From the sequence record MW630116.1: a DNA stretch of 64,000 nucleotides. The stretch is one strand, 5' to 3'. The stretch is from Escherichia phage vB_EcoM-ZQ3. The notes under the pieces are model-generated. The model did not search any database and had not been told where the DNA came from. It worked only from the letters and a program-made list of their open reading frames with translations. Within the stretch, counting starts at the first letter, position 1, and each line of letters begins with the position of its first letter. The translations under genes and the position numbers were made by a program. Of the stretch, positions 1-64,000 are shown in pieces.

Positions 1-83
1 GTTCTATCCATTCAAATTAAACATTGGGCCGGAGATAGAGTCTCTGCTAATTATTTTGATATTATTATTTATAATGGTGATTT

Positions 84-1082
84 ATGTTTAAGAAATACAG
101 CAGTCTTGAAAACCACTACAACTCTAAGTTTATTGAAAAACTCTACACTAATGGTTTGACTACTGGTGTTTGGGTAGCACGTGAGAAAATCCATGGGACT
201 AACTTCTCGTTAATAATTGAACGTGACAACGTCACATGCGCCAAGCGCACAGGCCCTATTCTTCCAGCAGAAGATTTTTATGGTTATGAAGTCGTACTCA
301 AGAAGTATGATAAAGCTATTAAAGCCGTTCAGGAATTAATGCACACAGTTCGAGCCGTATCATATCAAGTATTCGGTGAATTCGCTGGCGGTGGAATCCA
401 GAAAGGTGTTGACTACGGTGAAAAAGATTTTTATGTGTTCGATATCCTTATCAATACAGAAAGTGGTGATAATACGTATTTGACCGATTACGAAATGCAA
501 GATTTTTGTAATGAATTCGGTTTTAAAATGGCACCAATGCTTGGTCGTGGAACATTTGATTCTCTTATCATGATTCCAAATGACCTTGATTCCGTCTTAG
601 CCGCTTATAATGCTACTGCGTCAGAAGACCTTGTAGAAGCAAATAATTGTGTATTTGATGCTAATGTTATTGGCGATAATACGGCAGAAGGTTATGTTCT
701 GAAGCCTTGTTTCCCTAAATGGCTGCCAAACGGTACTCGTGTAGCTATTAAGTGCAAGAACTCTAAATTCAGTGAAAAGAAAAAGTCAGATAAGCCTATT
801 AAAACTCAGGTTCCATTATCCGAAATTGACAAAAACTTGCTTGATGTTCTAGCTTGTTATGTTACATTAAATCGTGTTAATAATGTGATTTCTAAGATTG
901 GGACTGTAACGCCAAAAGATTTTGGCAAAGTGATGGGATTGACTGTTCAAGATATTCTGGAAGAAACTTCTCGTGAAGGTATTGTATTAACATCATCTGA
1001 TAATCCGAATCTTGTTAAGAAAGAATTAGTCCGAATGGTGCAAGATGTTCTGCGTCCTGCATGGATTGAATTAGTATCATAA
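84..1082 (+). CDS. rnlB: RNA ligase 2 (Rnl2)
   Basis: 332 aa ORF; nucleotidyltransferase motif I KIHGTN near N-terminus; collinear with T4 Rnl2 as recalled; RBS GGTGA 5 nt upstream. Confidence 0.9.
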
Positions 1083-1088
1083 CGAAAA

Positions 1089-1106
1089 AGGGACCTTACG
1101 GTCCCT
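1089..1106. terminator. bidirectional intrinsic terminator hairpin between convergent rnlB and gene 24
   Basis: AGGGACC-TTAC-GGTCCCT perfect 7-bp stem, A-run upstream and TTGTTTTATT downstream. Confidence 0.5.
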
Positions 1107-1111
1107 TTGTT

Positions 1112-2395
1112 TTATTCATCAATAATAATTTTTGGTAGCTTAACACCTAATAAAACAGACAAATCTGAACGTCCTGCCATTTTATCCATGTCCCCACCAT
1201 CAATTACTCTCGCTTCTTTTTCATCTTTTGCTACTGTGTAAGGATTCGCAGATAAAGCATATCTAACCAATAATCCGATAGATGGTTGCAAGCTTTCTGG
1301 ATCAACTACGACTTTAAATGCACCGACATGTTCCGGGTCATCTAAATCTACTCCTTCAGTGTATGGAGCATAAAAGATGGACCCCACAATTTCTTTTTCG
1401 CCGATATTTTCTACAACACCCACAATAACATAATCTAACGGACTGTTGGTATCGCAGTAAAGAGGTAATCCATTTGCCAAGAATCCATAAGCATTTTGTG
1501 AAAGATACTTGTCATCTTCTGGCTTATGTTTTAACCAACCAGAAGCAGCAAGAATAGCAGCTGCACGAGCTGAGGCTACACAAAACGTTGCAGTATAAGT
1601 TGTCTCTTTTTGAATGTGTGATACCATTTCACACACCATTCGATATAATGAACGACCTGCTTCTGGAGCGGATGCATAGCTCAAGTCAATAAATCCGGTG
1701 TCAGTAATTCCAGTAACTTTATAACGTTTCGATACAGTAATTAAAGACTGAAGAATATCTTTATTAATTTCATCAGCCATTTCAGTAGCAAGCAAATCTT
1801 CTAAGAAGTTAGGGGCATCAAATCCATTCGCTTCCAAATCTTGCGCTAATTCAACCGTGAGGCCAGTTTTAAGTTTACGAGATTTGACTGAAGTTTGCCA
1901 TTTATTAATCTGGAATCTTGCATCAGAAATTTCGCTATCAGAGCTTTCAAATTTGCTTGTTACCGCTGCATCTGAAAATAACCGTACCTTTAAATGAACG
2001 ATTGCAATCTGAAGAGCTAATTCTAGATCACTTTCTTGAATATCTGCAAATGGTGTATCTTCTAACACTTTATAGACGATATTATTATATTTGAAAAAAT
2101 CGCCTTTATTTAGTGTGACTTTTGATTCTTCTGTGAGCTCAGTAATTTTTTCTCGGTCTACATATCCAACTTCGCCCGCATAAGTAGCACCAGTTTTAAA
2201 TGTGAATTCGTTATCTGGGTTAAGATATTTGATACCATAAAAAGCAGCAACAGGTTGATTAGTTCTTTGTGTTGCTACAATGTCAGAATATATTAATTTA
2301 GTCGTAGCGCGAGTCAAAGCAACGAGATTTGGGCGACCAATTGAGTTGCTAATAGACGTTGTAGATTCACGCAATAATTTTTGGATTTTACTCAT
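1112..2395 (-). CDS. 24: head vertex protein gp24
   Basis: 427 aa; gp23-like fold paralog; position next to gene 23; length matches T4 gp24. Confidence 0.92.
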   Translation of the reverse strand: MSKIQKLLRESTTSISNSIGRPNLVALTRATTKLIYSDIVATQRTNQPVAAFYGIKYLNPDNEFTFKTGATYAGEVGYVDREKITELTEESKVTLNKGDFFKYNNIVYKVLEDTPFADIQESDLELALQIAIVHLKVRLFSDAAVTSKFESSDSEISDARFQINKWQTSVKSRKLKTGLTVELAQDLEANGFDAPNFLEDLLATEMADEINKDILQSLITVSKRYKVTGITDTGFIDLSYASAPEAGRSLYRMVCEMVSHIQKETTYTATFCVASARAAAILAASGWLKHKPEDDKYLSQNAYGFLANGLPLYCDTNSPLDYVIVGVVENIGEKEIVGSIFYAPYTEGVDLDDPEHVGAFKVVVDPESLQPSIGLLVRYALSANPYTVAKDEKEARVIDGGDMDKMAGRSDLSVLLGVKLPKIIIDE

Positions 2396-2422
2396 TGCAT
2401 TTTTTCCTTATGTGATATAGAT

Positions 2423-2430
2423 TATTTATA
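2423..2430 (-). promoter_or_regulatory. T4-type late promoter TATAAATA for gene 24
   Basis: exact TATAAATA on minus strand about 28 nt upstream of gene 24 ATG. Confidence 0.5.
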
Positions 2431-2436
2431 AAGATT

Positions 2437-2466
2437 GTTTACAACGTATTTGGTATGTGATACTAT
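2437..2466 (+). promoter_or_regulatory. early promoter cassette (GTTTAC -35, TACTAT -10)
   Basis: GTTTAC-N18-TACTAT followed by conserved leader TAGACTTATCAACTACAGAGGAG and ATG at 2497; same cassette recurs about 20 times downstream. Confidence 0.5.
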
Positions 2467-2496
2467 AGACTTATCAACTACAGAGGAGTAAACAAA

Positions 2497-2766
2497 ATGA
2501 CTAAAGCACGTTTCTTACGAGACACTTTAAAAGTTCTGGAAGCTGAAGCAGTTAAGTTGGTAGAAAAATATGGTGCAAAAGTTAATGGTAATGCCTTCAA
2601 CAAAGTATGGATGAAAGTTGATTCTGAAGCTCGAGCTAAAGGTTATTGGGCCACTGATAAACTTGCATCATTCAAAAACAAAGATGGTTCTCCTGCATAT
2701 GTCCAAGAAGGTATGCCTAATTGGCAAAATATTTTGAAAACTTACATCGAAATTGCGCAGAAATAA
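2497..2766 (+). CDS. hypothetical small protein (89 aa) encoded opposite to the capsid operon
   Basis: ORF with GAGGAG RBS 8 nt upstream; occupies the 23-24 intergenic position where T4 carries segD. Confidence 0.6.
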   Translation: MTKARFLRDTLKVLEAEAVKLVEKYGAKVNGNAFNKVWMKVDSEARAKGYWATDKLASFKNKDGSPAYVQEGMPNWQNILKTYIEIAQK

Positions 2767-2776
2767 AACCAAAAAT

Positions 2777-2794
2777 GGGAGACCGAAGTCTCCC
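2777..2794. terminator. hairpin GGGAGAC-CGAA-GTCTCCC, terminator downstream of gene 23
   Basis: perfect 7-bp GC-rich stem with tetraloop; T-run follows on minus strand. Confidence 0.45.
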
Positions 2795-2818
2795 AAAATA
2801 AGATTTAATCAATTAAGA

Positions 2819-4387
2819 TTAGATGCCTTTTACATATACACGGCGGAAGTAAGCGTTCTTACCAAGACTGTTCAGGATAGACGGCATACCGGACTGGATG
2901 CGAGCACCTGGAGCCTGCAGGGAACTTTCAGCAAACGGGTTAACACCGATACCGTAACGAGTTTTAAAGCCCATTACCGGCTGGAAGTTCTTAGGATCGG
3001 AACCACGCAGTGGGGTAAGTGCAACGTAAGGAGCATAGTAAATACCTGCATCCATTTCGTTAGCGCCTTTGTAACCAACGGTGAAGTAATCCTGTTTAGC
3101 ATACTGGTCGATGTATACGCGGTATTTACCACCAAGTACACCGGCAAATACAGACTTAGTAGTGTCGGTATTAAAACCAGAAGCCAGACCCTGTGCAGCG
3201 TAAGAAATACCAGTATCAACCGAAGCCAGTACGTTAACTACGTTACGGGAAGCGATAATGAAGTTACCTTCACCACGACCGGTTTGACGAGCAATTTCAA
3301 CTGCTTCTTTATCAATCTGGAACAACAGAGCTTTAAAGCTTTCACCGGCCCAACGAGCACCACGGATATCAATCGGGTCCTGGAAGTCAAATACACCAGC
3401 TTTAGAACCAACGATATTAGTCATACCAGATTTACCAACCTGAGCGGAGTAGTTAATCCAGTCAACAACTTCACGGTTGATTTCCAGCATAATTTCAGTA
3501 GCAAGAATACCGCTCAGTTCAGCATCAGCATCCATACCATGTACTGCACGGAGGTCTTGTGCCAATTCGATGGAGTAAGCTGCTTTCAACTGACGAGATT
3601 TAGCTTCAATAACTTGTTTGTCGATACGGAAGCCCATTTCGTTCCACGGGTTGTCGGTAGAACCATTGAAGCCTTCCTGAAGTTCAGCGATAGAAGTAGC
3701 CATACCTTCAGCGATTTCTACCAGTGCACCAGCTTCCATTTGTTTCTTAATTTCAGCATCTAATTTAGTTGCATCGGTAGCGCTAGCATCAATTGTTACT
3801 ACAGCGGAAGCTTGTAGATACACAGTACCGGTGTCCTGGAAGAAGTGAGTATAGATATCACCTACAACGGTTTGTGTGCTAGCAGCCAGAGCTGGGAATT
3901 TCTTAGCAGCACCCTGACCAGAGAACATCGCGTCTGGAGCATACATCGGATGGAAAGCTTCTTTAGCGTCAGCAGCGATAGGGTCTTTACCATATACTGC
4001 ACGGAGAGCAAATACCTGACCGGTAGGGCTGTTCATAGGCTGAACACCACAAATATCAAAAGCGATCAGATTAGGAATAGCACGACGAACCATACCCATA
4101 ACTGCCGGCCCAATTTGGGTTACTGCACCAGAGGTTTGACCTGCTGCGATGTTCTGAGCATTATAACCATGGTCCCCACCAATTTCAGCTTCGGTCAAGA
4201 AAGAACCAAATGCCTGAGCGATTTTCTCGTCTTTATATTCAGGGGATACTTCGAAATCTTTTTCCTGGTTTTCGAAGATTTTAGCGATAATAGCCTGCTT
4301 GCTATTAGCGATTTCCGGCAGGCCTTCACCTTCCAGCAGTTCTTTCCATTTGTCTACGAGCTGAGCTTTAGTTTTGATAGTAGTCAT
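2819..4387 (-). CDS. 23: major capsid protein gp23
   Basis: 522 aa; N-terminal propeptide region followed by HK97-like fold sequence recalled from T4 gp23; synteny 24-23-22. Confidence 0.97.
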   Translation of the reverse strand: MTTIKTKAQLVDKWKELLEGEGLPEIANSKQAIIAKIFENQEKDFEVSPEYKDEKIAQAFGSFLTEAEIGGDHGYNAQNIAAGQTSGAVTQIGPAVMGMVRRAIPNLIAFDICGVQPMNSPTGQVFALRAVYGKDPIAADAKEAFHPMYAPDAMFSGQGAAKKFPALAASTQTVVGDIYTHFFQDTGTVYLQASAVVTIDASATDATKLDAEIKKQMEAGALVEIAEGMATSIAELQEGFNGSTDNPWNEMGFRIDKQVIEAKSRQLKAAYSIELAQDLRAVHGMDADAELSGILATEIMLEINREVVDWINYSAQVGKSGMTNIVGSKAGVFDFQDPIDIRGARWAGESFKALLFQIDKEAVEIARQTGRGEGNFIIASRNVVNVLASVDTGISYAAQGLASGFNTDTTKSVFAGVLGGKYRVYIDQYAKQDYFTVGYKGANEMDAGIYYAPYVALTPLRGSDPKNFQPVMGFKTRYGIGVNPFAESSLQAPGARIQSGMPSILNSLGKNAYFRRVYVKGI

Positions 4388-4404
4388 TTGTGTTAACCTT
4401 TAAA

Positions 4405-5217
4405 TTAGAAACGAGATGCGACTTTCGCATATAAACTTACATTAGAATTCTGTTCTACCTGAGTTGTGGTAGTGTCAACTGCTTCGGCAACAAAATTAAG
4501 ACCGGCAGCGTCATTGTCAACTGTATTTATATTTTCGGTAATAGCGGCTTCTTCTTTAGTAGAACCTTTAACCATTTCTACAATAGCAGTTAACTTAGTA
4601 CCAAATGCGTCAGAATAATCCATACCTTCAACCAGGCCAATAACTTTTTCTTTCTGAGATTCAGTCAGGTCTTTTACGCTTTCATTAATAGCGGTTTCAC
4701 GCTGAACGTAATTGATATATGCATCACGTTTGGTAACTTCTTCGAACAAACGAGCGGTTTCTTCTTTATGTTCGGCCAGCTCTTCTTCCATTTCTGCTAC
4801 AACATCTACAGATTCTTCTGGAACAACAACGTTATGTTCAACAAACAGTTCTTTCAGACCACCAAGCATGGATTCGAACAAATCAGCTTTAATGCCTTTA
4901 TCAACTGCGATTTGGTTTTCTGCGAGCCATTCTTTTGCAAGATGGTCTAGGAATTTAGAAGCTTGTTCAGCCAATTTTTTATCAGCTTTCTCTTCAGCAT
5001 CTTCTTTGGCCTTTTCAACTTCTTCTTCGGCCTTTTCGGCGATGGCTTTGATATGAGATTCAGCCAGTTTGACTGCTTCCTGCTTAACGGTGGCTTCGAA
5101 TACAGTGCTGAAATTAGCTTTAACGTCCGGAGACAGTTCTACTGATTCGAAAACACTATTAAGAGCAACTGAAGTCTCGATGTTTTGAGCTTCTTTCAAA
5201 AGTTGTTCTTTGATCAT
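4405..5217 (-). CDS. 22: prohead core scaffold protein gp22
   Basis: 270 aa, highly acidic/helical, Glu/Lys-rich; position between 21 and 23. Confidence 0.9.
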   Translation of the reverse strand: MIKEQLLKEAQNIETSVALNSVFESVELSPDVKANFSTVFEATVKQEAVKLAESHIKAIAEKAEEEVEKAKEDAEEKADKKLAEQASKFLDHLAKEWLAENQIAVDKGIKADLFESMLGGLKELFVEHNVVVPEESVDVVAEMEEELAEHKEETARLFEEVTKRDAYINYVQRETAINESVKDLTESQKEKVIGLVEGMDYSDAFGTKLTAIVEMVKGSTKEEAAITENINTVDNDAAGLNFVAEAVDTTTTQVEQNSNVSLYAKVASRF

Positions 5218-5250
5218 TTTAGTGTCCTGTGGTTTAGATTACATTATTAT

Positions 5251-5898
5251 TTATAATGCTTTTAAACTCTCTGCGAGAGCTTTAAATGCTTCATCAGCAC
5301 TGTTTTTGGTGGTTTCCACCGAATTTTCTGATTCTGATTCTGATATTTGTTTAGGAGTAACCCAAGCATCTGGAGCAGAAGGTCCCCATACGGCATCTAC
5401 GCCGACGGTTAATTTAAATCCTTCGTTCACGATACGGTACCCTTTATTGGTGTCGGTTAAAGAACCAAGACCACGAGAGGAAACACCTGGAATCCAACCA
5501 GCTCGTATATTAGCAGCTAATTTATCACCGGGACCATGGTCGCCTTCAATAATTCTAGCACGTCCATATACATCGTTTCCTTTCCACCACATATCTTCAA
5601 TAATGATAGCGGCTTGCATGGGGTCAACATTTGCACGAGGTGGATGGTTTAATTCTCCAAGGGCTTGTTTGGTTTCGACTTGTTCTTTAATATAGTCACT
5701 TACTGCTTTTTCCAAAACGCGTTTAGGATATAAACGTTTATTTCGGTTAACAACCTCTGCCTGAAGAAAAATACCTTCTATATAAAGCCCTGGTTTTAAG
5801 CCAGAATCTTTTCCATCATGAGATTCCAACATTGGAACGCCATCAATAATCTCACCGGGTTGACCCCAAGTTTCAATAAGTAACTCGGGTTTATTCAT
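5251..5898 (-). CDS. 21: prohead core protease gp21
   Basis: 215 aa; strong match to recalled T4 gp21 sequence; synteny. Confidence 0.92.
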   Translation of the reverse strand: MNKPELLIETWGQPGEIIDGVPMLESHDGKDSGLKPGLYIEGIFLQAEVVNRNKRLYPKRVLEKAVSDYIKEQVETKQALGELNHPPRANVDPMQAAIIIEDMWWKGNDVYGRARIIEGDHGPGDKLAANIRAGWIPGVSSRGLGSLTDTNKGYRIVNEGFKLTVGVDAVWGPSAPDAWVTPKQISESESENSVETTKNSADEAFKALAESLKAL

Positions 5899-6323
5899 TA
5901 GCTTAATCCTAATGCTTTACGACGTTTAAGAGCTTTTTTACGCTTACGCAAGCCTTTAACTTGGCCTGAAGGGTTAGCTTTTTTAGCTTTAACGACCTTA
6001 CGAGCGATTTGTCTACGTTTTGCTTTAGAAAGACCAGTTGTTTGGAACGCGTTACGTTCACGAGTTTTACGGTCTTTAGTGCGGGTGACTTCACCACGAG
6101 AAGAAACATGTTTAACGATAAACTCATTTAACTGCTCTTCATTAATAATGGAAGCCATTGCAACAGCTAAATCCGTTTCAGTTTCAAGCATGTTCTCGAT
6201 AATAGTATTTATATCGTCAATATCGAGAGCGGAAGACAATGCATCGATTCGGCCCTGTGCTTCAGGAATAAGTGCTTCGACATTTTCGAGTACCAATTCA
6301 TAAGATTCAGGGATAAGATACAT
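5898..6323 (-). CDS. 68: prohead core protein gp68
   Basis: 141 aa, basic C-terminus; position and length as T4 gp68. Confidence 0.8.
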
Positions 6324-6562
6324 TATTCATCGTCCTCATCATCTTCGTCTTCGTCGTCATCGCCTTCATCAGCATTGTCTTCCGAAGCTTTAGCTTTCTT
6401 TTCTTCTTCTTCAGGTTCTTCGCCTTCAATCAAAAATTGAGAAGCGATTTCTGCTTTGCGTGCTTCAATCAAACGAACCGTTTTTTCTGCCATTGCACTT
6501 TCAAAAAACTTTCGAGTAGCAACGAGGTCGTTTGATTTAATAGCTTGAATTAAATCGTCCAT
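6323..6562 (-). CDS. 67: prohead core protein gp67
   Basis: 79 aa with poly-acidic C-terminus ([15 protein letters not shown]); position and length as T4 gp67. Confidence 0.8.
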
Positions 6563-8133
6563 TAAAAATCCTCTTGTTCTTGGTCGGGGTCTTGGAAACG
6601 AGCCTCTTTCGACTCTTCTTCAATTTGCTTAGCCTCTTGTTCAATTTCCTCGTCAGACATCTGAAGAATATCTTTCATAGCTGTTCTGTGAGAAATATAT
6701 TTACCAATAAATGGTTCGGCCATCTGAAGCATATTAATGCGACGCTCCAGAATCTCAGCATCCTTTAATTCCGAGAAATAACTATCCCGATGAAATTTTA
6801 TCTTAATATTATTTATTTCATCATTCCACTCATCTTCTGTAATAATTCCTTTAAGAATTAAATTAGTTTTAAGCGGGTCTAGGAATATCTCTTCAAATTT
6901 ATGTTGCAGCTCACGAATAAATTTACCAAATGACAATTCATCTCGTGTAATAGAAGTACCAGCATCAAACTGTATACCACCTTGGTCACTTGGAATACGG
7001 GTAATAGGAATACGTAAAGCCATATAAAGCGCATTACGGAACCAACGTACATCTTCCATATTTCCAGTATTATCTGCACCTGGTAATGTGTCAACTTCTG
7101 TTACTGCTTTACCATCACGTCGTTGTAACCAATAATCTTCGGTCATCGACATAATATGCTGCTGGTTTTTAATCTTGCCTGTAGTAGCATCATATGCAAT
7201 ACGGTTTTTCATCGTATTCATAACATGTTGCATATGTTCTGCTGCTTTTCTTGAAGGCATATTACCTGTATCAACGTACCATACACGACGATCGGGAGCA
7301 CGAGTAATACGATAAATTACGACGGCATCTTCAAGAAGTTTTAATTGGTTCGCTGGCTTAATAGCCCGATGCAAATAACCGATGATATTTTTACCACAGC
7401 AATCAACTAAACCAGAATGGGCATAAACAATCGCGGCTTTAGGGATTTTTATTTTTGTGCCAGCTTCATATATGCGACCATCACAAGCATAAGATTCGTG
7501 TGACGTGTCATAAATGAAATATTCTTTATAACCCTTGACTATTTTAACACCGGCTTCAGTGGTTGTAATAACTTCACGGACATATTGAACTTGACGTGGG
7601 TCTAAACGACGAAGCTCTTTAATACCTTCTTTAGGGCGTTTAGGGTCAATAATTTTATGGAAGAAAATTCGAGAATCCACATACCAACGTCTAAAATGAT
7701 CTGAACCTTTACGTTGGAAAGATAAATGATTTAACACTTCATTAAATTCATCCAACATCATTGATTTGATATTTGGACTAAATTTTGTGTTGTCTAAATT
7801 TATAGAAACGACTTCTGTATCATCTTCATACACGATAGCATCGGAAACTATTTCAGAGACCGCGTTATCCACTTCATAGTTCGTCATCAAATTTCGATAC
7901 GTATCGATTAATTCACGGGTTGATTTGAGCCCTGGTTCTTGACTACCGAACATTCTCTGAAACATAGCATTATATGTTTGCTGTGCTTCATTTTCAGATA
8001 CTTCGTATTCTTTAGCGCCGTCGTCTAATTTTGGTGTGGTGATAGATTCTAAATTTTCTTTTTCTTGGTCTTTGTAATCACGTTCGTCCATTTTTGCCCA
8101 TGGAGCAAACAAACTTAAGATATTAAATTTCAT
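6562..8133 (-). CDS. 20: portal vertex protein gp20
   Basis: 523 aa; length and synteny as T4 gp20. Confidence 0.93.
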
Positions 8134-8161
8134 TGTATTCTCCGAATGGGAATTATAGTTA

Positions 8162-8169
8162 TATTTATA
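8162..8169 (-). promoter_or_regulatory. late promoter TATAAATA for gene 20
   Basis: exact TATAAATA on minus strand about 29 nt upstream of gene 20 ATG. Confidence 0.5.
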
Positions 8170-8217
8170 TGGACTTCTCCGTCATCACGGGAAGCTGGGG
8201 ATTTCTCCCCAACCAGA

Positions 8218-8709
8218 TTATTCCCACCAATCAAGAGCAAGAGTTACTTCGAACGTTTCAATCTCGTTATTGCTGTCCCAGTCAAGAGATACTTCACCAA
8301 CGTTAGTAGGCCACAAGCCAACAATTTCAACTTCTTTAGTGACCGTTTTAGCATCACGAGCAAATTGACGAACGATAGCAGTCTTTTTATATTCAGCAGG
8401 TTTACCACCGGTAATTTCATTACCTTGTCCTGCTGCAATACCTTGCCAATCAACAAATTTCTGACGAATGCTATGAGCATCATCGTTCATTACTGTAATA
8501 GTCCAATCATCGAATGTACGATCACCAGCCACGTTAATTTTACGGTTCATATAAGAAACAGGAACCTTTTCAACGATCGCAGCAGGAAGAGCCGTAGCAC
8601 GACACTGGAAGCTAAAGTTTTGCCCAAGATAAGAGATTTCTACTTCGAACAGGTTAGGGCGAGCGAAATCACCAGATTCGAAGGCACGAGTTACGTCATC
8701 TACAAACAT
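8218..8709 (-). CDS. 19: tail tube protein gp19
   Basis: 163 aa; length and synteny as T4 gp19. Confidence 0.9.
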   Translation of the reverse strand: MFVDDVTRAFESGDFARPNLFEVEISYLGQNFSFQCRATALPAAIVEKVPVSYMNRKINVAGDRTFDDWTITVMNDDAHSIRQKFVDWQGIAAGQGNEITGGKPAEYKKTAIVRQFARDAKTVTKEVEIVGLWPTNVGEVSLDWDSNNEIETFEVTLALDWWE

Positions 8710-8781
8710 ATTAGCCTCTGTAGTAATATGGGCTTAGGATTAACCGGATGCCCATAGAATTAATTTTTAAACGATATAGTA

Positions 8782-8789
8782 TATTTATA
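8782..8789 (-). promoter_or_regulatory. late promoter TATAAATA upstream of gene 19
   Basis: exact TATAAATA on minus strand between gene 18 stop and gene 19 start. Confidence 0.45.
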
Positions 8790-8810
8790 TGGGCTACCGA
8801 AATAGCCCAT
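8789..8810 (-). terminator. stem-loop ATGGGCTA-CCGAAA-TAGCCCAT after gene 18
   Basis: perfect 8-bp inverted repeat immediately downstream of gene 18 stop; no strong U-run, so may be an RNA-stabilising hairpin rather than a terminator. Confidence 0.35.
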
Positions 8811-8821
8811 CAGACGTCTTA

Positions 8822-10804
8822 TTAACCACCTACAGCACCAATCAGTTCGTCGAAATCAGCACCAGTTGCTGTTGCTACAAAGTTCAACGTAATATAATTT
8901 ATCGAGCGGGAAGGTTGTAAGTAGAAAGTAGCTACAAATTCATTACGGTCGATAACTGCTGGGGTGTTATTGGTAGTATCACAAACAACTTTAAAGTTAT
9001 ATACACCACCGAGAGCTTTAATACCCTGTAGATATTGAGAAGTCTCTGTACGGAAAGAAGAACGGGTAAATGCGTTGTTCAATTCAAACAGGCGATATTT
9101 AGATGCTGAACCAATGTTCGTTTTAACCATATTGAACAAACGACGAACGTTAATACGGTCAAATGGTGAAGGAACGGAAGTGGCAGTTTTATCACCATAC
9201 AGAACATATCCATCACCGCCGGTACCAGTAACAGGGTTAATAGCTTCCTGATACAAACGATCACGTTGTGGTTGACGAGTTTCAATTGCAAGCTTAATAA
9301 CGTTAAGAATTTGTCCACGGTTATAACCGGCCGGAGACATCCAAGGCTGAGAAATATTGTCTGTGCGAGCACAAAGACCTGCAATATCAGCAGCTAACGG
9401 AACCCAACGATTCACGTCATTATATTTGTCATATTGATATTTATAGTTACCGTCAATAGCAGCATAAGTAGAACTTACATTAAAGTTATTATCAGTGTAA
9501 GTTCCTGATGCAGTACGCCAATCAACCAGATTATCAACTGCACGATTAACAGGAATACCGACTATAGTTGAACGTGGTGGTGAGCAAAGAACCAAGCAAT
9601 CTTGGCGAGAATCACCAATTGCTACAACATGTTTCTGAACTGTAGAAGCAACTTCTAAAGATTCACCTGCACAAGAACCGGCAATAAACAACTGCGCATT
9701 AACAGATTCGCGGTCAGCAAACAAATCCCAAGCTTCCATTAAATCACCAGCGTCAACCGTTTCATTAGATGATAAGCCACCACCCAGTTTGATTACGCCA
9801 GAGAAACCTTTTGGCCAACCTTGCGCAGTAGCGAAAATATAATTGCTTGCGCCTTTAGCAAAGAAATCATCAATGAAGATATTGCTACCATAAATATCTC
9901 GTTCACCACGTTTAGTAGAAAGAACTACGCTCTGGACTACAGCATCGTTACGACGAACGATAATTGCATATTGGTCATCAGTTTGTGGGCCATATCCAAA
10001 GATTGCTTTAGCAGTAGATGCACGAGTACCGCCATCAGGATAAATTTTTAACTGAGCTGAAGCACCTTTGTCATAGTCTGCTTTAGATACGATTTCAATT
10101 TCGAGCTGGTCGCCAAGTTCACCAGGATAAAGAGCAACTACGCCTGGGACACCATATTTTTTAATAGATTCTTGGAAAGTTAGAGAAGTAATAGCTTCTT
10201 CAGAAGTTTCAACTTCAGTTAACAGAATACCCGAATCGGTTACGATAGAACCAATTGTAATAACACCAGAAAGTCCAGAAGAAGAACTGGCAACTTCGGC
10301 GGTCCAATTAGAACCCAATGCCGGATATTCATTAATTTCTTTTGCACGAGCAATAATTTTACCGGTTGGGATGTAAATGTTAAGAATTTTACCATCGACA
10401 TCAACTGAAGTGACATAACCATCTGCTTCAACAGTTTCGGTCAAATACTTAACGATAATTTTATCACCAACTGCATAGTTACTACCAGTAGCAGAGATTG
10501 TGAATTCAATATTGCCTGCTACAGGAGATGAGTTCTTAGCAGTAGCACGATCAACTGCGCGTACAACACGAAGGTCATTACCATATTGAAGGAAGTTCAT
10601 AGCAGACATGAAATAATCTGCTGTATCCGTATTAGGAGTACCAAACATATCAACTAATGCAACTTCATCAGTGATTTGTTTAATCTGGAATGCCGGTCCC
10701 CATTGGAATTTTCCAGCCAGGGCAGCGGTACCAGTGGAGTTATTAACTACAGTACTCTGTACGGTAGTTTCTTTGAGCTCAACGCCCGGAGAGAGAAGTG
10801 CCAT
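8822..10804 (-). CDS. 18: tail sheath protein gp18
   Basis: 660 aa; length and synteny as T4 gp18. Confidence 0.95.
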   Translation of the reverse strand: MALLSPGVELKETTVQSTVVNNSTGTAALAGKFQWGPAFQIKQITDEVALVDMFGTPNTDTADYFMSAMNFLQYGNDLRVVRAVDRATAKNSSPVAGNIEFTISATGSNYAVGDKIIVKYLTETVEADGYVTSVDVDGKILNIYIPTGKIIARAKEINEYPALGSNWTAEVASSSSGLSGVITIGSIVTDSGILLTEVETSEEAITSLTFQESIKKYGVPGVVALYPGELGDQLEIEIVSKADYDKGASAQLKIYPDGGTRASTAKAIFGYGPQTDDQYAIIVRRNDAVVQSVVLSTKRGERDIYGSNIFIDDFFAKGASNYIFATAQGWPKGFSGVIKLGGGLSSNETVDAGDLMEAWDLFADRESVNAQLFIAGSCAGESLEVASTVQKHVVAIGDSRQDCLVLCSPPRSTIVGIPVNRAVDNLVDWRTASGTYTDNNFNVSSTYAAIDGNYKYQYDKYNDVNRWVPLAADIAGLCARTDNISQPWMSPAGYNRGQILNVIKLAIETRQPQRDRLYQEAINPVTGTGGDGYVLYGDKTATSVPSPFDRINVRRLFNMVKTNIGSASKYRLFELNNAFTRSSFRTETSQYLQGIKALGGVYNFKVVCDTTNNTPAVIDRNEFVATFYLQPSRSINYITLNFVATATGADFDELIGAVGG

Positions 10805-10831
10805 TTTAATTCCTCTTAATTTGCTTTATTT

Positions 10832-13157
<2,326 letters not shown>

Positions 13158-13982
13158 TTATTGTTTTCTAGGACCAGGAGGGGTTGGTGGAGTCGGGATT
13201 GGAATATCATGAGTATAAGTTTGTTCAACTTCACCATTCCAATCTTGGGCTTCAACGTCTCTCGGTTTAATTTCTGTATCAACTGATTCAAAAACGCTGG
13301 CGGCTGTTTGAAGGTCTCGTTCATTAGCATGAAAATCAAGATAAGTCGTTTTAATAAGGCCTTCAGCTGCGCCTACCGGAGGATACATCCATCCATTTAC
13401 TTCAAATGTTAATGACCACTCTAAACGTCGACGGGATAAATTATCACCGTCTATTTGTTCATCCATTGCTGCTGCCATCCATACGACTTTAATATCCCTT
13501 TCAAATGGAATATCCTGCCCATATTGCTCAATCATAGTCGTATTAAAATGCGGCTGAAAATATGGAATAATTTGCTCAACGATTTGGAACATATCATCTT
13601 CATAACGAGTAAAGATGCTCAGTTCAAAAATCATTTTAATTGGTGATGGGTTGTATTGGTCTACAATATCCTTAGTCGATTTACTCAAAAGAGAGTTATT
13701 CAATATATTCGTTTTAAACGTCGGGTTATAAACGAAATCTACCATTTGGAGATTTATACGTGGTAGAATAGTTTCGACTTTAGCCACATCTTCTTGTGAG
13801 TTTATAGAGGTCCATTTATTAAGTTTCATCATAAAGTGCTCTTTAGATGCATACGTAATAGGAACTCTAATTAATTTATTGCCTGTAGACAATTGACGGT
13901 TAACTTGGATATTTGAAAACAAATCGCCCATCATTGTGATATATCGCCTGAACGACGAGTTGTAAAAATAGCCAAACATCAT
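13158..13982 (-). CDS. 15: tail sheath stabiliser / tail completion protein gp15
   Basis: 274 aa; N-terminus MFGYFYNSSFRRY as recalled for T4 gp15. Confidence 0.85.
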   Translation of the reverse strand: MMFGYFYNSSFRRYITMMGDLFSNIQVNRQLSTGNKLIRVPITYASKEHFMMKLNKWTSINSQEDVAKVETILPRINLQMVDFVYNPTFKTNILNNSLLSKSTKDIVDQYNPSPIKMIFELSIFTRYEDDMFQIVEQIIPYFQPHFNTTMIEQYGQDIPFERDIKVVWMAAAMDEQIDGDNLSRRRLEWSLTFEVNGWMYPPVGAAEGLIKTTYLDFHANERDLQTAASVFESVDTEIKPRDVEAQDWNGEVEQTYTHDIPIPTPPTPPGPRKQ

Positions 13983-14031
13983 TTCTCCTAACCGGCCTTT
14001 CGACCGGTGTTTGCTTTATCTTATCTATTTA

Positions 14032-14796
14032 TTAATTCATAAACCCATCGTCAAACGGTGAATTTTGTCTACCACGGTTGTTAACTACTACGTATGGTTC
14101 AACGTATTCACTTGCCTCTGAATTGATTTGCTCAACTTCAGAATATTCATCGATATTAATGTCATGGATACCGTCAAGATTTCTAACAGGGTTAAGTTCC
14201 AAGTCACTAAATTCAGGTATATTGATACCTTCATTTTTCTGAAGCACCGGATTGATTTCTTCACCAGAGTAAATAAACTTGCCTGCAGTAATTTTACGAA
14301 TTGCATTTTTACCTACTTGATAGAATGGGTCATATGGTTCAACCCAGTTAATCTCAAACAAACTGTTGTCCATTGGGAAGTATATTAAATCACCTTCCTT
14401 AGGCTCCTGATTGTTGACCTGGTGTTTGAAAAGACCTGGGTTAATAGATAATGTAACTTCGTCTTGAACTTGCATTCCGAAGTTGCTGAAGAACGATTTC
14501 GCTCCTTCATAACCTTCAAATGAGTTCAGATATGCTGCAAATTTCCATGCTTTAGTAAATTTATTTTTAAGGTCCTCGCCAAAGATAAGGTCCACAGCAA
14601 CATATTCACGTGGAACATAAAAACATTCAATACCACGCATCTGTATGCTTTCTGCCACTAGAACATCGGCTAATGTCTGGCTATTCTCATAGTTATTAAA
14701 ATTGACAAATGGATTGAGGATTTCAGTCTCATTTGTCTGAGAATACCCACCACGATTTTCCAGCTTGGCGAAAAGATTTTTATCATAAGTAGCCAT
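14032..14796 (-). CDS. 14: neck protein gp14
   Basis: 254 aa; synteny and length. Confidence 0.85.
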
Positions 14797-14797
14797 A

Positions 14798-15724
14798 TTA
14801 ACCTACCAAAATACCTGCAGGAGGGTCCAGTAAATATAACTCTTCTCGTAAAGCTTCTTTCTCTAAACGAGCTTCTTCAATTAATCGAACACCATCAACA
14901 GTGACGCCACCAGGTAACATCATACCTTGATGTTTAGCAAGAATTTGTCCATTAAGCTCTTTAGCTAATGCAGTTGCATAATCTTTAACCCAGCGGTTGT
15001 TATATGCGCCTTGTTTAGTTGCAGGATCTTCACCAACTCGGCGTCCGACCAAATTATGGTCTGGATTATCATAACGTTCAGAAATAGACCATGAATCACG
15101 AGGACCTACCTGTCCGTACCCTACTGTATTTCCTACCATCTTATGGGTCTCGATATAAGAGCGAACATACGATTCAACGATAATGACATCTTTCTGTCTA
15201 AAGTTACCCATTACTTTTAATTGCTCGTTTGCAGAGTTAAACCAAAAATCTGGAAGAGGAGCAATCATATCTTGAAGCATACCCATATAAGATACTAATT
15301 GAGAATAATACCCGAGATCAGCGCCAAAAGCGTTCGGGCCGTAGAATTTACCGCAATTACTACCCATACCACCTGAAACACCTGCCATTCCTAAAAGGAA
15401 ATCAGTGAACCATGGATAAGTTGCATTACCATCCATTGAAGTAATAGAGCCAACGTTTGTTCTTATAATTCTTGTTACAGCAAATACGTTAGAACCACGC
15501 ATATCAAATACGCCGTGACGGTATTTTTCTTCGTCATCAACAAAAAATACGTGGAAACCTTTATTCAACCCGTCAAAATGGTATTCGCCATAAAGTTCTA
15601 ACGCTCGTGAAATACAATCATAAATTTGATCTGTAGTTAATTCAACATTTACAATAGGAGCGCCTAAACGACGTAATATTACGTCCTTTAATTCTTTAGG
15701 GTTTTGTGCATTATAACCTGACAT
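14798..15724 (-). CDS. 13: neck protein gp13
   Basis: 308 aa; synteny and length. Confidence 0.85.
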
Positions 15725-15736
15725 ATAAATCCTTTA

Positions 15737-15750
15737 GGGCCCGAAGGCCC
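15737..15750 (-). terminator. hairpin GGGCC-CGAA-GGCCC between wac and gene 13
   Basis: perfect 5-bp GC stem with tetraloop directly after wac stop. Confidence 0.4.
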
Positions 15751-15756
15751 TTTTCA

Positions 15757-17205
15757 TTAAGCTGTAGGAAGTTCAACCCATGCACCGTCTTTGCGAACAT
15801 AGAATTTACCGTCTGAAGGAGCATCTTCAATATATCCAGCTTCCTTAAGAGTTTGGATTTCAGCTTCTGCGGCGGCCAAATCAGTTTCAAGAGTAGCAAT
15901 TCTAGAAGTTAAACCATTAATTGTCGTATCGTGACTTTTAACTGTAGGCAATATACCACGTTCTTCAACAGTCGAACCATTTGGGTTGGTGCCGTTTATA
16001 AGAGTATTTAATGTGTTTACAGAACCCTTAATCCCTGTGGTATTAGTCCCAACATCAGTTTGAATGTTCTGAATGTCATTACTCATCTCACCGATAGATC
16101 CTTCAAGCGCTCGAGTACGATAAAGCAAAGAGCCGGCTGGTTCCGGTTTCCCACCTGAAGCGTCAACACCAACTACGTTATTTAACCATGACACATTAAA
16201 ACGCAATCCTGACGAAGAATCAGAGCCGACAACAGTGTTCAATGCTCCGATAGCATCAGTATTGAGTTTAATACGTCCTTGGATTGTAGTAGGCAAATCA
16301 TCGGTGCCAATGGCAGTTTCTACTGTAGTCAAACGAGGTTTAATACCACCTGATTGATTGAGCTCAAGATTAATGTCGTTTATTGCTGAACTATTCGCAT
16401 TAGTTGTAGTAATAATAGAAGTCGTATTAGGATACCCAATAGACTGTTTAATGCCATCTAAGTCAGCATTTTGACGCGACAAAGTTAAATCAATACCGGA
16501 AAGACGACTAAATACTGGAGTAGTGAAAGAAGTGCGAGGTCCCATTTCTTCGCGTAAGTGTTCGACTTCATTAGTTAAAGAGCCGACGTCAGAATCAGCA
16601 AATTTAGTTTCTAGATCAGTTAATCGAACACCGTGGTCAACAATCACGGAGCTATTAGTCATAATACGGCGTTTCATACCAGTGCTATCATTTCCTGGAG
16701 TAGGAACCCCATTAATATCTTGACCAGTATATTGTCCTAATTCATTTTTAATCCAAAGCAGGTCGTTACGAACGGTTCTATAAACTGAATCTGTTTCCTG
16801 ATTATAAACACCAATATCATCAGTATTCGCATCAATATGTTCATTCAAATCATTCAATTCACTAGCATGGGTTTGAACTGTGACTTTAATGACATCAATA
16901 TCTTGGGTGTTCTGACCAATCTGTGCAAGTGCTTCGACGTCCCCGGAAACATCTAAAATACCTTGAATAACTTTTATATCTTCATTGGCTGTATTCAAAG
17001 AAGATGCTATAGTTTTAATATTAGTATCTAACGCTTCTACGTTACGTTGAACTTCAACAATAGGACGGTTCATTACACCTTCAGAACCGTATTTTGTATC
17101 AGCACCGGTAATTTCTTCGTCGTTTTTAATCCATTCAATACGACTCTGACCCGCGTCTGGCGGGCCGTCAACATATGGTAAATCTACCAGAGTTATATCA
17201 GCCAT
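15757..17205 (-). CDS. wac: fibritin (whisker antigen control)
   Basis: 482 aa; coiled-coil segments; C-terminal foldon-like GYIEDAPSDGKFYVRKDGAWVEL. Confidence 0.9.
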   Translation of the reverse strand: MADITLVDLPYVDGPPDAGQSRIEWIKNDEEITGADTKYGSEGVMNRPIVEVQRNVEALDTNIKTIASSLNTANEDIKVIQGILDVSGDVEALAQIGQNTQDIDVIKVTVQTHASELNDLNEHIDANTDDIGVYNQETDSVYRTVRNDLLWIKNELGQYTGQDINGVPTPGNDSTGMKRRIMTNSSVIVDHGVRLTDLETKFADSDVGSLTNEVEHLREEMGPRTSFTTPVFSRLSGIDLTLSRQNADLDGIKQSIGYPNTTSIITTTNANSSAINDINLELNQSGGIKPRLTTVETAIGTDDLPTTIQGRIKLNTDAIGALNTVVGSDSSSGLRFNVSWLNNVVGVDASGGKPEPAGSLLYRTRALEGSIGEMSNDIQNIQTDVGTNTTGIKGSVNTLNTLINGTNPNGSTVEERGILPTVKSHDTTINGLTSRIATLETDLAAAEAEIQTLKEAGYIEDAPSDGKFYVRKDGAWVELPTA

Positions 17206-18788
17206 TATTTTACCTTAATAATATAGTTTAAAGAAATATTCCATGGACGAGTTTCATTTCCAATTAATTCTGGACGATTCATGGTATATTTAGAGTTACG
17301 CTGAGACGCTGGATCAATTTCATATCCTTCGTTAGTAAAATATGAACGGTTATCCCAGTCAAGTCCTTTACGAGTACCAACAAAGTTTGAACGACGAGTA
17401 TTACCAAATGCACCGGAATCATTGTGTTCGCCAAAACCACCAGCATGTTTATGATATGACATCTGTTGTTTTTGCACTTCACCGACATATCCACCAGTAC
17501 AACCAACTCCTAAACGAGGTTTACCAAATTGGTCATTACCATTAACATTAGGGTTAGTTAAATGTGTACCACGACCTGAGCCGCGAACAAATAATCCACG
17601 CATATCAGGCAAGCCCGGGTTAGAAGAGCTACCACCATATCGTGTCCCAATTCTGGAAGCATATACCGGACATTCTGAAGCAGAAACGGTCCCACCGTGA
17701 CAGAAGCGCCAGTCAGAACTCGGTAAACTATCTGCAGCCCACATTGTAATAGAGCCAACAGGAAGAATTCGGTCTAATTCATTTTGAGTCACAATACGAT
17801 TGCCTTGAATATAACCACCAGTCATATTGACATTACCAGTTATATTAGCTCCACCAGAACCAACCGTCAACGTATTATTAATGCGAAGCGTGCCGTTAAT
17901 AGTTTGTCCACCTCGTTGGTGGATAACATCAGCATTCCAAGCAAGGGCAGAAGAACCATCACCACCTGATTGGCTACCAGCTTGTGTAGTTAAACGAACA
18001 ACTCCACGTAAAGAAGTTGTAGCCCCACGCCCGTTTAATGTTGCGCCTGTCACTACAGCTGAAGAGTTGTTACTATTTACTTCAGTCTGTGTCCCTAGTT
18101 TAACGACGCCTTTATTAGTTTCTGATGCTACTGAATTCATAAAGGTATAAGGTGAAATTGCATAGCCTTCACGCAGGGTGCCTTGTTGTGCTTGAGCAAC
18201 TGTAGCCAAACGAACAACACCTGTAATAGATTCGGTGGCGTCACTATTATTTGGAGCAATTTGTGAAATAAGTTTAATTGCTAATTGTTGCGTTTTTAAC
18301 GGAGTCATTGCCGTTGTATCGTCAGAACCAGCTAATGCCGCAGCAGAAGTTGAAATTTTAATTACACCATTTGTTGCTTCTGTTGACACTTTTGTCTGAA
18401 ATACATTGTCTATTTTTTGATTCAATTTAAGCGGAGTAATTGATGCATCGTCAATAGCTCCGGTTACTGCTTCATCTTCAGTAGCATAACGAGTTAAACC
18501 ATATTGTGTTTCGGTTGCATTAGGATATTGTAGACGAGCATTCAGTGTTGCCGGAGTAACAGCTTTACTATTATCTAATCCATCAATAACTTCTTGTGGA
18601 GTAGCTATTTGAATAATTCCTGGTGTAGTAGTTGTTGCTTCCGGTACGCCATTAACACCTGAAGGAGAAATAGCAGCTAATGCGGCTTGGACATTAGTGA
18701 CTGTATCTGGAAAATTCGACCCCGTAGGGTCGAATTCAACGTAAACGGATTCGTTTGAAACGTGTTGGTATGTATTGTTATTACTCAT
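17205..18788 (-). CDS. 12: short tail fibre protein gp12
   Basis: 527 aa; length identical to T4 gp12; synteny. Confidence 0.9.
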
Positions 18789-19444
18789 GAGGCTCTCACA
18801 AAGTGGTAGAAAACGGTAGGAGTATCATGGTTATCAAGAGTAACCGTTTGGGCACCCAATAAATTCCATGTTCCGTATCCGGATTTTGCTTCAGACAAAA
18901 TTTCTTGCGAAATTGTTACACCAAACGAAGCATATGTTGGCAACACATGACGTTGGTTATCTAAATATGTCACCTGAAGTTTATTACCTTCAGACGGATG
19001 GTCTTTATAAGAAGAAATAGCGATTTGATTAGCAATGGCTTCTTGTAAAGCTATACGAACTTGTGCCGTTAATTCGTTATCAGTCATACCGATTGTTGCT
19101 TTAACAGCAAGTCCAAATACGTTAATAACGACTGGCGTTCCAGTGTCCAAAGTATCGTCGAGAACATCACCAGAAAAAGTCCAATAATCAACTTGTGCTG
19201 TACCTTCAGGCGATATGCCTGAAGTGTTTGTGACAACAGTACCAATATCGGCTCGTGCCATATTATGGACATCATTTATTGCAGATTCTACGTTAGCATC
19301 ATAAAAACCGCGAGCTAACTGAGAAATAGTTACGGAACCTACAGCTTGGTTGTTTAAAACATCAATTTGAGCTGGGTTTTTTCTGTAATTCAAAAAATCA
19401 GCATGACGGGAAATAACTCCCGCCTTTGTATTAAGTACAGTCAT
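18785..19444 (-). CDS. 11: baseplate wedge / short tail fibre attachment protein gp11
   Basis: 219 aa from ATG at 19444 (TAATG overlap with gene 10 stop); the longer 225-aa ORF start lies inside gene 10. Confidence 0.88.
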
Positions 19445-21249
19445 TATGCAATCCTTACCCAACGGTATACAGTTATAGATGGCTGAATATTAGTTATAGA
19501 ACGCGCTGGAACATGAGATCCATTAGTCTTTGCATAGTCTTCACGATATTTAGTGTAAATAGGACCTTCTTCATCTGGGTCATATTGGCAACCGCCTATA
19601 ATTACTGTACCATTATCATCAGAAATAAGAACCTTTTCGTCGGTTTGTGTAGCTGGTAAATCAGCATTTTCTAATGTGATGGTTGTTACACCAACGGTAC
19701 CACCTGCGGTATGAGTAGGGTTACCATTGACGTCAAGGTCATTATTATTTAATGCAAAATTAGGATCCGACGCGTCGTCATTCCAACCTGCTAATACTTT
19801 GCCTTGTCCCCAAATTTTCCACGAACCAAAACCTAAATAAGTTGCCGGATTATTAGGGTTAACCGCATTTTCGTAAATAGTCCCAACAGGATAAATTGTA
19901 TCAAATATTGCTGAGATAGTCGAGAATTCACGTTCATACTTAGGAACAGGTTCTACATTAGGCCATCCAATTTTATCGAAATCGGTTAATGCAACGTCAC
20001 CAGTAATTTCAACGTTAGACCCTTGAGAAACATATTTCTCATCAGCGACATCAAGGATTTCTTCCATTTCAAGAAGAGTTCCTAAATCGTTATTAAACCA
20101 TGTGATGGTAATAATGTCTTGGTCTTCAAATTGACGGTCAAACAGAATTGCGCTAGGGATATTATCAGTATATTCAATCGCATAATCTGTGTACGATTGA
20201 GTCCATGTCCCACCGAGATTAGCGCATGACTCTTCAGAATCGGCATCCACACCTTCGCAACGGAAAATAGGAGTTCCAACAGTACCAGCTAATTCTTGGA
20301 GAATACCGTTGAAGCGAACTTCTAACGAATTAGGGTTAGGTGGTTCCGTAGGATTAATACCAAATGCTGTAAATGGAATAGACCGGAACGTACTCAAATC
20401 AGTGACGTAAATACTTCCATCAATAGACTTTTTAGCAGTCAATTTACTATCTAAAATGCGAACTTGGCGACGAGTATATGAACTACGCCACTGAGAAACA
20501 CCATCTAGGAATGTCTCAATTTGTACAGTGTCCCCAACATTACATGGTTGGCGTAATCTAATATTAAATCCATCAAGTGCAACCAGTTCACCAGGATTAG
20601 CGCCTGGAGAACCAAAATCACTATTATCACTGAATACATCACCATAATACAATTCGTTGCCACGATGTTTTACACGAATGTTGTTAACGTTATAAGAAGT
20701 CCCGTTAAAAACATCCATGAAATCGGTCTGACCTTGTGTTTCAACCAGATATTCTCTACGAGCAACATTACTAATGTCAGAGCTAACTATTTTATCAATT
20801 TGTTTGTTCTTGATGTATTCCCAACGTCCAGGAGCACAATAAACTAATTCTAAATCAGAGAACTGAACGTTAATTTCTACCGGAGATGAAGAACCTTTAA
20901 TAGTGTCTCCGTTTGCCGGAATTAAAGTAACAGGGTTAATGTTCCAAGTTGCAAATACGTCACGAGCACGAATAACTTTATTATAGTCTGCAATTGTCCC
21001 TTTAGGAAGATTTACCGAAACTCGTCCAGAAGTAGTATTAATTGCATAAGATTTACCCCAAGCGGCATTAAGATTAAGACCATCAGCCGCATCATAAGTC
21101 TTCCATGCGCCAGCGGAATAAGGAACTTCACCATCACCTAATTCATAATAGATTTCGTCAAAGTTCTCATTTATTTTTTCACCACCTCGACGAAGGTAAT
21201 CGCCTTGTCCGTCATCAACGACGTTACCAATTTTAATATTTTGTTTCAT
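19444..21249 (-). CDS. 10: baseplate wedge protein gp10
   Basis: 601 aa; synteny and length. Confidence 0.9.
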
Positions 21250-22121
21250 TATTGAGCGACCCCAATTTTCTGAGTTGAGATAATTTTAACTGCTGAACGT
21301 AATCCAATAATATCAGATGTAATCGTCATAGTAGCAAAGTTGTTAATAATACTAAAGCTAATATTAGCAATCTCGTCGGTTTCATCTACATTACCAACTC
21401 GCATTACTGCAAATTCGGTAGAAAGAACTTCTGAGTTAATTGTATCTATTAGAATATTTATTTCGCATGTTTTTATTTTTCTACCGTCGGCGGATTGGCA
21501 TGTAACAAGCAATTTAGCCATGTTATAATCCGTGCGATAAAACAGAGGAATAGAAACTGTGTTTCCTGTAAGACTCCAAGTCCCATCGACAGGAGATTCT
21601 TTCTGCCCAAACATGCTATCAGTAGAATAATTCCATACTGAAGTTGGCCCATTAAGTTCAATACAACGAAGAACAACATGGGTATAAGGGGTGGAAATAA
21701 CAAGATTATTAAGAACGCCTTTAATTGAACCATCGGTTACTTGGATACTTAAAGGATTGTTAACAGAAATAGACCCATTAGAGTTTATGAATTCTACAGA
21801 GTCACCTAATTCAGGACGGTCAATAATAACAATCACACCACCATCAGAAGCATCAATATCATGCATGGTGCCTGGTTTAATAGGAGTTTGATAATCGACA
21901 GCCTTTCCTTTTTGATAATAGCCTGTGGCATGAATAGTTTGACCTGTAGGTCCGGTTCCATCTGCTACAGCCATTTTACGTTGATCGCCAAATGCATTGT
22001 AAATAGCGTTGATATCGTCATTTATTTTATTACCACCGTCGAATAAGATATCACCTGTTGAGGCATTACCAATTTCGCCGGTATCGATTAATTGTTTAGG
22101 AGTTTGCTTAAAAAATGCCAT
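21249..22121 (-). CDS. 9: baseplate wedge / long tail fibre socket protein gp9
   Basis: 290 aa; synteny and length. Confidence 0.88.
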   Translation of the reverse strand: MAFFKQTPKQLIDTGEIGNASTGDILFDGGNKINDDINAIYNAFGDQRKMAVADGTGPTGQTIHATGYYQKGKAVDYQTPIKPGTMHDIDASDGGVIVIIDRPELGDSVEFINSNGSISVNNPLSIQVTDGSIKGVLNNLVISTPYTHVVLRCIELNGPTSVWNYSTDSMFGQKESPVDGTWSLTGNTVSIPLFYRTDYNMAKLLVTCQSADGRKIKTCEINILIDTINSEVLSTEFAVMRVGNVDETDEIANISFSIINNFATMTITSDIIGLRSAVKIISTQKIGVAQ

Positions 22122-22153
22122 AATTCTGCCTTTTGTTGTCCGATATTATATTC

Positions 22154-22161
22154 TATTTATA
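22154..22161 (-). promoter_or_regulatory. late promoter TATAAATA for gene 9
   Basis: exact TATAAATA on minus strand 34 nt upstream of gene 9 ATG. Confidence 0.5.
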
Positions 22162-22172
22162 GATACAAAAAT

Positions 22173-22190
22173 GGGAGCCCGAAGGCTCCC
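22173..22190 (-). terminator. hairpin GGGAGCC-CGAA-GGCTCCC after gene 8
   Basis: perfect 7-bp stem with tetraloop immediately downstream of gene 8 stop. Confidence 0.4.
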
Positions 22191-22193
22191 TAA

Positions 22194-23198
22194 TTAAAAC
22201 ATAAACAAAATGTTAATTTCTTCTGTTTGGTCCATTGCCATAATAACAGGTGGTCGGTTTTCCATATAAATCATTTCACCGGAATGACGCTGCAGATCTC
22301 TAGGGTCGTAATAATCCTTTTCTGCTTTAACATTAGGGTCATTTGGATTTTTCTTAGCTTCTAACGGGTTTGTGATAATTGATATCTGTCTAAAACCCTT
22401 GTTACCAGGCAAAGCTGCCTCAGGGAAATAAACAGAATCAAAATATGCTTTAAACCGCATCGTATTAGCTTTAACACGGTAAATCAAGCCGTAGTCATCT
22501 TGTTGCCAAGTTAAGTTATTTTCATATCCCCAACGGGCGGGGTCTTCTTTAATTTCTTCCGGCCATGGAACTACAAGATATTCGTTAGTGCAACGGTTAA
22601 TTGACACATCGGCAGGAATCTCATAAAGATACTCCCAAATATATCCATCACCGGTTTCGATAACCCCATTAGCATCGCCTCTGCCTTCAGGAGGAGACAT
22701 AGAACGAACAGACGGAGTCCATTTACCACCTAATTTAAGACATTCATCTTTATTATCTAAAGATTCTATTGAACAGAGCCCTACATCAGGGACATCTAAA
22801 CAACGGTAAATTAACCAACCAGCTCCAACTTCTGTCGCGTTGTACGGAGCAGTATTACATGCGACTATATCGTTAATTCTAAACGTGTAAGGGTCTGGAT
22901 ATCGCACATCTCCCCAATCACGTCTAGGAATAACAGAATCTAACATTGAAGGTAAAACTTTAACTGTACCCATCATATGGGTCCACATATCAGTAACACC
23001 AAGAACAGAATCTGTAGGATAAGGCGGGGCGAAGCCCACCTCATTTTCATTTGACGCCCAAGGCTCTGAACGTCCAAACGTAATATAAATGGAGTTCTTA
23101 TCATCTCCATCCCCAACTGAATTATAAAAATTCAGCATTTTCTCTGTTCTAAATTTTGATGTAACTATTGCACGATAGATAACACTTGAATCATTCAT
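22194..23198 (-). CDS. 8: baseplate wedge protein gp8
   Basis: 334 aa, same length as T4 gp8; synteny. Confidence 0.9.
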   Translation of the reverse strand: MNDSSVIYRAIVTSKFRTEKMLNFYNSVGDGDDKNSIYITFGRSEPWASNENEVGFAPPYPTDSVLGVTDMWTHMMGTVKVLPSMLDSVIPRRDWGDVRYPDPYTFRINDIVACNTAPYNATEVGAGWLIYRCLDVPDVGLCSIESLDNKDECLKLGGKWTPSVRSMSPPEGRGDANGVIETGDGYIWEYLYEIPADVSINRCTNEYLVVPWPEEIKEDPARWGYENNLTWQQDDYGLIYRVKANTMRFKAYFDSVYFPEAALPGNKGFRQISIITNPLEAKKNPNDPNVKAEKDYYDPRDLQRHSGEMIYMENRPPVIMAMDQTEEINILFMF

Positions 23199-26100
23199 CT
23201 AATTTAACCTGTGGTGGATTCACGGGGTCTCTTGGATTTCCTACATTATCGATTAACCGTTGTTCAACCAAATCTCTAAATCTAGAGAATGTTGTTCCGG
23301 ACGCATCAAATAATGGGCTCATCAGTTTACGTCGTTCCGATGGAAGTTGACCTTGAAATATGGAGTTATTGTTTTCAGCGTTATAATCTTCAGGCAATGG
23401 ATAATCTTGACCAGCCATAGGGCCTATTTCATATATCGCTTCACCTGTAATAGGGTCAAACTCAACATTTCCTTGTGGGTCTAATTTAGCCACTCGGTCT
23501 GCATATTTAGTCGGTAATCCAGAATCCCACTTATAGTTTTTGTATTTATTAATAATGGTTTCAACATGTTTAAGTGTTAATCCGGTGTTAATAAACATTG
23601 TGAGAAGGGTAATTGCGATAAATCCAAATCCAACCGGATGAACAAAACGTAATACGTCTGATTTCCAACGAGATGATGGAAGTTTAGATTTAATCTTCAT
23701 TACGTAGTATGCTCTACCACGATTTATGTAATCGATGTTGTTCTGAGAAAGCTCCTTACCTTTAATACCACGAACAATTTCACCTTCAAAACTAGGGAGT
23801 CTTTCAGCTTTAACTTCCTGACCTTGAATTAAACGACCTAAGAGGTTGTGAATTGTTACAGTCCATTGTAATTTACCTTTAGAGTAACTTCTCTCGATAT
23901 ACGTTACATTACAACGTCCTGTAGCGGTGTATATGGTTTGTCCGACCAAATCTTCTGTCAACGAATCAGATTCAATGATGATATCATATTCGGTCCCGGA
24001 ACTAGATTCAATTTCAATTTCAACATCTTCGTTATAAAGCACTTTAAACAAGAATTTATATGATGCTTCAGTTCCTTTAGTTGAATAGAAGTCATAACTT
24101 CTTGATTCAAAGAAACGAGACACTAAATCGCGTTTTTCAGCGTTTAAGTAAATGTTTCGTTTATAAATCTCAGACCATAAATATTCCCACGCATGCTCTT
24201 CGCGCGGATATTGATTTTTAATAAGATTTAAAAGGTTGTTATAATGGGTCCCATAGCCGTCAGAAAGATACTGAATATAAGCCTCGCAGAATGCTTCGAA
24301 GTTTGTATTATCTAAAAGATAAGACTCTGGCATCATTGTAGTGAGCAATGGACGTAAATCCGGGTCCGCAATACCATTCTCTTCCACAGGAGTCCATGTG
24401 GTATCTTTTTCTTGGTTTTGTAATGATGCTGTTAAGAATATATTAGTAGGCTTCCAAATTATAGAAACATTATCTCTAACACGATAACTAAAATCATAAT
24501 AAGAAATAATCTCACCTGATGCTTTATAGAAAATCATGCCAGATGCATATTTTTTAAATCCGGTGAAATCTACGTTAGGCATCACTATTGTACAGTCACC
24601 GTCATTCCAATATTCATGAACTTCACGGTCTGAAGAACTAAGTGGATGATTCTCAATAACCTTAGTGTAAAGTAAATCAGAATAAATTACAACGGCTTTG
24701 TCTGAGTTATTAATCCAACACCGAGTACCAGACTTTCTAGAATAACTAAAGAATGGCTCAGCATAGTATTCCATCGGTTGAGGAGTGAACGATTCCCATT
24801 GAGAGTCTTCAGTTGAAATAAATGACATCATATGATAATGTTTATCAGCCAACCATTCGCGAGGATACTCGTATTTAACAGCACCGATTAAACCGTACTT
24901 GACTTGTGTTTTTGGGTCATCAACAATATCTGATTCTAAAAATTTAAAATTACTAGATGAAATAGATAACTCAACACCATCAGTAGACATACTGGTGTAC
25001 CCAGGTTCAATACGACGGCGTTCTTCTTCAGTATTACCAAACACACGTTTAAATGTGCCAGCGTCATGGTCTAGAACGTAAACACCCTTATCAACAGAAT
25101 CAACAATAGGAGTGGTCCTCGGGTCGTCGTTAAGATTAACAACTTCGCCGATAATCAGTGCAAATATTTTACCACCGACAGAATCCATTTTATAGCAAAC
25201 TGCCTTAGGGTTACCTGTGATGTTAAATGTTTCTTGTTCAAACAAACGTTCGGAATATGTCGGAGATAATGGGTCTGAATCAATAGGGGCATTACTAGTT
25301 TTAATAAAACGAACTTTATCTCGAGCAGCAACGTATACATAATCGTCATTGCAAACGATAGCTTCTGCAATACGTGATACGTTAGCAGGTAATGATGCAT
25401 AGTTACCAAATATTTCTACATCAAATCCTAAATTTAACTGGTCACCAATTTTAGCAAATGTTATATCTTGAGAACTAAATCTCACATCATCAGCAGACCA
25501 ACGAACGTCAGTTGATTTACGGCCGTAAAATAATTTATCATACCCAAGAACATACGTGGTGTGATCTGTCTGGTAATACACTGTTCTTGATACAGGGTAC
25601 CCTACACGGTCATTAAACAATTTAACCGATTTCCAGGTTTGTCCCTTATCATTAGAGACTTTAACCACAGGCTGATACCGTTCAAACAAATAAAGAATTC
25701 CTTCGGATTCCATCAAATAAACACGGTTTATATCATGACACACCTGTTGAATCGAACCTTGAATTTCATGATACTCATTTTCGCCAATAATGAAATTTTT
25801 AATAGATGAAATATCAGCATAAGCAGGGCTAAATTGGAACGATTCATTCATTAGAGCTGCCATTATAGTGTCGTTATTAAAATCGACATAAGCCATGTTG
25901 TTATTTGTAAATTTTTCTCTAATAAAAGTGTTAGCCAATTGCATTTCAATCATATGTTGAAATGTATAAGCGTTGGTCTGAAATGATTCAAATATTTCGG
26001 TATATACCCAATCAGATCTCTCGAAGCCTTCAGCGGCAGTTGATACACGAATAATATAAGAAGTTAATGGGTCTAAGCTATTTTCGAACCAGTCGCTATT

Positions 26101-26289
26101 AGGAGTATATCCTAAATTTACCCATCTGTAGCTGGCAGGGGGAATTATTTCCCCGTCTGCCGTTTTAGTCTCAGCGATTTCTACGAAATAGTAGAAATTA
26201 GCACCAACGTCATCCCAGCGTATTTGAACTTGGTTAGCGGACAACTTGGATATTCTGAGACTTGTGACTGCTGGCGCTTTTACTGTCAT
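23191..26289 (-). CDS. 7: baseplate wedge initiator gp7
   Basis: 1032 aa, same length as T4 gp7; synteny. Confidence 0.92.
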   Translation of the reverse strand: MTVKAPAVTSLRISKLSANQVQIRWDDVGANFYYFVEIAETKTADGEIIPPASYRWVNLGYTPNSDWFENSLDPLTSYIIRVSTAAEGFERSDWVYTEIFESFQTNAYTFQHMIEMQLANTFIREKFTNNNMAYVDFNNDTIMAALMNESFQFSPAYADISSIKNFIIGENEYHEIQGSIQQVCHDINRVYLMESEGILYLFERYQPVVKVSNDKGQTWKSVKLFNDRVGYPVSRTVYYQTDHTTYVLGYDKLFYGRKSTDVRWSADDVRFSSQDITFAKIGDQLNLGFDVEIFGNYASLPANVSRIAEAIVCNDDYVYVAARDKVRFIKTSNAPIDSDPLSPTYSERLFEQETFNITGNPKAVCYKMDSVGGKIFALIIGEVVNLNDDPRTTPIVDSVDKGVYVLDHDAGTFKRVFGNTEEERRRIEPGYTSMSTDGVELSISSSNFKFLESDIVDDPKTQVKYGLIGAVKYEYPREWLADKHYHMMSFISTEDSQWESFTPQPMEYYAEPFFSYSRKSGTRCWINNSDKAVVIYSDLLYTKVIENHPLSSSDREVHEYWNDGDCTIVMPNVDFTGFKKYASGMIFYKASGEIISYYDFSYRVRDNVSIIWKPTNIFLTASLQNQEKDTTWTPVEENGIADPDLRPLLTTMMPESYLLDNTNFEAFCEAYIQYLSDGYGTHYNNLLNLIKNQYPREEHAWEYLWSEIYKRNIYLNAEKRDLVSRFFESRSYDFYSTKGTEASYKFLFKVLYNEDVEIEIESSSGTEYDIIIESDSLTEDLVGQTIYTATGRCNVTYIERSYSKGKLQWTVTIHNLLGRLIQGQEVKAERLPSFEGEIVRGIKGKELSQNNIDYINRGRAYYVMKIKSKLPSSRWKSDVLRFVHPVGFGFIAITLLTMFINTGLTLKHVETIINKYKNYKWDSGLPTKYADRVAKLDPQGNVEFDPITGEAIYEIGPMAGQDYPLPEDYNAENNNSIFQGQLPSERRKLMSPLFDASGTTFSRFRDLVEQRLIDNVGNPRDPVNPPQVKLDE

Positions 26290-28259
26290 TGTGAAATAGG
26301 CTCCAAATCTATAGTTAAGTACTGAGGACGTAAGTCATTTTCGAATACGATTAAAGAACCATCCTTTGTAAAAATAATATCATCTGCAGGGTCGGAATAA
26401 AGTTCAATTGTTTGAACTTCAAAACGGTCTGAAGTGAGGTCAATTTTAGCAATGTTCCAATAAATCGAATCGGCGGGATAATTCACTTCACCAATTGAAT
26501 AGTATTTGTTTCGTCCGTCAGTAACAGTAAGTTTATTAAAATCATTACCTGTATAAGGTTGTATATTTTCGTTTTCAACAACATCGCCGTCTGCAAATGG
26601 ACCGATAATAACTTGACCTATGCCACGGTCATTACGGTCAGAAGATACTATGCGAACACCATATTTAATAGTTTCGTTTGCATTTTCTGGATTAGGTCTG
26701 TGCGAATCAAACGAGAATATATTAGATTCCATCGATCTATCTTTAATCTGATTATTGTATTTAATACCGGCCTCAGGCGTTTTATAGAAGTTTTGTACTT
26801 CGCGAACCATTTGAATAGTAGCTGAAGAACCAATAATAGAAATATCTGCATCATCGACATAAGTTAGCATTTTAGATTTTGCAAATGATGAGTTAAAAAT
26901 TTCTACATCTTCAATATAATAACGGTCTATTTTATTAATAATCTGCCCTTCAAGATATTGTTCTGATTCTTGGAGTTTATTCAACGCGTACGTAACTTTG
27001 ATATTCATTTTGATAAACAAATAATCAGGCGAAATAACAACAGGTGTAATAGTCCCTAAGTTATAATCATTTAAATAGTTTTTGATATCATCACGTTGAA
27101 CAGAAGTCAAATACAACCCAGACTTAGGTTTAGCAGCAATAAATGCGTACCCTGGTTTAGATGAATCTGTGAATGTTTGAACCGCTTGAATAATAGAACC
27201 AAACCGCTCAGAGACGAATGTGTCATAGTCGGAAGCTGTTACACAACGTTGTTGAGTTTCGCGTTTAATTGTGCCTAATTCGCGGATACGTTCAATATCT
27301 TCAGGGTCGCCACCACCATCAGCCCCAACAAAGTCTGGGTTATTGCTAGGATTCTCGTTAATACCGATTACCGTGATATTAGCTAATGTATCAGCATAAG
27401 AAAATCCTACAGCACCGTTAGCATCTGCGCCGTTAGTAGAAATATACTCAATTACGATTTTAGAACCCTGAACAGGTTTAAGGCCGCCAATGTAGTTAGA
27501 TGTTAACGCACCTTCTGATGTGTTAATAGAGATTTCGCCTTCACCAAAATAAAATTCAGTGTTCCCATCAACTGTTTCACGCATATAATAGATTGTTGAC
27601 GTAGAACCAGCGTGAACCATCGACTTACGAGTCCAGTTAATCCATTCTGCTCCGTCAACATACAACTTAACCAAATTACGGTCAATATTCTTATCACGAA
27701 TAATGATAGGTTTTAATCTATCAAATGTTAATTCAGTGCGAACAATACGTCCTTGAGCTAATCGAAGACGTGGAAAATATTGGTTATTTTTGTCTTTAAC
27801 TACAATGACATCTTCAGTAGAAACAAAGTTATACGGGTTAACAGAAGTATCTTTAGCGTATGCTAAGAAACGAGTGCCACGTGGAATGGTGATATAGTTT
27901 CTATTTAATGCATCCGTACATGTGAGCATAATTTCTGTTTGTGCTGCTGATTTAGATGAAGGCAGATATCCGTTATCTTGAGCCGCTTGTACAACAGAAC
28001 TACGCAAGTTTGCAGTACGCATAAAACTTTCATACACTGCACTATTACTGAACTGTTGGATGTAAAGAGTGTTATATGCTAAAAGGTCACATAATACGTT
28101 TAAACGCGAACCTTCAAAATCATAATCAAGAAATTCATTCTGTCCATTGAGCCATTCGATAATGTTCTGTTTGATTTCGGCAAATGTGCCCCCGATAAAA
28201 ATCTCGGGAATAGCATTCGCTGTTCGGGTTAATTGATAATTTACAGGAGTGTTTGCCAT
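26286..28259 (-). CDS. 6: baseplate wedge protein gp6
   Basis: 657 aa from ATG at 28259 (MANTPVNYQLTRTANAIPEIF, RBS AGGA upstream); longer ORF start rejected. Confidence 0.9.
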   Translation of the reverse strand: MANTPVNYQLTRTANAIPEIFIGGTFAEIKQNIIEWLNGQNEFLDYDFEGSRLNVLCDLLAYNTLYIQQFSNSAVYESFMRTANLRSSVVQAAQDNGYLPSSKSAAQTEIMLTCTDALNRNYITIPRGTRFLAYAKDTSVNPYNFVSTEDVIVVKDKNNQYFPRLRLAQGRIVRTELTFDRLKPIIIRDKNIDRNLVKLYVDGAEWINWTRKSMVHAGSTSTIYYMRETVDGNTEFYFGEGEISINTSEGALTSNYIGGLKPVQGSKIVIEYISTNGADANGAVGFSYADTLANITVIGINENPSNNPDFVGADGGGDPEDIERIRELGTIKRETQQRCVTASDYDTFVSERFGSIIQAVQTFTDSSKPGYAFIAAKPKSGLYLTSVQRDDIKNYLNDYNLGTITPVVISPDYLFIKMNIKVTYALNKLQESEQYLEGQIINKIDRYYIEDVEIFNSSFAKSKMLTYVDDADISIIGSSATIQMVREVQNFYKTPEAGIKYNNQIKDRSMESNIFSFDSHRPNPENANETIKYGVRIVSSDRNDRGIGQVIIGPFADGDVVENENIQPYTGNDFNKLTVTDGRNKYYSIGEVNYPADSIYWNIAKIDLTSDRFEVQTIELYSDPADDIIFTKDGSLIVFENDLRPQYLTIDLEPISQ

Positions 28260-28267
28260 TTTAATTC

Positions 28268-28561
28268 CTATTTTATAAAGACTTTTGACGAGGCCTGAGA
28301 AACAGTATCCCCGCATGAAATTGGGTCAGCCATTTGAACAGCCTTTTTACCGGTGACGTATACTTTAGATGTACGAGGTTCAGTAACACCTCCATGAGTC
28401 TCGTATGGTTTTTTAATTTCTGTATGAGGTGTTATTTGGTCTCCTGCCACAAGAACAGGAATACCGCCGGTGAATACTTTAGATTGGGAAGCATTTATTA
28501 CAGTAGGAGGCCATGCTTCATGACCTGTTGTAACGCACTTGTCGTAACTTAAGCCAGACAT
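28268..28561 (-). CDS. 5.4: baseplate spike tip PAAR-like protein gp5.4
   Basis: 97 aa from [11 protein letters not shown]; matches recalled T4 gp5.4; GAGG RBS. Confidence 0.85.
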
Positions 28562-28563
28562 TT

Positions 28564-29079
28564 TCACGGCCTCACATAAACATAGTTTCGTAATTGTTGA
28601 GCCCATTTGCTCCAATTTCCTACTATAGTTTTTGTATAAACCTTAGTAAGAGTTTTTTGTACTGGAGCCGGTGGAGGTTCTGTACCAGAGGCACTTCTAG
28701 AATCGCCTGATGAACTTTCTTCTTGGTAGTTATAAATCATTTCAACCGTATAACTAAACACTTTACGAAGATTCTGAGGAGCTCTCCACAAATATAACTG
28801 TGTGGATTCATCTTTTGGTAAATCATCCCATGAAGATGCGGTTTCAAAATCGTCATTTAATCGGTATTTCAATGCATCTGAAGAAAAGCTAAACACACTT
28901 TCATATGTTCCATATAAACGATTACCATCTACCGTAATGCCTTGTGTCGGTTCATAATCTGTTATATTTATTGACACTAAAGTTTCGGTTGTTTCTAACT
29001 GTGGAGTAAAAAGGACGTCAATAGACGCCCCTTCCATGTCTTCTCCTAAGTCGGTATTTAAAGGAAGTATATTAGCCAA
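28564..29079 (-). CDS. conserved protein between genes 5 and 5.4 (gp5.1-like)
   Basis: 171 aa ORF in the 5.1 position; assignment by synteny only. Confidence 0.55.
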
Positions 29080-29935
29080 TTACTGAATTCTCCAATGGTG
29101 TAAATTTATAATCACATTTTTTCAATGCTTTTAAAATTGCGTTATAACTTACATCCGGTAGATTATGTTCAATTGCTTTTTCTCTAAACCATTTATATTT
29201 CTGCGGATGAGGTTTTCCCAAATCCTCCCAAAGTTTTTTGACTTTTTCAATACTAATCCAAGGTTCAACTGATCTTAGTTTTTTATTTCTAGTATCTAAT
29301 CTTGATTTTCTTATTAAAGGATTATTCCAGGATTTTTTCGTTCCTTCTATTTTTCCTGGATGATTAATTAATTTGTTTCTATATTCATCGGATTTCCATA
29401 AAGATTTGACAGTATTAGAAATACGAATTTTTAATGTGGGATCATTTTCAAAAGCAGTTTTCATCGCATTACTCATTTTCTTTCGATATTCCGATTCCGA
29501 ACATCTAAGTTTATTAATTTTTGAAATTTTTTCTGAAAATTCTTTTGTAGATTTTCCTTTTGCCAAAGCTTTAAGTTGAGTTTCTCGATACTCAGGATTA
29601 GACCACATTCGTTTTAAATCGTTTGAAGAAAATCCATCTCCACCGTCTTTTATATTAACACACTGGCCTGTTTTTCTATATTCAGATATCCAAAATTTTT
29701 CTCTTTCATTTAAAACATCGAGTGTTGAAACGAATTCGATAATTTCGAAATCTATAGCATAGCCTGGTTTGTTTTTAATCTTTTGTATATAATCCCCGCT
29801 TCCTACGTAATTATCATCCTCTAGATTAAAATATCTGGATTCATGCTTTCCTATATATATTCGAACCAACCCCTTTGGGTTGGTTACTGTTGATTTATAA
29901 ATGTAACGGAATTGTATGGTTTTGGATTTCTTCAT
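29072..29935 (-). CDS. GIY-YIG homing endonuclease (Seg-like), free-standing mobile gene
   Basis: 287 aa; N-terminal YIY...YIGK...EREKFWI GIY-YIG core as in T4 Seg proteins; C-terminal repeated basic helix motifs (WSNPEYR, WKSDEYR, NUMOD-like). Confidence 0.8.
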   Translation of the reverse strand: MKKSKTIQFRYIYKSTVTNPKGLVRIYIGKHESRYFNLEDDNYVGSGDYIQKIKNKPGYAIDFEIIEFVSTLDVLNEREKFWISEYRKTGQCVNIKDGGDGFSSNDLKRMWSNPEYRETQLKALAKGKSTKEFSEKISKINKLRCSESEYRKKMSNAMKTAFENDPTLKIRISNTVKSLWKSDEYRNKLINHPGKIEGTKKSWNNPLIRKSRLDTRNKKLRSVEPWISIEKVKKLWEDLGKPHPQKYKWFREKAIEHNLPDVSYNAILKALKKCDYKFTPLENSVIG

Positions 29936-29951
29936 AATTTACCTCTGGAAT

Positions 29952-29959
29952 TATTTATA
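29952..29959 (-). promoter_or_regulatory. late promoter TATAAATA upstream of homing endonuclease gene
   Basis: exact TATAAATA on minus strand 17-24 nt upstream of endonuclease ATG, overlapping gene 5 stop. Confidence 0.4.
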
Positions 29960-31691
29960 ACCCGACATCCACACGGCTACCATCAATTGTGTATTGTCCT
30001 GAAGCTACTGAGCTCATTGTAGACATTGTTTCCGCCCAATCCCCAGCAACAGTCATATCAACATTACCATTAACAGTCCATTTAACGTTTCCGTTGACTG
30101 TGTAATCATGATTCCCTTCGACCTGAGTTTTAGCATCGCCTTTAACAAGAATATCTGCATTTCCGTCAACAACTATTTTGATATTACCCTTAACGTAAAG
30201 AGTTCCATCGCCTTCAACAGTTTTAGATTGGTTACCACGAATAAAGATTGTATCATTGCCGTCTATTTGATGGAGGCGGTCTGCCATGTTATAATATATT
30301 TCATTAGCACCAACGTTAACAAGCTTATCGCCAGAAATCAAGAAGTTCCCATCGCCATTAGTGATGTCAAAAAGGTCTTCTACAGTTTTACGAGTACGTC
30401 GCCCAGACGGAGAAACTTCCTCATATGACCCTGTTGGATGAACTAAGCGATAACGTTCATTACCTGGAGTATCGTCAAATTCTTGGATATGACCGCTTTC
30501 TGTTTCCATAGCATGAACGTATGGATACTCACCACGATAACTTGATTCAGGTTCTTTAAAAAGGATACGTGAATCTAACGGAACAGGAGGACCAGCTGGG
30601 TCTTCTGGATCGGTATTTCTAGTAACTAAATCGGCACCAACTCCTGGTGAAGGTGGTGTTTTAACAGGAACGCCATATGATTCCATGTTACCGGTTAAAA
30701 TAATTGTTGTTACACGTGAAGCACGCCCTTTAGTCTGTTGGAACCATAATGAATCACGTCCGGATTTGTATGCGGTTTTCCAATCACCTGTGGCCATTGC
30801 TTTAAGCATAGTATTGAATTTTGCTACACCACCAACGCCCATCTGGAAGCACATGTTTTCTAATGCCATTTGGCGAGATCTGTTCATTTTAGCATAAACA
30901 GGACCTACTTTAGAATTAGAACGAATGTCTTTCTGCATCTTAGCAAGGTCCTTCTCAAATAACGCTGTTGCTTCTTCTAATGTAATAGTTCCCGGATTTC
31001 CTGTTACTTCACGCCCTACTTGATCAGATAACAATTTATTAATTCGAGACATATCTCGGGTTTTTTCCATTACTATAAGATGTCCAATACCTACTGTAGG
31101 ATACCCGAGATGGTCCCAATACACTTTATCACGAAGACCTTCGTCACGACGTAACATTTCTGTTATTGTAAAATTAGGGTCATCATCTTCTGGAATATTT
31201 GCTAAATCTGTATCGTCTGGGTTTATACCATAATCCAAGTTGTTATCTTGAATTACGTTAGAGTTCGAATAATAACCAGCTTCACCACCTTGGTTTAGTA
31301 CGTTCGTATCATTACCTAAACGTCGCGGATACTGGCCTGTCGGGTCTGAAAAACCTTCAAGTCTATTAGGCTTTTCACGTACTATTCCGCCATATGTACC
31401 AAGTACAATCCCGTTTGTTTTCCATTTGTCTAAGAAATGACCATATACTCGAGTTCCTTCAACAGGACCTGTAACAGAACCACCAATACCTGACATTGAT
31501 GCAGACGTAATAGGTTGAATAACAGTCATCCATGGAAGTTTTTCTGTAGGAATACCTTGTACATCACCTTGTGTTCTCTGCGCCGGATGAAGACCAACGA
31601 CTCGAACTCGAACTCGCCCTTGTTTTAATGGGTCCATTCTGTCCTCGACAACACCCACGAACCAATTAAGGCTACTGCTAATCATTTCCAT
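29955..31691 (-). CDS. 5: baseplate hub subunit and tail lysozyme gp5
   Basis: 578 aa; central lysozyme domain (LRRDEGLRDKVYWD...GIGHLI) and C-terminal beta-helix VxGxxxxxV repeats. Confidence 0.95.
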   Translation of the reverse strand: MEMISSSLNWFVGVVEDRMDPLKQGRVRVRVVGLHPAQRTQGDVQGIPTEKLPWMTVIQPITSASMSGIGGSVTGPVEGTRVYGHFLDKWKTNGIVLGTYGGIVREKPNRLEGFSDPTGQYPRRLGNDTNVLNQGGEAGYYSNSNVIQDNNLDYGINPDDTDLANIPEDDDPNFTITEMLRRDEGLRDKVYWDHLGYPTVGIGHLIVMEKTRDMSRINKLLSDQVGREVTGNPGTITLEEATALFEKDLAKMQKDIRSNSKVGPVYAKMNRSRQMALENMCFQMGVGGVAKFNTMLKAMATGDWKTAYKSGRDSLWFQQTKGRASRVTTIILTGNMESYGVPVKTPPSPGVGADLVTRNTDPEDPAGPPVPLDSRILFKEPESSYRGEYPYVHAMETESGHIQEFDDTPGNERYRLVHPTGSYEEVSPSGRRTRKTVEDLFDITNGDGNFLISGDKLVNVGANEIYYNMADRLHQIDGNDTIFIRGNQSKTVEGDGTLYVKGNIKIVVDGNADILVKGDAKTQVEGNHDYTVNGNVKWTVNGNVDMTVAGDWAETMSTMSSVASGQYTIDGSRVDVGL

Positions 31692-32266
31692 TATGCAATC
31701 TCCATCTCACGAATCAAATCTGTGATAAACGAGTTTATATCTTCTTTTGCAACAATTTTTATTTTACGAAGTTTTTCATTATCTAATACTGCCGCTTCAT
31801 AAGTATCTACTGCAGCTAAAGGTCCTTTATATTGCGGATACTTACGAGCTTCATCACCTTTATCGTACCACACTAAAGGCTCGTCCGGATATGAAACCAA
31901 ATTGTAAAATTTCTCACGGTTTTCATTAATATGATAAAGAATTTGGTCGCCGCCAGCATTAGCATATTTCTGAATAGACGCTTGATATGCTGCTTCCTGA
32001 GATGTAATCCAACCATAATACGGATCATAGTTGTCATTACACATCAAAAGGACCCAGTATAATTGAGGATTGCCATAAATTATATTTGCTAGTTCTTCAG
32101 GACGCGGAGAGCCTTTAATATAATAAGAACGTAATCTATAATTGGCAGCAACACGCTTAAAGTACTCTTTATAGTTACGAAATATGTCTGTCATAGGAAT
32201 AGTAGGTGCGTTCTTATTAACTGTTTTAGCACTATATCCTATTGGGTCGAAGAATGTAAATAACAA
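31691..32266 (-). CDS. 53: baseplate wedge protein gp53
   Basis: 191 aa; synteny next to gene 5. Confidence 0.85.
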   Translation of the reverse strand: MLFTFFDPIGYSAKTVNKNAPTIPMTDIFRNYKEYFKRVAANYRLRSYYIKGSPRPEELANIIYGNPQLYWVLLMCNDNYDPYYGWITSQEAAYQASIQKYANAGGDQILYHINENREKFYNLVSYPDEPLVWYDKGDEARKYPQYKGPLAAVDTYEAAVLDNEKLRKIKIVAKEDINSFITDLIREMEIA

Positions 32267-32293
32267 GATAGTCTCCTTCCAATATGAAATTGG

Positions 32294-32301
32294 TATAAAT
32301 A
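32294..32301 (+). promoter_or_regulatory. late promoter TATAAATA for gene 4
   Basis: exact TATAAATA 27 nt upstream of gene 4 ATG. Confidence 0.5.
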
Positions 32302-32308
32302 ATAATAC

Positions 32309-32316
32309 TATTTATA
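32309..32316 (-). promoter_or_regulatory. late promoter TATAAATA for gene 53 (divergent)
   Basis: exact TATAAATA on minus strand about 43 nt upstream of gene 53 ATG. Confidence 0.45.
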
Positions 32317-32327
32317 AGGAGGACAAC

Positions 32328-32777
32328 ATGGCCTACTCTGGTAAATGGGTCCCAAAAAATTTAAAAAAATACCGTGGAGACCATACCAAAATAACGTATC
32401 GTTCAAACTGGGAAAAATTCTTTTTCGAATGGTTGGATAAAAATCCAGAAATTATTGCATGGGGTAGTGAAACAGCAGTAATTCCATATTTTTGTAATGC
32501 TGAAGGTAAGAAACGTCGATACTATATGGACATATGGATGAAAGATGCATCAGGTCAAGAGTTCTTTGTAGAAATAAAACCAAAGAAAGAAACTCAACCA
32601 CCTATTAAGCCTGTAAATCTTACGACCGCAGCAAAGAAACGTTATATGAATGAAATATATACCTGGTCTGTGAACTGTGATAAATGGAAAGCTGCCTCAG
32701 CTGTTGCTGAAAAGAGAAATATAAAATTCCGAGTTCTAACCGAAGATGGTCTTAGAAAACTCGGATACAAGGGGTAA
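32328..32777 (+). CDS. 4: head completion protein gp4
   Basis: 149 aa from [11 protein letters not shown] with AAGGAGG RBS; longer ORF start overlapping gene 53 rejected. Confidence 0.88.
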
Positions 32778-32779
32778 TT

Positions 32780-33601
32780 ATGAGCATATTCAAAATTATA
32801 TCTGAAGGCGTACAAGCCCCTAAGATTGCTCAGTCTATGAATGAAAGAAAATGGATTGAGATAGGATTAGAATACAAGAAAGCTAAAGAGAAAGGAATCA
32901 CTGCAAAAGCATTTGCAGAATCAAAAGGAATAAAATACTCGTCGTTTACATCTGCAATGTCTAGATATGCATCATCTATTAAGACTGCACAGAAAATTGA
33001 AACGCTTGAATCTAAACCTAAAAATAAACTCAATAAGCAAGAACGTCAACTTCTGATGATAAACTCGTTTCGCAGTTCAATACGAGAAAAGATTAGAAAT
33101 GAAGGCGCAGCAGTAAACAACAAATCATCTAAATGGTTTATTGAAACAATTAAGAAAAGTGTAAAAGGTCATAAAGTAGTCAAGCCTACTCCAGGCAAAA
33201 TTTATACTTACGTGTATGATGCTAAACATAAAGATACTCTGCCGTATTGGGACAGATATCCTTTGATTATTTATTTAGGATTGGGTAAACATAATTTGAT
33301 GTATGGGTTAAACTTGCACTATATCCCACCTAAAGCGCGACAACAGTTTCTTGAAGAATTGCTGAAGCAATATGCTAGCACAACTACTATTACTAATAAC
33401 ACGAAGTTGAAGATAGACTGGAGCAAGGTGAAAGGATTTCAAGGTGCTGACAAAATGATTAAAGCATATCTGCCAGGTCACATTAGAGGAACAATAACAG
33501 AAATAGCTCCCAAAGACTGGGCTAACATAATCATGTTACCTACCCAGCAGTTTATGTCAAAAGGAAAACGTTTCTCTGCGAATACTGTTTGGAAATCTTA
33601 A
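32780..33601 (+). CDS. 2: DNA end protector protein gp2
   Basis: 273 aa; length and position as T4 gp2. Confidence 0.88.
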
Positions 33602-33703
33602 TTCTATTCTCTTCCGTTCTTCTGATATTCTGTTGAACCGGATTAATGGAAGAGACCTAAAACCATTATACTGCATTTTTATTAAAGCGTTTTTGAGGTG
33701 CTT

Positions 33704-34288
33704 ATGACTCGTCCAGCGAGACAGATTTTTAACCAAACAAATATAACAAACTTTGTTGTGGATATCCCGGATAGTACACGAACGTCAGGTTTTGTGCTCA
33801 ATGCCCAAACGGCTCCATTGCCAGGTGTGAGAATTCCTGTTGTTGAAACTGTGACAGGCACAATGGGGTTAGGACGTGCAATGCGTGCAGGCACCACATT
33901 TGAATACGACCCTTTTGTTGTACGATTTATAGTTGATGAAGACATGACGTCCTGGATGAACATGTATAAATGGATGCTCAGCACTAATAACTATATAACC
34001 GGACATAATACGGCCCACTCCGATGGTCCTGAGTTTGTTACTTTGCACATTTTAAACAACAATAAGACAGAAGTAGTTTTGACGGCGAATTTCTATAAAC
34101 CATGGATTTCTGATTTGAGTGAAATTGAATTTAGTTACACCGAAGACTCCGACCCTGCCGTTACGTGCGTAGCAACTATTCACTACGCGTATATGACGAT
34201 AGAAAAGGATGGTGAAGTCATTGTATCTCAACAACCACGTCAAGCGGTCGAATCTAAATCCATTTCTAGACACCCTTCCTTGCGTTAA
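33704..34288 (+). CDS. 3: tail completion / sheath stabiliser protein gp3
   Basis: 194 aa from ATG 33704 with GAGG RBS; synteny between genes 2 and 1. Confidence 0.8.
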   Translation: MTRPARQIFNQTNITNFVVDIPDSTRTSGFVLNAQTAPLPGVRIPVVETVTGTMGLGRAMRAGTTFEYDPFVVRFIVDEDMTSWMNMYKWMLSTNNYITGHNTAHSDGPEFVTLHILNNNKTEVVLTANFYKPWISDLSEIEFSYTEDSDPAVTCVATIHYAYMTIEKDGEVIVSQQPRQAVESKSISRHPSLR

Positions 34289-34341
34289 TCGCTTCTAGCT
34301 CCGTATGTTATAATCACTCATAAATTATATGAGGAAAACCT

Positions 34342-35076
34342 ATGGAGCTAATCTTTTTAAGCGGCATCAAACGTAGTGGTAAAGACACTACTGCCGATTA
34401 CATCAATTCAAACTTTAAATCCGTAAAATACCAATTGGCATATCCTATTAAAGACGCTCTAGCAATAGCCTGGGACCGTAAACATGCCGAAAACCCTGAT
34501 GTATTCACTGAGTTGAAATATGAATACTTTGAAGGTGTTGGATATGACCGTGAAACACCATTAAATCTCAATAAGTTGGATGTTATTGAATTATTAGAAG
34601 AAGCGCTAATTTATTTACAAAGTCAATATTTACCAATTAATAATGTTAAAGTATTATCATCATTAGAAGGTGGGTATTCATATCTAGATATTAAACCATA
34701 TGAAGCCCTGCGTGAAGCTATAAATAATATCAACGACACATGGTCAATCCGCCGTCTTATGCAAGCCCTCGGTACGGATGTTGTCGTTAATTTATTTGAC
34801 CGTATGTATTGGGTTAAACTTTTTGCATTAAACTATATGGATTATATTGGAAGTGATTTCGATTACTATGTTGTAACCGATACACGCCAAGTCCATGAAA
34901 TGGAAACCGCTAGAGCGATGGGTGCTACAGTTATTCATGTGGTTCGCTCTGGTACGGAATCCACTGATAAACATATTACAGAAGCTGGGTTGCCTATTGA
35001 AGAAGGCGATTTAGTTATTACAAACGACGGCTCTTTAGAAGAGCTTTATTCTAAAATTGAAACAATCTTAAGGTAA
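34342..35076 (+). CDS. 1: deoxynucleoside monophosphate kinase gp1
   Basis: 244 aa; P-loop LSGIKRSGKDT; matches recalled T4 gp1. Confidence 0.92.
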   Translation: MELIFLSGIKRSGKDTTADYINSNFKSVKYQLAYPIKDALAIAWDRKHAENPDVFTELKYEYFEGVGYDRETPLNLNKLDVIELLEEALIYLQSQYLPINNVKVLSSLEGGYSYLDIKPYEALREAINNINDTWSIRRLMQALGTDVVVNLFDRMYWVKLFALNYMDYIGSDFDYYVVTDTRQVHEMETARAMGATVIHVVRSGTESTDKHITEAGLPIEEGDLVITNDGSLEELYSKIETILR

Positions 35077-35080
35077 TAAA

Positions 35081-35766
<686 letters not shown>

Positions 35767-35778
35767 TTTAACAAAACA

Positions 35779-35814
35779 GTTTACATAAGGATGATGGCGT
35801 GTTACTATCATCCT
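35779..35814 (+). promoter_or_regulatory. early promoter cassette with palindrome
   Basis: GTTTAC...TACTAT with AGGATGAT/ATCATCCT inverted repeat flanking the -10. Confidence 0.5.
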
Positions 35815-35842
35815 ATCAAATAAACGACCTCAAGGAAATAAA

Positions 35843-36130
35843 ATGAAAACCTATAAAGAATTTATATCACCTGTTGCTAACGTTTCTACTCTGACCGAAG
35901 CAACCCTTACTTCCGAAGTTATTAAAGCAAATAAAGGACGTGAGGGTAAACCAATGATTAGTCTGGTTGACGGCGAAGAAGTAAAAGGTACTGTTTACTT
36001 AGGGGATGGATGGTCTGCTAAGAAAGATGGCGCTACTATTGTTATCTCTCCGGCTGAAGAGACTGCACTGTTTAAAGCTAAGCATATTTCTGTAGCTCAG
36101 CTTAAAATTGTTGCAAAAACTCTTCTGTAA
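35843..36130 (+). CDS. internal protein (IPI-like) with capsid-targeting N-terminus
   Basis: 95 aa; N-terminus MKTYKEF resembles T4 internal-protein capsid targeting sequence MKTYQEFIAE; position after 57B as T4 ipI. Confidence 0.7.
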   Translation: MKTYKEFISPVANVSTLTEATLTSEVIKANKGREGKPMISLVDGEEVKGTVYLGDGWSAKKDGATIVISPAEETALFKAKHISVAQLKIVAKTLL

Positions 36131-36133
36131 GTA

Positions 36134-36173
36134 GTTTACATGCTGATAGGACTATGTTATAGTAGTCCTATCA
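36134..36173 (+). promoter_or_regulatory. early promoter cassette with palindrome
   Basis: GTTTAC then GATAGGACTAT/ATAGTAGTCCTATC inverted repeat. Confidence 0.5.
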
Positions 36174-36199
36174 AATCAACAACCAAACGGAAAAAACAA

Positions 36200-36463
36200 A
36201 TGAAAACGTATAAAGAATTTATCGCTGAATCTCAATCTTCTACTCTGTCAGAGAACTACGAATCATTCTCTTACAACAACGACCATGCAATGTTCTACGA
36301 CCGAAACATCGGTACTTATGTCCATGTGTGGGGTGTTAAAGATGGTAACGTAGTTGTTAAGAAAAACTCTAAAGAAGGCAATGGTCGTGGCCAGGTAAAA
36401 ATTACCAGCAAGAAAGCTATCCAAGCTTACGTCGATTATGTTAAACGCGAAGCTGGTATTTAA
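36200..36463 (+). CDS. internal protein-like small protein with capsid-targeting N-terminus
   Basis: 87 aa from MKTYKEFIAE-SQSS; gp21-type cleavage context after Glu10. Confidence 0.6.
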   Translation: MKTYKEFIAESQSSTLSENYESFSYNNDHAMFYDRNIGTYVHVWGVKDGNVVVKKNSKEGNGRGQVKITSKKAIQAYVDYVKREAGI

Positions 36464-36465
36464 TA

Positions 36466-36505
36466 GTTTACATGATGATAGGACTATGTTATAGTAGTCC
36501 TATCA
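36466..36505 (+). promoter_or_regulatory. early promoter cassette with palindrome
   Basis: near-identical copy of cassette at 36134. Confidence 0.5.
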
Positions 36506-36525
36506 AAACATGAGAGGATAATAAA

Positions 36526-36711
36526 ATGAAACGCGCTGAACTGATTCGTAATGTTGCTGTAGTAATTGCTTCAATGGCTTTTAGTTTTTCGATGTTTGTA
36601 GGATTCATTTGTGGACTACTGACGACAACCGAAAACTCTATCTCATTGGTAGTGGCATTTCTAATCGGCTTAATCGCCATCGTTATGGATAAAATTGCAA
36701 AAGGTGAGTAA
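36526..36711 (+). CDS. small membrane protein (two predicted TM helices)
   Basis: 61 aa, hydrophobic; GAGAGGA RBS. Confidence 0.5.
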   Translation: MKRAELIRNVAVVIASMAFSFSMFVGFICGLLTTTENSISLVVAFLIGLIAIVMDKIAKGE

Positions 36712-36712
36712 A

Positions 36713-37075
36713 ATGAAATATCATGTATATGCTGATTTTGAAGCTAATCCTTCTAAAGACCCTGATTGTCGTTTGTTACGTGAACCGTTTGATTCAGCCA
36801 CAGAAGCATGGCACTGGATTAAATCTAAATCACCCGGTTATATGTTCTTTGAAGTAGTCGATGACAATGGTGCACTGCATCCAGCCCCTACGGAAACTAT
36901 TAATTTCCTTCTGTTTGCTGGTTATGAATACTATCCTTATGGTGGTATCGACGACCTTTACGCTAAAGGTAAAACTGTCGAAGCTCTTCGTGAAATATAT
37001 AAGAACGCTGAAGAAAATTTCGACTGGTACCATATTGTTAATGCCCATACCTTTGAAGTGGTGGAACATTCATGA
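36713..37075 (+). CDS. hypothetical protein
   Basis: 120 aa from MKYHVYADF; RBS AAGGTGAG; start overlaps upstream stop. Confidence 0.5.
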   Translation: MKYHVYADFEANPSKDPDCRLLREPFDSATEAWHWIKSKSPGYMFFEVVDDNGALHPAPTETINFLLFAGYEYYPYGGIDDLYAKGKTVEALREIYKNAEENFDWYHIVNAHTFEVVEHS

Positions 37076-37362
37076 TTCTTTATGCTAAAGTAAAATCTGT
37101 TGAGAATGGTTATGAAAGCGATCAGCAAGCAGCTAAAGCATTGGTCAATGATTACGGTATTTTGACTAACTTTGAAGTTGAAAAAGTTTACATCGACCGT
37201 TCATCTTCGCAGGTTAAATTACTCTGGGAAGACGGTAAATTTAATAGCGTGAATTTTGATTTCTTTATTGAAACAGAAAAAGGTCCTCTTGAATATGATA
37301 TTTTCAAGAATCCTTTGAAATTACGTTGCATTGAATATAATTACATTAATATGGTACGGTGA
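37072..37362 (+). CDS. hypothetical protein
   Basis: 96 aa; ATGA overlap with upstream gene. Confidence 0.5.
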   Translation: MILYAKVKSVENGYESDQQAAKALVNDYGILTNFEVEKVYIDRSSSQVKLLWEDGKFNSVNFDFFIETEKGPLEYDIFKNPLKLRCIEYNYINMVR

Positions 37363-37366
37363 GTAA

Positions 37367-37882
37367 ATGAATATTTGTTTAGGCAGTACAATTCCTAAGG
37401 GCTACGTAATTGATGTCACTACCTATGAAAATGATGGTGACAACTATAAAACCAAAACATTGTTTGAAGTGGAAGAGCATGAGCTCCAACAGTTTAAATA
37501 TCTCTTGAAGAAATTTAAGAGCCGTCATTCTAGCACTAAAGCCGAACGTTATTGCGGTAATACACCATTCAGTGATTGTTCGCTTTTAATCTATGAATAC
37601 TTGGTTGAAGGACTGTTCTCAGACCAGCTTTATCCAGAATTCATTAAAAAGGTCTTTGGTATCGAAGTTGACCTTGGTGACAAATCCGAAGAAGATGAAA
37701 CACGTGTATTCGACCTATTCTTTGAGAGCGGAGATGAGATATCTCAAGGACTTATTGATATTCTTGGCTATGCTTCTGAATACTATGATTACGATTTCTT
37801 GCGTGTAGTTGAACGTGTTGAATTCGCTTATATTGAAGAAGAAATTGTTTTGCCGACTGTTAAAATGATTGATTTGCTTTAA
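37367..37882 (+). CDS. hypothetical protein
   Basis: 171 aa, acidic. Confidence 0.55.
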   Translation: MNICLGSTIPKGYVIDVTTYENDGDNYKTKTLFEVEEHELQQFKYLLKKFKSRHSSTKAERYCGNTPFSDCSLLIYEYLVEGLFSDQLYPEFIKKVFGIEVDLGDKSEEDETRVFDLFFESGDEISQGLIDILGYASEYYDYDFLRVVERVEFAYIEEEIVLPTVKMIDLL

Positions 37883-37961
37883 GAATTATGTGTTATTATT
37901 AATTCATACCCTCTATTACCAAAGGTGCTCTAAAGTGCCTTTCATAATAGAAAGTTATTAA

Positions 37962-38036
37962 GGCCCTGTAGCTCAATGGGAGAGCTGTCAGCTCATAACT
38001 GATAGGTAGCTGGATCGAAACCAGCCAGGGTCACCA
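37962..38036 (+). tRNA. tRNA, anticodon CAT (Met or Ile2/lysidine)
   Basis: hand-folded cloverleaf: acceptor GGCCCTG/CAGGGTC, D stem GCTC/GAGC, anticodon loop CTCATAA, T arm GCTGG-ATCGAAA-CCAGC, encoded CCA. Confidence 0.8.
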
Positions 38037-38042
38037 AACAAA

Positions 38043-38114
38043 TGGTGCATCGTATAAAGGTTATTACGGGGAGCTGTTAACTCCTTTATCTTGGTTCGAG
38101 TCCAAGTGCGCCAG
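38043..38114 (+). tRNA. tRNA-Asn (anticodon GTT)
   Basis: acceptor TGGTGCA/TGCGCCA, anticodon stem GGGAG/CTCCT loop CTGTTAA, T arm CTTGG-TTCGAGT-CCAAG; D stem only 3 bp; no encoded CCA. Confidence 0.65.
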
Positions 38115-38188
38115 TAATTTAAACGAAGTAAATTAAGTGCTCTATCCAAATAATAAATACTCCTATATTTTATAGGAGATAATTGGTA

Positions 38189-38854
38189 ATGAGCATTTGT
38201 AAACATTGTAATATGGAATTTGATATTTCTAATAAACCTAAAGGATGGATGGCTAACCACACTAGATGGTGTAAATCCAACCCTAAATTGGAATTGTATA
38301 AAGAAAGTTCTAAATCAGCCATTGCAGCAATGAATAAAGCACGTATAGCTTCAGGTAATTTAAACCAGTATGTTGTATCTAAAAAGACTGGTGTCCCTGT
38401 AGTAATTTCGGAAGAGACTAGACAAAAATTGTCAGCCGCTTCATTAGGTAGAGAACACTCTGAGGAATCTAGAATAAAAATATCTAATGCTCGGAAAAAA
38501 TGGTTGAATGAAAACCCTGATAAACATCCTTGGAAGAAAAATACAAAATTTAAATCTGTGCCTTGTGAATTTTTGAAATCTAAATTAATAGAAAACGGAA
38601 TTTCATTTATTGAAGAATACCAACCGGTTAAAAACCGAGCGTATTGCACGGATATTGCTTTAATAGATAAAAAGATTATTATTGAAGTTAATGGAAACCA
38701 ACATTACTCCAATCCTAAGAAAAAGATTTTGGCCCCTTATTATAAAGAACGCCATGATATTATAAAATCATTAGGATGGGAAATATATGAACTTCATTAT
38801 GCTGAAGTTTATAAAGAAGATATTGTAAATAATTTAATTGCCTCTATAGTGTAA
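38189..38854 (+). CDS. putative homing endonuclease (Zn-finger / NUMOD3-like / C-terminal Vsr-DUF559-like nuclease domain)
   Basis: 222 aa from MSICKHC; CxxC...H..C N-terminus, NUMOD3-like ETRQKLSAASLGREHSEESRIKISNARKKW, C-terminal IIEVNGNQHY...D...GWEIYEL; located in tRNA cluster like T4 segB. Confidence 0.6.
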   Translation: MSICKHCNMEFDISNKPKGWMANHTRWCKSNPKLELYKESSKSAIAAMNKARIASGNLNQYVVSKKTGVPVVISEETRQKLSAASLGREHSEESRIKISNARKKWLNENPDKHPWKKNTKFKSVPCEFLKSKLIENGISFIEEYQPVKNRAYCTDIALIDKKIIIEVNGNQHYSNPKKKILAPYYKERHDIIKSLGWEIYELHYAEVYKEDIVNNLIASIV

Positions 38855-38915
38855 TGGATAGCATATAATCGTTCTAAGGTTAATGGTGAGAGTTCAAATC
38901 TTTCTAGAGGCACCA
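38840..38915 (+). tRNA. tRNA-Arg (anticodon TCT)
   Basis: acceptor GCCTCTA/TAGAGGC, anticodon stem TAATC/GGTTA loop GTTCTAA, T arm GAGAG-TTCAAAT-CTTTC, encoded CCA; overlaps last 15 nt of upstream ORF. Confidence 0.8.
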
Positions 38916-38933
38916 ACTTTAAGTGAGGAAAAT

Positions 38934-39278
38934 ATGAAAGGCAATATTTATTTGGTAGTTCATGATTTAACGTTTTATTTTAACGAACAGGATACAGTTA
39001 TTTCCGACCGGTTGATTAATTCGTTATATCAACACGCTGATTACGTTTATTTTCAAAATGAATTCGGACATTGGAAGTTTCTTAAAAACCGTTCCGGGTT
39101 AACTAGTTTTGAATACTTTGACCGTAAAGACCTTTTAAACGAAATTCCATTACAACATCGGTTCCAGAAACGCGAATCACTATACTATTGTCGCCATATA
39201 CCAAATGCTGAATGTGTTTATGAAGCGATTAATCTATGGCGTCGGCGTCGAGAGCAAATTGATGATATGCCAAAATAA
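38934..39278 (+). CDS. hypothetical protein
   Basis: 114 aa from MKGNIYLVVHDL; RBS GAGGAA; longer ORF start lies inside tRNA-Arg. Confidence 0.5.
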   Translation: MKGNIYLVVHDLTFYFNEQDTVISDRLINSLYQHADYVYFQNEFGHWKFLKNRSGLTSFEYFDRKDLLNEIPLQHRFQKRESLYYCRHIPNAECVYEAINLWRRRREQIDDMPK

Positions 39279-39279
39279 G

Positions 39280-39588
39280 AAGCCGGGTCGCTACCGGCAA
39301 GACGTCGGACTGATGTTCCCTGAGTAAGGATTGGTCTTAATAAATCTTTACGATTTGTTAATACCCCCTTACATCACAGCAGAAACGGCGCACAGAATTA
39401 TCGATTCGAGGAAATATCTTTGCCGTAAGCCGAGTAGCGTTTTTGACGGAACGTTCGGATATGGTCGAGATATGGCCTTTTAAAAATATTGAGTAGCGTC
39501 AACTGCTTAATAACCGGGTTCGAATCCCGGCGTTTCGTACAAACACTTACCTAGTAGGTGGAAACCCGACAAGGTTGCCGCAAGGCAT
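39280..39588 (+). ncRNA. ORF-free structured region, candidate small stable RNA(s) or decayed tRNA genes
   Basis: about 310 nt without ORF; hairpin GCCGG-GTCGCTA-CCGGC at 39282-39298; tRNA-like T arm CCGGG-TTCGAAT-CCCGG (39514-39530) with acceptor-like pairing CGGAACG/CGTTTCG but no canonical D/anticodon arms. Confidence 0.3.
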
Positions 39589-39617
39589 AGCCCCTTCCGA
39601 AAGGTTGGGGCTTTTTT
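39589..39617 (+). terminator. intrinsic terminator
   Basis: AGCCCCTTCC-GAAA-GGTTGGGGCT followed by TTTTTT. Confidence 0.55.
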
Positions 39618-39618
39618 G

Positions 39619-39626
39619 TATAAATA
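39619..39626 (+). promoter_or_regulatory. late promoter TATAAATA upstream of IP-like gene
   Basis: exact TATAAATA 36 nt upstream of ATG 39662. Confidence 0.45.
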
Positions 39627-39661
39627 TAGTAAACAATAAACCTACTTTCTAAGGACCATCA

Positions 39662-40282
39662 ATGTATACTTTTAATGAATTTTTAGCCGAAACGGAAGTA
39701 ATCACCGAAGCCGGCGTACGTATGACAAAAGAGAAATGGCAAGCTGCTTACGATGCTATTTCTGGTACAAAAACTAGTACAGAGTTTTTCAAAAACGTTC
39801 AAGCCATGTACGGTATCGACACTTCTAGCCAAAAAGAATATTACAGAGCTTCTAAAGCATTCAAAGATATTGTTAGTGGTGGTGTTTCTGCTAAATCGGG
39901 TTCGCCTAAAGTAAAACCTGCTCCTACCATTCCTAAACCTGCGACCCCTAAAGCAAAACCTGAGCCTAAGCCTGAAGTAAAAGCAACTCCTAAAGCTCCT
40001 GCTCTTAAGTTTGATACTTCTAGCCTGGAAAAAAAATATAAACAACTATCTTCGCTTGTTCGTGATATTGAATCCGATACATCTTCACTCGTTCGTGAAT
40101 TCAATATTCTTCGTAATGGCCAACATATCAACAACCTTGATACTCCAGACCTTTATCGTCTTTATTTGACTATCGAAGGTTTGAAGTATACTCAACCACT
40201 TCACGATGCGATTAAAGAAAAACTTCGTCAGGCAGGTCGTTTGGCTGCTGACGCTGCTCAGTATGCAAAAACTCGTAAGTAA
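39662..40282 (+). CDS. internal protein-like protein with capsid-targeting N-terminus and Pro/Lys-rich linker
   Basis: 206 aa; N-terminus MYTFNEFLAE-TE (variant of MKTYQEFIAE); low-complexity KPAPTIPKPATPKAKPEPKPEVK segment. Confidence 0.55.
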   Translation: MYTFNEFLAETEVITEAGVRMTKEKWQAAYDAISGTKTSTEFFKNVQAMYGIDTSSQKEYYRASKAFKDIVSGGVSAKSGSPKVKPAPTIPKPATPKAKPEPKPEVKATPKAPALKFDTSSLEKKYKQLSSLVRDIESDTSSLVREFNILRNGQHINNLDTPDLYRLYLTIEGLKYTQPLHDAIKEKLRQAGRLAADAAQYAKTRK

Positions 40283-40285
40283 AGA

Positions 40286-40305
40286 ATGGGGACTTCGGTC
40301 CCCAT
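40286..40305 (+). terminator. hairpin ATGGGGAC-TTCG-GTCCCCAT
   Basis: perfect 8-bp stem with UUCG loop immediately after stop of 39662 ORF; weak U-run. Confidence 0.4.
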
Positions 40306-40334
40306 TAGGGGGTCTATAACTTACTAAAAAAGTT

Positions 40335-40370
40335 GTTTACTTCTTCCCTAGTTGTGTTACTATAGTCCTA
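40335..40370 (+). promoter_or_regulatory. early promoter cassette
   Basis: GTTTAC-N17-TACTAT then conserved leader TTAAAACATGAGGAG. Confidence 0.5.
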
Positions 40371-40391
40371 TTAAAACATGAGGAGAATATT

Positions 40392-40895
40392 ATGAGTCTT
40401 TACACTGAACTGAATAAAAAATCTGAAGAATCCGCTGAAACTATTTTTAAAAACGTGCAAAAGCGTATTTTAGAAAAGATGTATAACACTGCAGCTAAAG
40501 GTGAAAAATCTTGCCGGTTTCCGATGAGGTGTTCTTCCGATTTATGCGCAAATACTATTGAATGGCTGGAAAGTGAAGGTCTTACGGTAGAGAAAAACCC
40601 GGCGTCTTCTATTGACAGTGAATCATATATTAGTATTTCTTGGGATAAATCAAGGGTAGAAGAGAAAGATGGTGATTGGGTTGTAGATGTTAAAACTTCT
40701 GATGGCGGACGTTCTGTTGAAGTTTCAGCTGTAGTTAAAGGTACCCACGAACAAAGGACTTGGGGTTGGGGTGGTGAAGAAAAAGAAATTGTTCTTAGTG
40801 TGATTGCCAGGTCAACTAGTAATAAAATTGCACAAAGCATCATTGACGCTGCAATTGCTGAAGCAGAAAAAATTTGCAAAATTAAAAATAAATGA
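40392..40895 (+). CDS. hypothetical protein
   Basis: 167 aa; GAGGAG RBS. Confidence 0.55.
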   Translation: MSLYTELNKKSEESAETIFKNVQKRILEKMYNTAAKGEKSCRFPMRCSSDLCANTIEWLESEGLTVEKNPASSIDSESYISISWDKSRVEEKDGDWVVDVKTSDGGRSVEVSAVVKGTHEQRTWGWGGEEKEIVLSVIARSTSNKIAQSIIDAAIAEAEKICKIKNK

Positions 40896-40934
40896 TGTAC
40901 AAACGCCAAGGACGGTGTTACTATAGACCTATCA
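40895..40934 (+). promoter_or_regulatory. early promoter cassette (variant -35 TGTACA)
   Basis: TGTACA...TACTAT then conserved leader TAGACCTATCAACTACAGAGGAG. Confidence 0.4.
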
Positions 40935-40953
40935 ACTACAGAGGAGAAACAAA

Positions 40954-41181
40954 ATGGCTACAGTTAGTATTGATGTCGTTGATTATGAATACACCGAAGA
41001 AGTTATTCGCAGCCGTCACCCTGAAGTTCGTATCGATTCAGTCCAAGATTCCAAGTTTTGGACAACCGAGCTTAATCTGAGTGGTCCTTATGAAGCTGTT
41101 AAGAAGTTCATGGTTGAAGAATACTGCGAAGGCATGCACCCCGAAGACGCCGAGTTTTATGTCAATTTGATTAAAAAATAA
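40954..41181 (+). CDS. hypothetical protein
   Basis: 75 aa acidic protein; GAGGAG RBS. Confidence 0.5.
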   Translation: MATVSIDVVDYEYTEEVIRSRHPEVRIDSVQDSKFWTTELNLSGPYEAVKKFMVEEYCEGMHPEDAEFYVNLIKK

Positions 41182-41253
41182 TTTACAAACTCTTGAGAGC
41201 AGAGTATAATGCTCTCATTGGATAATAAACACCACCAATTGAAAGGTAATAAT

Positions 41254-41847
41254 ATGAACACACTGAAGAAACTTGTTGAATTCATCCGCACTAAACTGGG
41301 TACTGCTATGGCTAAAAATCTGACTGTCGAAGAACAGTATAACGCAGCTGCAGATAAGTTGATTACCCAAATCAAAGAACTAAAAACGGCTTCTGTTAAA
41401 TCTATTAATGAAGAAAAACGTATTCGCGAACTTGTTATTGAAAAGAATAAGCAAGCCGCTTCTAAGGAACGTGAAATTCGTAAGCTCCTGGCTGAAGGAC
41501 AAGATGTTACCATGCATGCTAAGCTTGGTCTTCTGTATCGTCGAACTGCCGAACAACTTAATACAAAAGCTGACGGGTACGCTGCTATGCGAATTGAAAT
41601 TGCTCGTAAGGTGGTTGAACTTGACGATGCTCGTCAGAATCTGGCAATCAAACTCGAATACATTCGTGAAACTCGAGCAGCTAATGCCCTTGGTATCTCT
41701 ACGGCTGATGATGTAATTGAAATCGCTGCACTAACTAAGGTTGATATCGAAGACACTCTGACTCGTGTTGAAACGTTCAATGGCACACCAGCTGGTGTCG
41801 AAACCACTTCTGCTGATGTACAAGAATATATTAACTCTTTGAAATAA
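41254..41847 (+). CDS. hypothetical coiled-coil protein
   Basis: 197 aa from [10 protein letters not shown]; heptad-rich; RBS GAAAGG. Confidence 0.5.
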
Positions 41848-41856
41848 AATAATACG

Positions 41857-41880
41857 GAGGACTCCGGTCCTCCTTTTGGA
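41857..41880 (+). terminator. intrinsic terminator
   Basis: GGAGGAC-TCCG-GTCCTCC followed by TTTTGG. Confidence 0.55.
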
Positions 41881-41896
41881 TAATAAAGGAGTTAAC

Positions 41897-42319
41897 ATGC
41901 GAAACCAAAATAATGATATTGACTCAATGTTCGAAGAGTTCCGAAATAAGGTAAATCCACCTACGTCTTTAGTTGATTCATTACGATATGTTGCAACTGG
42001 ACGTAAATGGTACTGGTCGTCTTCTTATGAGACAACTGAATATGCAAATAACCGAAAATCTTTATTAGCCCCAGGTATTATGATTCATGATATCGGAGCT
42101 ATTGCTAAACTAGTTGCGGACCATGATATTAGATTCACTGATTTCGTTGCTCCTACGTGGTCTGTTTGTTGTTTAAACACTGAATGGGACTATATCAGTG
42201 AACGCTCTGAAGATTATTATGGTTTTAGAGATAAGCTCTTAAGGTCTAACATGTTTTATATCGATACTGAAGTTCTAGTCGATAATAAAATATTACTTTA
42301 CGTTAATCGTCGATTCTGA
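41897..42319 (+). CDS. hypothetical protein
   Basis: 140 aa from MRNQNNDIDSMFEEF; RBS AAAGGAG. Confidence 0.5.
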   Translation: MRNQNNDIDSMFEEFRNKVNPPTSLVDSLRYVATGRKWYWSSSYETTEYANNRKSLLAPGIMIHDIGAIAKLVADHDIRFTDFVAPTWSVCCLNTEWDYISERSEDYYGFRDKLLRSNMFYIDTEVLVDNKILLYVNRRF

Positions 42320-42323
42320 AACT

Positions 42324-42491
42324 ATGTATGAAGGCAAGCCTTTGCTTAAAAGAGTTGATGCTTTAAGTGCTATTGATGCGCTTTATGAAACCATGGTTGT
42401 TAGTCCTAATTTCACTAACAATTTAATCCTTGAGCAATTTATTATGGAATGTAGAGAATATGTCAAAGCCAACCCTATACATGCCAATTAA
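42324..42491 (+). CDS. small ORF ending in conserved FIMECR peptide
   Basis: 55 aa; carries the FIxECR junction motif shared with three other loci; overlaps next gene start. Confidence 0.3.
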   Translation: MYEGKPLLKRVDALSAIDALYETMVVSPNFTNNLILEQFIMECREYVKANPIHAN

Positions 42492-42855
42492 GCCCTGGGC
42501 ATACGAATACAAACGTAAATTAATCCCAAACGAAGTACTATTTGGCCCTATTTTAGCTTTAGCGTTTTTAATCTTTATGATTATAGGAGCTGTTTTAGAT
42601 TCCAATAAAGTTATATCGTCTGATGCAGCGTTTTCATTAATGTTCGTCGCACCACTTATTGTACCATTTTTATTAATGCCTATTAATTGGGCAGGATATT
42701 GGCACCAAGGCCGTCATCACAGAGCTCGAGTTCGTGAGTGGAAAGTTCAGTGCGCAAAAGCCCAAGCTCAGTATGATGAAGCTGTTAAAAAGTATGAATA
42801 CGAAGAAGCTATGGAATTCGTTAAGGAAATAAGATGCAAAAGCCTCAACTCTTAA
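42460..42855 (+). CDS. membrane protein
   Basis: 131 aa from MSKPTLYMP; two hydrophobic helices; basic C-terminus. Confidence 0.5.
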   Translation: MSKPTLYMPIKPWAYEYKRKLIPNEVLFGPILALAFLIFMIIGAVLDSNKVISSDAAFSLMFVAPLIVPFLLMPINWAGYWHQGRHHRARVREWKVQCAKAQAQYDEAVKKYEYEEAMEFVKEIRCKSLNS

Positions 42856-43085
42856 CCGTATGGCCGTCTCTTGGTGAGAACATTCTAATTTTTATTATGA
42901 GTATTGGCATGGGATTTGCCTTTGGATTAGTTGGATTTCTTATTGACGGCGTTGTGTTAGGATTTATAGGGAACACTGGTGGATTCACAGACCAATGGCA
43001 GGACCTAAGATACACCCAAGCCTTTGCATCTATCGCATCATTTTGTACTGTAAGTCTATTTTTACTACGATTTTATAAACCATAA
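42834..43085 (+). CDS. small membrane protein
   Basis: 83 aa, Gly-rich TM segments. Confidence 0.5.
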   Translation: MQKPQLLTVWPSLGENILIFIMSIGMGFAFGLVGFLIDGVVLGFIGNTGGFTDQWQDLRYTQAFASIASFCTVSLFLLRFYKP

Positions 43086-43190
43086 CAAGAAAAATAAAAA
43101 GGTTTACGCTTCTCAAATGATTAGTTATAATGAACTCCTAGCTAGACGTGAAAATGAAACAATAGAAAACTTTATTAAGGAATGTAGAAA

Positions 43191-43496
43191 ATGAGTAAGA
43201 TTATTGAAATTAAAGTACCAGAGTTTAATGATGCTAAATCCGCTTCAGATGCAATTTATAAACTTCTGAATCAAGCTGAACGTATCGAAGAAGAAGCAAC
43301 AAAGATCGCAGACCAATATGCCGTATCATTTTCTGTAGGTGATTATGGTAGTGGTCGTACTTATTATCCTAAGGGTGAAATTGTATCCCAGTGGATGAAA
43401 GATGAAATTGAAAATAATGGTGGTGATGTTAAACGTGAAGGTAATGGTTACGTTATTACTGAAGGTGCTTGGGTTTCGTCTTCTTCGATGTGCTAA
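43191..43496 (+). CDS. small protein, paralog 1 of C-terminal GxWVSSSxxC family
   Basis: 101 aa; ends GAWVSSSSMC; RBS AAGGAA. Confidence 0.55.
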   Translation: MSKIIEIKVPEFNDAKSASDAIYKLLNQAERIEEEATKIADQYAVSFSVGDYGSGRTYYPKGEIVSQWMKDEIENNGGDVKREGNGYVITEGAWVSSSSMC

Positions 43497-43505
43497 GGAA
43501 TCATT

Positions 43506-43778
43506 ATGTCTAAAGAACAAACCGAACTGGCTGAAGCCGTAGCAAAAATCTATGCAGCTATTGAGGCTGCCAAAGAAATTGCTGATAAACAAAACACAAC
43601 ATTCGACTTGTATCCGGCTTATGGTATGGGTGGAACCTATCATTCACCCGGACAACTTAAAGCCGATCTTGAACGTTGTACAAAAAACGGCTATGCTGAA
43701 TGGGCTGACGTTTACCAATACGACTACAACCTGAGCCTCGAAACTGGTGGTTGGATTGCATCTTCTCATACTTGCTAA
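43506..43778 (+). CDS. small protein, paralog 2 of C-terminal GxWVSSSxxC family
   Basis: 90 aa; ends GGWIASSHTC; preceded by TGCTAAGGAA..ATG. Confidence 0.55.
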   Translation: MSKEQTELAEAVAKIYAAIEAAKEIADKQNTTFDLYPAYGMGGTYHSPGQLKADLERCTKNGYAEWADVYQYDYNLSLETGGWIASSHTC

Positions 43779-43787
43779 GGAAACCAT

Positions 43788-43985
43788 ATGTCTCGTGAAT
43801 TAGATTGTGCTGTACGTACCGCAGTAGCTGCTCTGGAAAACCTGTTCCAAATTGCAACAGAAGAACGCGAAGAAGTTACATTGTGGATTGAAGATAACGC
43901 AGGTCTGAATCTCCAGGACGCGATCTCATTATCCAATAATAGCATTACTGTTCAAGGCTGGGTATCATCTAGTTATTCTTGCTAA
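43788..43985 (+). CDS. small protein, paralog 3 of C-terminal GxWVSSSxxC family
   Basis: 65 aa; ends QGWVSSSYSC; preceded by TGCTAAGGAA..ATG. Confidence 0.55.
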   Translation: MSRELDCAVRTAVAALENLFQIATEEREEVTLWIEDNAGLNLQDAISLSNNSITVQGWVSSSYSC

Positions 43986-43989
43986 AACA

Positions 43990-44029
43990 GTTTACAACAA
44001 GATAGGGCTATGTTATAGTAGTCCTATCA
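43990..44029 (+). promoter_or_regulatory. early promoter cassette with palindrome
   Basis: GTTTAC then GATAGGGCTA/TAGTCCTATC inverted repeat. Confidence 0.5.
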
Positions 44030-44047
44030 AATTAAATGGAGTCCACA

Positions 44048-44287
44048 ATGATTTATTACGAAAGTATCGGAACCAAAGTGGTTGGTAAAACCATTACTCG
44101 TGAAAAGTTTGCAAAGATATTCGATATGCGTTATAAAAAATCTGAACACAAAGGCATCCGATTCGAAGATGCACATTGTACAATTTGCCCTTATAATGAA
44201 GATATAAATGGTACAATCGTTCCATTGGTAGAGGCTTCACATGACGACCTCTGGGATGAATATAATATCGCATGTCGCGAAATTTAA
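44048..44287 (+). CDS. hypothetical protein
   Basis: 79 aa from MIYYESIG; GGAG RBS 7 nt upstream. Confidence 0.5.
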   Translation: MIYYESIGTKVVGKTITREKFAKIFDMRYKKSEHKGIRFEDAHCTICPYNEDINGTIVPLVEASHDDLWDEYNIACREI

Positions 44288-44312
44288 GTAATCTAAATTC
44301 GAGGAAATTATT

Positions 44313-45269
44313 ATGATGTTAGTTATTGGTTCTCGTGCACTTCACTATCACGGTCTTATTGATTCTAACGCTATCAAAAATAGTGACTGGGACTTTATTG
44401 CAGACCAAGGTTCTTGGAATGCATTCAAAAATCAAATGATGGGTGTATATGTTCATCAAGATAACCCTGATGTCCAAGTTTTCAAATGCTTCCATAACGG
44501 ACGCGAAACTCATTTTGAAGCATATATTGTTCCGGCAATCACTAATGTCCGTGAACTAGTCGGTGAACTCACTCCTGAAGATTTCACGTCTTCTTATGAC
44601 CTTTTAAAATACGCCAAGAAAAATTTGACTAAAGACCGTTTGAACGGGTTTTACTGGGCAACTCCTGAGATGTGCCTTGCAATTAAGATGTCTCATCGTT
44701 TCAAGAAAAATAATCCATTCTTTTTAAAGACTATGAACCATATTCAGTATCTTCGTGGTAAAGGTGTTAAACTGAATGATGAACTTACTGAAATTATGCT
44801 GAAACGTCAGAAAGAAACCTTGAACTATGCTCACCCAGTTCTTGACACTTCTAAAAGTGCGTTCTTTAAAGATGACATCTATACATATGACCATGATACT
44901 ATTCATGAAGCCATTGCACTAACAGACCGTCCAGCATATACATTTTATATGAAAGACGGTTCTGAAGTCATGACCTCACGCGAGAAGTTCGAATCGTTAC
45001 CAGAAATGGTCAAATTGGCCGGTGTATATGAAGAATCATGTGTACTAGCATTAGAACGTTCTCAGATTCCTAATGGCTTTGAAATCCATCCTCGTGATAG
45101 TTTTATGATGGCATTAGAAAAGGTCTGTACTTCAATCACATCAGGCTGGTTCCGTGAGTATGCCTGGGAGAACTACAGCAAAGTAGTAAGTATGTACCAA
45201 AGCTTAGGACATGATGATTACGTCAAACGTTTCAAACAAAATTTCCATATGGTAAAACCTTTCAAATAA
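44313..45269 (+). CDS. hypothetical protein with possible Pol-beta-type nucleotidyltransferase N-terminal motif
   Basis: 318 aa; N-terminus VIGSRALHYHGLIDSNAIKNSDWDFIAD fits hGS...D-x-D pattern loosely. Confidence 0.5.
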   Translation: MMLVIGSRALHYHGLIDSNAIKNSDWDFIADQGSWNAFKNQMMGVYVHQDNPDVQVFKCFHNGRETHFEAYIVPAITNVRELVGELTPEDFTSSYDLLKYAKKNLTKDRLNGFYWATPEMCLAIKMSHRFKKNNPFFLKTMNHIQYLRGKGVKLNDELTEIMLKRQKETLNYAHPVLDTSKSAFFKDDIYTYDHDTIHEAIALTDRPAYTFYMKDGSEVMTSREKFESLPEMVKLAGVYEESCVLALERSQIPNGFEIHPRDSFMMALEKVCTSITSGWFREYAWENYSKVVSMYQSLGHDDYVKRFKQNFHMVKPFK

Positions 45270-45282
45270 TTTCACCAAACTG

Positions 45283-45322
45283 TTTACAAGGTCTGTAGTT
45301 GTTGATACTATAGACCTATCAA
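45283..45322 (+). promoter_or_regulatory. early promoter cassette
   Basis: GTTTAC...TACTAT with AGGTCT/AGACCT inverted repeat. Confidence 0.5.
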
Positions 45323-45348
45323 AACAAATGAGTGAATGGAGATACAAA

Positions 45349-45549
45349 ATGACTACTTTGAATAAACGTTTCGGTAAAGCTAAACCTGGCTGTGCAGCAG
45401 AACGTCGTTACATTTTCGCTCAGTTAGAAGATGTAGAGTATCAGATTAATCAAGTTCACATTACTGGCATCGAGCCTATGTGTGGCCTTGAAGCTCTTCG
45501 TGAAGTTCGTGACGGGTATCGTCGTGATATCGAAGAAATGTCAAAATAA
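45349..45549 (+). CDS. hypothetical protein
   Basis: 66 aa from MTTLNKRFGK; GGAG RBS. Confidence 0.5.
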   Translation: MTTLNKRFGKAKPGCAAERRYIFAQLEDVEYQINQVHITGIEPMCGLEALREVRDGYRRDIEEMSK

Positions 45550-45589
45550 GTGTACAAACTGATAGGGCTATGTTATAGTAGTCCTATTA
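45550..45589 (+). promoter_or_regulatory. early promoter cassette (variant -35 GTGTAC)
   Basis: near-identical to cassette at 43990. Confidence 0.45.
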
Positions 45590-45607
45590 AAACATGAGGA
45601 GAATAAT

Positions 45608-45913
45608 ATGAAATTAACAGAAACCAACCGAATTGGCCTTTTAACGATACTTACATCACCTTTTTATGCTGTGCTTTCTGTTGCAGTATTACAAAAGGCC
45701 TATGGCATGGACGGTGTTCCTGGTTGTGTATTTTTATCACCGTTTTTGTTATTAGTTGGTGCTCTGTTATTATACGCGACAACAGGTTTCGACCATAATG
45801 TTTGGGTCAAGTTTAAACGTAGATTAACTGAAGAAGAACACGCTGAAGCTCGTAAAAAAGCTATTGAATCTACCAATCTAGAAAATTTCATTAAAGAATG
45901 TCGAGGAAAATAA
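45608..45913 (+). CDS. membrane protein ending in conserved FIKECR peptide
   Basis: 101 aa; two TM helices; C-terminus ENFIKECRGK. Confidence 0.55.
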   Translation: MKLTETNRIGLLTILTSPFYAVLSVAVLQKAYGMDGVPGCVFLSPFLLLVGALLLYATTGFDHNVWVKFKRRLTEEEHAEARKKAIESTNLENFIKECRGK

Positions 45914-45914
45914 T

Positions 45915-46601
45915 ATGAATAGTTCTAAAGTGTTTAATAGTCAAGCTCGTGCAGTAGGTGGTTTTGCTCATGCGATTAAAAATGACCAGATTAAAAACGA
46001 GCCTATGTTCTTCAACTGTAGTTTAGAATTTGCTTATAATAACGGTGGTCCTATTACTCGCAGCTTCATCATGAACTTGCCTGATGATTGGAACACCGAC
46101 CAGGTTGTATTTGATTCACGGGTCCACATGCTGATGCCTGGTTGGTACCCTGCTATCCCGGGTTATCACCATGATGATGTACCACGCCCGGATATTCCGG
46201 TTGGTCAACACTTTATTACTGCAGGACAACCTGATTATGACAATCCTCGCTATTTGTCTGAACATATTCTTGGTCTTGTTAACGCTGATGTGTGTCCTAC
46301 TCATTTTGCAACAGGAACTGCAGAGTTCAGTCAGATTCCTGATGGCGAACTTATCTATCGCCAGTGGCACAAAGAAGTCCTCGAAAAAATTGAAAAAGGT
46401 GAACTAGAGAAATGGGAAGCTCCAGATCGTACTCTTCTTCAGTTTGATTGGCAAACATGGCACACTGGTTCTCGTGCAATTAGTAATGGATGGCGTTGGT
46501 TCGGACGTGTATCTCGTAATACAGACCGAGTTAAAAAGATTACCAATGAAATTCGTGTCAATGCTCAAGTTTATCTGGAATTCCCTATGGAAGGCTGGTA
46601 A
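45915..46601 (+). CDS. hypothetical protein
   Basis: 228 aa; His/Trp-rich; no motif recognised. Confidence 0.55.
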   Translation: MNSSKVFNSQARAVGGFAHAIKNDQIKNEPMFFNCSLEFAYNNGGPITRSFIMNLPDDWNTDQVVFDSRVHMLMPGWYPAIPGYHHDDVPRPDIPVGQHFITAGQPDYDNPRYLSEHILGLVNADVCPTHFATGTAEFSQIPDGELIYRQWHKEVLEKIEKGELEKWEAPDRTLLQFDWQTWHTGSRAISNGWRWFGRVSRNTDRVKKITNEIRVNAQVYLEFPMEGW

Positions 46602-46694
46602 TGATTAACAAAACATATTGGTCTTAATATAGACGATGGCAACGAAGGTATTTCATACTATTCAGTAGATTGGACAGGATGTCCATCCTACTTA

Positions 46695-47006
46695 GTGAAA
46701 CATATTTGCCAAGAATTTAAAATCGACCAGCCAGCAGGTATTATCGTGAACAGATACATTAATGGATATCAACCTATCGATGAAGTAATACGAACAACTC
46801 AAGCTGAGCTTGAAAAGTTTTTCAATAAGTGCCAATGGATAACAGGATGGATTATATTTGTACCGTCTATATGGTTTTTCAGTACTAAGGTGAGTTCTTT
46901 CGGTTTTGTTGATATTATTGCTATCTTATTAGCATCTAGTATCATAAGTGTTGTTGGTGGCATCATTGGCGGCGGTACCGCCGCCATCATTATTAAATCT
47001 TATTAA
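46695..47006 (+). CDS. hypothetical membrane protein (GTG start, uncertain)
   Basis: 103 aa; Gly-rich hydrophobic C-terminus; no convincing RBS. Confidence 0.35.
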   Translation: MKHICQEFKIDQPAGIIVNRYINGYQPIDEVIRTTQAELEKFFNKCQWITGWIIFVPSIWFFSTKVSSFGFVDIIAILLASSIISVVGGIIGGGTAAIIIKSY

Positions 47007-47091
47007 AAGTAGTTTACAAGAACATAAAGCCAAGATAAAGGCCAAGAATAATGAAGTTGAACGTTTTATTACCGAATGCAGGAATTTGAGA

Positions 47092-47327
47092 TGAGTATAG
47101 CAATTTACATTAAATCAGAATCATGTGATAGTTATCTGTACACATACGATAAAGACGTGTCAGAAGAAAAAATCAAAGACGATCTTAATATGGACCTTGA
47201 TATGTTCTGTCCTATTGCAGATTACAAACTTGCGGTCTCTAATAGTGAAAGTCCATCTAAAGAAACGCGCATTGAAGAATTTATGTCCGAATTAATGGCT
47301 AAATCATGGGACCGAGATGATGAGTAA
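47092..47327 (+). CDS. hypothetical acidic protein
   Basis: 78 aa from MSIAIYIK; RBS AGGAATTTGAG. Confidence 0.45.
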
Positions 47328-47774
47328 GAAAAATAAAGTGAAAGAACTATCAGCCGGTATTATTTTCCTTACCGAAGATAAAGAATTATTCATGGGGCGT
47401 GTAACTGGTTCTCGTCCTAAAGGTTCTTTAGCTCATCGGTGGGATATTCCTAAAGGACGTGTCGAGCCCGCCGAATCTCCTATTGAAGCCGCTATTCGCG
47501 AATGCGAAGAAGAAACTGGGTTTACACAATATGACCTGCCTTCCTGAAAGACCTAGGTGAACATCATTACTCAGACAATAAGAATATTCATCTGTTCCTA
47601 TATACCATCCCTGTAGAGCACGAGCAATTCAGAAACAGTGTTTGTAATTCCTATCATACATTCCCAGACGGACGACAGATTCCTGAATTTGATGCATTCG
47701 CTTTAATTAAACCTTCTCAATGGGAATATGTAATGGGCAAATCATTATATAAGGTGCTCACTACCCTCCTATAA
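47320..47774 (+). pseudogene. nudE: Nudix hydrolase NudE homologue interrupted by a -1 frameshift near 47535-47545
   Basis: N-terminal 74 aa with Nudix box GRVEPAESPIEAAIRECEEETG ends at TGA 47545; C-terminal 77 aa continue in the -1 frame to 47774; sum 151 aa equals intact T4 NudE. Confidence 0.6.
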
Positions 47775-47808
47775 GTAATAAATACCTCCTATAAACGTGG
47801 GAGGTATT

Positions 47809-48297
47809 ATGAATATATTTGAAATGCTTCGTAATGACGAAGGTCTTAGACTGACTTTATACAAAGACACCGAAGGCTTTTGGACGATTGGCATAGGCCA
47901 TTTAGTAACAAAGAACCCGTCTTTAGCCGTAGCTAAAGCTGAACTTGACAGAATGATCGGTCGTAAATGCAACGGTACAATTACCCTTGATGAGGCTGAA
48001 AAGCTATTTAATGAAGACGTTGATAAAGCCGTTCGCGGAATCTTGGGTAATGCTAAACTTAAACCGGTATATGATTCTTTAGATGCAGTTCGTCGATGTG
48101 CATTGGTCAATATGGTCTTCCAAATGGGTGTAGCAGGCGTCGCAGGTTTTACTAATTCTCTTCGTATGCTTCAACAGAAACGTTGGGATGAAGCGGCAGT
48201 AAATCTAGCCCAATCTAAATGGTATCGTCAGACACCTAATCGCGCGAAACGCGTAATCTCAACATTTAAAACAGGAACTTGGAAAGCGTATATATGA
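47809..48297 (+). CDS. e: lysozyme (endolysin)
   Basis: 162 aa from [31 protein letters not shown]; catalytic Glu11/Asp20/Thr26 context conserved as in T4 lysozyme. Confidence 0.95.
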
Positions 48298-48575
48298 AAA
48301 CATATAGTGAATTTTTATCAGAATCTATTCTTAACGAAGCTACTGACACATTTGCAACTAAGCTAGGTGCAGCTTTGGTTGAAGCTGAAAGTCTATTAGC
48401 ACGTATTTCTGAACTTGCTAGTAAGATAGATACTCGCAAATTTGAGCGCACCAGTGATATCGTTAAGCTTGAAGCCTTGTTGCGTATGTGTGATAAACCG
48501 GAAGAAATCGCTAAGAACGGCTCGCTGATGAAACAACGTCTTGAAAAATATATTTCAGGCGCTTCAGAAAAATAG
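48294..48575 (+). CDS. internal protein-like protein with capsid-targeting N-terminus
   Basis: 93 aa from [11 protein letters not shown]; ATGA overlap with e stop. Confidence 0.6.
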
Positions 48576-48576
48576 T

Positions 48577-48615
48577 GTTTACTTCCTCCAAGGGTTTTGA
48601 TACTATACATTCATC
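48577..48615 (+). promoter_or_regulatory. early promoter cassette
   Basis: GTTTAC-N18-TACTAT; spacer CCTCCAAG pairs with downstream CTTGGAGG containing the denV SD. Confidence 0.5.
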
Positions 48616-48633
48616 AACTACTTGGAGGAAATT

Positions 48634-49047
48634 ATGACTCGTATCAATTTAACACTTGTTTCTGAACTGACCGACCAACATCTTATGGCTGAGTATCGTG
48701 AATTACCACGCGTATTTGGTGCAGTCCGTAAACATGTTCAAAACGGTAAACGTGTAAAGGATTTTAAAATCTCCCCGACATTTATCTTAGGCACAGGTCA
48801 TGTAACATTCTTTTACGACAAACTCGAATTTTTACGTTTACGTCAAATCGAGCTAATCGCTGAATGCTTGAAACGTGGTTTCAAAATCAAGGACACGACT
48901 GTCCAAGATATTTCCGACATCCCTGCCGAATTTCGTAATAATTATGTCCCGTCCGAAGCGTCCATTGCGATAAGTCAAGCACGCTTAGACGAAAAAATTG
49001 CTCAACGTCCTACTTGGTACAAATACTATGGTAAATCAATTTACTAA
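48634..49047 (+). CDS. denV: endonuclease V (pyrimidine dimer DNA glycosylase)
   Basis: 137 aa from [34 protein letters not shown]; matches recalled T4 DenV. Confidence 0.92.
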
Positions 49048-49078
49048 GGAAAAAGGTTGCGATGGTAAAGCTTAAACA

Positions 49079-49118
49079 GTTTACGCTTAAGTATTAATAT
49101 GGTATAATTACTCTATCA
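49079..49118 (+). promoter_or_regulatory. early promoter cassette (-10 TATAAT)
   Basis: GTTTAC-N18-TATAAT. Confidence 0.5.
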
Positions 49119-49138
49119 AAACAAACAAGGAAACAAAA

Positions 49139-49441
49139 ATGAAAACATATCAAGAATTTATTACTGAAGCGCGAGTGAGTGCAGGTAAATTAGAAGCCGC
49201 TATAAATAAAAAGGCCCATTCATTTCACGATTTGTCCGATAAAGACCGTAAGAAACTTGTAAGCCTTTATATTGACAAAGAGCGTATTCTCGCTCTTCCT
49301 GGCGCTAATGAAGGTAAACAGGCCAAGCCTTTGAATGCTGTTGAAAAGAAAATTGATAACTTTGCTTCTAAATTCGGTATGTCTATGGATGACCTTCAGC
49401 AAGCGGCTATCGAAGCAGCTAAAGTAATTAAAGGTAAATAA
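49139..49441 (+). CDS. internal protein (IPII/IPIII-like)
   Basis: 100 aa from MKTYQEFITE-ARVSAGKLEAA; canonical capsid-targeting sequence. Confidence 0.7.
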   Translation: MKTYQEFITEARVSAGKLEAAINKKAHSFHDLSDKDRKKLVSLYIDKERILALPGANEGKQAKPLNAVEKKIDNFASKFGMSMDDLQQAAIEAAKVIKGK

Positions 49442-49443
49442 CA

Positions 49444-49485
49444 GTTTACTTTCTCCTAGAATTGTGATAGTATAATCATAATTAC
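49444..49485 (+). promoter_or_regulatory. early promoter cassette followed by decayed 3-codon ORF
   Basis: GTTTAC-N21-TATAAT then RBS GAGAGG and ATG ACT CGA TGA (49499-49510). Confidence 0.4.
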
Positions 49486-49713
49486 TTGGAGAGGTAAAAT
49501 GACTCGATGAAAAAATTTTAATGAAGCCACACTGGTATAAGTATTAAGGCAAAAATATTTACATTCAAATAACATGGGAACAAGCTGGACCTCATGATTC
49601 TATGAGGGATTCCCGCCAACCTGTAATAAGGTCGAGCCCAAGTGCGGTAATGGGTAAATACAGAAATGGACAATTCATGTGCCATGGAATGGCCCAAACT
49701 TAGAGAGAACAAA

Positions 49714-50253
49714 ATGAAAACATTTTTAACTGGACCTTATCTATCCCTGATGAATGCTTTTACACACCATTCTGATGCTAGAGTAGAAGAAATTTGTAAG
49801 AACGGTTATGTCCCACCATTTGAAGACATACTCAAGCAGTACTGTACACTTCGTTTAGACGGTGGCAGACAATCAGGTAAATCCACTGCAGTAACTAATT
49901 TTGCTGCTAATTGGCTGCACGACGATGGAACAGTTATTGTTCTTTCTAATACTTCAGCTTATGCTAAAATTTCTGCTGGCAACATTAAAAAAGAATTTTC
50001 TCGTTATTCTAGCGATGATATTCGATTCCGTTTATTTACTGATTCTGTCCGTAGTTTTATTGGCAATGAAGGTTCTAAATTCCGTGGATTAACGCTTTCT
50101 CGTATTCTATACATAATTGACGAGCCTATTAAAGCTCCTGATATGGATAAGATTTACAATGTCCATATTAAATCAGTACAGCACTGCTGCAAAAGCAAAT
50201 ATTGCATAGGCGGTACTGCTCGTCCTCAATTTTTTGTGATTGGAATGCAATGA
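49714..50253 (+). CDS. P-loop NTPase-like protein
   Basis: 179 aa from MKTFLTGPY; Walker A GGRQSGKST. Confidence 0.55.
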   Translation: MKTFLTGPYLSLMNAFTHHSDARVEEICKNGYVPPFEDILKQYCTLRLDGGRQSGKSTAVTNFAANWLHDDGTVIVLSNTSAYAKISAGNIKKEFSRYSSDDIRFRLFTDSVRSFIGNEGSKFRGLTLSRILYIIDEPIKAPDMDKIYNVHIKSVQHCCKSKYCIGGTARPQFFVIGMQ

Positions 50254-50558
50254 TGACCACTATTGAAGTTTTTGAGTATTGTTATAACAGTCCAGTATGC
50301 AATAAAAGGGCTCTTGTAGAAAATTACGAGATCTACCATTTTAAACCTAAACGATATCGTTTGACTAAAGGTCCGTTCGCAGGTCAGCAGGTTCTTTGTA
50401 CTGCTCCTAATGCACGGTTGATGACTAGTATTCCGCATTTCAAAATGGAATTTATTGATGGGCCATTTAAGGGATTAATCACTCAAAGTTTAATGGCGTT
50501 TAATTCCGACCCATTTTTGATTAAAGAAAAATCTTGGATAAATTTATTTTCTAATTGA
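50250..50558 (+). CDS. hypothetical protein
   Basis: 102 aa; ATG overlaps upstream stop. Confidence 0.5.
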   Translation: MMTTIEVFEYCYNSPVCNKRALVENYEIYHFKPKRYRLTKGPFAGQQVLCTAPNARLMTSIPHFKMEFIDGPFKGLITQSLMAFNSDPFLIKEKSWINLFSN

Positions 50559-50564
50559 GGTTAT

Positions 50565-50927
50565 ATGAAAGCATATCAAATTCTTGAAGGCACACACAAA
50601 GGCACTATTTATTTTGAAGACGGTACTCAAGCCCGGATTATTGTCTCTAAGACTTTTAAAGAAGACGCTATTGTAGACCCGGAAATTTTCTACGGTTTGA
50701 ATGCCCGTGAAATTGAAATTGAACATCAACCTAAAGTTAAAATTGAAGGTGGTCAACACCTGAACGTTAATGTTCTGCGTCGTGAAACTCTGGAAGATGC
50801 AGTTAAGCATCCAGAAAAATATCCGCAGTTGACCATCCGTGTATCCGGTTATGCAGTTCGCTTTAACTCTCTGACTCCGGAACAGCAGCGCGACGTTATC
50901 GCTCGTACCTTTACTGAGAGTCTATAA
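50565..50927 (+). CDS. autonomous glycyl radical cofactor (GrcA/YfiD-like)
   Basis: 120 aa; C-terminal glycyl-radical motif [27 protein letters not shown]. Confidence 0.75.
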
Positions 50928-51151
50928 TGGCTAAATTGATTATAGAAGGGTCTGAAGATGTTTTAAAATGTTTTGCCGCCTGGTTTAGTTGCTCAGGCGA
51001 GCAATCATTCATTGAAGCATTTAGAATGGGTGATATTACTGGAAACTATCCGGCAACTGATATCACTGTACGTGGATATGGTATTAATGAGCCTATCCAA
51101 TTGGTCGAATATGACCTTGCCACTGATGAGGAAATTCCTTATGTCGATTGA
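50927..51151 (+). CDS. hypothetical protein
   Basis: 74 aa; ATGA-type overlap with upstream gene. Confidence 0.45.
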   Translation: MAKLIIEGSEDVLKCFAAWFSCSGEQSFIEAFRMGDITGNYPATDITVRGYGINEPIQLVEYDLATDEEIPYVD

Positions 51152-51407
51152 AGATATTAAAGGCTACAAGCCACATACCGACGATAAAATCGGTAAAGTG
51201 AACGCTATTAAAGATGCAGAAGTCCGTCTTGGATTGTTGTTTGATGCTCTGATTGAAGAAGCATATATCTTGAAAGAAAATGAAACAGAGCAACAAACCA
51301 AAGAAGATATGGATGCAGTACAGGCTCTTAAGTATGCTAAGCAACATCTAAAAGAAGCCAGCATGTGGGCCTGTCGTGCAGTATTTCGACCTGAGGAAAA
51401 ATACTAA
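51141..51407 (+). CDS. hypothetical protein
   Basis: 88 aa from [10 protein letters not shown]; longer alternative-frame ORF start rejected. Confidence 0.45.
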
Positions 51408-51706
51408 TGGCTCAAATCCTATCAGGCTTTGGAACTCATTATGAATCATCTAGACGCATAACTGAAAGCAATCCTTTTGGCCTTGTTCCGAAGCACAAAA
51501 AAATTCAAAGCCTTGATGACTTTGAGAACCGCCTATGGGCCCTCTTTAATGAGTACAAGGCATATCTGAAAGAAGACGCTGACGATTGTCTTGAAGAAGA
51601 TGAGATTGCGTATTACGAACAACGCCTTGAACAGCTCAAGAACTTCCACCAGGTTCGTGACGAAGTATCTAAAGCAGTTAAAAAGTTAATTCCTTTCAAA
51701 GAGTAG
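51407..51706 (+). CDS. hypothetical protein
   Basis: 99 aa, acidic helical. Confidence 0.5.
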
Positions 51707-51745
51707 TTTACTTCTCCTCTAGATGTGTTACTATAGACCTGTCAA
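51706..51745 (+). promoter_or_regulatory. early promoter cassette with anti-SD arm
   Basis: GTTTAC-N17-TACTAT; CTCCTCTAG (51714-51722) is perfectly complementary to CTAGAGGAG (51746-51754) containing the SD. Confidence 0.5.
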
Positions 51746-51762
51746 CTAGAGGAGAAATCAAA

Positions 51763-52221
51763 ATGACTATCAATTCAGACGTTTTTATCCGCCGCAATAA
51801 ACTCCGTCGAATCTTTGAAACGGAGTTCCGCAAAATAAATGCCAGTATAAAAGATGCTGCAAAGTCTCTTGGACTACCAGGCTTTCATATCAAGTATTCT
51901 CAACATCTCTTAGATCGTGCCATCCAGAGAGAAATAGATGAGAACTACGTTTTTGAATTATTTCGTAAAGTAAAAAATCATGTTAAAGAAGTTGCAGAAT
52001 TTTTATCAATGCCGGCACGTCCGGATGTTGATGAAGATTTTGTCGAAGGCGTCGAATATCGCCCAGGCCGTTTAGAAATAACTGATGGAAATCTTTGGTT
52101 AGGACTTACAGTTTGTCGCGAAAATCCAGCATTCAAAATGAAGACTCTTCAATGCAGAATGGCTATTATTAACAGTAAACGACTACCAGGAAAAGCTTCT
52201 AAAGCAGTGATTAAAATCTAG
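51763..52221 (+). CDS. regB: RegB-like site-specific endoribonuclease
   Basis: 152 aa; N-terminus MTINSDVFIRRNKLRR and C-terminus RLPGKASKAVIK as recalled for T4 RegB; position between denV and tk. Confidence 0.6.
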   Translation: MTINSDVFIRRNKLRRIFETEFRKINASIKDAAKSLGLPGFHIKYSQHLLDRAIQREIDENYVFELFRKVKNHVKEVAEFLSMPARPDVDEDFVEGVEYRPGRLEITDGNLWLGLTVCRENPAFKMKTLQCRMAIINSKRLPGKASKAVIKI

Positions 52222-52229
52222 AGGTAAAC

Positions 52230-52772
52230 ATGAGAAAAGCACTACTCGCTGGTCTATTTGCTCTTTCATTATCAGCACATAGCTCCGAGCATACTTTTAG
52301 TAATGTCCAACTCGATAACTTGAATTATGCTTATCAGTTTGGGGAACAGTTTTCTAAGGACGGAAAATTTAAAACGCATGAAAATATGCATAAGAAAGGA
52401 CTTGGATACATAATGGCCGCAATACTATGGCAGGAATCATCTGCTGGTATTAATCTTAAAGATAAGAAAGGTCACCATGCGTATGGAATGTTCCAAAATT
52501 ATCTACCAACAATGAGGGCAAGAATTAACCAGCTTGGTTATAATATGTCTGATGCCCAAATTAAGAAAATGCTATCTAAGCGGTCTAATTCAGCCAGATG
52601 GGCTTATATCGAATTTTCTTATTGGTTAAATATACATAACGGGGATATAAGAAAAGCTATATCCTCATATAATGCGGGATGGAAGACAAGTGCTGGAAGT
52701 AAATATGCTTCTGAAGTCCTAGAAAAGGCTAATTACCTTAAATCAAATAAACTACTGGAAATAAAAGAATGA
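52230..52772 (+). CDS. secreted lytic transglycosylase-like protein (SLT domain)
   Basis: 180 aa; signal peptide; SLT motifs ILWQESS, YGMFQ, SYNAGW. Confidence 0.6.
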   Translation: MRKALLAGLFALSLSAHSSEHTFSNVQLDNLNYAYQFGEQFSKDGKFKTHENMHKKGLGYIMAAILWQESSAGINLKDKKGHHAYGMFQNYLPTMRARINQLGYNMSDAQIKKMLSKRSNSARWAYIEFSYWLNIHNGDIRKAISSYNAGWKTSAGSKYASEVLEKANYLKSNKLLEIKE

Positions 52773-53116
52773 CCAAAATGTTGGCTTTAATAGTTGGCTT
52801 GGTTTCATTTAACGCTCTTGCTAATACTACATATACTGATGTAACGGAGTATACAAACAGAACAGCGTCTGATTATTGTGGTAAAAGTCAAGAGTGTAAA
52901 GTAGATTTTTCACAAAAATTGTTATATGCGTATAAAGACGGAGAAAAAGATGGGGCGTCTAGTAGGTTCAAGGCGTCTACCTTAATTAAAAGATACTATA
53001 AAAAATGGCAAATATTAGAATGCTCGGTGGCGGAACCTAAAGATAAGGCAGCATGCAATTCTATGGTGGACCGTCTAGTTGACTCTTATACTAGAGGACT
53101 TGCAGCAAGTGATTAA
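52769..53116 (+). CDS. secreted protein
   Basis: 115 aa; signal peptide MTKMLALIVGLVSFNALA; four Cys. Confidence 0.5.
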   Translation: MTKMLALIVGLVSFNALANTTYTDVTEYTNRTASDYCGKSQECKVDFSQKLLYAYKDGEKDGASSRFKASTLIKRYYKKWQILECSVAEPKDKAACNSMVDRLVDSYTRGLAASD

Positions 53117-53576
53117 AAACTATATCAAGGGCGATATTGTCGCCCTGTTTTCTAAAGGTAATAATATTGCTCATGGGTGTAATTGTTTTCATACAATGGG
53201 CGCCGGTGTGGCAGGACAATTAGCAAAGGCTTATCCAAAAATTCTAGAAGCCGATAAACTTCAAACCGAATTCGGAGACGAGTCTAAACTCGGGACTTAT
53301 TCGGTTTATGAAAAATATTTTAAGACCCACAAAGCTTATTGCTTTAATCTTTATACGCAGTTTGAGCCGGGACCTAATTTTGAGTACTCTGCTTTAATGA
53401 ATTGTATAATAGAATTAAATAAATTCGGAAAGAATAAGATAACAAAGCCTGTAATTTATATGCCAAGAATTGGTGCAGGTATCGGTGGTGGAAACTGGGA
53501 CGTCATCGAAGAGATTTTAGATACGTATTCCACTAAACTAGAAATTGTGATTGTTGATTGGGAACCATTATTATGA
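53109..53576 (+). CDS. macro domain protein (ADP-ribose binding/hydrolase fold)
   Basis: about 155 aa, GTG start inferred from RBS spacing; motifs IAHGCNC..MGAGVAGQL and PRIGAGIGGG match macro-domain signatures. Confidence 0.7.
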   Translation: MIKNYIKGDIVALFSKGNNIAHGCNCFHTMGAGVAGQLAKAYPKILEADKLQTEFGDESKLGTYSVYEKYFKTHKAYCFNLYTQFEPGPNFEYSALMNCIIELNKFGKNKITKPVIYMPRIGAGIGGGNWDVIEEILDTYSTKLEIVIVDWEPLL

Positions 53577-53785
53577 ATATACATTATCCACATCCATATG
53601 ACCCAAAGAATAAGGCAGTAATTATTCGTCAATGGGAACGCATTTGTCGTACCAAATGTCCAATTAATAGTCCACATGATGTAGATAAAGACTACATCGG
53701 AACATTCGTTGAATATACTTTTATCGATAAGAAAGGCCGTAAACAACATGTAGAAGAATATTGCTTAAAGGTGACATGGTTATGA
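53573..53785 (+). CDS. hypothetical protein
   Basis: 70 aa from MNIHYPH; ATGA overlap; Cys/His-rich. Confidence 0.45.
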   Translation: MNIHYPHPYDPKNKAVIIRQWERICRTKCPINSPHDVDKDYIGTFVEYTFIDKKGRKQHVEEYCLKVTWL

Positions 53786-53967
53786 GTTTAAGTAAAGAAC
53801 AAAAAGACAGACTGTTTTCTCTTATTCACGAAGTTATGGATAAAAATAGTGAATTGGAAAAAGTTTGCGATGAATGCGGTCCTTTTAATACCGACGAATA
53901 CGAAGAACTGTGTAAAGATTTCGACGATAAAGAACAAGAACTTATTGATTATATAAATTCCTTATGA
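53782..53967 (+). CDS. hypothetical protein
   Basis: 61 aa from MSLSKEQ; acidic. Confidence 0.45.
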   Translation: MSLSKEQKDRLFSLIHEVMDKNSELEKVCDECGPFNTDEYEELCKDFDDKEQELIDYINSL

Positions 53968-54161
53968 TTACTCGCGAACAAAAGAATGAAATACGATTTT
54001 TAATCAGCGAAATTATTAGTTTAGAACGAGATTTATCTTTTGAATTGGCTTCGGATTATGGAGATGCTGAAACATACTACGAATTAGTAAAATCTATCGA
54101 TAAAGCTGAAAATGATTTAGAAACATATTTAGAAAATTTAACTAAGGACTCTTATGGCTAG
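53964..54161 (+). CDS. hypothetical protein
   Basis: 65 aa; ATGA overlap. Confidence 0.45.
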   Translation: MITREQKNEIRFLISEIISLERDLSFELASDYGDAETYYELVKSIDKAENDLETYLENLTKDSYG

Positions 54162-54735
54162 TTTAATTTTTACATATGCCGCTATGAACGCTGGTAAGTC
54201 TGCTTCATTACTTACTGCCGCACATAACTATAAAGAACGTGGCATGGGTGTATTAGTTCTTAAACCGGCTATTGATACTCGCGATTCAAAAGGTGAAATA
54301 GTCTCTCGTATTGGTATTCGTCAGGACGCCAATATAATTACAAAAGACATGGATATCTTTGAATTCTATAAATGGGCTGCAGCACAAAAGGATATTCATT
54401 GTGTATTTGTTGACGAAGCTCAGTTCTTAACTACTGAAAAGGTGTATCAACTTAGTCGTATTGTTGACGTATACAATGTGCCGGTAATGGCATATGGACT
54501 ACGAACAGATTTTAAAGGTAATCTATTTGAAGGTTCTCAAGCATTAATGGCTATTGCCGATAAGCTTGTTGAACTTAAAGGCGTCTGTCATTGTGGTAAA
54601 AAGGCCACAATGGTAGCTAGAGTCACGGAAGACGGACTTCCAATTACAGATGGCAGTCAAATTGAAATTGGTGATACTGATAGATATGTGTCATTATGCC
54701 GGAAGCATTGGAATGATTTGACAGGGTTGTTATAA
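54154..54735 (+). CDS. tk: thymidine kinase
   Basis: 193 aa; P-loop MNAGKSAS; Zn ribbon CHCGKKAT...LCRKH; same length as T4 Tk. Confidence 0.92.
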   Translation: MASLIFTYAAMNAGKSASLLTAAHNYKERGMGVLVLKPAIDTRDSKGEIVSRIGIRQDANIITKDMDIFEFYKWAAAQKDIHCVFVDEAQFLTTEKVYQLSRIVDVYNVPVMAYGLRTDFKGNLFEGSQALMAIADKLVELKGVCHCGKKATMVARVTEDGLPITDGSQIEIGDTDRYVSLCRKHWNDLTGLL

Positions 54736-54762
54736 ATACTAATATCTAACCAAGAGGTATAT

Positions 54763-54975
54763 ATGCAGCAATTAAACGAAAGACAACTTCGTAATCTTAC
54801 TGTAACCCAACTGGATGAAATCCGAAGAGAATTAGGACATTCTATTTCTCATTTAAACGAGGATATCCGTCAAACTGGTTCTAAAGCTGATTATACACGC
54901 AAGCGCAAGCTGGAAAAATACCTCACAGATGTTAAGGCCGTCCAAAGGCGAAAAATAAATACTGGCCAAAATTAA
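54763..54975 (+). CDS. hypothetical protein (rI.1 position)
   Basis: 70 aa basic protein between tk and rI. Confidence 0.5.
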
Positions 54976-54987
54976 CAGGAGGCCTAT

Positions 54988-55290
54988 ATGGCCTTAAGAG
55001 CGATAGCTGTCATGGCGATGCTGGGGTTTTTTGCAGCAACAACTCCTATCGTTGGTACTGCGTACACCGACCCATATTTTGATAACTTTATGGAATCAGG
55101 GATTAAAAACGTATATACTTTGTTTGAAATTCAAAATGTCGAGAATTCTGAAAAATTCTATAAGTATATGGCAAAGCATTACAAAAATAGCCCCTGTGAT
55201 GATGCATTTGAATGTCATGAACAAGGCATAAAAACTGCCAGACAATTTGCCGAGTTCATGAAAATAAAATTAGAGCCTACATCTATCTAA
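54988..55290 (+). CDS. rI: lysis inhibition regulator RI (antiholin)
   Basis: 100 aa; signal-anchor then DPYFDNFMESGIKNVYTLFE...CDDAFECHEQG as recalled for T4 RI. Confidence 0.85.
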   Translation: MALRAIAVMAMLGFFAATTPIVGTAYTDPYFDNFMESGIKNVYTLFEIQNVENSEKFYKYMAKHYKNSPCDDAFECHEQGIKTARQFAEFMKIKLEPTSI

Positions 55291-55296
55291 TTTAAT

Positions 55297-55326
55297 AGCC
55301 CCTTCCTTATGGTTGGGGCTTTTTTG
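55297..55326 (+). terminator. intrinsic terminator
   Basis: AGCCCCTTCC-TTAT-GGTTGGGGCT then TTTTTTG; near-duplicate of terminator at 39589. Confidence 0.55.
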
Positions 55327-55335
55327 CATTTAGCA

Positions 55336-55375
55336 GTTTACTTCTCCTCAGGTTGTGTTATAGTAGTCCTTACTT
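55336..55375 (+). promoter_or_regulatory. early promoter cassette with anti-SD arm
   Basis: GTTTAC...TTATAGTAG; TCTCCTC in spacer complementary to GAGGAGA at SD. Confidence 0.5.
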
Positions 55376-55391
55376 ACTAGAGGAGAACGTT

Positions 55392-55571
55392 ATGTCACGT
55401 AAAGAAAAAATTTCTAAGTTAATGTTTTTGATTGAAGAGTACGCTAATGCGGTATCTGATTGGGAAAATGCTCATGGTTGCGAAGATGGAGACATCGACA
55501 TTAACAGAGCTATGAAAAAGATGGCTGATACGCACACCGAATTGCAAATGTATGTTAACGAGATTATGTGA
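55392..55571 (+). CDS. hypothetical small protein
   Basis: 59 aa from MSRKEKISKL. Confidence 0.45.
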   Translation: MSRKEKISKLMFLIEEYANAVSDWENAHGCEDGDIDINRAMKKMADTHTELQMYVNEIM

Positions 55572-55578
55572 GGATATT

Positions 55579-55743
55579 ATGCTTTACGATTATACTGGAA
55601 AATCTGAAGACGGTGTACTTGAACTTTTACCTGAAAGCGCTGAAGATGATATGGTGGTGATATATTGTGTTGGTTGTCAATCAATGCATGATGAAATTTT
55701 TAAACGTGAACCAAGAAACTGTTGGCACAGGAGCATGAGATGA
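55579..55743 (+). CDS. small Cys-rich protein, paralog A (MLYD..SEDGV)
   Basis: 54 aa; RBS GAGGAT. Confidence 0.4.
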   Translation: MLYDYTGKSEDGVLELLPESAEDDMVVIYCVGCQSMHDEIFKREPRNCWHRSMR

Positions 55744-55834
55744 TTTATTATCTTGAACCTTGGGCTTGGTTAACAATGGCTGTAGGACCTGTTTTAATTG
55801 GTTTATTCTTTTCATGGTTAGCGAGGAAACTGTA

Positions 55835-56050
55835 ATGTTATATGACCCAAGCGGTTGTTCTGAAGATGGTGTGATTGTTCTGGAGCCTGAGCATCCAGTT
55901 GGTGATGTATATCGCACCGTTGAAGTATGCGAATGTAATTTCGTTGAAGGTAATACTGGCGGAATTTCCATTGAGCAAGATGATGATGTTATTTACCTGG
56001 ATGCAAGCCAAGTAGAAGCTCTTTATAGCATTTTAAAACATAATCGGTAG
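55835..56050 (+). CDS. small Cys-rich protein, paralog B (MLYD..SEDGV)
   Basis: 71 aa; RBS GAGGAA; shares N-terminal MLYDxxGxSEDGVxxLxPE with paralog A. Confidence 0.45.
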   Translation: MLYDPSGCSEDGVIVLEPEHPVGDVYRTVEVCECNFVEGNTGGISIEQDDDVIYLDASQVEALYSILKHNR

Positions 56051-56090
56051 TTTACGTCTTGGTAGGACTATGATATAGTAATCCTACCAA
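56050..56090 (+). promoter_or_regulatory. early promoter cassette with palindrome
   Basis: GTTTAC then GGTAGGACTA/TAATCCTACC inverted repeat. Confidence 0.5.
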
Positions 56091-56214
56091 AACAAATGGA
56101 GAACAAAATGAAACTTTTGCTTATCGCTTATGTTGTAGTACAATACAATTATCCGATGTTTACTTATAACATGGTAAACGGCATAGTGAATCTTATTGAA
56201 ACGAGTATGGTAAA

Positions 56215-56394
56215 ATGACCCGTGAACAAGCTAATAAATTGATGGACCTTATCCGTGACTTACGTGAAGCCGATTCAGATTTGAGTGATGTAGCTTATCA
56301 TGCGGTAAATGATAACGGAGACTTTTATGAAAATCAGGTTGATGCTTGCCAGAATGCTTTGGTGAATTTTGTTGAAACTTTAATTGGTGAATAA
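56215..56394 (+). CDS. hypothetical small acidic protein
   Basis: 59 aa from MTREQANKLMDLIRDL. Confidence 0.4.
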   Translation: MTREQANKLMDLIRDLREADSDLSDVAYHAVNDNGDFYENQVDACQNALVNFVETLIGE

Positions 56395-56395
56395 T

Positions 56396-56926
56396 ATGAA
56401 AACTGTAATTGAAACAACCGAGTTGTTTGGTGATTTATGTATCGAAAAACGTGGTTATGTGTATGTTCTGACACAAGAAGATGATGCTGCTACTATTCTT
56501 CCTATGGAACTGGACAAGATTTTGAAACTCAATCCACCAGGTCATGCATCTGTAATTAACATTAATGAAGACCTTCAAGTTCGTTTTTATCATGGACTTT
56601 ATAGTGGGGTTAATATCGAAACTGAAGACGAATGTTTTTCTATTAATAATTGGAAAACATTCGTCACTAAGGTGAAAGAATTCGTGGAATCTGAAACAGC
56701 CAAAAAGGCCAAACTTCAATGGGCTAAATGCCGTAATGCTTTTATTACAAATCCGGCCAACCCTGTCTCTACAACGGTCTTAGGCGTTAATCCTTCTTAT
56801 GAAGATGGTGATGTCGTAGTTATTCGTCAAATTGATGACCTTCGTCAACATATCATTACATTAGACAAAGATGAAGCAGTTGCTCTTAAAGCTTATCTTG
56901 ATTCTATTATCCCGACTTTGAAATAA
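56396..56926 (+). CDS. hypothetical protein
   Basis: 176 aa from MKTVIETTELFG. Confidence 0.5.
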   Translation: MKTVIETTELFGDLCIEKRGYVYVLTQEDDAATILPMELDKILKLNPPGHASVININEDLQVRFYHGLYSGVNIETEDECFSINNWKTFVTKVKEFVESETAKKAKLQWAKCRNAFITNPANPVSTTVLGVNPSYEDGDVVVIRQIDDLRQHIITLDKDEAVALKAYLDSIIPTLK

Positions 56927-56935
56927 GGAATTATT

Positions 56936-57409
56936 ATGATTATCAATGAAAACTCTTGGCACTTTAAAATTTATGCCGCGTTCAATAGTACATGGAATCG
57001 TCCGAAAACGTTGTGTGCTTATTTTTGGAAAACGTTAATCCCGGTATTGGCTGTTTCAATTATTGGATTTGCGATTTTAGCAGCAGTAACAATCATTGGC
57101 CAAGAAATTTTAACTAGATTCTTTGTTTTTAGCAGTCTATGGACATTAGTTCCGGCCTCAATTGGTGTAGGCATTTTAATGGTAGCAGTCATGGCTTTTA
57201 TTTCTGCCGGGTTGGTAATTGGTCCGTCTTGGTTGTTAGACAAATATAACGACAGAAAATATTATAAAGAAATTGAGCTCATTGCGCGAAACCAAGAACG
57301 AATTAAAAATGGACTTGAGCCTATTGAACGTAAGAAATCATTAATAGGTGAATACCTTAAAGCTCGTAAAGAAAAAATCTGTCCTACTCTTGAATATAAG
57401 GCTAAATAA
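56936..57409 (+). CDS. membrane protein
   Basis: 157 aa; three hydrophobic helices. Confidence 0.5.
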   Translation: MIINENSWHFKIYAAFNSTWNRPKTLCAYFWKTLIPVLAVSIIGFAILAAVTIIGQEILTRFFVFSSLWTLVPASIGVGILMVAVMAFISAGLVIGPSWLLDKYNDRKYYKEIELIARNQERIKNGLEPIERKKSLIGEYLKARKEKICPTLEYKAK

Positions 57410-58395
57410 TGAAAACGATTGTTAAGGCTTACTTTGGTAGCCACCTTTATGGAACGTCTACTCCTGAATCTGACGTCGATTTTAAAGAAATTTATGTCCC
57501 TCACGCTCGTGATATCTTGACCGGTAACGTTAAAGAACACATGAGCAAGAACACGAATAACACATCTTCTAAGAACACAAAAGACGACGTGGACCATGAG
57601 TTGTATAGTCTCAAATATTTCTTTAAACTAGCTGCAGATGGCGAAACCGTCGCATTAGATATGCTTCACACTCCACCAAGTTTAGTAGTTAAATCTGATT
57701 TGCCTGATGTATGGAAGTATATTCAAGATAACAGGTCTCGTTTCTATACCACTAACATGAAATCTTATTTAGGGTATGTCCGTAAGCAAGCTTCTAAATA
57801 CGGTGTCAAGGGTTCTCGACTGGCTGTTCTTCGTCAAGCCCTTAAACGTTCTAATGAATGGGGACAATACTTTGATAATGGTGCAGTAATTCGTTTATCA
57901 CATATGAAGAATGTTCTGCCTGTAGGTGAATTTGCTTCGTGGGTTGAAACCGAAAACGAGAAAACAGGTAAGCAAACATTCTATAATCTGTTAGACCGTA
58001 AATTCCAAGACACATTAACCAATAAAGAGTTCAATGCCATCCTGGTTAAACTAGAAGAGAACTATGGCGAACGTGCTCGTAAGGCAGAAGCTAACGAAGG
58101 TATTGACTGGAAAGCATTGAGTCATGCATGTCGTGGTGGACTTCAACTATTAGAAATTTATAAAACCGGCGACCTGGTTTACCCACTTCAGGATGCTCCA
58201 TTTATTCTCGATGTTAAGCTTGGTAAACATACGTTTAAAACTGTACAAGAATTCCTAGAAGATATCGTTGACCAAGTTGAACATGCGTCAGAACAAGCTG
58301 CCAAGAACGGTATGCAACAAAAAGTAGATATGAGTTTCTGGGATGATTTCCTTGAACAAGTCTATCTCGAAAATCATAATTCTTACTATAAATAA
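57409..58395 (+). CDS. predicted nucleotidyltransferase (Pol-beta superfamily)
   Basis: 328 aa; N-terminal motif YFGSHLYGTSTPESDVDF (hG[GS]x9-13Dh[DE]h). Confidence 0.6.
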   Translation: MKTIVKAYFGSHLYGTSTPESDVDFKEIYVPHARDILTGNVKEHMSKNTNNTSSKNTKDDVDHELYSLKYFFKLAADGETVALDMLHTPPSLVVKSDLPDVWKYIQDNRSRFYTTNMKSYLGYVRKQASKYGVKGSRLAVLRQALKRSNEWGQYFDNGAVIRLSHMKNVLPVGEFASWVETENEKTGKQTFYNLLDRKFQDTLTNKEFNAILVKLEENYGERARKAEANEGIDWKALSHACRGGLQLLEIYKTGDLVYPLQDAPFILDVKLGKHTFKTVQEFLEDIVDQVEHASEQAAKNGMQQKVDMSFWDDFLEQVYLENHNSYYK

Positions 58396-58426
58396 GTAGA
58401 TAAATAACCATTAACTTGAGGTAAAT

Positions 58427-58690
58427 ATGAAAAAATTAGTAATTGGTTTATTCGCAGTAATGATGGCATTCTCTGTTGGTGCTACCACGGGTGCAGTTGG
58501 TGGTAACCAGACTTCTGGGCCTTCTAATGGTTCGGTAAATGCATCACATTCTCAGGGTATTGAGAACATTAGATCAAGCTATATTAATAGCACAGCCGGA
58601 CAAGCAACTGAAGCATGGTCAAAGGGCCGAGTAGTTACTCGCTCCGTATTCTGTGATATGCCTAATTATGTTGCTAAGTGCGATAAGTAA
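58427..58690 (+). CDS. small secreted protein
   Basis: 87 aa; signal peptide MKKLVIGLFAVMMAFSVGA. Confidence 0.5.
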   Translation: MKKLVIGLFAVMMAFSVGATTGAVGGNQTSGPSNGSVNASHSQGIENIRSSYINSTAGQATEAWSKGRVVTRSVFCDMPNYVAKCDK

Positions 58691-58695
58691 ATGTG

Positions 58696-58711
58696 GGGAC
58701 CTTCGGGTCCC
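58696..58711 (+). terminator. hairpin GGGACC-TTCG-GGTCCC
   Basis: perfect 6-bp stem with UUCG loop right after stop at 58690. Confidence 0.4.
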
Positions 58712-58743
58712 TTTAGGGGGTTAAAATATTTTTAAAAAAGTAG

Positions 58744-58783
58744 TGTACATGCTTTTAGGATATGTTATTATAGACCTATCGAA
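58744..58783 (+). promoter_or_regulatory. early promoter cassette (variant -35 GTGTAC)
   Basis: GTGTAC...TTATTATAGACCTATC leader. Confidence 0.4.
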
Positions 58784-58809
58784 ACGAAATGAGTAAATTG
58801 GAGAATAAA

Positions 58810-59790
58810 ATGTTCAACGTTCAAATCAAAAAAGGTATCTATCGTAATAACGAAATCTCTGGTTCTTATGTCGCCACAAAGACATGGTTCCCGGCAAAGC
58901 TTAATCCTGAATGTTCCCACTTAGGTGATGGTAAAATTTTCGTTATGATTGATGGTTCTGAACGTGGAGTATGGGTCTTCAAATCAGACATCGTAATGGA
59001 AGGAGTTGAGACATCACCAGTTGCAGTTGTTGAAAGCACTGAAGATATGAAAACTCGTATCAACAAACGCTTTAAAGTAATGAACATGATGACGAATGGC
59101 ATTATCGATGGCAAAATTCGTTCACTCATTATTTCAGGTGCAGCTGGTATTGGTAAGACGTATTCTCTGGATAAAGCACTTAATAATGCTAATGATAATG
59201 GTTTCATCAAATACAAAAGCATTAATGGTAAAATCTCTGGTATTGGCCTTTACGAACAACTTTGGCTCAACCGTGATGCAGACAGCGTTCTCTTAATCGA
59301 CGACGTTGACGTATTCTCGGATATGGACATCTTGAACCTTCTTAAAGCAGCATTAGATACTGGAGATAAACGCAAAGTTTGCTGGAGCACTGCGTCATCT
59401 TATCTCGATGATAAGGGTATTGATAAAGAATTTGAGTTTGAAGGTACTATCGTTTTCATTACAAACGTTGATATCGATAAAGAGTTAGAACGCGGTTCGA
59501 AGCTTGCCCCACACCTTCAAGCTTTAGTATCTCGTTCAGTGTATCTCGACCTTGGAGTACACTCTAATGAAGAGATTATGGTTCGAGTTGAAGATGTAAT
59601 ATTATCTACTGACATGATGCAGAAACGTGGTCTGACAGATGCAGAAACGTATAAAGCATTGTCCTGGATGAAGGCCAACGTATCTCGTCTTCGCAATGTA
59701 TCATTACGTACGGCTCTTTATGTAGCAGATTTTATTTCAACTGATAAAGATGGTTGGGAAGAAATCTCTGAAGTAACTTTACTGAAATAA
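58810..59790 (+). CDS. P-loop ATPase (AAA-like)
   Basis: 326 aa from MFNVQIKKG; Walker A GAAGIGKT; Walker B VLLIDDVD. Confidence 0.6.
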   Translation: MFNVQIKKGIYRNNEISGSYVATKTWFPAKLNPECSHLGDGKIFVMIDGSERGVWVFKSDIVMEGVETSPVAVVESTEDMKTRINKRFKVMNMMTNGIIDGKIRSLIISGAAGIGKTYSLDKALNNANDNGFIKYKSINGKISGIGLYEQLWLNRDADSVLLIDDVDVFSDMDILNLLKAALDTGDKRKVCWSTASSYLDDKGIDKEFEFEGTIVFITNVDIDKELERGSKLAPHLQALVSRSVYLDLGVHSNEEIMVRVEDVILSTDMMQKRGLTDAETYKALSWMKANVSRLRNVSLRTALYVADFISTDKDGWEEISEVTLLK

Positions 59791-59928
59791 GCTTATAGGA
59801 AGTTCTGAGGTAACAAAAGCCATAAAGATGAATAATCATATGGCTTACCTCAAAGAAGGACACCAGGAACCTACTGAGGGCATAGAAATATTTAAAAATA
59901 ATGGTGTACAAATCAAAGAGGATATGTT

Positions 59929-60216
59929 ATGGATTTTATGCAAAAAATTAAAGCCGCAGTCGAACTGTATGCTCATCGTATGGTTAGTTCTACGATGCAA
60001 TACAGCGAGGAGGTTCGCCAGGACTCTTCCTTGAAAGGAAAAACTAAAGCCTTAATTACCTTAGACCGTCTACAAAAGAATGCCCTAGAGTTGTTACAGT
60101 ACGACAAGGATGCATATAAGAAAGAACAGGAAGAGAAACTTAAATCTGAAAAATTACAAAAAATCCCGAAATCGGTTTGGTTCAGCGGAAAAAATACCGA
60201 AAAAAGTTTCTTTTAG
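59929..60216 (+). CDS. hypothetical protein
   Basis: 95 aa; RBS AGAGGA 8 nt upstream; Lys/Glu-rich. Confidence 0.45.
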   Translation: MDFMQKIKAAVELYAHRMVSSTMQYSEEVRQDSSLKGKTKALITLDRLQKNALELLQYDKDAYKKEQEEKLKSEKLQKIPKSVWFSGKNTEKSFF

Positions 60217-60217
60217 T

Positions 60218-60257
60218 TGTTTACAAGGTCTATGGTTGTGTTATTATAGACCTATCA
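60218..60257 (+). promoter_or_regulatory. early promoter cassette
   Basis: GTTTAC with AGGTCTA/TAGACCT inverted repeat. Confidence 0.5.
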
Positions 60258-60274
60258 ACTACTGGAGGTAAAAC

Positions 60275-60715
60275 ATGAACGCTAAAGATATTTTCAACCT
60301 GGTAAATTATAACGACGGTAAATTTAAATCTGAAGCACAAAGCAAGTTCTTTAATGACGTTGCTTATGGTAACGAGATTACCGTAGACGGAGGTCAGATT
60401 TTCAAATCTCGCTGGAATTGGATTGTTATCATCGATTCAGTTGGAATTGTGGAAGTCTACAAAAACACTAACAAAAAACGTACATTATTCTGGTCTCGTG
60501 AAACTAACGAGCAGTACAAAAAGGATAAAGCATCTCGTTTATCCAAAGTAACCCAGGAAGATATCGAGTTTATCAAGAAAGATATCGAGATGTACGAAAA
60601 TTTAATCGCTGAAGACCAGGCAGTACTCGATAAGTTTGATGAAATTAAAGCTTCTCGTGAAATCCCTGACTTCATGAAAGAAACAGTAAATGAACGATAC
60701 GCTCTCACTTCATAA
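60275..60715 (+). CDS. hypothetical protein
   Basis: 146 aa; GGAGG RBS. Confidence 0.55.
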   Translation: MNAKDIFNLVNYNDGKFKSEAQSKFFNDVAYGNEITVDGGQIFKSRWNWIVIIDSVGIVEVYKNTNKKRTLFWSRETNEQYKKDKASRLSKVTQEDIEFIKKDIEMYENLIAEDQAVLDKFDEIKASREIPDFMKETVNERYALTS

Positions 60716-60864
60716 CGTATTGCAAACTATACAAAACAGAAATCAGAACGTATTAGTACTCTTCGGAAATTTGAAGAACGTTTAAAGACGGTTCACGCAT
60801 AAACGCTTTACCCAAGGACGGGTTATAATGGTTTTGAGTTCCAATTCAATCTGAGGAAATAGTT

Positions 60865-61860
60865 ATGAGCATTACATCTGATGCGGTAAAACATGAAATT
60901 AACGGTTTATGTGCTTCACAGATTAAAGTGTGGTTTAAAGACCATAATGATCGCAGAGCACTTAATTATGAGCAAATTGCTATCCAAGTTCATCAATTAC
61001 TGACTAGTAAATTTGATTTTCATATGCCGTCTGAAATCTATACTAATCTACCGCGAGCGCTTATTAAAGCGTGTAAAGGTTACGGAAAATCAATGGCCGA
61101 TGGAATCTTCAGCGCGCTGAATAAACTTAACGTTCTGTCGATGATTAACTCTAACAACATCCTGCGTAATCTAGGACGTACTGATTTGTTCGGTCGGGAA
61201 CAGTGTAAAATGCCTTTGAAATGGATTGTTGCTCATCTTAACGAGAACCAAACACGTTTTATGGCCGTATCAGCACGCTTACAAATGGGCCTAGATCGTC
61301 AGATGAACTTTAAAACTCATCCACGTTATTCAGGTTCAACTGTCTTTTATAAATGTGAGCTTCAAAAGGTCGGTGGCAAAACTGTCTTAGTAGTTCGTGT
61401 AACGTTTGAAGGACGACGTCAAGGATATTTTGACCTAATCGGCTCTGGTCTTAAACATTGTGGATTTATTGACGAAGTTGATATCAAGCGAGACGGCATT
61501 GGATACCGTATTGGATATGTTTGTACTCTTAAAGAAGAGATTTCAGGACCAGCACCAGGACTAAAAGACGTTAGATATAAAGACGAGCTCGTTGAAGAAA
61601 TAAAAGAAGTTGAATATGATATCAACCAAGAAGATGCTCTTAAAGACCTTATTGATGAACTGAACCAAGACGTTATTCCGGTTCAGAAATTTGAATCAAA
61701 ACATGCTGAGCAAATCAAATACTTTGAAGCTTTGATTAACGAACTTAATGTAACTATTCAACAGACTGACGATGAAATCTCACGATTAGCAGGCTTAAAC
61801 GGTAAAAATAAAACAGAACGAGCTAATCTTATTCAGGTAGTAAAACTTCTTAAGGAATGA
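60865..61860 (+). CDS. hypothetical protein with C-terminal coiled coil
   Basis: 331 aa; RBS GAGGAA; heptad-rich C-terminal 60 aa. Confidence 0.55.
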   Translation: MSITSDAVKHEINGLCASQIKVWFKDHNDRRALNYEQIAIQVHQLLTSKFDFHMPSEIYTNLPRALIKACKGYGKSMADGIFSALNKLNVLSMINSNNILRNLGRTDLFGREQCKMPLKWIVAHLNENQTRFMAVSARLQMGLDRQMNFKTHPRYSGSTVFYKCELQKVGGKTVLVVRVTFEGRRQGYFDLIGSGLKHCGFIDEVDIKRDGIGYRIGYVCTLKEEISGPAPGLKDVRYKDELVEEIKEVEYDINQEDALKDLIDELNQDVIPVQKFESKHAEQIKYFEALINELNVTIQQTDDEISRLAGLNGKNKTERANLIQVVKLLKE

Positions 61861-61895
61861 TGTACAACCAAGGATGGTTGGAGTATAATAAATTT
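61861..61895 (+). promoter_or_regulatory. early promoter cassette (TGTACA -35, TATAAT -10)
   Basis: shares 27 identical nt TACAACCAAGGATGGTTGGAGTATAAT with cassette at 62853. Confidence 0.5.
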
Positions 61896-61915
61896 TTCAA
61901 CATGAGGAATATAAA

Positions 61916-62848
61916 ATGGCTTTTATTACACGTAGAGAACTTATCAAAGAATTTACCTCGAACGCATATACTCCAGGACCTAATCCTATCCGTATGCCTG
62001 TAAAGACTCCTGAAGAGATTGAGGAAATCTGTTCATATTATGGGATTACTTCTCGTAAGTTTACTCAATTTGAATGCGTTACTAACACACCCGTTAAAGA
62101 GTTCATTAAAAATGGCGAGTTCAGCCGTTTATTAGCCAAACAGAAACTTCGTAATTTTTGTATTGGCGGTGAAGGACAATATTTCGCTAAGCAGTTCCGG
62201 AATAACCTTAACAATCTGATGGCCATTGCTTCTCGTATTCGTCCTCAAGCAATTAACATGAAACATTTGAAATATACTTACGATAAGTTGGAAATCATGG
62301 TTATCAGTGAGAATGAGTTCACTCTTACGTATAAACCTAAGAATGATAACGTTGCTCGTGTATTCCACCAAGCGTTGGAAGTGTTAGGTGATAATATTCA
62401 CCAGATTAAAGCAATTTATTCTCGTGAGCTTAATATTATCGACCCTATCAAGAATAAGGGCCATATCGCTATCCAGGCTCGTGTATCTATTGGTAAAAAG
62501 GTTCCTGCACCATGGTGGCACAAAGACTCTGAATACTATCAAAATCTTAAAAAGGAAAATGCAACGTTCGAAGCGTCAATTATTGTCGCCCCGACTATCG
62601 GTAAGATTAATTCAGCTTCAGCACAACCTGTTATGTTTAACGGCACACCGTCGACTAAACTGGAAATCTCTAACGGTCTTCTTCCTGCCGAAGATTACTA
62701 TTATAATCAAATCAAAGCCACTGCGGACCAACTGTCTGATGAACTTGACAAAGCACAAGCTAAGCTTCGTGATGCTCAACAAGTAGTTACCAAGCTCCAG
62801 TTGCAGTACTCTAAACTTTTTAACGCAATGAATGCATTAAAATCATAA
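61916..62848 (+). CDS. hypothetical protein with C-terminal coiled coil
   Basis: 310 aa; C-terminal LSDELDKAQAKLRDAQQVVTKLQLQYSKL. Confidence 0.55.
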   Translation: MAFITRRELIKEFTSNAYTPGPNPIRMPVKTPEEIEEICSYYGITSRKFTQFECVTNTPVKEFIKNGEFSRLLAKQKLRNFCIGGEGQYFAKQFRNNLNNLMAIASRIRPQAINMKHLKYTYDKLEIMVISENEFTLTYKPKNDNVARVFHQALEVLGDNIHQIKAIYSRELNIIDPIKNKGHIAIQARVSIGKKVPAPWWHKDSEYYQNLKKENATFEASIIVAPTIGKINSASAQPVMFNGTPSTKLEISNGLLPAEDYYYNQIKATADQLSDELDKAQAKLRDAQQVVTKLQLQYSKLFNAMNALKS

Positions 62849-62852
62849 ATCA

Positions 62853-62890
62853 GTTTACAACCAAGGATGGTTGGAGTATAATGAATCTAT
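62853..62890 (+). promoter_or_regulatory. early promoter cassette (GTTTAC -35, TATAAT -10)
   Basis: near-identical to cassette at 61861. Confidence 0.5.
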
Positions 62891-62910
62891 CTTAACGAGA
62901 GGAAAATATT

Positions 62911-63861
62911 ATGACACGTTCACATTATGTTGATTATTTTGCAGGTCTTATCGCTAACGTTCATGCCCAACGTGCTTCTGGTTCATTAGGATTTGATGTT
63001 CCACACCGAGTTGTAGTAAGTGGTATTCTTCGCGATTTTGGTACATACACAGGCCAAGAAAATCATATCTGTAAAGATACTCAGAATGCGTATTCTCATT
63101 CATTAGGGACACTGCTTCAATGGTTCAAACGTTCTCGTTTATTATCTTCTACTGTAGCTCGCGATAACATTAAAAACTTTATGAAGCCGAGCTTTATTAA
63201 ATCTGTGACATCTAAAACCGATTTGGTTGAATTTACTATTATTAACGATGTTAAAAAGACTCATTTGGCTGATTGGTTATCTACCATTCCTGAAACTAAA
63301 TTTGCTGATAAATTTGCTTGTGAATTCAATAACCAAGTGAATATGCTTTTTAAACATTCACGTAAATTATTCACAGGCGGCGACGGTCGTACAAATAAAG
63401 TTCATGTTAAAGATTGGGTTACTGCAGTATTCAAACCAACTGGTAATTGTAACGCATCATTGTCAATTGATATCCAGGTTCCTTATTACTACTCACGTAA
63501 TCTCGGTACCATGAAAGCTGAAGAAATTAATAAGCATAACAAAACCGTTCGTTCGTTGTCTTATAAACTTATTACATTGTTAGAGACTATGGATGTTGTT
63601 GAAACGTTCGACGAATCCGAAGATAACGGTTCAATGTTATACAGTTCTCGTACCCGAATTAAGCTGAAGAACCCTAATATGTATAAACCTAAGCTTATTA
63701 AAGAACCTAAAGCAGAAAAGGTTGATATCATGGCTGAAGAACGTGAATACCTCAAATCTCGTCTGAAAGAAGTCGAAGCCCAGATTGCAGAACAAACTAA
63801 ATCGTTAAAAGCTCTGAATGCGAAAGCGGACGGTTTACGAAATGCCATTGAGGTTTTATAA
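62911..63861 (+). CDS. hypothetical protein with C-terminal coiled coil
   Basis: 316 aa; C-terminal EEREYLKSRLKEVEAQIAEQTKSLKALNAKADGL. Confidence 0.55.
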   Translation: MTRSHYVDYFAGLIANVHAQRASGSLGFDVPHRVVVSGILRDFGTYTGQENHICKDTQNAYSHSLGTLLQWFKRSRLLSSTVARDNIKNFMKPSFIKSVTSKTDLVEFTIINDVKKTHLADWLSTIPETKFADKFACEFNNQVNMLFKHSRKLFTGGDGRTNKVHVKDWVTAVFKPTGNCNASLSIDIQVPYYYSRNLGTMKAEEINKHNKTVRSLSYKLITLLETMDVVETFDESEDNGSMLYSSRTRIKLKNPNMYKPKLIKEPKAEKVDIMAEEREYLKSRLKEVEAQIAEQTKSLKALNAKADGLRNAIEVL

Positions 63862-64000
63862 TGAAACTACGTCTTTTAGAGGATATTGATATGAGCACTA
63901 ATCACGGCTTGGTTAAGTTTATTGACGATAGTTCAAAGATTGAATTTGTTCAGCGAGATAAAATCCACGGTGAAGAAGAGTTCGTTCCTCCGGCATGGAA
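63861..64000 (+). CDS. hypothetical protein, 5' partial (runs off window end)
   Basis: ATG overlapping upstream stop (ATAATG); open to window end. Confidence 0.4.
   Translation, partial: MKLRLLEDIDMSTNHGLVKFIDDSSKIEFVQRDKIHGEEEFVPPAW

Follow-up and report, generated by a model that had tools for sequence, protein, structure and literature searches.

Organisation of the e-denV region

The window analysed here, the whole 64,000-nucleotide stretch of Escherichia phage vB_EcoM-ZQ3 (sequence record MW630116.1), is that of an RB69-like Mosigvirus and shares 98.5% nucleotide identity with phage HX01. Downstream of the lysozyme gene e, whose counterpart carries a glycoside hydrolase annotation in HX01 and phi25-307, two small ORFs lie on either side of denV (Table 1), the product of which aligns with DenV of T4, ime09 and JS09. 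The first, ipD (ORF 48294), overlaps the stop codon of e as ATGA, its ATG occupying 48294-48296 and the TGA of e 48295-48297, and the second, ipE (ORF 49139), begins MKTYQEFITEA. The original prediction described this pair, of 93 and 100 residues, as internal-protein-like genes flanking denV, and the description holds. Both are ordinary, previously annotated T4-type internal proteins, ipE being an orthologue of IPII (93% identical to the T4 protein) and ipD a member of a PHROG family named 'internal head protein'. Comparison of the internal protein (IP) loci with those of related phages finds ipD and ipE annotated as internal proteins there, with a cargo that differs from phage to phage.

It had also been proposed that, with three ORFs at 35.8-40.3 kb, the window encodes five capsid-targeted proteins, each with a different mature domain. 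Loose peptide patterns indeed find exactly ORFs 35843, 36200, 39662, 48294 and 49139, and five-way pairwise BLASTP of the mature domains gives no match at E<1e-3. In ipA the mature domain begins at residue 20, residues 20-95 corresponding to positions 1-76 of the PF11634 model. The middle of ipC is Lys/Pro-rich, and a homologue of this protein in an IMG/VR locus (L031) bears the canonical tag MKTYNEFLNE in place of the degenerate one; an exact late-promoter motif, TATAAATA, is present nearby at 39619. A sixth candidate, ORF 49714-50253 (MKTFLTGPY…), was rejected as the vs.8 orthologue without the E6-F7 core; its counterparts in ime09, JS09 and T4 begin MRTF.

Table 1. Coordinates of the genes and sites discussed, with the principal evidence for each (a slash marks the expected cleavage point)
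Feature	Position	Strand	Evidence or remark
gp22, prohead scaffolding core protein, expected cargo-receiving structure	4405..5217	-	Pfam T4_CASP 1.5e-89
gp21, prohead protease, expected tag-removing enzyme	5251..5898	-	Pfam Peptidase_S77 2.6e-107
ipA, IPI orthologue, MKTYKEFISP…TLTE/A	35843..36130	+	Pfam IPI_T4 PF11634 3.2e-50; PHROG 4363
ipB, 87-aa tagged ORF, MKTYKEFIAE/S	36200..36463	+	PHROG 13302, unknown function
ipC, 206-aa ORF, degenerate tag MYTFNEFLAE/T	39662..40282	+	PHROG 2280 E 1.7e-57
e, T4-type lysozyme	47809..48297	+	Pfam Phage_lysozyme 7.7e-14; stop overlaps ipD start
ipD, 93 aa, Ip5 / RB69-ORF127c-type internal head protein	48294..48575	+	PHROG 3499 E 1.2e-46
denV, endonuclease V, pyrimidine-dimer glycosylase, between ipD and ipE	48634..49047	+	Pfam Pyr_excise 3.3e-14
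Sigma-70 / T4-early-type promoter-like site, 5' of ipE	49080..49108	+	consensus match, 10/12 positions
ipE, 100-aa precursor, IPII orthologue	49139..49441	+	PHROG 7857 E 4.5e-55; T4 IPII 93% aa
Decayed second denV copy	49499..49572	+	BLASTN 94% to ime09 denV 3' end

A conserved N-terminal tag on unrelated proteins

The five tagged ORFs have a mean pairwise identity of 0.65 over residues 1-10 and of 0.06 over residues 11-70. The window contains four matches to the corresponding DNA pattern, ATGAAAACNTAYNNNGARTTY, where 100 dinucleotide-preserving shuffles give an expectation of 0.00, so chance does not account for the tag. In T4 IPIII, mutagenesis of the tag has assigned targeting mainly to residues 4 and 7 and processing to residues 8 and 10, the gp21 protease cleaving after L/I-x-E (PMC9026906). 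From this we defined a capsid targeting sequence (CTS) by an aromatic residue 4 and Phe 7 at the extreme N-terminus (PMC9026906), and a processing site by an L/I-x-E motif that closes near residue 10, or as far in as 19 in IPI, with a small residue directly after it. The four tag determinants are present in both proteins: Y4 and F7 in ipD (MKTYSEF) and ipE (MKTYQEF), then I8-T9-E10/A in ipE and L8-S9-E10/S in ipD, which has a second site at L13-N14-E15/A. Of 122 tagged ORFs from IMG/VR, 79 have Ala or Ser at position 11, and gp21 and gp22 are encoded in the same window as ipD and ipE. Compared with the T4 tag MKTYQEFIAE, ipD matches at 7/10 positions; the tag of ipE is canonical, as had been claimed, but it is not the single most canonical one in the window, since it ties with that of ORF 36200 (MKTYKEFIAE), both matching at 9/10.

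The tag is kept across orthologues and across unrelated cargos as the remainder diverges. IPII orthologues that are only 46-53% identical overall retain M1, K2, T3, Y4, F7, E10, A11 and R12, and the ipD family (44-61% identity) retains M1, K2, T3 and F7, with Y4 changing only to F and L/I-x-E always present at 8-10, 9-11 or 13-15. Residues 8-10 themselves vary in this family (LSE, LTV, LAE, ATK), which leaves the exact ipD cleavage site uncertain. Codon use at Thr3 varies, with ACC, ACG, ACT or ACA among the window's tagged ORFs, and ACT in 58, ACA in 33, ACC in 18 and ACG in 13 of the 122 from IMG/VR. In viral metagenomes at least 140 tagged proteins fall, among the matches listed, into at least about 70 unrelated mature-domain clusters. 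The prediction would have failed had the N-terminal similarity not been under selection in related genomes; it is kept across them, with synonymous codon changes tolerated.

ipE is the orthologue of T4 IPII

The match of ipE to PHROG 7857 spans positions 1-100 of 100, its counterpart is annotated ipII in the closest genomes, and it is 93% identical to T4 IPII over the same 100 residues with a propeptide that differs only by A9T. The T4 record X04567 annotates the IPII precursor from -10 to 90, and ipE is likewise predicted to be cleaved after E10 to give a basic 90-residue mature protein (pI 9.7), which contains 18 K+R and 12 D+E. Pfam and NCBIfam searches with ipE gave no hit above threshold, DUF7412 and ATP synthase delta being noise below it. 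Like its T4 counterpart it lies between e and vs.8 beside denV, although the T4 order is e-ipIII-ipII-denV and that of the window e-ipD-denV-ipII, followed by a decayed second denV.

The promoter-like site preceding ipE, (G)TTTACG and TATAAT spaced by 17 nt with an extended -10 TG, fits the GTTTAC...TATAAT pattern and is the best candidate in the region. The exact late promoter TATAAATA was not found upstream of ipD or ipE, where there are only one-mismatch versions, before e; an occurrence at 49201 was rejected as a late promoter for ipE, as it falls inside the gene. With no exact late promoter, and an early-type one before ipE, late expression of the two genes is assumed by analogy with T4.

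The T4 protein is a measured virion component, at ~360 copies per head (PMC9026906, Table 1), and abolishes defence by fused GmrSD (bioRxiv 10.1101/2023.04.06.535777). Given the 93% identity of this GmrSD inhibitor to ipE, single-chain type IV restriction enzymes of the GmrSD/BrxU type are the likely target that ipE would inhibit. The substrates of such enzymes are DNAs with sugar-modified cytosine, among them the arabinosylated DNA of Mosigvirus phages. The assay of Silas et al. concerned the T4 IpII protein and glucosyl-hydroxymethylcytosine phages, not a Mosigvirus protein and arabinosylated DNA, and phages of the window's type differ from T4 in having arabinosylated, not glucosyl-hydroxymethylated, cytosine (PMC13390438). 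BrxU, an enzyme of the GmrSD family, restricts a Mosigvirus with arabinosylated cytosines (PMC13390438).

ipD is an Ip5/RB69 ORF127c-type internal protein

The match of ipD to PHROG 3499 covers positions 1-85 of 85. Many genomes, RefSeq Mosigvirus and Tequatrovirus among them, have a 100% identical copy labelled 'internal head protein', and at least 132 phage records match at 99% or higher amino acid identity. BLASTP also finds PP01 Ip5 (5.9e-26) and Bas37_0261 (7.2e-24) at 48-51% identity. These Ip5 proteins (PP01, T2, Bas37 bas37_0261) and RB69 ORF127c align with ipD over ~84 residues; Ip5 shares with it PHROG 3499, a similar length (85 and 93 residues) and an N-terminal MKT[YF]xEF tag, and the ime09 annotation calls an ipD-identical protein RB69ORF127c. 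The two differ in location, Ip5 lying in the other IP locus, after 57B, where it replaces ipI, and ipD after e, and in processing signals, Ip5 having ATE or ATK instead of L/I-x-E at 8-10 and I-T-E at 13-15, whereas ipD has L/I-x-E at both positions. A word-indexed protein search with ipD found near-identical proteins only and an exhaustive phmmer search just four further relatives, and the family is therefore small and confined to T-even-like phages. A literature search on RB69ORF127c, Ip5 and Ip10 found only unrelated papers.

The mature part of ipD is predicted to comprise 78-83 residues and to be all-helical and near-neutral (pI 6.3), with 14 K+R and 14 D+E, unlike the basic T4 IPs. An AlphaFold2 model of moderate confidence (pLDDT 71, most of the mature part above 70) has three helices, and relatives at 44-61% identity keep the length and two conserved helical blocks. 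Foldseek against the PDB returned nothing below E=3 for this model, so that structure allows no functional inference, and ipD has no family in Pfam or NCBIfam. With a near-neutral mature part and no match to a PDB fold or to a Pfam or NCBIfam family, its activity can only be guessed at.

The mature domains of ipD and ipE do not resemble those of IPI, IPIII or Bas37_0260. T4 IPI, the paradigm of an injected anti-restriction protein, offers the same delivery logic of N-terminal tag, gp21 cleavage and injection, but mature ipD and ipE are unlike its domain: the 76-residue IPI* model (IPI_T4, PF11634) matches neither and in the window finds only the separate IPI orthologue, ORF 35843. PHROG 7857, the IPII family, has no match to ipD, and in an all-against-all BLASTP neither ipD nor ipE clusters with the IPIII of T4 or phi25-307. 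Bas37_0260, from the HIDEN-SEQ preprint of 2025, is a small cargo (77 residues) in an IP locus with the same tag, but has no similarity to ipD or ipE past the first 11 residues; kinship of the two with this McrBC inhibitor was rejected, the resemblance being confined to the tag.

Several internal proteins have been tied to host defences, IPI inhibiting GmrS/GmrD (PMC3012670), IPIII being required on ECOR17 (PMC9391042) and the tagged Bas37_0260 protein inhibiting McrBC (bioRxiv 10.1101/2025.11.20.689424). For ipD our best guess, a speculative one that could fall either way, is an anti-defence role, the injected protein inhibiting some first-line host defence that is particular to certain strains. 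In the Bas37 transposon data, insertions in bas37_0261, which is 48% identical to ipD, are depleted on CFT073 (log2FC -2.09, adjusted p printed as 0.00000; bioRxiv 10.1101/2025.11.20.689424) and not on CFE299 (log2FC -0.01; supplementary table of the same preprint). The CFT073 phenotype appears in one supplementary table, on which the authors are silent, and could reflect a polar effect. It is conceivable, if rather doubtful, that the Ip5/ORF127c-type cargo is an injected inhibitor of a specific defence in this uropathogenic E. coli, the one observation pointing that way being the four-fold depletion on CFT073 and not CFE299. CFT073 probably carries a single-chain GmrSD.

Cargo exchange between e and vs.8

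The region is mosaic. Relative to ime09, a Tequatrovirus, nudE and the 5' part of e show 57-66% nucleotide identity; the value is 97-99% over 48194-48693, which takes in the 3' part of e, ipD and 60 nt at the start of denV, and beyond 48693 it drops to 76% and then 50%. The slot after denV is occupied by IPII in the window and by Ip4 in ime09; JS09 has ORF125c, Ip10 and IpII there, and phi25-307 four tagged ORFs and a further one. At the other slot, tagged ORFs adjoin the 3' end of e in 11 IMG/VR loci and bring at least seven different cargos between them. In the decayed denV copy beyond ipE, the first 8 nt of denV (ATGACTCG) run directly into the final ~66 nt of an ime09-type denV, with an in-frame stop (…DEKILMKPHWYKY*GKNIYIQ, the asterisk marking the stop); the copy also matches the T4 ipII-denV junction by BLASTN, and JS09 keeps a differently truncated denV of 45 residues at the same position. 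The positions just after e and after denV thus appear to behave as exchangeable slots, in which cargo may be swapped by homologous recombination through conserved flanks, namely the 3' end of e, the tag-coding sequence and denV.

Packaging, delivery and alternative explanations

ipD and ipE are very probably tagged, packaged internal head proteins. By analogy with the T4 experiments on packaging, cleavage and injection, their N-terminal ~10 residues would act as a CTS, tethering the precursor to the gp22-based scaffolding core during prohead building, and the gp21 prohead protease would cut after the Glu of L/I-x-E, at E10 in ipE and at E10 and/or E15 in ipD. The mature cargo would remain in the head alongside the DNA, as it does in T4 at hundreds of copies per particle, and be ejected into the next host along with the genome; co-injection would therefore let it act before any phage gene expression. 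Loading into the head for injection with the DNA is the most likely function of the shared 10-residue tag. Our literature search found no Mosigvirus virion proteome.

An improbable alternative accepts packaging but gives ipD and ipE a mainly structural or physical role, in neutralising DNA charge or in core and head assembly, rather than an anti-defence one. T4 IPs are basic and bind DNA at low salt, their lysines contacting DNA phosphates, and IPIII mutants assemble heads more slowly and have a burst ~40% of normal (PMC3012670, PMC9026906); the pI of mature ipE would suit such a role. T4 mutants without all three IPs are nevertheless viable on laboratory strains (PMC9026906), specific anti-restriction targets are known for IPI, IpII and Bas37_0260, mature ipD is not basic, and the turnover of cargo between close relatives is more in keeping with an arms race than with a conserved structural function.

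A good deal less probable still is that the N-terminus is kept as DNA, as a translation-initiation region or recombination linker, in front of cytoplasmic, early and unpackaged proteins. The tag-coding sequence does lie at cassette boundaries, recombination end-points map beside it, the promoter preceding ipE is of early and not late type, and tag-less IPIII expressed in the host cytoplasm is still functional (PMC9391042). However, amino acids are kept as codons vary, the mark of a peptide under constraint, the conserved positions are those that T4 mutagenesis tied to targeting and cleavage, and T4 IPII, the 93% identical relative of ipE, is found in the virion at the copy number given above (PMC9026906). 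The two roles are in any case compatible, as a conserved peptide tag automatically supplies a recombination linker. It is scarcely credible that ORF 48294 is a remnant, decaying or without function, as the division of the equivalent region into two CDSs of 40 and 32 residues in the HX01 RefSeq record might suggest. The ORF is intact in the window and has the many near-identical matches noted above, its more distant relatives keep length and helical blocks, and its model is mostly above pLDDT 70 in the mature part; a frameshift, or an error in sequencing, is the likelier source of the split in the HX01 record.

Implications for T-even-like phages

The genes, the tag, their variability and the locus were already established, and the analysis brings nothing new for the window: publications on the internal-protein CTS system go back to the 1990s and the present observation is a correct rediscovery. 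The names Ip5 and Ip10 were reportedly introduced by Repoila in 1994, which is consistent with the 1994-era EMBL protein identifiers that the JS09 record gives, CAA84453 and CAA84455. CTS mutagenesis dates from 1996, and reviews (PMC9026906, PMC3012670) credit Repoila 1994 with internal-protein diversity. The practical yield is a clean annotation, comprising an IPII orthologue, an Ip5-type internal protein, an IPI orthologue and two more tagged cargos. The public transposon data also hint that an Ip5-type target might be sought in CFT073; if the CFT073 reading were true, the T-even internal-protein types whose targets are defined, wholly or in part, would rise to five, the earlier ones being IPI, IpII, Bas37_0260 and IPIII. 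Among phage counter-defence factors, internal proteins alone enter with the DNA instead of being made after entry, and they therefore govern the first seconds of infection. Their repertoire contributes to host range and is relevant to the choice of therapeutic phages.

Tag, cargos and gene layout

The two small ORFs flanking denV, here termed ipD and ipE (see table), lie with denV exactly where the original prediction placed them, and the ipD start overlaps the stop of the T4-type lysozyme gene e, an ATGA being common to the ipD ATG and the e stop codon. That prediction also held that five window ORFs share an N-terminal capsid targeting sequence of about ten residues (the tag), each ahead of a different mature domain. 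Searching the window with a degenerate DNA pattern for MKTYxEF gives four matches where shuffles predict 0.00, and loose peptide patterns add a single ORF, the degenerate one at 39662, so that by these two patterns the tagged ORFs number exactly five. No pair of mature domains shows BLASTP similarity at E<1e-3 in an all-against-all run, and mean identity among the five is 65% at residues 1-10 versus 6% over the next 60. The ipE tag, described as the most canonical, does match T4 MKTYQEFIAE at nine of ten positions, but ties with ORF 36200, which also scores nine.

Features of the window discussed in the text
Feature	Position	Strand	Remarks
ipA, IPI orthologue	35843		Pfam IPI_T4; mature domain from residue 20
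ipB, tagged cargo ORF	36200
tRNA-Asn	38043-38114
ORF, 223 aa	38183-38854	+	within tRNA cluster
tRNA-Arg	38840-38915
Late-promoter motif	39619		exact TATAAATA; 5' of ORF 39662-40282
ipC, tagged ORF, 206 aa	39662-40282	+	degenerate tag MYTFNEFLAE; PHROG 2280
ipD, 93 aa	48294-48575	+	tagged
denV	48634-49047	+	Pfam Pyr_excise
ipE, 100 aa	49139-49441	+	tag MKTYQEFITE
Decayed second denV	49499-49572	+	directly 3' of ipII (ipE)
vs.8 orthologue	49714-50253	+	Walker-A-like motif GGRQSGKST

The + strand order is nudE, e, ipD, denV, ipE, vs.8, vs.7 and further genes; 5' of the nudE-vs.7 block lie gene 1, 57A, 57B, two tagged ORFs, tRNAs and the third tagged ORF, and at the far left, on the - strand, the head morphogenesis genes gp20, gp68-like, gp21, gp22, gp23 and gp24. 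Identity over the 47.7-49.8 kb region is 99.1% with Escherichia phage ECCR664 and 98.5% with HX01 (Mosigvirus, RB69-like Tevenvirinae). ORF 39662-40282, whose IMG/VR homologue has a canonical tag, has a second I-T-E (residues 14-16), and its middle is of low complexity and rich in Lys and Pro (…PKVKPAPTIPKPATPKAKPEPKPEVKATPKAP…); PHROG 2280 carries no functional assignment. At the position of the 223-aa ORF, PP01 and Bas37 have a segB-type homing endonuclease. The vs.8 orthologue gives weak, sub-threshold Pfam matches to AAA_14 and Terminase_6N, and the longer N-terminal extension annotated in T4 is closed by a stop codon in the window.

Selection on the tag and its predicted role

Across relatives, four lines of evidence indicate that the N-terminal similarity is selected. 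Two IPII orthologues, from Yersinia phage phiR1-RT (only 53% overall identity) and Serratia phage 92A1 (46%), retain M1 K2 T3 Y4 F7 E10 A11 R12. Within the ipD family M1 K2 T3 F7 are invariant and Y4 is replaced by F alone; residues 8-10 are variable, with L/I-x-E at 8-10, 9-11 or 13-15 in every member. The five window copies encode Thr3 as ACC, ACG, ACT, ACA and ACA, position 8 is ATA, ATC, ATT or TTA, and synonymous variation recurs in 122 metagenomic ORFs among the matches listed; the constraint is therefore on the peptide, not just the DNA. Scanning IMG/VR with the degenerate tag pattern gave at least 120 stretches, and the matches listed, together with reference proteins, comprise at least 140 tagged proteins, whose mature domains form about 70 unrelated clusters. 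Mutagenesis in T4 had pinpointed these conserved positions, residues 4 and 7 for targeting and 8 and 10 for processing, with gp21 cutting after L/I-x-E (PMC9026906). As judged from these sequence comparisons, the tag is under selection at the peptide level. The pattern MKTY(I/Q)EF(L/I)xE is also matched by the N-termini of very long ORFs on viral contigs of environmental origin in IMG/VR: L019, L063, L089, L114 (836 aa) and L053 (610 aa).

In T4 the tag attaches to the core, gp21 cleaves, and the protein is ejected with the DNA (PMC3012670, PMC9026906). By homology we infer that in this phage the tag would attach the precursor to the gp22 core and gp21 would then remove it, the mature protein remaining in the head until ejection with the DNA. 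Both machinery genes, gp21 and gp22, are encoded within the window; a literature search found no Mosigvirus virion proteome.

Identity of ipE and ipD

On alignment ipE is IPII, being 93% identical to the T4 protein over all 100 residues and matching PHROG 7857 along its whole length; in the T4 record X04567 the IPII precursor is numbered -10 to 90. ipD falls in PHROG 3499, 'internal head protein', its label also in RefSeq, with RB69ORF127c noted in the ime09 record. It occurs at 99% or greater amino acid identity in at least 132 phage records, of both Mosigvirus and Tequatrovirus, whereas distant relatives (44-61% identity) are few and include Ip5 of T2, PP01 and Bas37, whose gene follows 57B in the other IP locus. 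The mature part is near-neutral with three predicted helices; its predicted structure has no PDB fold match, and the published literature gives no function for ipD. The gene is intact in the window, unlike in the HX01 record (NC_018855; L001 3595-3863), where its equivalent is given as a pair of short CDSs (40 and 32 aa) labelled 'internal head protein', probably through a frameshift or sequencing error in that record.

The e-denV locus as a cassette site

In the five related genomes compared, tagged genes around denV recur. The order is e-ipIII-ipII-denV-vs.8 in T4, e-ipII-denV-ipIII in phiR1-RT, e-ipD-denV-Ip4 in ime09, e-ipD-denV-ORF125c-Ip10-IpII-truncated denV in JS09, and e-ipD-denV plus five ORFs in phi25-307, four of the five bearing canonical tags and the other a truncated one; it is therefore common for denV to have IP genes on either side. 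Compared with Tequatrovirus ime09, nudE and the 5' part of e show 57-66% nucleotide identity and the stretch 48194-48693 (3' e, ipD and ~60 nt at the start of denV) 97-99%; beyond 48693 the value is 76%, dropping to 50%. This sharp mosaic boundary marks the ipD cassette as recently exchanged between genera. A tagged ORF adjoins the 3' end of e in at least 11 IMG/VR loci (L011, L014, L021, L040, L041, L066, L070, L080, L084, L097 and L103), with at least seven different cargo families, IPII and IPIII included, and the junction in these eleven reads …ACTTGGAAAGCAT|ATGAAAAC. The e-denV locus is a cassette site. In most of the eleven loci the e reading frame appears to overlap the tag-coding sequence by a few codons.

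The decayed second denV joins 8 nt of the denV 5' end (ATGACTCG) to the terminal ~66 nt of a denV of the Tequatrovirus (ime09) type, and has an in-frame stop (…DEKILMKPHWYKY*GKNIYIQ). It is probably the scar of a cassette insertion via recombination within denV. JS09 carries at the equivalent site a differently truncated denV of 45 aa, and the differing truncations suggest an ancestral e-ipD-denV-…-ipII-denV arrangement whose second denV has since decayed separately in different lineages.

Cargo function

A conserved tag, diverse cargos and an anti-restriction logic are reviewed knowledge (PMC3012670, PMC9026906), the cargo diversity being credited in review to Repoila 1994, and ipD and ipE are already annotated in public genomes. 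The original observation is confirmed and its interpretation supported, and the finding is a correct rediscovery of what was already known.

IPI inhibits GmrS/GmrD (PMC3012670), IPIII is required on ECOR17 (PMC9391042), and Bas37_0260, a new tagged protein unrelated to ipD and ipE except for the tag, inhibits McrBC (bioRxiv 10.1101/2025.11.20.689424). The HIDEN-SEQ table of the latter study (supplementary file 8) offers a lead, not a result, for ipD function: insertions in bas37_0261 (L128 1364-1621), an Ip5-type gene 48% identical to ipD, are depleted on CFT073 (log2FC -2.09, adjusted p printed as 0.00000; -1.56 for the gene upstream) and show no depletion on CFE299 (-0.01), the CFT073 effect not being discussed by its authors. 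That Ip5-type cargo targets a CFT073-specific defence is conceivable, though we think it rather unlikely. T4 IpII abolishes fused-GmrSD defence whereas IpI does not (bioRxiv 10.1101/2023.04.06.535777), and a Mosigvirus with arabinosylated cytosines is restricted by BrxU, a GmrSD-family enzyme (PMC13390438); it is therefore reasonable for this phage to carry an IPII-type inhibitor.

Follow-up and report, generated by a model that had tools for sequence, protein, structure and literature searches.

The window, that is, the whole stretch of 64,000 nucleotides from Escherichia phage vB_EcoM-ZQ3 (MW630116.1) that was analysed, belongs to the Mosigvirus group (RB69/HX01/JS09) of T-even coliphages, and approximately 1.7 kb around the locus considered here are 99.5% identical to phage ECCR664 and 98.8% identical to HX01. 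The local order, 5' to 3', is nudix hydrolase, lysozyme e, a small internal protein, denV, an ipII-like gene, the interval under study, and vs.8. In T4, the order is ipII-denV-element-vs.8, the element being the structured RNA element described below, and the content of the slot between ipII and vs.8 varies among relatives. The features of the locus, all on the plus strand, are:

approximately 48570-48620, plus strand: early-promoter cassette of the intact denV gene, with the 3' end ...GGAGGAAATTATGACTCGT (cassette alignment)
48634..49047, plus strand: intact denV (endonuclease V), T4-like allele (list of open reading frames; annotated as endonuclease V in HX01, SF and mogra)
49139..49441, plus strand: gene of an ipII-like internal virion protein (capsid-targeting N-terminus MKTYQEFITE...; relatives)
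49444..49476, plus strand: T4-type early promoter cassette (GTTTAC 49444-49449; TG-n-TAGTAT 49465-49473; overlapping TATAAT 49471-49476)
49488-49494, plus strand: ribosome-binding site (RBS) GGAGAGG (sequence)
49499-49510, plus strand: mini-ORF ATG ACT CGA TGA (sequence)
49507..49568, plus strand: 3'-terminal fragment of denV, approximately 62 nt, last ~21 codons (in-frame denV end in the relatives L010, L074 and L076)
49576..49614, plus strand: 5' domain of the RNA element, type A (GGGAA 49576-49580 and UUCCC 49610-49614 enclosing the hairpin 49590-49607)
49615..49655, plus strand: universal core of the RNA element (helices P1 and P2 and the invariant 3' strand; covariance model R1, covariation)
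49615-49618 with U49651 and 49653-49655, plus strand: P1, GCCA paired with U and GGU, bulged G49652 (covariation)
49619-49622 with 49629-49632, plus strand: P2, ACCU/AGGU, loop GUAAUA (near-invariant)
49633-49650, plus strand: near-invariant 18-nt 3' strand CGAGCCCAAGUGCGGUAA (alignment)
49656..49713, plus strand: tail specific to T4-like phages and vs.8 leader (AUGGAC; hairpin GCCA-UGGAA-UGGC 49681-49693; purine-rich Shine-Dalgarno (SD) sequence AGAGAG 49702-49707)
49714..50253, plus strand: vs.8 homologue, 179 aa, terminase-ATPase-like (Walker-A GRQSGKST; ATG at 49714)

A repeat search of the window places the direct-repeat families D5 and D7 at the starts of ip genes. The vs.8 product has been described as an ATPase-like activator of EcAvs2 (bioRxiv 10.64898/2026.04.30.721860). 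The interval between ipII and vs.8 probably comprises two separate things, the wreck of a denV gene (49444-49568) and a structured RNA element (49576-49713).

The initial annotation had described a promoter cassette driving a three-codon ORF, followed by a tRNA-like remnant, and had read the whole as a scar left by the deletion of a gene and/or a tRNA. The cassette at 49444, the RBS, the ATG at 49499 and the stop after three codons all lie where it had placed them, and the stretch behind the mini-ORF is non-coding as described, 49511-49713 containing no conserved ORF. The cassette aligns with seven other cassettes of the window (alignment A4), with GTTTAC invariant and followed by TG-n-TA, RBS and ATG, and this dispersed cassette family makes up the repeat families D1-D4, with many GTTTAC...TATA copies. 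The GTTTAC -35 element, a -10 element approximately 16-19 nt downstream, the RBS, the ATG and the repeated occurrence are all present, as in the early-promoter cassettes (PeSLs) of T4-type hyperplastic regions (Arbiol et al., 2010, PMC2839356). The cassette is missing from a simple sigma-70 scan because it scores 8/12 and the cut-off is 9/12, and the G+C-rich stem-loop that is a component of PeSLs is not evident in 49436-49500. As with PeSLs, the cassette is one of several strong, early, sigma-70-like promoters that are dispersed over a hyperplastic region and directly precede small genes there, and the genes around it are gained and lost via recombination at short repeats. In contrast, the PeSL concept covers promoter and shuffling and not the 43-nt core of the RNA element, which is common to non-T4 phages and has covarying helices of its own.

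Alignment to relatives shows which gene was lost. In L074, the same cassette follows ipII and stands, with ATGACTCGTATT..., before a full-length denV, the RNA element and vs.8, and the intact occupant of the slot is likewise denV in L010 and L076. The window is colinear with L074 over 49137-49506, skips approximately 350 nt of denV and resumes at 49507/49511 to continue to 49738. The 8 nt ATGACTCG (49499-49506) are those with which denV starts, also in the intact copy of the window itself, whose cassette ends in ATGACTCGT (alignment A4). The region 49507-49568 lies in a local alignment of 223 nt with approximately 96% identity to L010, where denV encodes 138 aa, and in L010, L074 and L076 the 3' end of denV is directly followed by the conserved non-coding block and then vs.8. 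The syntenic position therefore retains both ends of denV and lacks its interior, and relatives have the orthologue intact, as is typical of a pseudogene. The fragment has acquired an internal TAA at 49545-49547, where relatives have TAC, and CAA (49566-49568) stands in place of the ancestral stop. The junction falls into a GACTCG repeat (49501-49506), and GACTCG occurs near both ends of denV. The fusion of the denV ends is out of frame, hence the three-codon ORF. Promoter and mini-ORF are what is left of a denV copy that was redundant, given the intact denV 450 nt upstream, and the loss of denV from the slot next to this intact gene implies that the lineage once had two denV genes. The gene-loss half of the earlier reading is thus borne out, with the second denV copy as the lost gene.

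The course of events follows directly from these comparisons. The ancestor carried ipII, early promoter, denV, RNA element and vs.8, as in T4 and L074, and the lineage in addition carried a second intact denV upstream of ipII. The redundant copy then lost approximately 350 internal nt via recombination between two GACTCG repeats, which left the promoter, the RBS, ATGACTCG and the last ~62 nt of denV. Judged from sequence comparison, the cassette at 49444 is originally the promoter of this second denV copy, and it is now predicted to feed the RNA element and vs.8. Microhomology-mediated deletions are well documented in T4 (PMC9391042). Like the pseudogenes and compensatory deletions of evolved T4, the scar represents an internal deletion between repeats of 5-6 nt in a non-essential gene; in contrast to these deletions (PMC9391042), promoter and RBS remain, are predicted to be functional and would drive a three-codon minigene and the downstream RNA element. 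A second microhomology event is seen in mogra-type relatives, where a deletion between the GGTAAA repeats at 49493-49498 and 49653-49658 explains why the cassette is joined directly to the leader tail. The scar as such is ordinary: it is a clean, datable case of a T-even hyperplastic region shedding a redundant gene, with the promoter left in service.

The second half of the earlier reading, a tRNA-like remnant, fared differently. The block GGTCGAGCCCAAGTGCGG is present at 49630-49647, and by eye it resembles the tRNA-Asn gene at 38093-38112 (16 matches, one mismatch, one gap), but the similarity is at chance level. ARAGORN finds only three tRNAs in the window (37962-38915) and none at the locus. 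The Rfam tRNA model (RF00005) has no match in 49300-49900 at E<=10 and recovers only the three real tRNAs over 35000-52000; a profile HMM of the element family hits tRNA-Asn (38096-38110) with an E-value of only 3.5, and covariance model R1 has no match to tRNA-Asn at E<=10. In the real tRNA-Asn, CCAAG forms the 3' strand of the T-stem and pairs with CUUGG. In the element, the corresponding stretch, which drives the similarity, is the most variable segment of the family (CCAA, CAAA, CCGU, AAGA and others) and lacks a 5' partner, and the arrangement GG-UCGAG-CC would give a T-loop of 5 nt and not 7. Moreover, relatives show the same sequence with no additional tRNA, and none of the relatives examined has a tRNA at the slot. 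The gap between tRNAs of the window (38115-38839) contains a homing-endonuclease-like ORF and no related RNA module. The element family is often located near tRNA genes in other phages, which would fit a tRNA remnant; given the results of ARAGORN, Rfam, profile HMM and R1 and the unpaired, variable CCAAG, we nonetheless reject a tRNA pseudogene and consider it highly improbable that a tRNA gene once present at the slot decayed to leave its T-arm and acceptor half at 49630-49647.

The block forms the core of an element on the sense strand that is widespread, conserved and structured and that current RNA databases lack. In a blastn search with the 217-nt non-coding stretch, the central ~43 nt recurred far outside Mosigvirus. 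The carriers among T4-like phages include T4, T2 and RB phages as well as T4-like genera of Klebsiella, Enterobacter, Yersinia, Citrobacter and Salmonella, and blastn further returned the unrelated rV5-like myoviruses and one 45-kb phage. Scans with degenerate patterns added 45 viral and 32 metagenome loci, including Klebsiella siphoviruses (~46 kb), a relative of a Shewanella phage and Vibrio phage RYC. Overall, the bare core occurs in 1,081 of 50,697 phage records, where it is almost never annotated, and it is 93-100% identical among otherwise unrelated phages. By comparison, blastn of the element on both strands against 5,426 complete E. coli genomes gave no match at E<=10, so that a mimic or antisense of a host RNA was rejected; 72,556 plasmids gave one match, in a record of 137 kb, a length that rV5-like phages also have; and in genome_contigs (185,579 species) a single partial match was obtained, where ~0.5 are expected by chance according to our own calculation. 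The strand of the element is that of its neighbours in every case.

The motif of approximately 43 nt, ACCUGURANAAGGUCNAGCNNNNGNGCGGUAA, is closed by a covarying 4-bp helix and contains ~30 invariant nt. The consensus of 46 distinct cores (alignment A1) reads N-[P1]-ACCU-GURANA-AGGU-CNAGC-NNNN-GN-GCGG-UAA-[P1']. With P1 and the hairpin as model, 95.9% of cells are paired compared to 78% in shuffled alignments. The covariation of P1 is 0.426 versus 0.098 in shuffled (0/500) and <=0.105 in slid alignments, counts in which related sequences are treated as independent and several classes are nearly clonal. Five pair types occur at each of two P1 positions, and an unbiased screen of all column pairs returned the same P1 pairs and nothing else. 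P2 is invariant except for one divergent tandem copy, in which an A-U pair is replaced by G-C. As P2 and the 3' strand are invariant, pairing of the former and single-strandedness of the latter are assumed, apart from this one A-U to G-C event. Additional pairs within the invariant 3' strand or a pseudoknot between loop and tail have no covariation support in the column-pair screen, and partners proposed by eye were rejected because their register differs between classes. The covariance model built from A1 (R1) has a single match in the window (69.3 bits); it further detects the copy in the Vibrio phage, with 50 bits, as well as weak tandem copies.

The core is preceded by a 5' domain that differs between classes. 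The hairpin CCTCAT-GATTCT-ATGAGG at 49590-49607, which the initial annotation had pointed out, is present, and its pairing is upheld by comparison. In the type-A domain, the type of the window and of T4 (alignment A3), 98.5% of cells are paired versus <=55% when the partners are slid against each other, and double changes convert GGGAA/UUCCC to GGGAG/CUCCC (L019) and CCUCAU/AUGAGG to CCUUAU/AUAAGG (L077); two U-A to U-G changes are also seen. The type-B domain of most other T4-like genera exchanges AAAGG/CCUUU for AAAGC/GCUUU and AAAGA/UCUUU, with pair 14-61 being GC in 14, CG in 11 and AU in 1 case, and encloses a two-part inner hairpin. Klebsiella siphoviruses have GAAUG/CAUUC or GAGUG/CACUC in the 5' domain and an outer helix GUUGUGAC/GUCACAAC with the compensated variant ..AA/UU... 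Hence, in tests that take no account of phylogeny, compensatory changes across lineages, as expected of a structured RNA, are found in P1, type A, type B, P2 and the outer helix of the Klebsiella phages. The minimum free energy of the whole region is no better than that of shuffles (z -0.18 for the window, -0.62 for Ivi). The tail (49656-49713) is conserved only in the T4-like classes A and B, and it is kept in mogra, which lacks the core.

These substitutions bear on whether conservation might act at the DNA level, with the element as a recombination or mobility module of the PeSL type or as a nuclease target for cassette exchange. Phage SF has an extra ip gene between two directly oriented copies, copies in phi25-307 and mogra have been recombined or deleted at short repeats, and Karam-like phages contain tandem copies. 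The 93-100% identity of the core among unrelated phages could reflect horizontal spread, and PeSLs provide a precedent (PMC2839356). However, the flanking helices change by compensatory substitutions that preserve pairing, which points to selection on a folded single strand. Moreover, the orientation is always sense relative to transcription, the Klebsiella copies are embedded in a dedicated non-coding transcription unit, and no nuclease or recombinase gene travels with the element. We thus regard selection on the DNA as very unlikely.

A folded single strand could also be conserved for what it encodes. One frame is open through the core in 78 of 78 instances, several variable positions are third codon positions (TCN, CCN, AGY, AAR), and the annotation of T4 makes the element the N-terminus of Vs.8. 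Yet 36 of the 78 instances lack an in-frame start, and existing starts have no SD and in many cases consist of GTG or TTG. The peptides on either side share neither sequence nor length, no class varies at the four-fold sites of CCT, GCG and GTA, and frameshifted copies (A112b type, SF copy 2) retain the nucleotide motif. Based on the missing starts and SD sequences, the invariant four-fold sites and the frameshifted copies, a small protein-coding gene was rejected, and a conserved small peptide (...QPVIRSSPSAVMG...) can hardly be the reason for the conservation.

The element does not resemble a known RNA either. Rfam 15 at permissive E-values found nothing on the element in the window and in 10 loci from five classes. 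The ribozyme models (hammerhead, twister, twister-sister, pistol, hatchet, HDV-like), run on type A, type B, rV5-like, Ivi and Klebsiella-phage copies, had no match at E<=10 or E<=1, and HDV-like and twister-like folds were rejected since the required partner strands were not found by eye and Rfam was negative. There is no match to an Rfam riboswitch, and what lies downstream differs among classes (vs.8, ip genes, a promoter, tRNAs, RNA modules). A tmRNA mimic had been considered because of a presumed colinearity with tmRNA (UAAUAA...CCCUCUC...AGGUC.A.CCCAA), but in five of six classes the local alignment scores against E. coli ssrA do not exceed those of dinucleotide shuffles, and this candidate was rejected. 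ARAGORN finds no tmRNA, and the tmRNA matches of Rfam fall on a neighbouring module X and not on the element. What we take to be likenesses to the 16S 530 loop, the 16S 3' end, RNase P, 4.5S and 5S RNA extend over only 8-10 nt, which is short enough for chance. In a full-text collection of 8 million papers, the sequence strings of the element were not found, and searches on vs.8, denV and the ip genes turned up no description of it. A catalogue of 10,006 viral RNA candidates, of which ~8,500 are unnamed, has been published (PMC10690425), and the element may already be among these unnamed candidates.

The genomic contexts provide further indications of function. In non-T4 phages, the element lies within tRNA clusters or next to them, on the strand of the tRNAs. 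Klebsiella siphoviruses carry it as a module of a predicted promoter-driven non-coding operon antisense to tail genes, which also holds tRNAs and a tmRNA-like tag module (ANEEVYLAVA*). The modules of this operon are each closed by similar long stems, and these stems follow a UGCUCUU string, which we take to be boxA-like. In L054, a promoter-like site and a strong 13-bp terminator bracket the element. Based on the constant co-orientation and the upstream promoters, we infer that the element is transcribed from the sense strand, and the sequence data as a whole suggest that it is a functional non-coding RNA.

In T4-like phages, the context suggests a function in cis, as a leader (riboswitch, translational operator or protein-binding site) for vs.8 and internal-protein genes. 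In all T4-like genera, vs.8 or an ip gene follows the element at a distance of 60-110 nt; the element starts at or within ~8 nt of the upstream stop codon and is followed by a GGA-containing hairpin and an SD. The short helices around invariant unpaired nucleotides resemble the design of an aptamer, and vs.8 activates Avs2 when expressed (bioRxiv 10.64898/2026.04.30.721860), so that tight control is plausible. However, in rV5-like phages a separate promoter lies between the element and the next gene, and in Klebsiella siphoviruses and Vibrio phage RYC the element is followed by other RNA modules or tRNAs and by no ORF. Downstream genes are unrelated among classes, and no alternative between terminator and anti-terminator is seen. 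Furthermore, mogra retains vs.8 with the hairpin and SD and without the core, and the core is likewise lost with vs.8 kept at the first junction of phi25-307, which indicates that the core is dispensable, at least in cis for vs.8. Taken together, a cis-acting leader appears unlikely. The element shares with riboswitch aptamers and small ribozymes of Rfam the freely covarying short helices around invariant unpaired nucleotides and the occurrence in distant genomes; it differs from them in that Rfam 15 has no match, the classes share no downstream gene, an expression platform is missing, and a cleavage site was not identified.

A role in RNA processing, either as a self-cleaving ribozyme or as a signal for RNase P, E or III that separates stable-RNA or early-operon transcripts, would account for the small size, the invariant junction nucleotides between freely varying flanking helices, and the link to tRNA clusters and to multi-module non-coding operons closed by long-range stems. 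HDV-like 'theta' ribozymes are linked to phage tRNAs. Nevertheless, no Rfam ribozyme family matches even at E<=10, no candidate cleavage site was identified, and in T4-like phages the element is part of an mRNA leader, so that a cut within it would separate vs.8 from the promoter. We therefore consider processing or self-cleavage distinctly improbable.

Phages also produce small stable RNAs from their tRNA regions, such as species 1 and 2 of T4 (RNAs C and D), and carry tmRNA-like genes. Like these RNAs, the element is non-coding, structured, co-oriented with and often beside phage tRNA genes, and Klebsiella siphoviruses have it in one operon with tRNAs and the tmRNA-like tag module. In contrast to them, it has no sequence relation to tmRNA (ssrA scores at shuffle level), and in T4-like phages it lies in the denV-vs.8 spacer and not in a tRNA cluster.

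We tentatively favor the element as a stable, factor-binding non-coding RNA module. In such a module, a short covarying P1 with a bulged G would stack on the invariant hairpin ACCU-GURANA-AGGU, and the near-invariant strand CNAGC-NNNN-GN-GCGGUAA would separate P1 and hairpin on the 3' side, with the class-specific 5' hairpin domain preceding the core. At the present locus, the orphaned denV promoter would now transcribe the element. The invariant single-stranded nucleotides might be the binding site for a macromolecule that is conserved among gammaproteobacterial hosts, perhaps a factor related to translation or tRNAs, or a protein of host defence, and the RNA might be released by processing or be a small transcript of its own in other phages. 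In T4-like phages, the element might also serve as a portable leader before vs.8 and internal-protein genes. Somewhat more speculatively, it could represent an uncharacterised class of phage non-coding RNA that adopts a compact junction fold and has a conserved target in gammaproteobacteria, on which it acts in trans. Such RNAs may, for example, be decoys or inhibitors of a host RNA-binding defence or translation factor, or a new small ribozyme. A trans-acting class would explain why unrelated virulent phages keep ~30 invariant nt, as well as the placement in tRNA and stable-RNA islands.

Hence, the interesting part of the locus is the RNA element, which is present in more than 1,000 phages from unrelated families, including the model phage T4. 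It is missing from Rfam and from genome annotations, and in T4 it has been taken for the N-terminus of Vs.8; its recognition corrects gene models, in T4 for the start of vs.8 and in HX01 for spurious small ORFs. If the element is a functional RNA, it would add a new component to the islands of tRNAs and stable RNAs with which phages manipulate or protect translation.

In the window, the RNA element, the conserved structured motif of the vs.8 leader, is followed by two features:

Window 49673-49707: AUGGAC and the conserved hairpin GCCA-(A/U/C)GGAA-UGGC, in the vs.8 leader just 5' of the SD
Window 49714-50253 (+): vs.8 homologue with a Walker-A motif, downstream of the RNA element

An equivalent AUGGAC and hairpin region is present in all T4-like copies of the element. 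The vs.8 leader contains two GGA motifs, one of them in the hairpin loop, which in sequence resemble CsrA-type binding sites. T4 Vs.8 is annotated at 216 aa, and its annotated ATG falls within the RNA element hairpin (L008, the T4 locus, MT984581, 1527-1640; AF158101 64858-64900). In most relatives a stop codon interrupts the upstream extension frame ahead of the conserved MRTFLTGPY start, as the TAG at 49701-49703 does in the window, so the T4 start is probably over-extended by 37 codons. T4 vs.8 is reported to encode a terminase-ATPase-like protein that is toxic on co-expression with the defence sensor EcAvs2 (2026 preprint, bioRxiv 10.64898/2026.04.30.721860).

Upstream, at the remnant of the second denV copy, a strong orphaned RBS precedes ATG ACT CGA TGA (window 49499-49510), a 3-codon minigene on an early transcript, which phage SF keeps as ATG ACT CAA TGA. 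Such minigenes can cause peptidyl-tRNA drop-off, as the bar minigenes of lambda do; the minigene described here is probably incidental. In the RefSeq annotation of phage HX01, two tiny ORFs, gp066 (25 aa) and gp067 (28 aa), run across the remaining piece of denV and the RNA element, and both are almost certainly spurious:

L001 (HX01) 2419-2579 (minus strand), corresponding to window ~49518-49678: gp066/gp067 region

In phages mogra (L004 3200-3320) and phi25-307 (L003 3545-3640), the leader tail directly abuts the promoter cassette, as if 160 nt had been deleted between GGTAAA repeats (window 49493-49498 and 49653-49658); the RNA core is missing there, and so is the denV fragment. Some T4-like phages carry two copies (SF, L002; also L044, L048, L088 and L047), and Karam-like phages have a first copy followed by a divergent second one in tandem. 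The SF copies lie on either side of an extra 130-aa internal-protein-like gene:

L002 (SF) 2515-2557 and 3011-3052: RNA element copies

In Klebsiella siphoviruses of ~46 kb, a non-coding operon with a putative promoter (TTGACA-17-TAGATT) runs antisense to the tail genes and contains several framed RNA modules, then tRNAs:

L033 (oriented 5800-7050), L037, L068, L095 (2577-3240): non-coding operon
L033 5625-5750 (-); L095 ~2690-2760; L046; L068 ~7230-7330; L050: tmRNA-like module

The module frames hold UGCUCUU(U/A), then GUUGUGG, which resemble rrn boxA/boxC, and pair with downstream ...CACAAC...AAGAGCAUU in a manner similar to rRNA processing stalks. In the tmRNA-like module, an A-rich leader precedes GCA AAC GAA GAA GUG UAU CUG GCA GUA GCC UAA, encoding ANEEVYLAVA* (variants ANEEMYLAVA* and ANDDVVLMAA*). 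The Rfam permuted-tmRNA model scores it at 21.7 bits (E=0.05), under the gathering threshold, ARAGORN reports it at a relaxed threshold only, and no canonical tRNA-like domain lies next to it.

Within the window's own tRNA cluster, one ORF looks like a homing-endonuclease-type insertion:

Window 38190-38840: ~216-aa ORF (MSICKHCNMEFDISNKPKGW...), between tRNA-Asn and tRNA-Arg

The most divergent copy of the RNA element found also sits in a tRNA cluster, 460 nt past tRNA-Met:

L094 (Vibrio phage RYC) 1507-1549: RNA element copy

Here GCGG is changed to ACGG and GAGCC to GAGUC, and CCUGUAAUAAGGUCGAG and CGGUAA are retained. The RYC copy shows that the range of the motif extends to Vibrio phages.

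Follow-up and report, generated by a model that had tools for sequence, protein, structure and literature searches.

YfiD (GrcA) from Escherichia coli and Y06I from bacteriophage T4 are spare-part proteins of ∼14 kDa (Wagner et al. 2001, summarized in PMC8683613 and PMC13450708). Each protein acquires a glycyl radical from PFL-AE, the activase of pyruvate formate-lyase (PFL), and then forms a complex with O2-cleaved PFL in which activity is restored, and these two are the only spare parts that have been validated biochemically (PMC8683613, PMC13450708). In T4-like phages, vs.6 has been flagged as a conserved ORF with a Gly_radical match (Nolan et al. 2006, PMC1524935).

We analyzed vs.6 in a stretch of 64,000 nucleotides from Escherichia phage vB_EcoM-ZQ3 (MW630116.1), which is referred to below as the window. 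The original prediction for this ORF, made from the nucleotide sequence, was that it encodes a GrcA/YfiD-like spare domain that rescues O2-damaged PFL, and this agrees with what is established for the T4 ortholog, Y06I/Vs.6. The role of Vs.6 as a GrcA/PFL spare part was established in 2001 and now appears routinely in annotations, and it is not new biology. Below, we describe how the window locus compares with these systems, including a segment of vs.6 that nearly matches E. coli grcA at the DNA level.

The vs.6 reading frame and its surroundings

The vs.6 coding sequence occupies positions 50565..50927 on the plus strand and runs from an ATG to a TAA, encoding 120 amino acids plus the stop codon. 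The C-terminal peptide on which the original prediction rested corresponds to residues 90-116 of this 120-residue product, as confirmed by checking the translation. A Shine-Dalgarno sequence, GAGG, can be read on the same strand at positions 50557-50560, 4 nucleotides before the vs.6 ATG, and it overlaps the stop codon of vs.7 (TGA, 50556-50558). At the other end of the gene, the TAA stop codon shares bases with the ATG at which the following ORF begins (TAATG). vs.6 is tightly packed with its neighbors in an operon-like arrangement of the kind typically seen where phage genes are translated together.

The number of σ70-like promoter sites around vs.6 (10) is what is expected by chance (9.8), with nothing specific among them, and a search for terminators flanking the gene found no convincing one. 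An Rfam scan of the whole window found only three tRNA genes, all on the plus strand and far upstream (37962-38033, 38043-38114, and 38840-38912), and no match near vs.6. The gene looks to be co-transcribed with the genes around it.

The order of genes in this region is vs.8-vs.7-vs.6-vs.5-vs.4-vs.3-regB-vs.1-vs, with denV further upstream, and the maps of mar005P1, NBG1, and T4 agree on this order. The flanking ORFs include those for DenV (Pyr_excise), RegB (REGB_T4, E = 3e-69), and an SLT-like Vs.1. The product of the window gene and T4 Vs.6 (NP_049730.1, UniProt Y06I_BPT4) are both 120 residues long and 94% identical in amino acid sequence, and the vs.6 DNA is 100% identical to that of Escherichia phage vB_EcoM_NBG1, a Mosigvirus. 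Based on both sequence and conserved gene order, this ORF can be assigned as vs.6 of a T4-like phage of the genus Mosigvirus and as the ortholog of T4 Vs.6/Y06I. Y06I is the UniProt name of a T4 ORF in the regB-denV interval, which we take to be vs.6; T4 records contain a single GrcA-like locus, which is consistent with this identity. The RefSeq name of NP_049730.1 is "autonomous glycyl radical cofactor GrcA."

In each of 721 phage records, matches cover at least 80% of the vs.6 DNA. By tblastn, homologs of Vs.6 were found in 1,588 phage records from T4-like, T5-like (e.g. BF23), and jumbo phages, and many of them carry the annotation GrcA or the looser "pyruvate formate-lyase." When the window and T4 copies of vs.6 were compared, 16 codon changes were synonymous and 7 were non-synonymous, so the gene is under purifying selection.

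Several other features of this neighborhood were recorded. Positions 49127-49506, with an ORF of 100 amino acids at 49139..49441, are 90% identical to the region of T4 ipII (internal protein II), and this stretch stands out from the background of the neighborhood, where identity to T4 is about 76.5%. The ipII-like stretch lies downstream of denV in the window; in T4, ipII lies upstream of denV, and other ORFs occupy this site in the closest Mosigvirus relatives. Short pieces that match the T4 ipII-denV spacer recur in the window, in inverted orientation at 49428-49501 and again in the vs.3-regB interval at 51705-51768. This arrangement suggests cassette shuffling via short repeated regulatory elements. 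The vs.8 gene (49666-50253) encodes the motif GGRQSGKST and gives weak, sub-threshold matches of the P-loop type, including Terminase_6N (18.4 bits, cut-off 22) and AAA_14 (18 bits, cut-off 27). Vs.8 may be a small NTPase. The ORF at 53079-53576 corresponds by position to T4 tk.4, for which the annotation in relatives is a macro/A1pp-domain phosphatase.

Relationship of Vs.6 to GrcA and PflB

The glycyl-radical signature that the original prediction placed at the C terminus of Vs.6 was recovered by profile and sequence searches at levels far beyond chance. Residues 59-101 gave a match to Pfam Gly_radical (E = 2e-18, 67.3 bits compared with a gathering cut-off of 22.2 bits), and PHROG 1209 (phrog_1209) matches Vs.6 across its full length (E = 6e-63). 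Vs.6 also matches the E. coli GrcA/YfiD structure (PDB 6OWR) with E = 2e-42 and residues 696-759 of PflB with E = 3e-26 and about 85% identity. Vs.6 is a small stand-alone protein in the size range of ∼120-130 residues that consists essentially of a PFL-type glycyl-radical domain.

The glycine loop of this domain, RVSGYAV, comprises residues 92-98 (50838..50858, plus strand) and was aligned to the loops of both PflB and GrcA. The predicted radical glycine, Gly95 (codon 50847-50849, plus strand), lies near the C terminus, as expected for a PFL-type domain. Alignment to GrcA had been proposed as a check on the original prediction, and the motif falls perfectly on the known radical sites, PflB G734 and GrcA G102 (the latter number was obtained by counting along the E. 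coli sequence). In a multiple alignment of 14 sequences from phages and hosts, the RVSGYAV loop does not vary, and Gln5, Lys29, Asp34, and Arg48 of Vs.6 are likewise invariant across the phage and host proteins.

The two halves of the gene differ in how they relate to the host protein. Codons 1-60 (50565..50744, plus strand) encode a phage-specific, diverged N-terminal region that is weakly alignable to the N terminus of GrcA. Codons 61-120 and the stop codon (50745..50927, plus strand) encode the glycyl-radical domain, and residues 61-120, including the RVSGYAV loop, are 100% identical in amino acid sequence to E. coli GrcA. When compared with the NCBIfam equivalog model TIGR04365, Vs.6 aligns over residues 18-120 with a score of 159.1 bits (E = 6e-47), and E. 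coli GrcA scores 233.9 bits. The score of Vs.6 is 11 bits short of the equivalog cut-off of 170 bits because its N-terminal 60 residues have diverged. Judged by this model, Vs.6 would be classed as a diverged phage-type GrcA and not as a strict equivalog.

Two columns of the radical domain vary among the aligned sequences. At residues 77 and 81, the T-even phages of E. coli and E. coli GrcA read LEDAVK, and the Klebsiella phages and the Klebsiella and Salmonella GrcA proteins read LLDAVE. This matching to the host is not strict, as the E. coli phage GEC-3S carries LLDAVE.

Comparison of Vs.6 with the phage anaerobic ribonucleotide reductase

A second part of the original prediction was that Vs.6 might repair the anaerobic ribonucleotide reductase (RNR) of the phage. 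Under this explanation, Vs.6 would be a spare part for phage NrdD that is activated by phage NrdG. There are grounds for considering it, as NrdD and NrdG are encoded by T4-like and T5-like phages (shown here for T4), the two big groups that carry vs.6. In addition, a role of vs.6 in nucleotide metabolism has been suggested from its Pfam match (Nolan et al. 2006, PMC1524935), and other glycyl-radical enzymes could conceivably have spare parts as well (Andorfer et al., PMC8683613).

The alignment to the C terminus of phage NrdD that had been suggested as a check on this proposal did not bear it out. When Vs.6 was compared by BLASTP with the C-terminal 249 residues of T4 NrdD, no significant similarity was found (E = 1.5), and the radical sites of the two proteins were not aligned. 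A class III RNR glycyl-radical domain is recognized by a Cys-rich segment, an R-x-C-G-Y-L-G loop, and similarity to NrdD, and none of these features was found in Vs.6. The loop of T4 NrdD, RRTCGYLG, is preceded by a CxxC...CxxC segment, whereas Vs.6 has the loop RVSGYAV and contains no cysteine among its 120 residues. Activases discriminate between these two types of loop, since PFL-AE is reported to activate an RVSGYAV peptide but not RVCGYLG (PMC13450708). The identity of the Vs.6 domain to host GrcA, and its close similarity to the PflB C terminus, also argue against a partnership with NrdD. Based on the lack of a significant match to the T4 NrdD C terminus, repair of NrdD was rejected as the primary function of Vs.6, and we consider it highly improbable. 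In every testable respect, the domain is PFL-type and not RNR-type.

A host-derived DNA segment in vs.6

The amino acid identity between Vs.6 and E. coli GrcA over residues 61-120 extends to the DNA. The 3' 183 nucleotides of vs.6 (50745-50927) are 96.7% identical to E. coli grcA, and the corresponding segment of T4 is 98.4% identical. When identity to E. coli grcA was scored in 30-nucleotide bins, it was 30-63% before codon 61 and 90-100% after it, giving an abrupt left boundary. The match to E. coli grcA starts at grcA nucleotide 200 in all 25 of the phage matches listed, and identity to E. coli grcA is 95% or more in 638 phage records.

Within these 183 nucleotides, the window differs from E. 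coli grcA at 6 positions, all of which are synonymous, and T4 differs from it at 3. Over the same segment, E. coli grcA differs from that of Citrobacter amalonaticus at 13 positions, from that of Klebsiella at 24, and from that of Salmonella at 29. Of 81 bacterial grcA loci that were compared (the E. coli reference and 80 from other species), none comes near the two Escherichia sequences in closeness to the vs.6 segment. These comparisons indicate that the 3' 183 nucleotides of vs.6 are a recent host-derived patch, and the patch itself appears well supported by the DNA comparison. On the E. coli chromosome, grcA adjoins ung, and its 3' segment has its nearest match in another Escherichia and its next nearest in Citrobacter, so the transfer was from host to phage.

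Convergence of codon usage was considered as a source of this near-identity. It was ruled out by the E. coli phages GEC-3S and BF23, in which nearly the same residues are encoded by DNA that is only about 74-75% identical to the E. coli grcA segment.

The near-identity of the last 183 nucleotides to E. coli grcA could also be taken as a sign that vs.6 is a non-functional remnant of captured host grcA or pflB DNA, carried as accidental cargo. If this were the case, however, one would not expect the vs.6 frame to be intact and full length, with a Shine-Dalgarno sequence and translational coupling, nor all 6 of the positions at which the patch departs from E. coli grcA to be synonymous. The spread of homologs over T4-like, T5-like, and jumbo phages, with radical-domain residues that are invariant, also speaks against it. 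A functionless remnant is therefore an extremely remote prospect.

The patches of T4 and the window have a common boundary and share one derived synonymous change (AGC to AGT). This pattern favors one capture event that predates the split of Tequatrovirus and Mosigvirus, with numbers of differences that are too small for certainty. Independent captures in T4 and in the window phage are disfavored by the same two features, again on the basis of few differences. The window phage is a Mosigvirus, whereas T4 is a Tequatrovirus, and the two phages share only about 76.5% DNA identity in the genes around vs.6 (49576-53500). In contrast to these neighbors, vs.6 itself is about 93% identical in nucleotide sequence between the window and T4, with ∼90% identity in the 5' half and 96% in the 3' half. 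Either vs.6 may have moved between the T-even genera, or the constraint on it would have to be unusually strong.

We also searched phages for the grcA alleles of other hosts. No Salmonella-type 3' allele was found in phages (best identity 83.6%), and matches to a Klebsiella-type allele reached only 90-95%, in 15 records. Routine tracking of the host sequence outside the T-even phages of E. coli is not supported by these searches.

In one account of these data, vs.6 would be a chimera of an old, phage-specific N-terminal half and the 183-nucleotide grcA patch. The patch would have been copied from Escherichia grcA by recombination with the host chromosome after Escherichia split from Citrobacter and Salmonella, and it would keep the phage spare part identical to that of the host. 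The purpose of the spare part in vivo would be to let host PFL go on supplying formate, the reductant of the class III RNR of the phage, during micro-aerobic infection. Taken as a whole, this account of origin and purpose is tentative, and we think it the less probable outcome. No statement on either the chimeric origin or the formate purpose of vs.6 was found in the searchable literature, which does not include the T4 genome review (PMC150520). The patch is a modest evolutionary footnote and a neat small example of the flow of sequence from host to phage, and it might serve as a marker for tracing or dating exchanges of DNA by recombination between E. coli and the T-even phages.

Predicted function of Vs.6 in the infected cell

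Based on the above comparisons, Vs.6 is very probably a stand-alone PFL-type glycyl-radical domain, the phage copy of GrcA/YfiD, that restores host PFL after its cleavage by O2. In the proposed mechanism, the host radical-SAM activase PflA (PFL-AE) would abstract a hydrogen from the RVSGYAV loop of Vs.6 at Gly95. The activated 14-kDa protein would then dock onto a PflB from which O2 had cut off the C-terminal radical domain at G734. There it would supply a new radical that could be passed to Cys419/Cys418, so that conversion of pyruvate to acetyl-CoA and formate would resume. This mechanism is strongly suggested by the 94% identity of Vs.6 to its T4 ortholog and by the 100% match of residues 61-120 to E. 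coli GrcA. Installation of the radical by PflA is reported for T4 Y06I and, given the identity between the two phage proteins, is predicted for the window Vs.6; rescue of O2-cleaved PFL by the window protein is likewise predicted from a docking and radical domain identical to that of GrcA.

It is common for phages to encode mimics of host enzymes. Vs.6 could instead be a decoy or inhibitor that soaks up host PFL-AE or occupies PFL, shutting down or redirecting fermentation. In favor of this, the N-terminal 60 residues of Vs.6 differ from those of host GrcA, and the YfiD N terminus modulates radical installation (PMC13450708). However, the T4 ortholog is reported to have restored PFL activity in vitro just as YfiD did (PMC8683613). 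Moreover, there is strict conservation of the radical glycine and of the entire docking domain, and a mere decoy would need neither. On this evidence, inhibition of the host system by Vs.6 is very unlikely, and repair of PFL remains the preferred function.

During micro-aerobic or anaerobic infection, a PFL spare part of this kind would keep the fermentative production of acetyl-CoA/ATP and formate by the host going after host gene expression is shut off, and this is the benefit that vs.6 may bring to the phage in vivo. In the literature searched, we found no in vivo phenotype ascribed to mutation of vs.6. Formate is the hydrogen donor of the formate-dependent class III RNR of E. coli (Mulliez et al. 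1995, cited in PMC13450708), and PFL-derived formate may be consumed by class III RNR (PMC13450708). Since phage NrdD belongs to this class, Vs.6 and NrdD may be linked indirectly, through formate. If it acts as proposed, Vs.6 is a textbook-level phage auxiliary metabolic gene product, a 14-kDa part that would repair a 170-kDa host enzyme.

Comparison of Vs.6 with described systems

The C-terminal domain of T4 NrdD shares with Vs.6 only the generic R-x-x-G-Y core of the loop, and NrdD uses an activase of its own, NrdG. The C-terminal domain of PflB (residues ∼696-759, with the radical at G734) has an RVSGYAV loop and flanking residues identical to those of Vs.6. Unlike PflB, however, Vs.6 is a stand-alone 14-kDa protein that lacks the 10-stranded barrel and the catalytic residues Cys418/Cys419, and therefore it would not be capable of catalysis alone.

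E. coli GrcA has the same radical domain as Vs.6, but its N-terminal region is 7 residues longer than that of the phage protein and is largely different in sequence. The genes also differ in their setting, as grcA lies beside ung on the chromosome and vs.6 lies in a phage operon. T4 Vs.6 occupies the same place as the window gene, within the denV-regB block and flanked by vs.7 and vs.5. The two phage proteins differ at 7 residues, 6 of which are within the N-terminal 60 residues, and apart from R73H, the radical domain of T4 Vs.6 is identical to that of the window protein.

Follow-up and report, generated by a model that had tools for sequence, protein, structure and literature searches.

An early-promoter cassette before regB of an Escherichia phage carries an anti-Shine-Dalgarno arm in its spacer and is predicted to hide the ribosome-binding site on read-through transcripts

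The window analyzed in this study comprises 64,000 nucleotides of Escherichia phage vB_EcoM-ZQ3 (MW630116.1), and the region matches T4-like coliphages of the RB69/Mosigvirus type (vB_EQ1, SHSML-52-1 and ATK47; 98-99% identity). Between an upstream open reading frame and the gene of the endoribonuclease RegB, a compact regulatory region is located, which is composed of the following parts.

51407..51706, + strand: upstream ORF (ORF list and sequence); the -35 hexamer shares its G with the stop codon TAG (51704-51706) of this ORF
51706..51711, + strand: -35 hexamer GTTTAC of a T4-type early promoter before regB (pattern GTTTAC-N17-TACTAT)
51712..51722, + strand: 5' arm (anti-Shine-Dalgarno) TTCTCCTCTAG, within the promoter spacer and complementary to 51746-51756
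51729..51734, + strand: -10 hexamer TACTAT, with TGT before it (extended -10), from the sequence and the promoter pattern
51746..51756, + strand: 3' arm CTAGAGGAGAA with the Shine-Dalgarno sequence GAGGAG, from the sequence, the pairing and the folds
51763..52221, + strand: coding sequence of regB, a sequence-specific endoribonuclease (ORF; annotated as regB in ATK47 and other Mosigvirus records)

The hexamer GTTTAC is the consensus of the -35 region of T4 early promoters (PMC1524935). The spacer segment TTCTCCTCTAG and the segment CTAGAGGAGAA around the Shine-Dalgarno (SD) sequence are Watson-Crick complements in 11 of 11 positions, and the 5' arm forms a stem in the MFE fold as well as in the centroid fold. 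A sequence-only reading of this DNA had described nine of these pairs (51714-51722 with 51746-51754); these are correct, and the helix extends to 11 perfect pairs. The GGAG at 51751-51754 within the 3' arm represents also the cleavage motif of RegB. If transcription starts 7 nt after the -10 hexamer, the start site would be located at about position 51741, within the loop of the hairpin, and the RNA made from the promoter of regB itself is predicted to lack the 5' arm. A terminator scan of the + strand from 49100 to 51706 yielded a single weak site (50209) and none directly upstream of the cassette, so that transcription from upstream should enter it.

Cassettes of the same or a similar kind are present at three further positions in the window.

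48577..48633, + strand: denV cassette (-35 at 48577-48582; -10 TACTAT at 48601-48606; ATG of denV at 48634)
55336..55391, + strand: cassette before the ORF at 55392 (-35 at 55336-55341; -10 TATAGT at 55359-55364)
49444..49498, + strand: fourth cassette of this kind; an outer helix joins TCTCC of the spacer (49452-49456) and its flanks to GGAGA (49488-49492)

In the denV cassette, the 5' arm TTCCTCCAAG (48583-48592) and the 3' arm CTTGGAGGAA (48621-48630) form a helix of 10/10 pairs. The 5' arm had been located properly before, but the 3' arm had been placed two bases too far to the right; its true position is 48621-48628 for the eight bases in question, and the helix comprises 10 bp. The complementarity claimed upstream of the ORF at 55392 is likewise present and is longer than had been noted, with 8/8 pairs between TTCTCCTC (55342-55349) and GAGGAGAA (55380-55387). 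In these three cassettes, the 5' arm occupies the 5' two-thirds of the spacer, and the TG-containing bases beside the -10 hexamer are spared. The loops of the SD helices are long (23-28 nt). The predicted start sites are located near 48613 in the denV cassette and near 55371 in the cassette before the ORF at 55392. Just upstream of the 55336 cassette a terminator-like hairpin (55298-55325) is located, for which reason read-through into this cassette should be low. The 49444 cassette contains in addition an inner hairpin, which encloses the -10 hexamer, and it is followed by a remnant corresponding to the first 8 nt of denV. A further candidate at 40335 (TTCTTCC opposite GAGGAGAA) was rejected as a member, because this look-alike showed a fold z-score of +0.77.

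Promoters of the pattern GTTTAC-N16-18-TAnnnT occur 22 times in the window, in comparison to 7.7 expected matches. Complete cassettes consisting of promoter, a leader of about 20-30 nt, SD sequence and ATG were found 16 times, and these are 60-83% identical among themselves. The idea of a mobile cassette put forward in the sequence-only reading agrees with the finding that near-identical cassettes precede unrelated genes; in phage JS98, the cassettes of denV and regB share 93% identity. When the spacer of each of the 16 cassettes was paired with its own leader, the stems were longer than in cross-cassette combinations (6.6 versus 5.1 bp) and the duplex energies lower (-11.5 versus -8.3 kcal/mol), and these values were reached in 0 of 5000 permutations. 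With shuffled spacers, the longest stem averaged 4.4 +/- 0.95 bp.

The stability of the predicted hairpins was compared to 200 dinucleotide shuffles each. High stability was obtained for the read-through folds of regB (-17.3 kcal/mol, z -3.19, 2/200 shuffles as good), denV (-19.1 kcal/mol, z -4.06, 0/200) and the 49444 cassette (-20.2 kcal/mol, z -5.62, 0/200). The hairpin of gene e in the same window served as positive control (47781-47791 with 47798-47808; -16.3 kcal/mol, z -3.94), and the three read-through hairpins are as stable as this one. The fold of the 55336 cassette (-13.5 kcal/mol, z -1.09, 28/200 shuffles) was not significant alone. Hence, the claim that read-through transcripts fold more stably than shuffled ones holds for regB and denV, but not for the third example that had been cited. 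Leaders beginning at the predicted start sites reached only -2.1 to -2.9 kcal/mol and were less structured than their shuffles (z +1.1 to +1.4).

The predicted accessibility of the SD sequence differed in the same way. For regB, the four bases of the SD core were predicted to be unpaired with a probability of 0.000 in the read-through RNA and 0.571 in the RNA from the predicted start; the corresponding values were 0.000 and 0.24 for denV and 0.003 and 0.60 for the ORF at 55392. It had been proposed that promoter-initiated leaders expose the SD sequence and read-through transcripts close it, and the models predict exactly this for all three genes. Across 44 distinct cassettes of the SD-hiding class, the mean probability was 0.00 in read-through RNA versus 0.54 in the cassette's own transcript; genes lacking such a promoter showed a mean of 0.40. 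The covariance models of Rfam 15 gave no match at E <= 1 in the region from 47000 to 57000.

For comparison with other phages, regB and denV loci were taken from IMG/VR and the whole genome of T4 was added. About 24 of 34 distinct regB cassettes carry a helix at the SD sequence that measures 8 bp or more, with at least 8 different arm sequences; about 10 of the 34 possess no helix, which shows that it is not obligatory. Phages with the pairing include T4, JS98, Citrobacter phage Merlin, Serratia phage CHI14 and a CIP9-like Enterobacter phage. In T4, the regB arms TTTTCCTCTTGACTG and CAGTTAAGAGGAGAA form 15 bp including 2 G-U pairs. Other regB pairs are, among more, TTTCTCCTCTTTATG/CATAAAGAGGAGAAA, TCTCCTGTAAG/CTTACAGGAGA, ATCTCCTTTTAGT/ACTAAAAGGAGAT and ATCCTCATTTG/CAAATGAGGAT. 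The denV cassette of T4 carries the pair TCTCCTGTAG/CTACAGGAGA, and other denV pairs are TCTCCGTTTG/CAAACGGAGA and TCTCCTGTG/CACAGGAGA. Further T4 sites with an SD helix are located at ndd.4, alc, alt.-3, nrdC.8, motB.2, 30.8 and modB. In several phages, the 5' arm of denV is shifted to the end of the -10 hexamer and the discriminator, upstream of the predicted start, and the SD sequence continues to serve as the 3' arm (e.g. GATGTCTTCC/GGAGGACATC in Serratia phage CHI14).

Beyond the core, the flanks of the regB arms co-vary (TAG/CTA, TTGACTG/CAGTTAA, TTTATG/CATAAA, TGTAAG/CTTACA, TTTTAGT/ACTAAAA and ATTTG/CAAAT), and the denV cassettes show the same behaviour. A further co-varying flank pair is AAG/CTT. 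A sequence-specific repressor operator, which the inverted repeat around the -10 hexamer might suggest, was rejected, as the arms co-vary and are not conserved. With one representative per variant, the helix score of regB was 20.9 for own and 13.6 for cross combinations (0/20000 permutations), and the same test gave p = 0.007 for denV. In MAFFT alignments of the orthologous cassettes, the sliding arms were out of register and RNAalifold predicted no pairs; since MAFFT loses this register, the permutation tests and a covariance-model alignment were used instead. The model was built from eight ungapped cassettes, and 117 hits were aligned. In this alignment 88% of the cells were paired (shuffled 73.6%; slid controls 37-54%), changes on both sides occurred in 11 of 11 pairs, and the covariation score was 0.323 in comparison to 0.138 in shuffles (0/500) and at most 0.071 in slid controls; as the alignment was fitted to the structure and includes reverse-strand hits and repeated cassette families, these values overstate the number of independent events, and the direction is clear. 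G-U and A-C combinations were counted in order to distinguish selection on the sense RNA from selection on DNA. A first count gave 33 versus 11, a symmetric test 42 versus 28 (baseline 1.27:1, p = 0.29), and strict internal mismatches amounted to 3 G-T versus 4 A-C.

The SD helix is associated with early promoters. Across 38 genomes or loci, 24.6% of the gene starts preceded by an early promoter of the GTTTAC type showed a strong helix over the SD sequence, in comparison to 2.9% of those without such a promoter. In T4 and the window only, the helix occurred in 10 of 41 early-promoter genes versus 7 of 212 others (Fisher p = 4e-5). The promoter-less positives in these two include the known cases e, 49 and I-TevII of T4, and the recovery of these genes validates the scan. 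The last base of the 5' arm is located either 9-16 nt upstream of the end of the -10 hexamer or at -1 to +2, and never within the transcribed leader; the latter is a weak point, because a short leader leaves little room for an arm. From the upstream stop codon to the -35 hexamer, the median gap is 4 nt in SD-hiding cassettes and in other cassettes alike, and upstream terminators were found at 8% of the former and 14% of the latter. Neither the frequency of upstream terminators nor the distance of the stop codon separates the two classes. Because the stop codon abuts the -35 hexamer and upstream terminators are few, read-through is to be expected.

It is probable, in our opinion, that these cassettes restrict the translation of regB, denV and similar genes to the RNA of their own early promoter. 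The unit would consist of the -35 hexamer, spacer, -10 hexamer, a leader of about 20 nt, SD sequence and ATG, and the first 8-11 bases of the spacer, which are not transcribed from this promoter, would act as anti-Shine-Dalgarno arm. A polymerase coming from an upstream promoter would transcribe both arms, whereupon the SD sequence would meet its complement and the hairpin would close. On such a long RNA, the gene would not be translated and the GGAG would be shielded from RegB. RNA from the cassette's own promoter would begin inside the loop, without the 5' arm, and would leave the ribosome-binding site open. As the internal promoter is an early one, translation should occur only while early promoters fire, and the synthesis of RegB and DenV would be limited to the first minutes of infection, despite continued delayed-early and middle transcription across their genes.

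Cleavage by RegB requires that the GGAG is single-stranded, and secondary structure inhibits the enzyme (PMC3014915, PMC1702504); the helix should for this reason also shield the GGAG on long RNAs. The nuclease is expressed from a typical early promoter, which is off at 2-3 min, and its tight regulation is regarded as necessary (PMC3014915). Translation of regB in the early phase only would fit this published need. The helix has a long loop (23-28 nt), and a ribosome that terminates on the upstream ORF, at a distance of 6-8 nt from the 5' arm, could melt a part of it. The interpretation given in the sequence-only reading is supported by folding stability, accessibility, conservation, enrichment and the similarity of the cassettes, with one weak example in three. 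The predicted timing was not part of it: expression in the early phase only would be the mirror image of the late-only outcome at e and soc.

The same RNA hairpin might have been selected mainly for protecting long transcripts from RegB, with the silence of the hidden gene as a by-product. Read-through RNAs with downstream delayed-early and middle genes would then escape cleavage and the decay triggered by it. RegB cuts GGAG in SD regions, most middle transcripts are resistant to it, and 16 resistant GGAG sites of T4 are located in stable structures (PMC3014915, PMC1702504). The motif is also present in nearly all 3' arms found; however, GGAG is the commonest SD sequence of T4, so that its presence in the arms is not discriminating. 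Furthermore, denV of T4 possesses the helix, yet its GGAG, which lacks an A-rich 3' context, is resistant anyway (PMC1702504), and protection cannot explain the helix at this gene. Protection shares all structural evidence with the restriction of translation to early RNA and differs only in the selected consequence; as the main reason for the helix it appears unlikely. It is very doubtful that the cassettes serve translational coupling, in which a ribosome finishing the upstream ORF would melt the 5' arm and free the SD sequence. The small distance between the upstream stop codon and the 5' arm, which amounts to 6 nt for regB and 8 nt for denV, and the short median gap to the -35 hexamer would suit this mechanism, but the gap is equally short at cassettes without helix and reflects genome compaction. 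Judged by its usual reach, a terminating ribosome would open the first 2-3 of 11 pairs only. Besides, no ORF abuts the 55336 cassette, and gene e of T4 shows about 100-fold repression, and not coupling, with a similar geometry (PMC3014915).

An effect at the level of DNA, in which the inverted repeats promote cassette recombination as hairpins or cruciforms and overlap the SD sequence incidentally, has been the idea behind the stem-loops of PeSL cassettes, which are documented recombination substrates (PMC2839356, PMC4122927). Signs of cassette exchange exist here as well, namely the 93% identical denV and regB cassettes of JS98 and the first 8 nt of denV after the 49444 cassette, and the G-U and A-C counts (42 versus 28, p = 0.29; 3 versus 4) do not separate selection on DNA from selection on RNA. 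Nevertheless, the 3' arm is always the SD sequence, whereas the 5' arm is found in the spacer in some phages and in the discriminator in others, which is predicted by occlusion of the SD sequence and not by a recombination signal. Loops of 23-28 nt disfavour cruciform extrusion, with which the helices described here fit badly. The variation of the arm sequences excludes a sequence-specific protein site, and homologous recombination between cassettes requires direct and not inverted repeats, which altogether makes this explanation distinctly unlikely. A role in attenuating or terminating transcription from upstream, which has been suggested for the stem-loops of PeSL cassettes, is highly improbable, even though a PeSL stem-loop of RB49 lowered the expression of a downstream reporter (PMC2839356): the stems lead into the A-rich sequence GAGGAGAAAUCAAAAUG and not into a U run, their loops measure 23-28 nt, and the terminator scan gave no match at these stems. 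An intrinsic Rho-independent terminator was rejected on the same grounds, i.e. the lack of a match in the scan and the A-rich sequence 3' of the stem. It is barely credible that two unrelated consensus motifs, one being the promoter spacer with its many pyrimidines and the other the SD sequence with its many purines, match by coincidence. The core CTCC/GGAG would match by composition, and cross-cassette pairings already reach 5 bp; however, the pairing extends into variable, co-varying flanks, 0 of 5000 and 0 of 20000 permutations attained the observed values, and the pairing drops sharply in the slid controls. Such a coincidence is refuted by the permutation tests together with the covariation analysis.

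A more general rule for the Tevenvirinae can be put forward only tentatively, and we consider it possible rather than probable: untranscribed promoter DNA, be it spacer, -35 or discriminator, might routinely provide the 5' arm for a hairpin forming on read-through RNA only. If this is true, the SD sequence would be hidden in about one cassette in four, including those of host-directed enzymes such as RegB, Alc, ModB and DenV, and the genes concerned would be strictly immediate-early at the level of translation. The rule would help to explain why early promoters possess additional positions that are conserved or structured, why early protein synthesis drops abruptly once these promoters are shut off, and how GGAG sites withstand RegB when they are located on longer transcripts. 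The shut-off of early proteins and the selectivity of RegB have been called incompletely understood (PMC3014915, PMC2988021). T4 is the reference for timed gene expression in phages, and if one quarter of the early genes carry this device, the immediate-early pulse would be largely hard-wired in cis, in units of about 60 bp that can be moved between genes. For the annotation and engineering of T4-like therapeutic phages, this would mean that adding a cassette or deleting its promoter alters translation in addition to transcription. The mechanism would be directly testable through arm mutations and compensatory mutations in regB, denV, alc and modB of T4. T4 specialists know the principle; what would be new is that it is used systematically within early promoters, in several genera and in T4 itself.

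The cassettes resemble the published PeSL cassettes in that a compact AT-rich region with early promoter, stem-loop, SD sequence and start codon is repeated between small early genes (Arbiol et al. 2010, PMC2839356; Comeau et al. 2014, PMC4122927); exchange between cassettes may have taken place here too. The published PeSL stem-loops are located between the -35 and -10 regions, over the -10 region or just upstream of the promoter, they are interpreted as terminators or attenuators and as recombination sites, and the motif of PST/T4 is given as AGNA-loop-TCNT (PMC2839356, PMC4122927). In seven other cassettes of the window, a stem of this published type is present around the -10 hexamer. Unlike these stem-loops, the helix described here has the SD sequence as its 3' arm, 30 nt downstream, and shows neither a U tract nor a match in the terminator scan. 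A pairing of PeSL stem-loops with the SD sequence was found neither in the text of the 2010 paper (PMC2839356) nor in the accessible part of the 2014 paper (PMC4122927).

A second regulatory system acting on the same motif is the autoregulation of RegB, in which the nuclease cuts its own mRNA at the GGAG (PMC3014915). This acts on the exposed SD sequence of the promoter-proximal RNA, whereas the helix would hide the same GGAG on the longer RNA. Such hiding of the regB GGAG is not described in the reviews consulted, and the T4 literature from the 1980s to 2003 may hold an earlier notice.

The closest relationship exists to the genes e, soc, 49 and I-TevI of T4, which possess SD-sequestering helices plus an internal promoter, as does mobE of Aeh1 (PMC3014915, PMC2330249). 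As in these genes and in I-TevII and I-TevIII, the SD sequence is predicted here to pair with an upstream complement on the long RNA. In the class of e, soc, 49 and I-TevI, the promoter is also located within or next to the 5' arm; in the cassettes at 51706, 48577 and 55336, the -10 hexamer and the predicted start lie between the arms. The loops are longer, with 23-28 nt in comparison to 4 nt in gene e. The logic of e and soc, which had been invoked for the regB cassette before, applies with regard to the arms and the internal promoter, but not to the promoter class. The internal promoter of the e class is late (gp55; TATAAATA) or middle (MotA box), and expression is delayed, whereas the regB promoter GTTTAC-N17-TACTAT is of the T4 early sigma-70 type (PMC1524935, PMC2988021). 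The application of the e/soc mechanism to early promoters, in cassettes of the PeSL type, appears to be new, with the reservation that older T4 literature may anticipate it. In these cassettes the -35/-10 spacer itself represents the 5' arm, and expression is predicted to come from the early promoter only, with a timing opposite to that of the e class.

Within one genome, unrelated genes are preceded by almost identical cassettes, i.e. compact T4-type early promoter units, as was found in JS98 (L025) and T4:

JS98 9945-9998 and 12253-12306: denV and regB cassettes, 93% identical to each other
T4 136336 and 123093: alc and alt.-3 cassettes, one common cassette

The SD helix of the cassette common to alc and alt.-3 comprises 15 bp and is rich in G-U. 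The occurrence of such near-identical units ahead of unrelated genes in both phages is consistent with copying or conversion of the cassettes as whole units.

A putative trace of such an exchange is located at the 49444 cassette of the window, whose nested helices fold with -20.2 kcal/mol (z against dinucleotide shuffles -5.62).

49499-49510: three-codon ORF ATGACTCGATGA, directly 3' of the 49444 cassette

The first 8 bases of this ORF correspond to the denV start, and in the T4-type contig L039 the same cassette stands ahead of an intact denV. Judged from these two matches, the arrangement at 49444-49510 looks like the footprint of cassette-mediated recombination.

Further elements of the window are as follows:

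2437-2499: cassette with -35 GTTTAC (2437-42) and its complement GTAAAC (2488-93)
41897: gene start with SD-covering helix, arms TTAACTCTTT / AAGGAGTTAA, score 21
47781-47811: SD-sequestering hairpin at the start of gene e (lysozyme), arms AATACCTCCTA / TGGGAGGTATT
55298-55325: terminator-like hairpin GCCCC...GGGGC followed by T6, directly upstream of the 55336 cassette
35779, 36134, 36466, 43990, 45282, 56050 and 60219: starts of seven cassettes with a promoter-internal inverted repeat

In the 2437 cassette, GTAAAC adjoins the SD GAGGAG on its 3' side, and its complement is the -35 hexamer itself, with which it is paired in the MFE structure of the read-through RNA. Owing to this complementarity, the opposite strand at 2462-2493 reads as a pseudo-promoter with a spacer of 20 nt. 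The gene starting at 41897 possesses no early promoter, and its SD is covered by a helix.

The hairpin at 55298-55325 was overlooked by a simple terminator scan because its loop comprises 12 nt. Its presence implies that read-through into the 55336 cassette would be small; among the hairpins cited before regB, denV and ORF 55392, the one in this cassette is also the weakest. In four jumbo-phage contigs of 345-380 kb (L044, L046, L050, L052), the denV promoter, about 60 nt ahead of the gene, overlaps a GC-rich hairpin and T run, AAGGGTTGACTTCGGTCAGCCCTTTTT...TATAAT. This predicted terminator fused to the -35 is a composite design different from the SD-hiding cassettes of the window.

Unlike in the SD-hiding type, the spacer in the seven cassettes is complementary to the bases directly 3' of the -10 (e.g. 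TGATAGGACT 36144-53 with AGTCCTATCA 36164-73; 36134 hairpin -18.0 kcal/mol, z -4.67), so that the loop holds the -10, and the predicted start lies downstream of both arms. Arm changes between paralogues are compensatory (GATAGGA/TCCTATC versus GGTAGGA/TCCTACC). This stem is of the same type as that published for the PeSL (promoter-early stem-loop) cassettes of T4-like phages. The gene e hairpin, which served as positive control (-16.3 kcal/mol, z -3.94), has late-promoter-like TATAA motifs within and ahead of its 5' arm and shows the textbook arrangement of T4 gene e.

Follow-up and report, generated by a model that had tools for sequence, protein, structure and literature searches.

The macrodomain gene and its neighbours

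The window (64,000 nucleotides of DNA from Escherichia phage vB_EcoM-ZQ3, sequence record MW630116.1) was confirmed to be that of a Mosigvirus, an RB69-like T-even phage: the 2.6 kb around the gene studied here share 98.8% identity with Escherichia phage vB_EcoM_SQ17 and 97-98% with HX01, moskry and further genomes of this RB69-like genus. This gene, which encodes a macrodomain protein, lies in a series ordered regB, vs.1, vs, macrodomain gene, tk.3, tk.2, tk.1, tk, rI.1 and rI. The order regB-vs.1-vs-tk.4-tk.3-tk.2-tk.1-tk is common to the window, T4 and the annotation of the Mosigvirus moskry. In T4 the gene between vs and tk.3 is annotated as "Tk.4 conserved hypothetical protein", and its product is identical to the window protein at 129 of 155 residues (83%; 94% positives; E=1e-103) without a single gap. 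Given this gapless identity and the position between vs and tk.3, the macrodomain gene and T4 tk.4 are the same gene. T4 tk.4 was named adfM, for anti-DarT factor Macrodomain, in a preprint of November 2025 (bioRxiv 10.1101/2025.11.20.689424). The features of the locus are collected in Table 1.

Table 1. Positions in the window of the macrodomain gene, its neighbours, and the motifs and signals within it
Feature	Position	Strand	Basis and remarks
vs (valyl-tRNA synthetase modifier), upstream neighbour	52769..53116	+	ORF list, annotation of relatives
Shine-Dalgarno-like GAGGA	53094..53098	+	Sequence; 10 nt before GTG, spacing equal in T4
Macrodomain gene, orthologue of T4 tk.4 (adfM)	53109..53576	+	155 aa, 17.4 kDa, GTG start, TGA stop
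Terminator-like hairpin	53128..53156	+	Scan match; 8-bp stem AGGGCGAT/GTCGCCCT and T-rich tail
Loop 1 of the ADP-ribose site, H22-G23-C24-N25-C26-F-H-T-M-G31-A-G33	53172..53207	+	Alignments, conservation
N80-L-Y82-T83-Q84 motif	53346..53360	+	hhalign to TARG1, DarG and SCO6735; conservation
Loop 2, glycine-rich, phosphate-binding, P119-R-I-G-A-G-I-G126-G-G-N-W130	53463..53498	+	Alignments, conservation
Promoter-like site, TTGTGA-18-TATTAT	53545..53574	+	Consensus scan, 9/12 matches; upstream of tk.3
tk.3, downstream neighbour	53573..53785	+	ATG overlaps macrodomain stop (ATGA)

The mechanical list of open reading frames opens the macrodomain frame earlier, at TTG 53079. GTG 53109 is the better start because it lines up, base by base, with the T4 tk.4 ATG, because GAGGA is found at the same distance upstream in the window phage and in T4, and because a 468-nt CDS is annotated there in the records of T4 and of related Mosigvirus phages; on the same three grounds, the start chosen in the first-pass annotation was borne out. 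The start codons themselves differ, being GTG in the window gene and ATG in T4 tk.4. The TGA stop is at 53574-53576 on the + strand, in the list of frames as in the sequence itself. The GTG overlaps the stop codon of vs (GTGATTAA), and start/stop overlaps of this kind, found at both ends of the macrodomain gene, are how the translation of early genes is usually coupled in T-even phages. Compared with T4 tk.4, the gene differs at 21 first, 9 second and 64 third codon positions; of the codon changes, 49 are synonymous and 27 non-synonymous. Since the differences fall mostly in the third position, the macrodomain reading frame is under purifying selection.

A conserved hairpin and a promoter-like site within the gene

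The terminator-like hairpin falls within codons 7-16 of the macrodomain gene, with a predicted RNA folding energy of -13.3 kcal/mol (z=-2.8). T4 and Yersinia phage fPS-2 carry these 29 nt unchanged, the fPS-2 protein being only 58.7% identical to that of the window, and the fPS-2 record has a "terminator" annotated at this position. Across genera, the hairpin is nucleotide-identical in Tequatrovirus and Mosigvirus, the stem-loop is identical in Dhakavirus, and the structure is lost in Karamvirus and in one Klebsiella phage. No covariation was found among the sequences that keep the hairpin, so that a functional RNA or DNA element is here inseparable from codon coincidence. It is possible that the hairpin is an attenuator after vs, and AdfM expression might be gated by this conserved element in the first 50 nt of its own gene.

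The promoter-like site corresponds to the last 30 nt of the macrodomain gene, and fPS-2 has a "predicted early promoter" at the equivalent place. The consensus scan gave no enrichment of such sites over shuffled sequences.

Domain assignment and fold

The first-pass annotation had placed a macro-domain protein at 53109-53576 on the basis of two motif strings, IAHGCNCFHTMGAGVAGQLAKAY and YMPRIGAGIGGGNW, both of which are present in the 155-aa ORF product. Pfam PF01661 (Macro) matches the protein with 28.6 bits (E=1.5e-6) over profile positions 2-117 of 118, above the gathering cut-off of 22 bits, and PHROG 335, which carries the label "phosphatase", matches with E=1e-66. The profile of the family aligned to TARG1, DarG and SCO6735 with hhalign probabilities of 98.2-98.4%.

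An AlphaFold2 model, built with 69 homologues as input, has alternating strands and helices (pLDDT 95.8, pTM 0.91). Searched with Foldseek against the PDB, this model matched TARG1, Poa1p, DarG and BT1257 with a probability of 1.00; the E-values were 3e-10 for TARG1, 1e-9 for Poa1p, 8e-8 for TaqDarG, 2e-7 for MtbDarG and 1.5e-6 for SCO6735, and the best TM-score belonged to Poa1p (TMq 0.80). Coronavirus and alphavirus macrodomains gave far weaker fold matches in the same search. The nearest solved proteins by sequence are BT1257, yeast Poa1p, SCO6735, TARG1 and the DarG macrodomains. Fold and sequence neighbours therefore place the window protein in the ALC1/TARG1-like class of macrodomains, and the predicted structure has the three-layer alpha/beta macro fold with its two glycine-rich ADP-ribose-binding loops, whose stretches G31-A-G33 and G122-x-G124-I-G-G-G128 are conserved. 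Taken together, the profile and fold matches lie far above what chance would give. The Pfam score, the confidence of the model and the fold matches bear out the original call, confirming that the gene at 53109-53576 is real and codes for a single macrodomain.

Active-site residues define a Gln-type macrodomain

Conservation was counted over 69 aligned homologues of the window protein, with identities down to about 36%. Invariant throughout are C26, G33, A35, D49, L61, G62, N80, Y82, T83 and Q84, along with P119, I121, G122, G124 and W130 in the loop-2 region; H22, G23, N25, G31, G128 and a few others are nearly invariant. In alignments with characterized macrodomains, N25 corresponds to N22 of DarG, N23 of the PhiKZ AdfM and N27 of SCO6735, G23 to V25 of SCO6735, and G126 to the positions of D125 in TARG1 and F152 in Poa1p. 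By hhalign, Q84 sits at the catalytic Lys of TARG1 (K84; the TARG1 sequence was checked against PDB 2lgr) and of DarG (K80), and at Gln85 of SCO6735.

The correspondence with SCO6735 (hhalign probability 98.4%) extends through the site: H22-G23-C24-N25 is aligned with H24-V25-C26-N27, N80...Q84 with N81...Q85, and PRIGAGIGGGNW with PRIGCGLAGGTW. In a profile alignment, BT1257 carries NMIGQ, with Gln in the Q84 column, which overturned the impression from a gapless phmmer alignment that BT1257 is without this Gln. From the SCO6735 and BT1257 alignments, the window protein thus holds a Gln-type catalytic constellation.

SCO6735, a stand-alone macrodomain of Streptomyces coelicolor, is efficient at removing thymidine-linked ADP-ribose from DNA modified by DarT; its Q85A and Q85E mutants are inactive, N27S is nearly inactive and G128E is impaired, and in the mechanism proposed for it Asn27 locks Gln85, which positions the distal ribose, while a backbone-held water starts catalysis (PMC9411070). 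The first-pass annotation had made its hydrolase proposal hinge on the catalytic residues: the Lys of DarG and TARG1 is gone, but the SCO6735-type Gln is there. Because SCO6735 needs the equivalent Gln, the absence of Lys does not refute a hydrolase. We likewise rejected the idea that the missing Lys marks an inactive, binding-only macrodomain, given the SCO6735 precedent, where hydrolysis of thymidine-ADP-ribose depends on the Gln at this position.

Distribution and origin

Proteins of the window type were found by tblastn in 2,798 of 50,697 phage records, including T4-like phages, Vequintavirus, Ackermannviridae-like phages and phages of Klebsiella, Vibrio, Acinetobacter and Pseudomonas. The PhiKZ/DarG type is present in 276 phage records, mainly those of jumbo phages. 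In a scan of bacteria with one genome per species, at least 393 loci encode relatives of the window protein. Among the best 80 of these 393, most are about 150 aa long, the YTQ motif is kept in 79, and the neighbours are variable housekeeping genes. The families listed for the 78 same-strand adjacent ORFs include Exo_endo_phos (7), PALP (6), EamA (6) and NADAR (5), with 2 of the 5 NADAR neighbours also matching the T4 gp30.3 family. DarT is absent from the 25 most frequent neighbour families listed for these 80 loci and 78 ORFs. A toxin partner beside the bacterial homologues was accordingly rejected as a recurrent arrangement, within the loci and families listed.

With housekeeping neighbours and no DarT among those listed, the clade of the window protein does not form a family of antitoxins. 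T-even AdfM has the look of a stand-alone hydrolase that was recruited, unlike AdfN, which is antitoxin-like in the literature. We tentatively raise the possibility, to which we give rather less than even weight, that T-even AdfM did not come from DarG and is an independent recruitment of a widespread Gln-type housekeeping macrodomain, in which case phage anti-DarT2 activity arose at least twice, as a Lys-type in PhiKZ-like phages and as a Gln-type in T4-like phages. The substrate range of Gln-type AdfM might also be broader, taking in uracil-linked RNA ADP-ribose and protein esters, and these proteins might have a non-catalytic DarT-binding mode as well.

A predicted role in counter-defence against DarTG2

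DarTG is a common anti-phage defence, and T-even phages are widely used as models and are candidates for therapy. When a library of T4 transposon mutants was grown on DarTG2-expressing E. coli, tk.4 was, according to the preprint that named adfM, the sole significant hit; a clean tk.4 knockout made T4 more sensitive to DarTG2, and AdfM was proposed to strip ADP-ribose from DNA on the basis of its structural similarity to M. tuberculosis DarG (bioRxiv 10.1101/2025.11.20.689424). The evidence that T4 tk.4 acts against DarTG2 is genetic and comes from this preprint, in whose text neither a complementation nor a catalytic mutant is described. An earlier study had found that T4 without adfA and the NADAR gene adfN (30.3) is still DarTG2-resistant, and a further factor was therefore implied (PMC11825919). 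The Tk.4 protein of T2 has been seen by proteomics.

Biochemical precedent is provided by PhiKZ gp104, to which a Cell Reports paper of 2026 independently gave the name AdfM: in vitro it frees DarT2-modified ssDNA of the ADP-ribose on the second T of TNTC, an activity lowered by the N23A substitution (PMC13309987); removal of DarT2 marks by this protein establishes that a macrodomain can work as a counter-defence strategy in phages. TARG1 and DarG, which have in common the catalytic lysine replaced by Q84 in the window protein, both reverse thymidine-linked ADP-ribosylation (PMC8883491).

The following pathway is proposed. In single-stranded phage DNA, DarT2 modifies the thymine of TNTC motifs with ADP-ribose, which blocks replication. 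The window gene, as we interpret it, supplies a stand-alone single macrodomain from the non-essential regB-vs-tk block of T-even phages, and its product most likely neutralises the host DarTG2 toxin-antitoxin defence. ADP-ribose would be held in a cleft between loop 1 (H22...N25...G31-A-G33) and loop 2 (G122-A-G-I-G-G-G128), and the macrodomain would then cut the ribose-thymine bond, so that ADP-ribose is set free and the DNA repaired. The predicted catalysis is lysine-independent, of the SCO6735 type, as opposed to the Lys-dependent route of DarG and TARG1: Q84, held by N25, would position the distal ribose and an oxocarbenium-like transition state, and an ordered water would do the chemistry.

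Building on the observed ORF, fold, orthology to T4 tk.4 and conserved residues, we consider it probable that the window gene, the Mosigvirus tk.4/adfM orthologue, encodes a hydrolytic anti-DarTG2 macrodomain that uses the Gln route. By orthology, the window allele should have a T4-like anti-DarTG2 phenotype; by analogy of its active site, it would hydrolyse thymidine-linked ADP-ribose in a reaction that depends on the Gln. The suggestion, made from the sequence at the outset, of a counter-defence hydrolase directed against DarTG is supported by the published genetics of the 83%-identical T4 orthologue, that is, through orthology to a published anti-DarTG2 factor. Since T4 tk.4 has been published in this role, the main idea of the first-pass annotation is correct and already in the literature. 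What is added here, namely the Lys-to-Gln replacement and the sharing of the AdfM name by two kinds of protein, is useful annotation and not discovery.

Two predictions follow. As the window gene is an AdfM orthologue, RB69-like phages are predicted to be DarTG2-resistant. Furthermore, with no Lys in the T-even AdfM clade, a "catalytic lysine" mutant is impossible, and by analogy with SCO6735 the informative positions are Q84 and N25.

Alternative functions

The window protein could instead be a hydrolase of a small-molecule ADP-ribose derivative, with the DarTG2 phenotype being secondary; candidate activities are those of a Poa1p-like ADP-ribose-1''-phosphate phosphatase, an O-acetyl-ADP-ribose deacetylase or a degrader of an ADP-ribose-based immune signal. 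Database labels point this way ("phosphatase" for PHROG 335, "O-acetyl-ADP-ribose deacetylase" among JGI names), but such names were carried over from remote homologues. By TM-score (0.80) Poa1p fits the model best, its sequence matches with E=9e-9, and its His23, replaced in the H23A mutant of PDB 6lfs, matches the nearly invariant H22; however, in the phmmer alignment it has Ser-Ser where the window family has the invariant T83-Q84, and Phe152 in place of Gly126. Iyer et al. hold that phage macrodomains mostly act on ADP-ribose derivatives of low molecular weight (PMC9503650), and the bacterial homologues are found in housekeeping contexts, sometimes beside a NADAR gene. Against this stands the sole phenotype recorded for T4 tk.4, which is specific to DarTG2, a system acting on DNA. 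On balance we find a purely small-molecule function unlikely, and the two activities, on small molecules and in DNA de-ADP-ribosylation, are not mutually exclusive.

Protection might also be non-catalytic, with the protein binding and inhibiting DarT2 or shielding modified DNA. Catalytically dead SCO6735 Q85A inhibits DarT in vitro, more so than dead DarG or TARG1, and DarG also neutralises DarT by binding (PMC9411070). The invariant and nearly invariant residues of the window family nonetheless cluster in the ADP-ribose site (H22, N25, G31, G33, T83, Q84 and G122-G128). These active-site residues are kept in bacteria without an adjacent darT, which argues for selection on catalysis and not on a toxin interface. 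Moreover, the protein, at 155 aa, is without a second, DarT-binding domain, and we regard protection by binding as very improbable.

The other use suggested in the first-pass annotation, a tuning of the phage's own ADP-ribosylation, would mean that the protein adjusts or undoes the marks placed on host proteins or RNA by Alt, ModA and ModB. It gains something from the fact that T-even phages encode ADP-ribosyltransferases alongside this macrodomain, but Alt, ModA and ModB are arginine-specific, and the ALC1/TARG1-like class is not known to cleave arginine linkages. TARG1-like enzymes do act on some protein and RNA substrates, but the linkages documented for ALC1/TARG1-like macrodomains are Glu/Asp esters, thymine and uracil bases and phosphate ends, not Arg (PMC9411070). 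With the family spread over 2,798 phage records of many genera and at least 393 bacterial loci, in which no transferase recurs as a partner, standing alone in bacteria and in non-T-even phages, and with the sole tk.4 fitness effect described in the preprint text being specific to a DarTG2 host (bioRxiv 10.1101/2025.11.20.689424), this suggestion found no support and is the least credible of the readings considered.

Comparison with known macrodomains

The probable Gln-route, anti-DarTG2 hydrolase of the window has its closest counterpart in T4 Tk.4, from a sister genus, which is likewise 155 aa long, is flanked by the same genes and shares the active-site residues, T83-Q84 among them. The two differ by 26 substitutions, one of which falls at the TARG1 D125 position, with G126 in the window protein and K126 in T4.

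Outside the phages, SCO6735 of Streptomyces coelicolor (PDB 5e3b) and BT1257 of Bacteroides (PDB 2fg1/2afc) resemble the window protein in that each is a single macrodomain standing alone and has Gln where others have the catalytic Lys, and all three have in common the motifs H-x-C-N and PRIG-x-G-[IL]-x-GG-x-W. They differ in sequence, with identities of about 22-27%, and in setting, the one being a phage gene and the others chromosomal bacterial genes. SCO6735 also has a basic mobile loop, longer by 5 residues and containing Lys89, which it uses for DNA substrates and which the window protein is without; hhalign places a 5-residue gap opposite SCO6735 "HGMKTGSKGA". The absence of this DNA loop and an identity to SCO6735 of about 22% are observations that count against the proposed function. 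In charge, the window protein is mildly acidic (computed pI 6.3), as against a pI of 9.7 for SCO6735 and 5.05 for PhiKZ gp104; since gp104 is active on DNA at its pI of 5.05, the charge of the window protein is not decisive.

Among the eukaryotic relatives, the K84/D125 dyad of human TARG1/OARD1 becomes Q84/G126 in the window protein by hhalign. Being without both the Lys of DarG and TARG1 and the Asp125 of TARG1 is likewise an observation against the proposed function. Poa1p, aligned by phmmer, has F152 at G126 and no TQ motif; of its residues His23, Ser30 and Phe152, mutated in PDB 6lfs, 6lft and 6lfu, the first is kept as H22, the second is conservatively replaced by T29, and the third is lost at G126.

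The DarG macrodomain (PDB 5m31, 5m3i, 7omu) is similar to the window protein in fold, class and loop-1 Asn, and it reverses the very modification that T4 Tk.4 counters genetically. It has the catalytic Lys80, whereas the window protein has the invariant Q84 in that hhalign column. DarG models are the only NCBIfam and PADLOC matches of the window protein, and these cover the macro part alone: the NCBIfam DarG equivalog NF048014 matches with 31.9 bits over profile positions 4-146 of 338, with a curated cut-off of 250 bits, and the PADLOC model matches with 33 bits over positions 4-145 of 329. A C-terminal DarT-binding domain and an adjacent darT were looked for and are absent, the 155-aa protein being a single domain with vs and tk.3 as neighbours. 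With a score far below the cut-off, no Lys, no C-terminal domain and no darT neighbour, membership in DarG was ruled out.

PhiKZ gp104, also called AdfM, is like the window protein a stand-alone phage macrodomain, counters DarTG2 as the window protein is predicted to do, and shares its name with the AdfM of T4; it is imported into the phage nucleus (PMC13309987). It is DarG-like, with E=9e-25 to Mtb DarG and an FPTK motif bearing the catalytic lysine, and its BLASTP match to the window protein is marginal (E=6e-4 over 23 aa). By these sequence comparisons, the PhiKZ AdfM and the T-even AdfM belong to different clades, the former Lys-type and the latter Gln-type. Two unrelated macrodomain clades thus both go by the name AdfM, which matters for the annotation of these genes.

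Genetic context of the macrodomain gene

The macrodomain gene, orthologue of T4 tk.4, is translationally coupled to vs, the gene for the valyl-tRNA synthetase modifier, which lies immediately upstream. A terminator-like hairpin is found shortly 3' of the end of vs, within codons 7-16 of the macrodomain gene. T4 and Yersinia phage fPS-2 both share, nucleotide for nucleotide, the window's 29-nt block containing this hairpin, despite the fact that the fPS-2 protein shows only 58.7% identity, and the fPS-2 record carries a "terminator" annotation at the same position. Sequence comparison showed that the hairpin is absent from Karamvirus and from one Klebsiella phage, and that one Vequintavirus has another hairpin, of 6 bp, at the equivalent codons. 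The hairpin could serve to attenuate read-through from vs into tk.4; alternatively, it could be a chance product of the G-D...V-A codons.

The final 30 nt of the macrodomain gene hold a promoter-like site upstream of tk.3, the counterpart of which is recorded as a "predicted early promoter" in fPS-2. Promoter-like sites in the region around the macrodomain gene were not enriched relative to shuffled sequences.

GenBank records disagree on the annotation of the block around vs.1. The vs.1 orthologue, which has a hydrophobic, signal-peptide-like N-terminus, is annotated as a lytic transglycosylase in one related record and mislabelled as the RegB endoribonuclease in another. According to a recent preprint, vs showed the strongest depletion among T4 genes in minimal medium (bioRxiv 10.1101/2025.11.20.689424).

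Features of the window discussed in this section
Feature	Window position	Strand	Remarks
151-aa ORF	35311-35766	+	PHROG 755 ("RNA ligase") match, E=2e-65
Three tRNA genes	37962-38915	+	Met-CAT, Asn-GTT, Arg-TCT
vs.1 orthologue	52230-52772	+	180 aa
vs	52769-53116	+	valyl-tRNA synthetase modifier; upstream gene
Terminator-like hairpin	53128-53156	+	AGGGCGAT-ATT-GTCGCCCT, then GTTTTCT
Promoter-like site	53545-53574	+	TTGTGA-18-TATTAT; consensus match only

A possible second anti-defence enzyme

Its size and the gene order in T4 make the 151-aa ORF a candidate orthologue of T4 57B/Acb1. If so, the window would encode at least two anti-defence enzymes, Acb1 of T4 being described in the preprint as an anti-CBASS factor (bioRxiv 10.1101/2025.11.20.689424).

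Relation to known macrodomain systems

The name AdfM has been given to two unrelated macrodomain clades: T4 Tk.4, which is Gln-type and has solely genetic support, and PhiKZ gp104, which is DarG-like and Lys-type and is supported by biochemistry. Transferring annotation between these clades would mislead.

Among the 78 same-strand ORFs adjoining bacterial homologues at the best 80 of at least 393 loci, seven encode an Exo_endo_phos nuclease/phosphatase, a frequent downstream neighbour in Rhodobacterales, and five encode a NADAR domain (bacterial loci L032, L038, L069, L081 and one more). In two of these five there is also a match to Pfam Phage_30_3, to which T4 AdfN belongs. Chromosomal pairing of macrodomain and NADAR genes in these bacteria mirrors T4, where AdfM and AdfN are both present.
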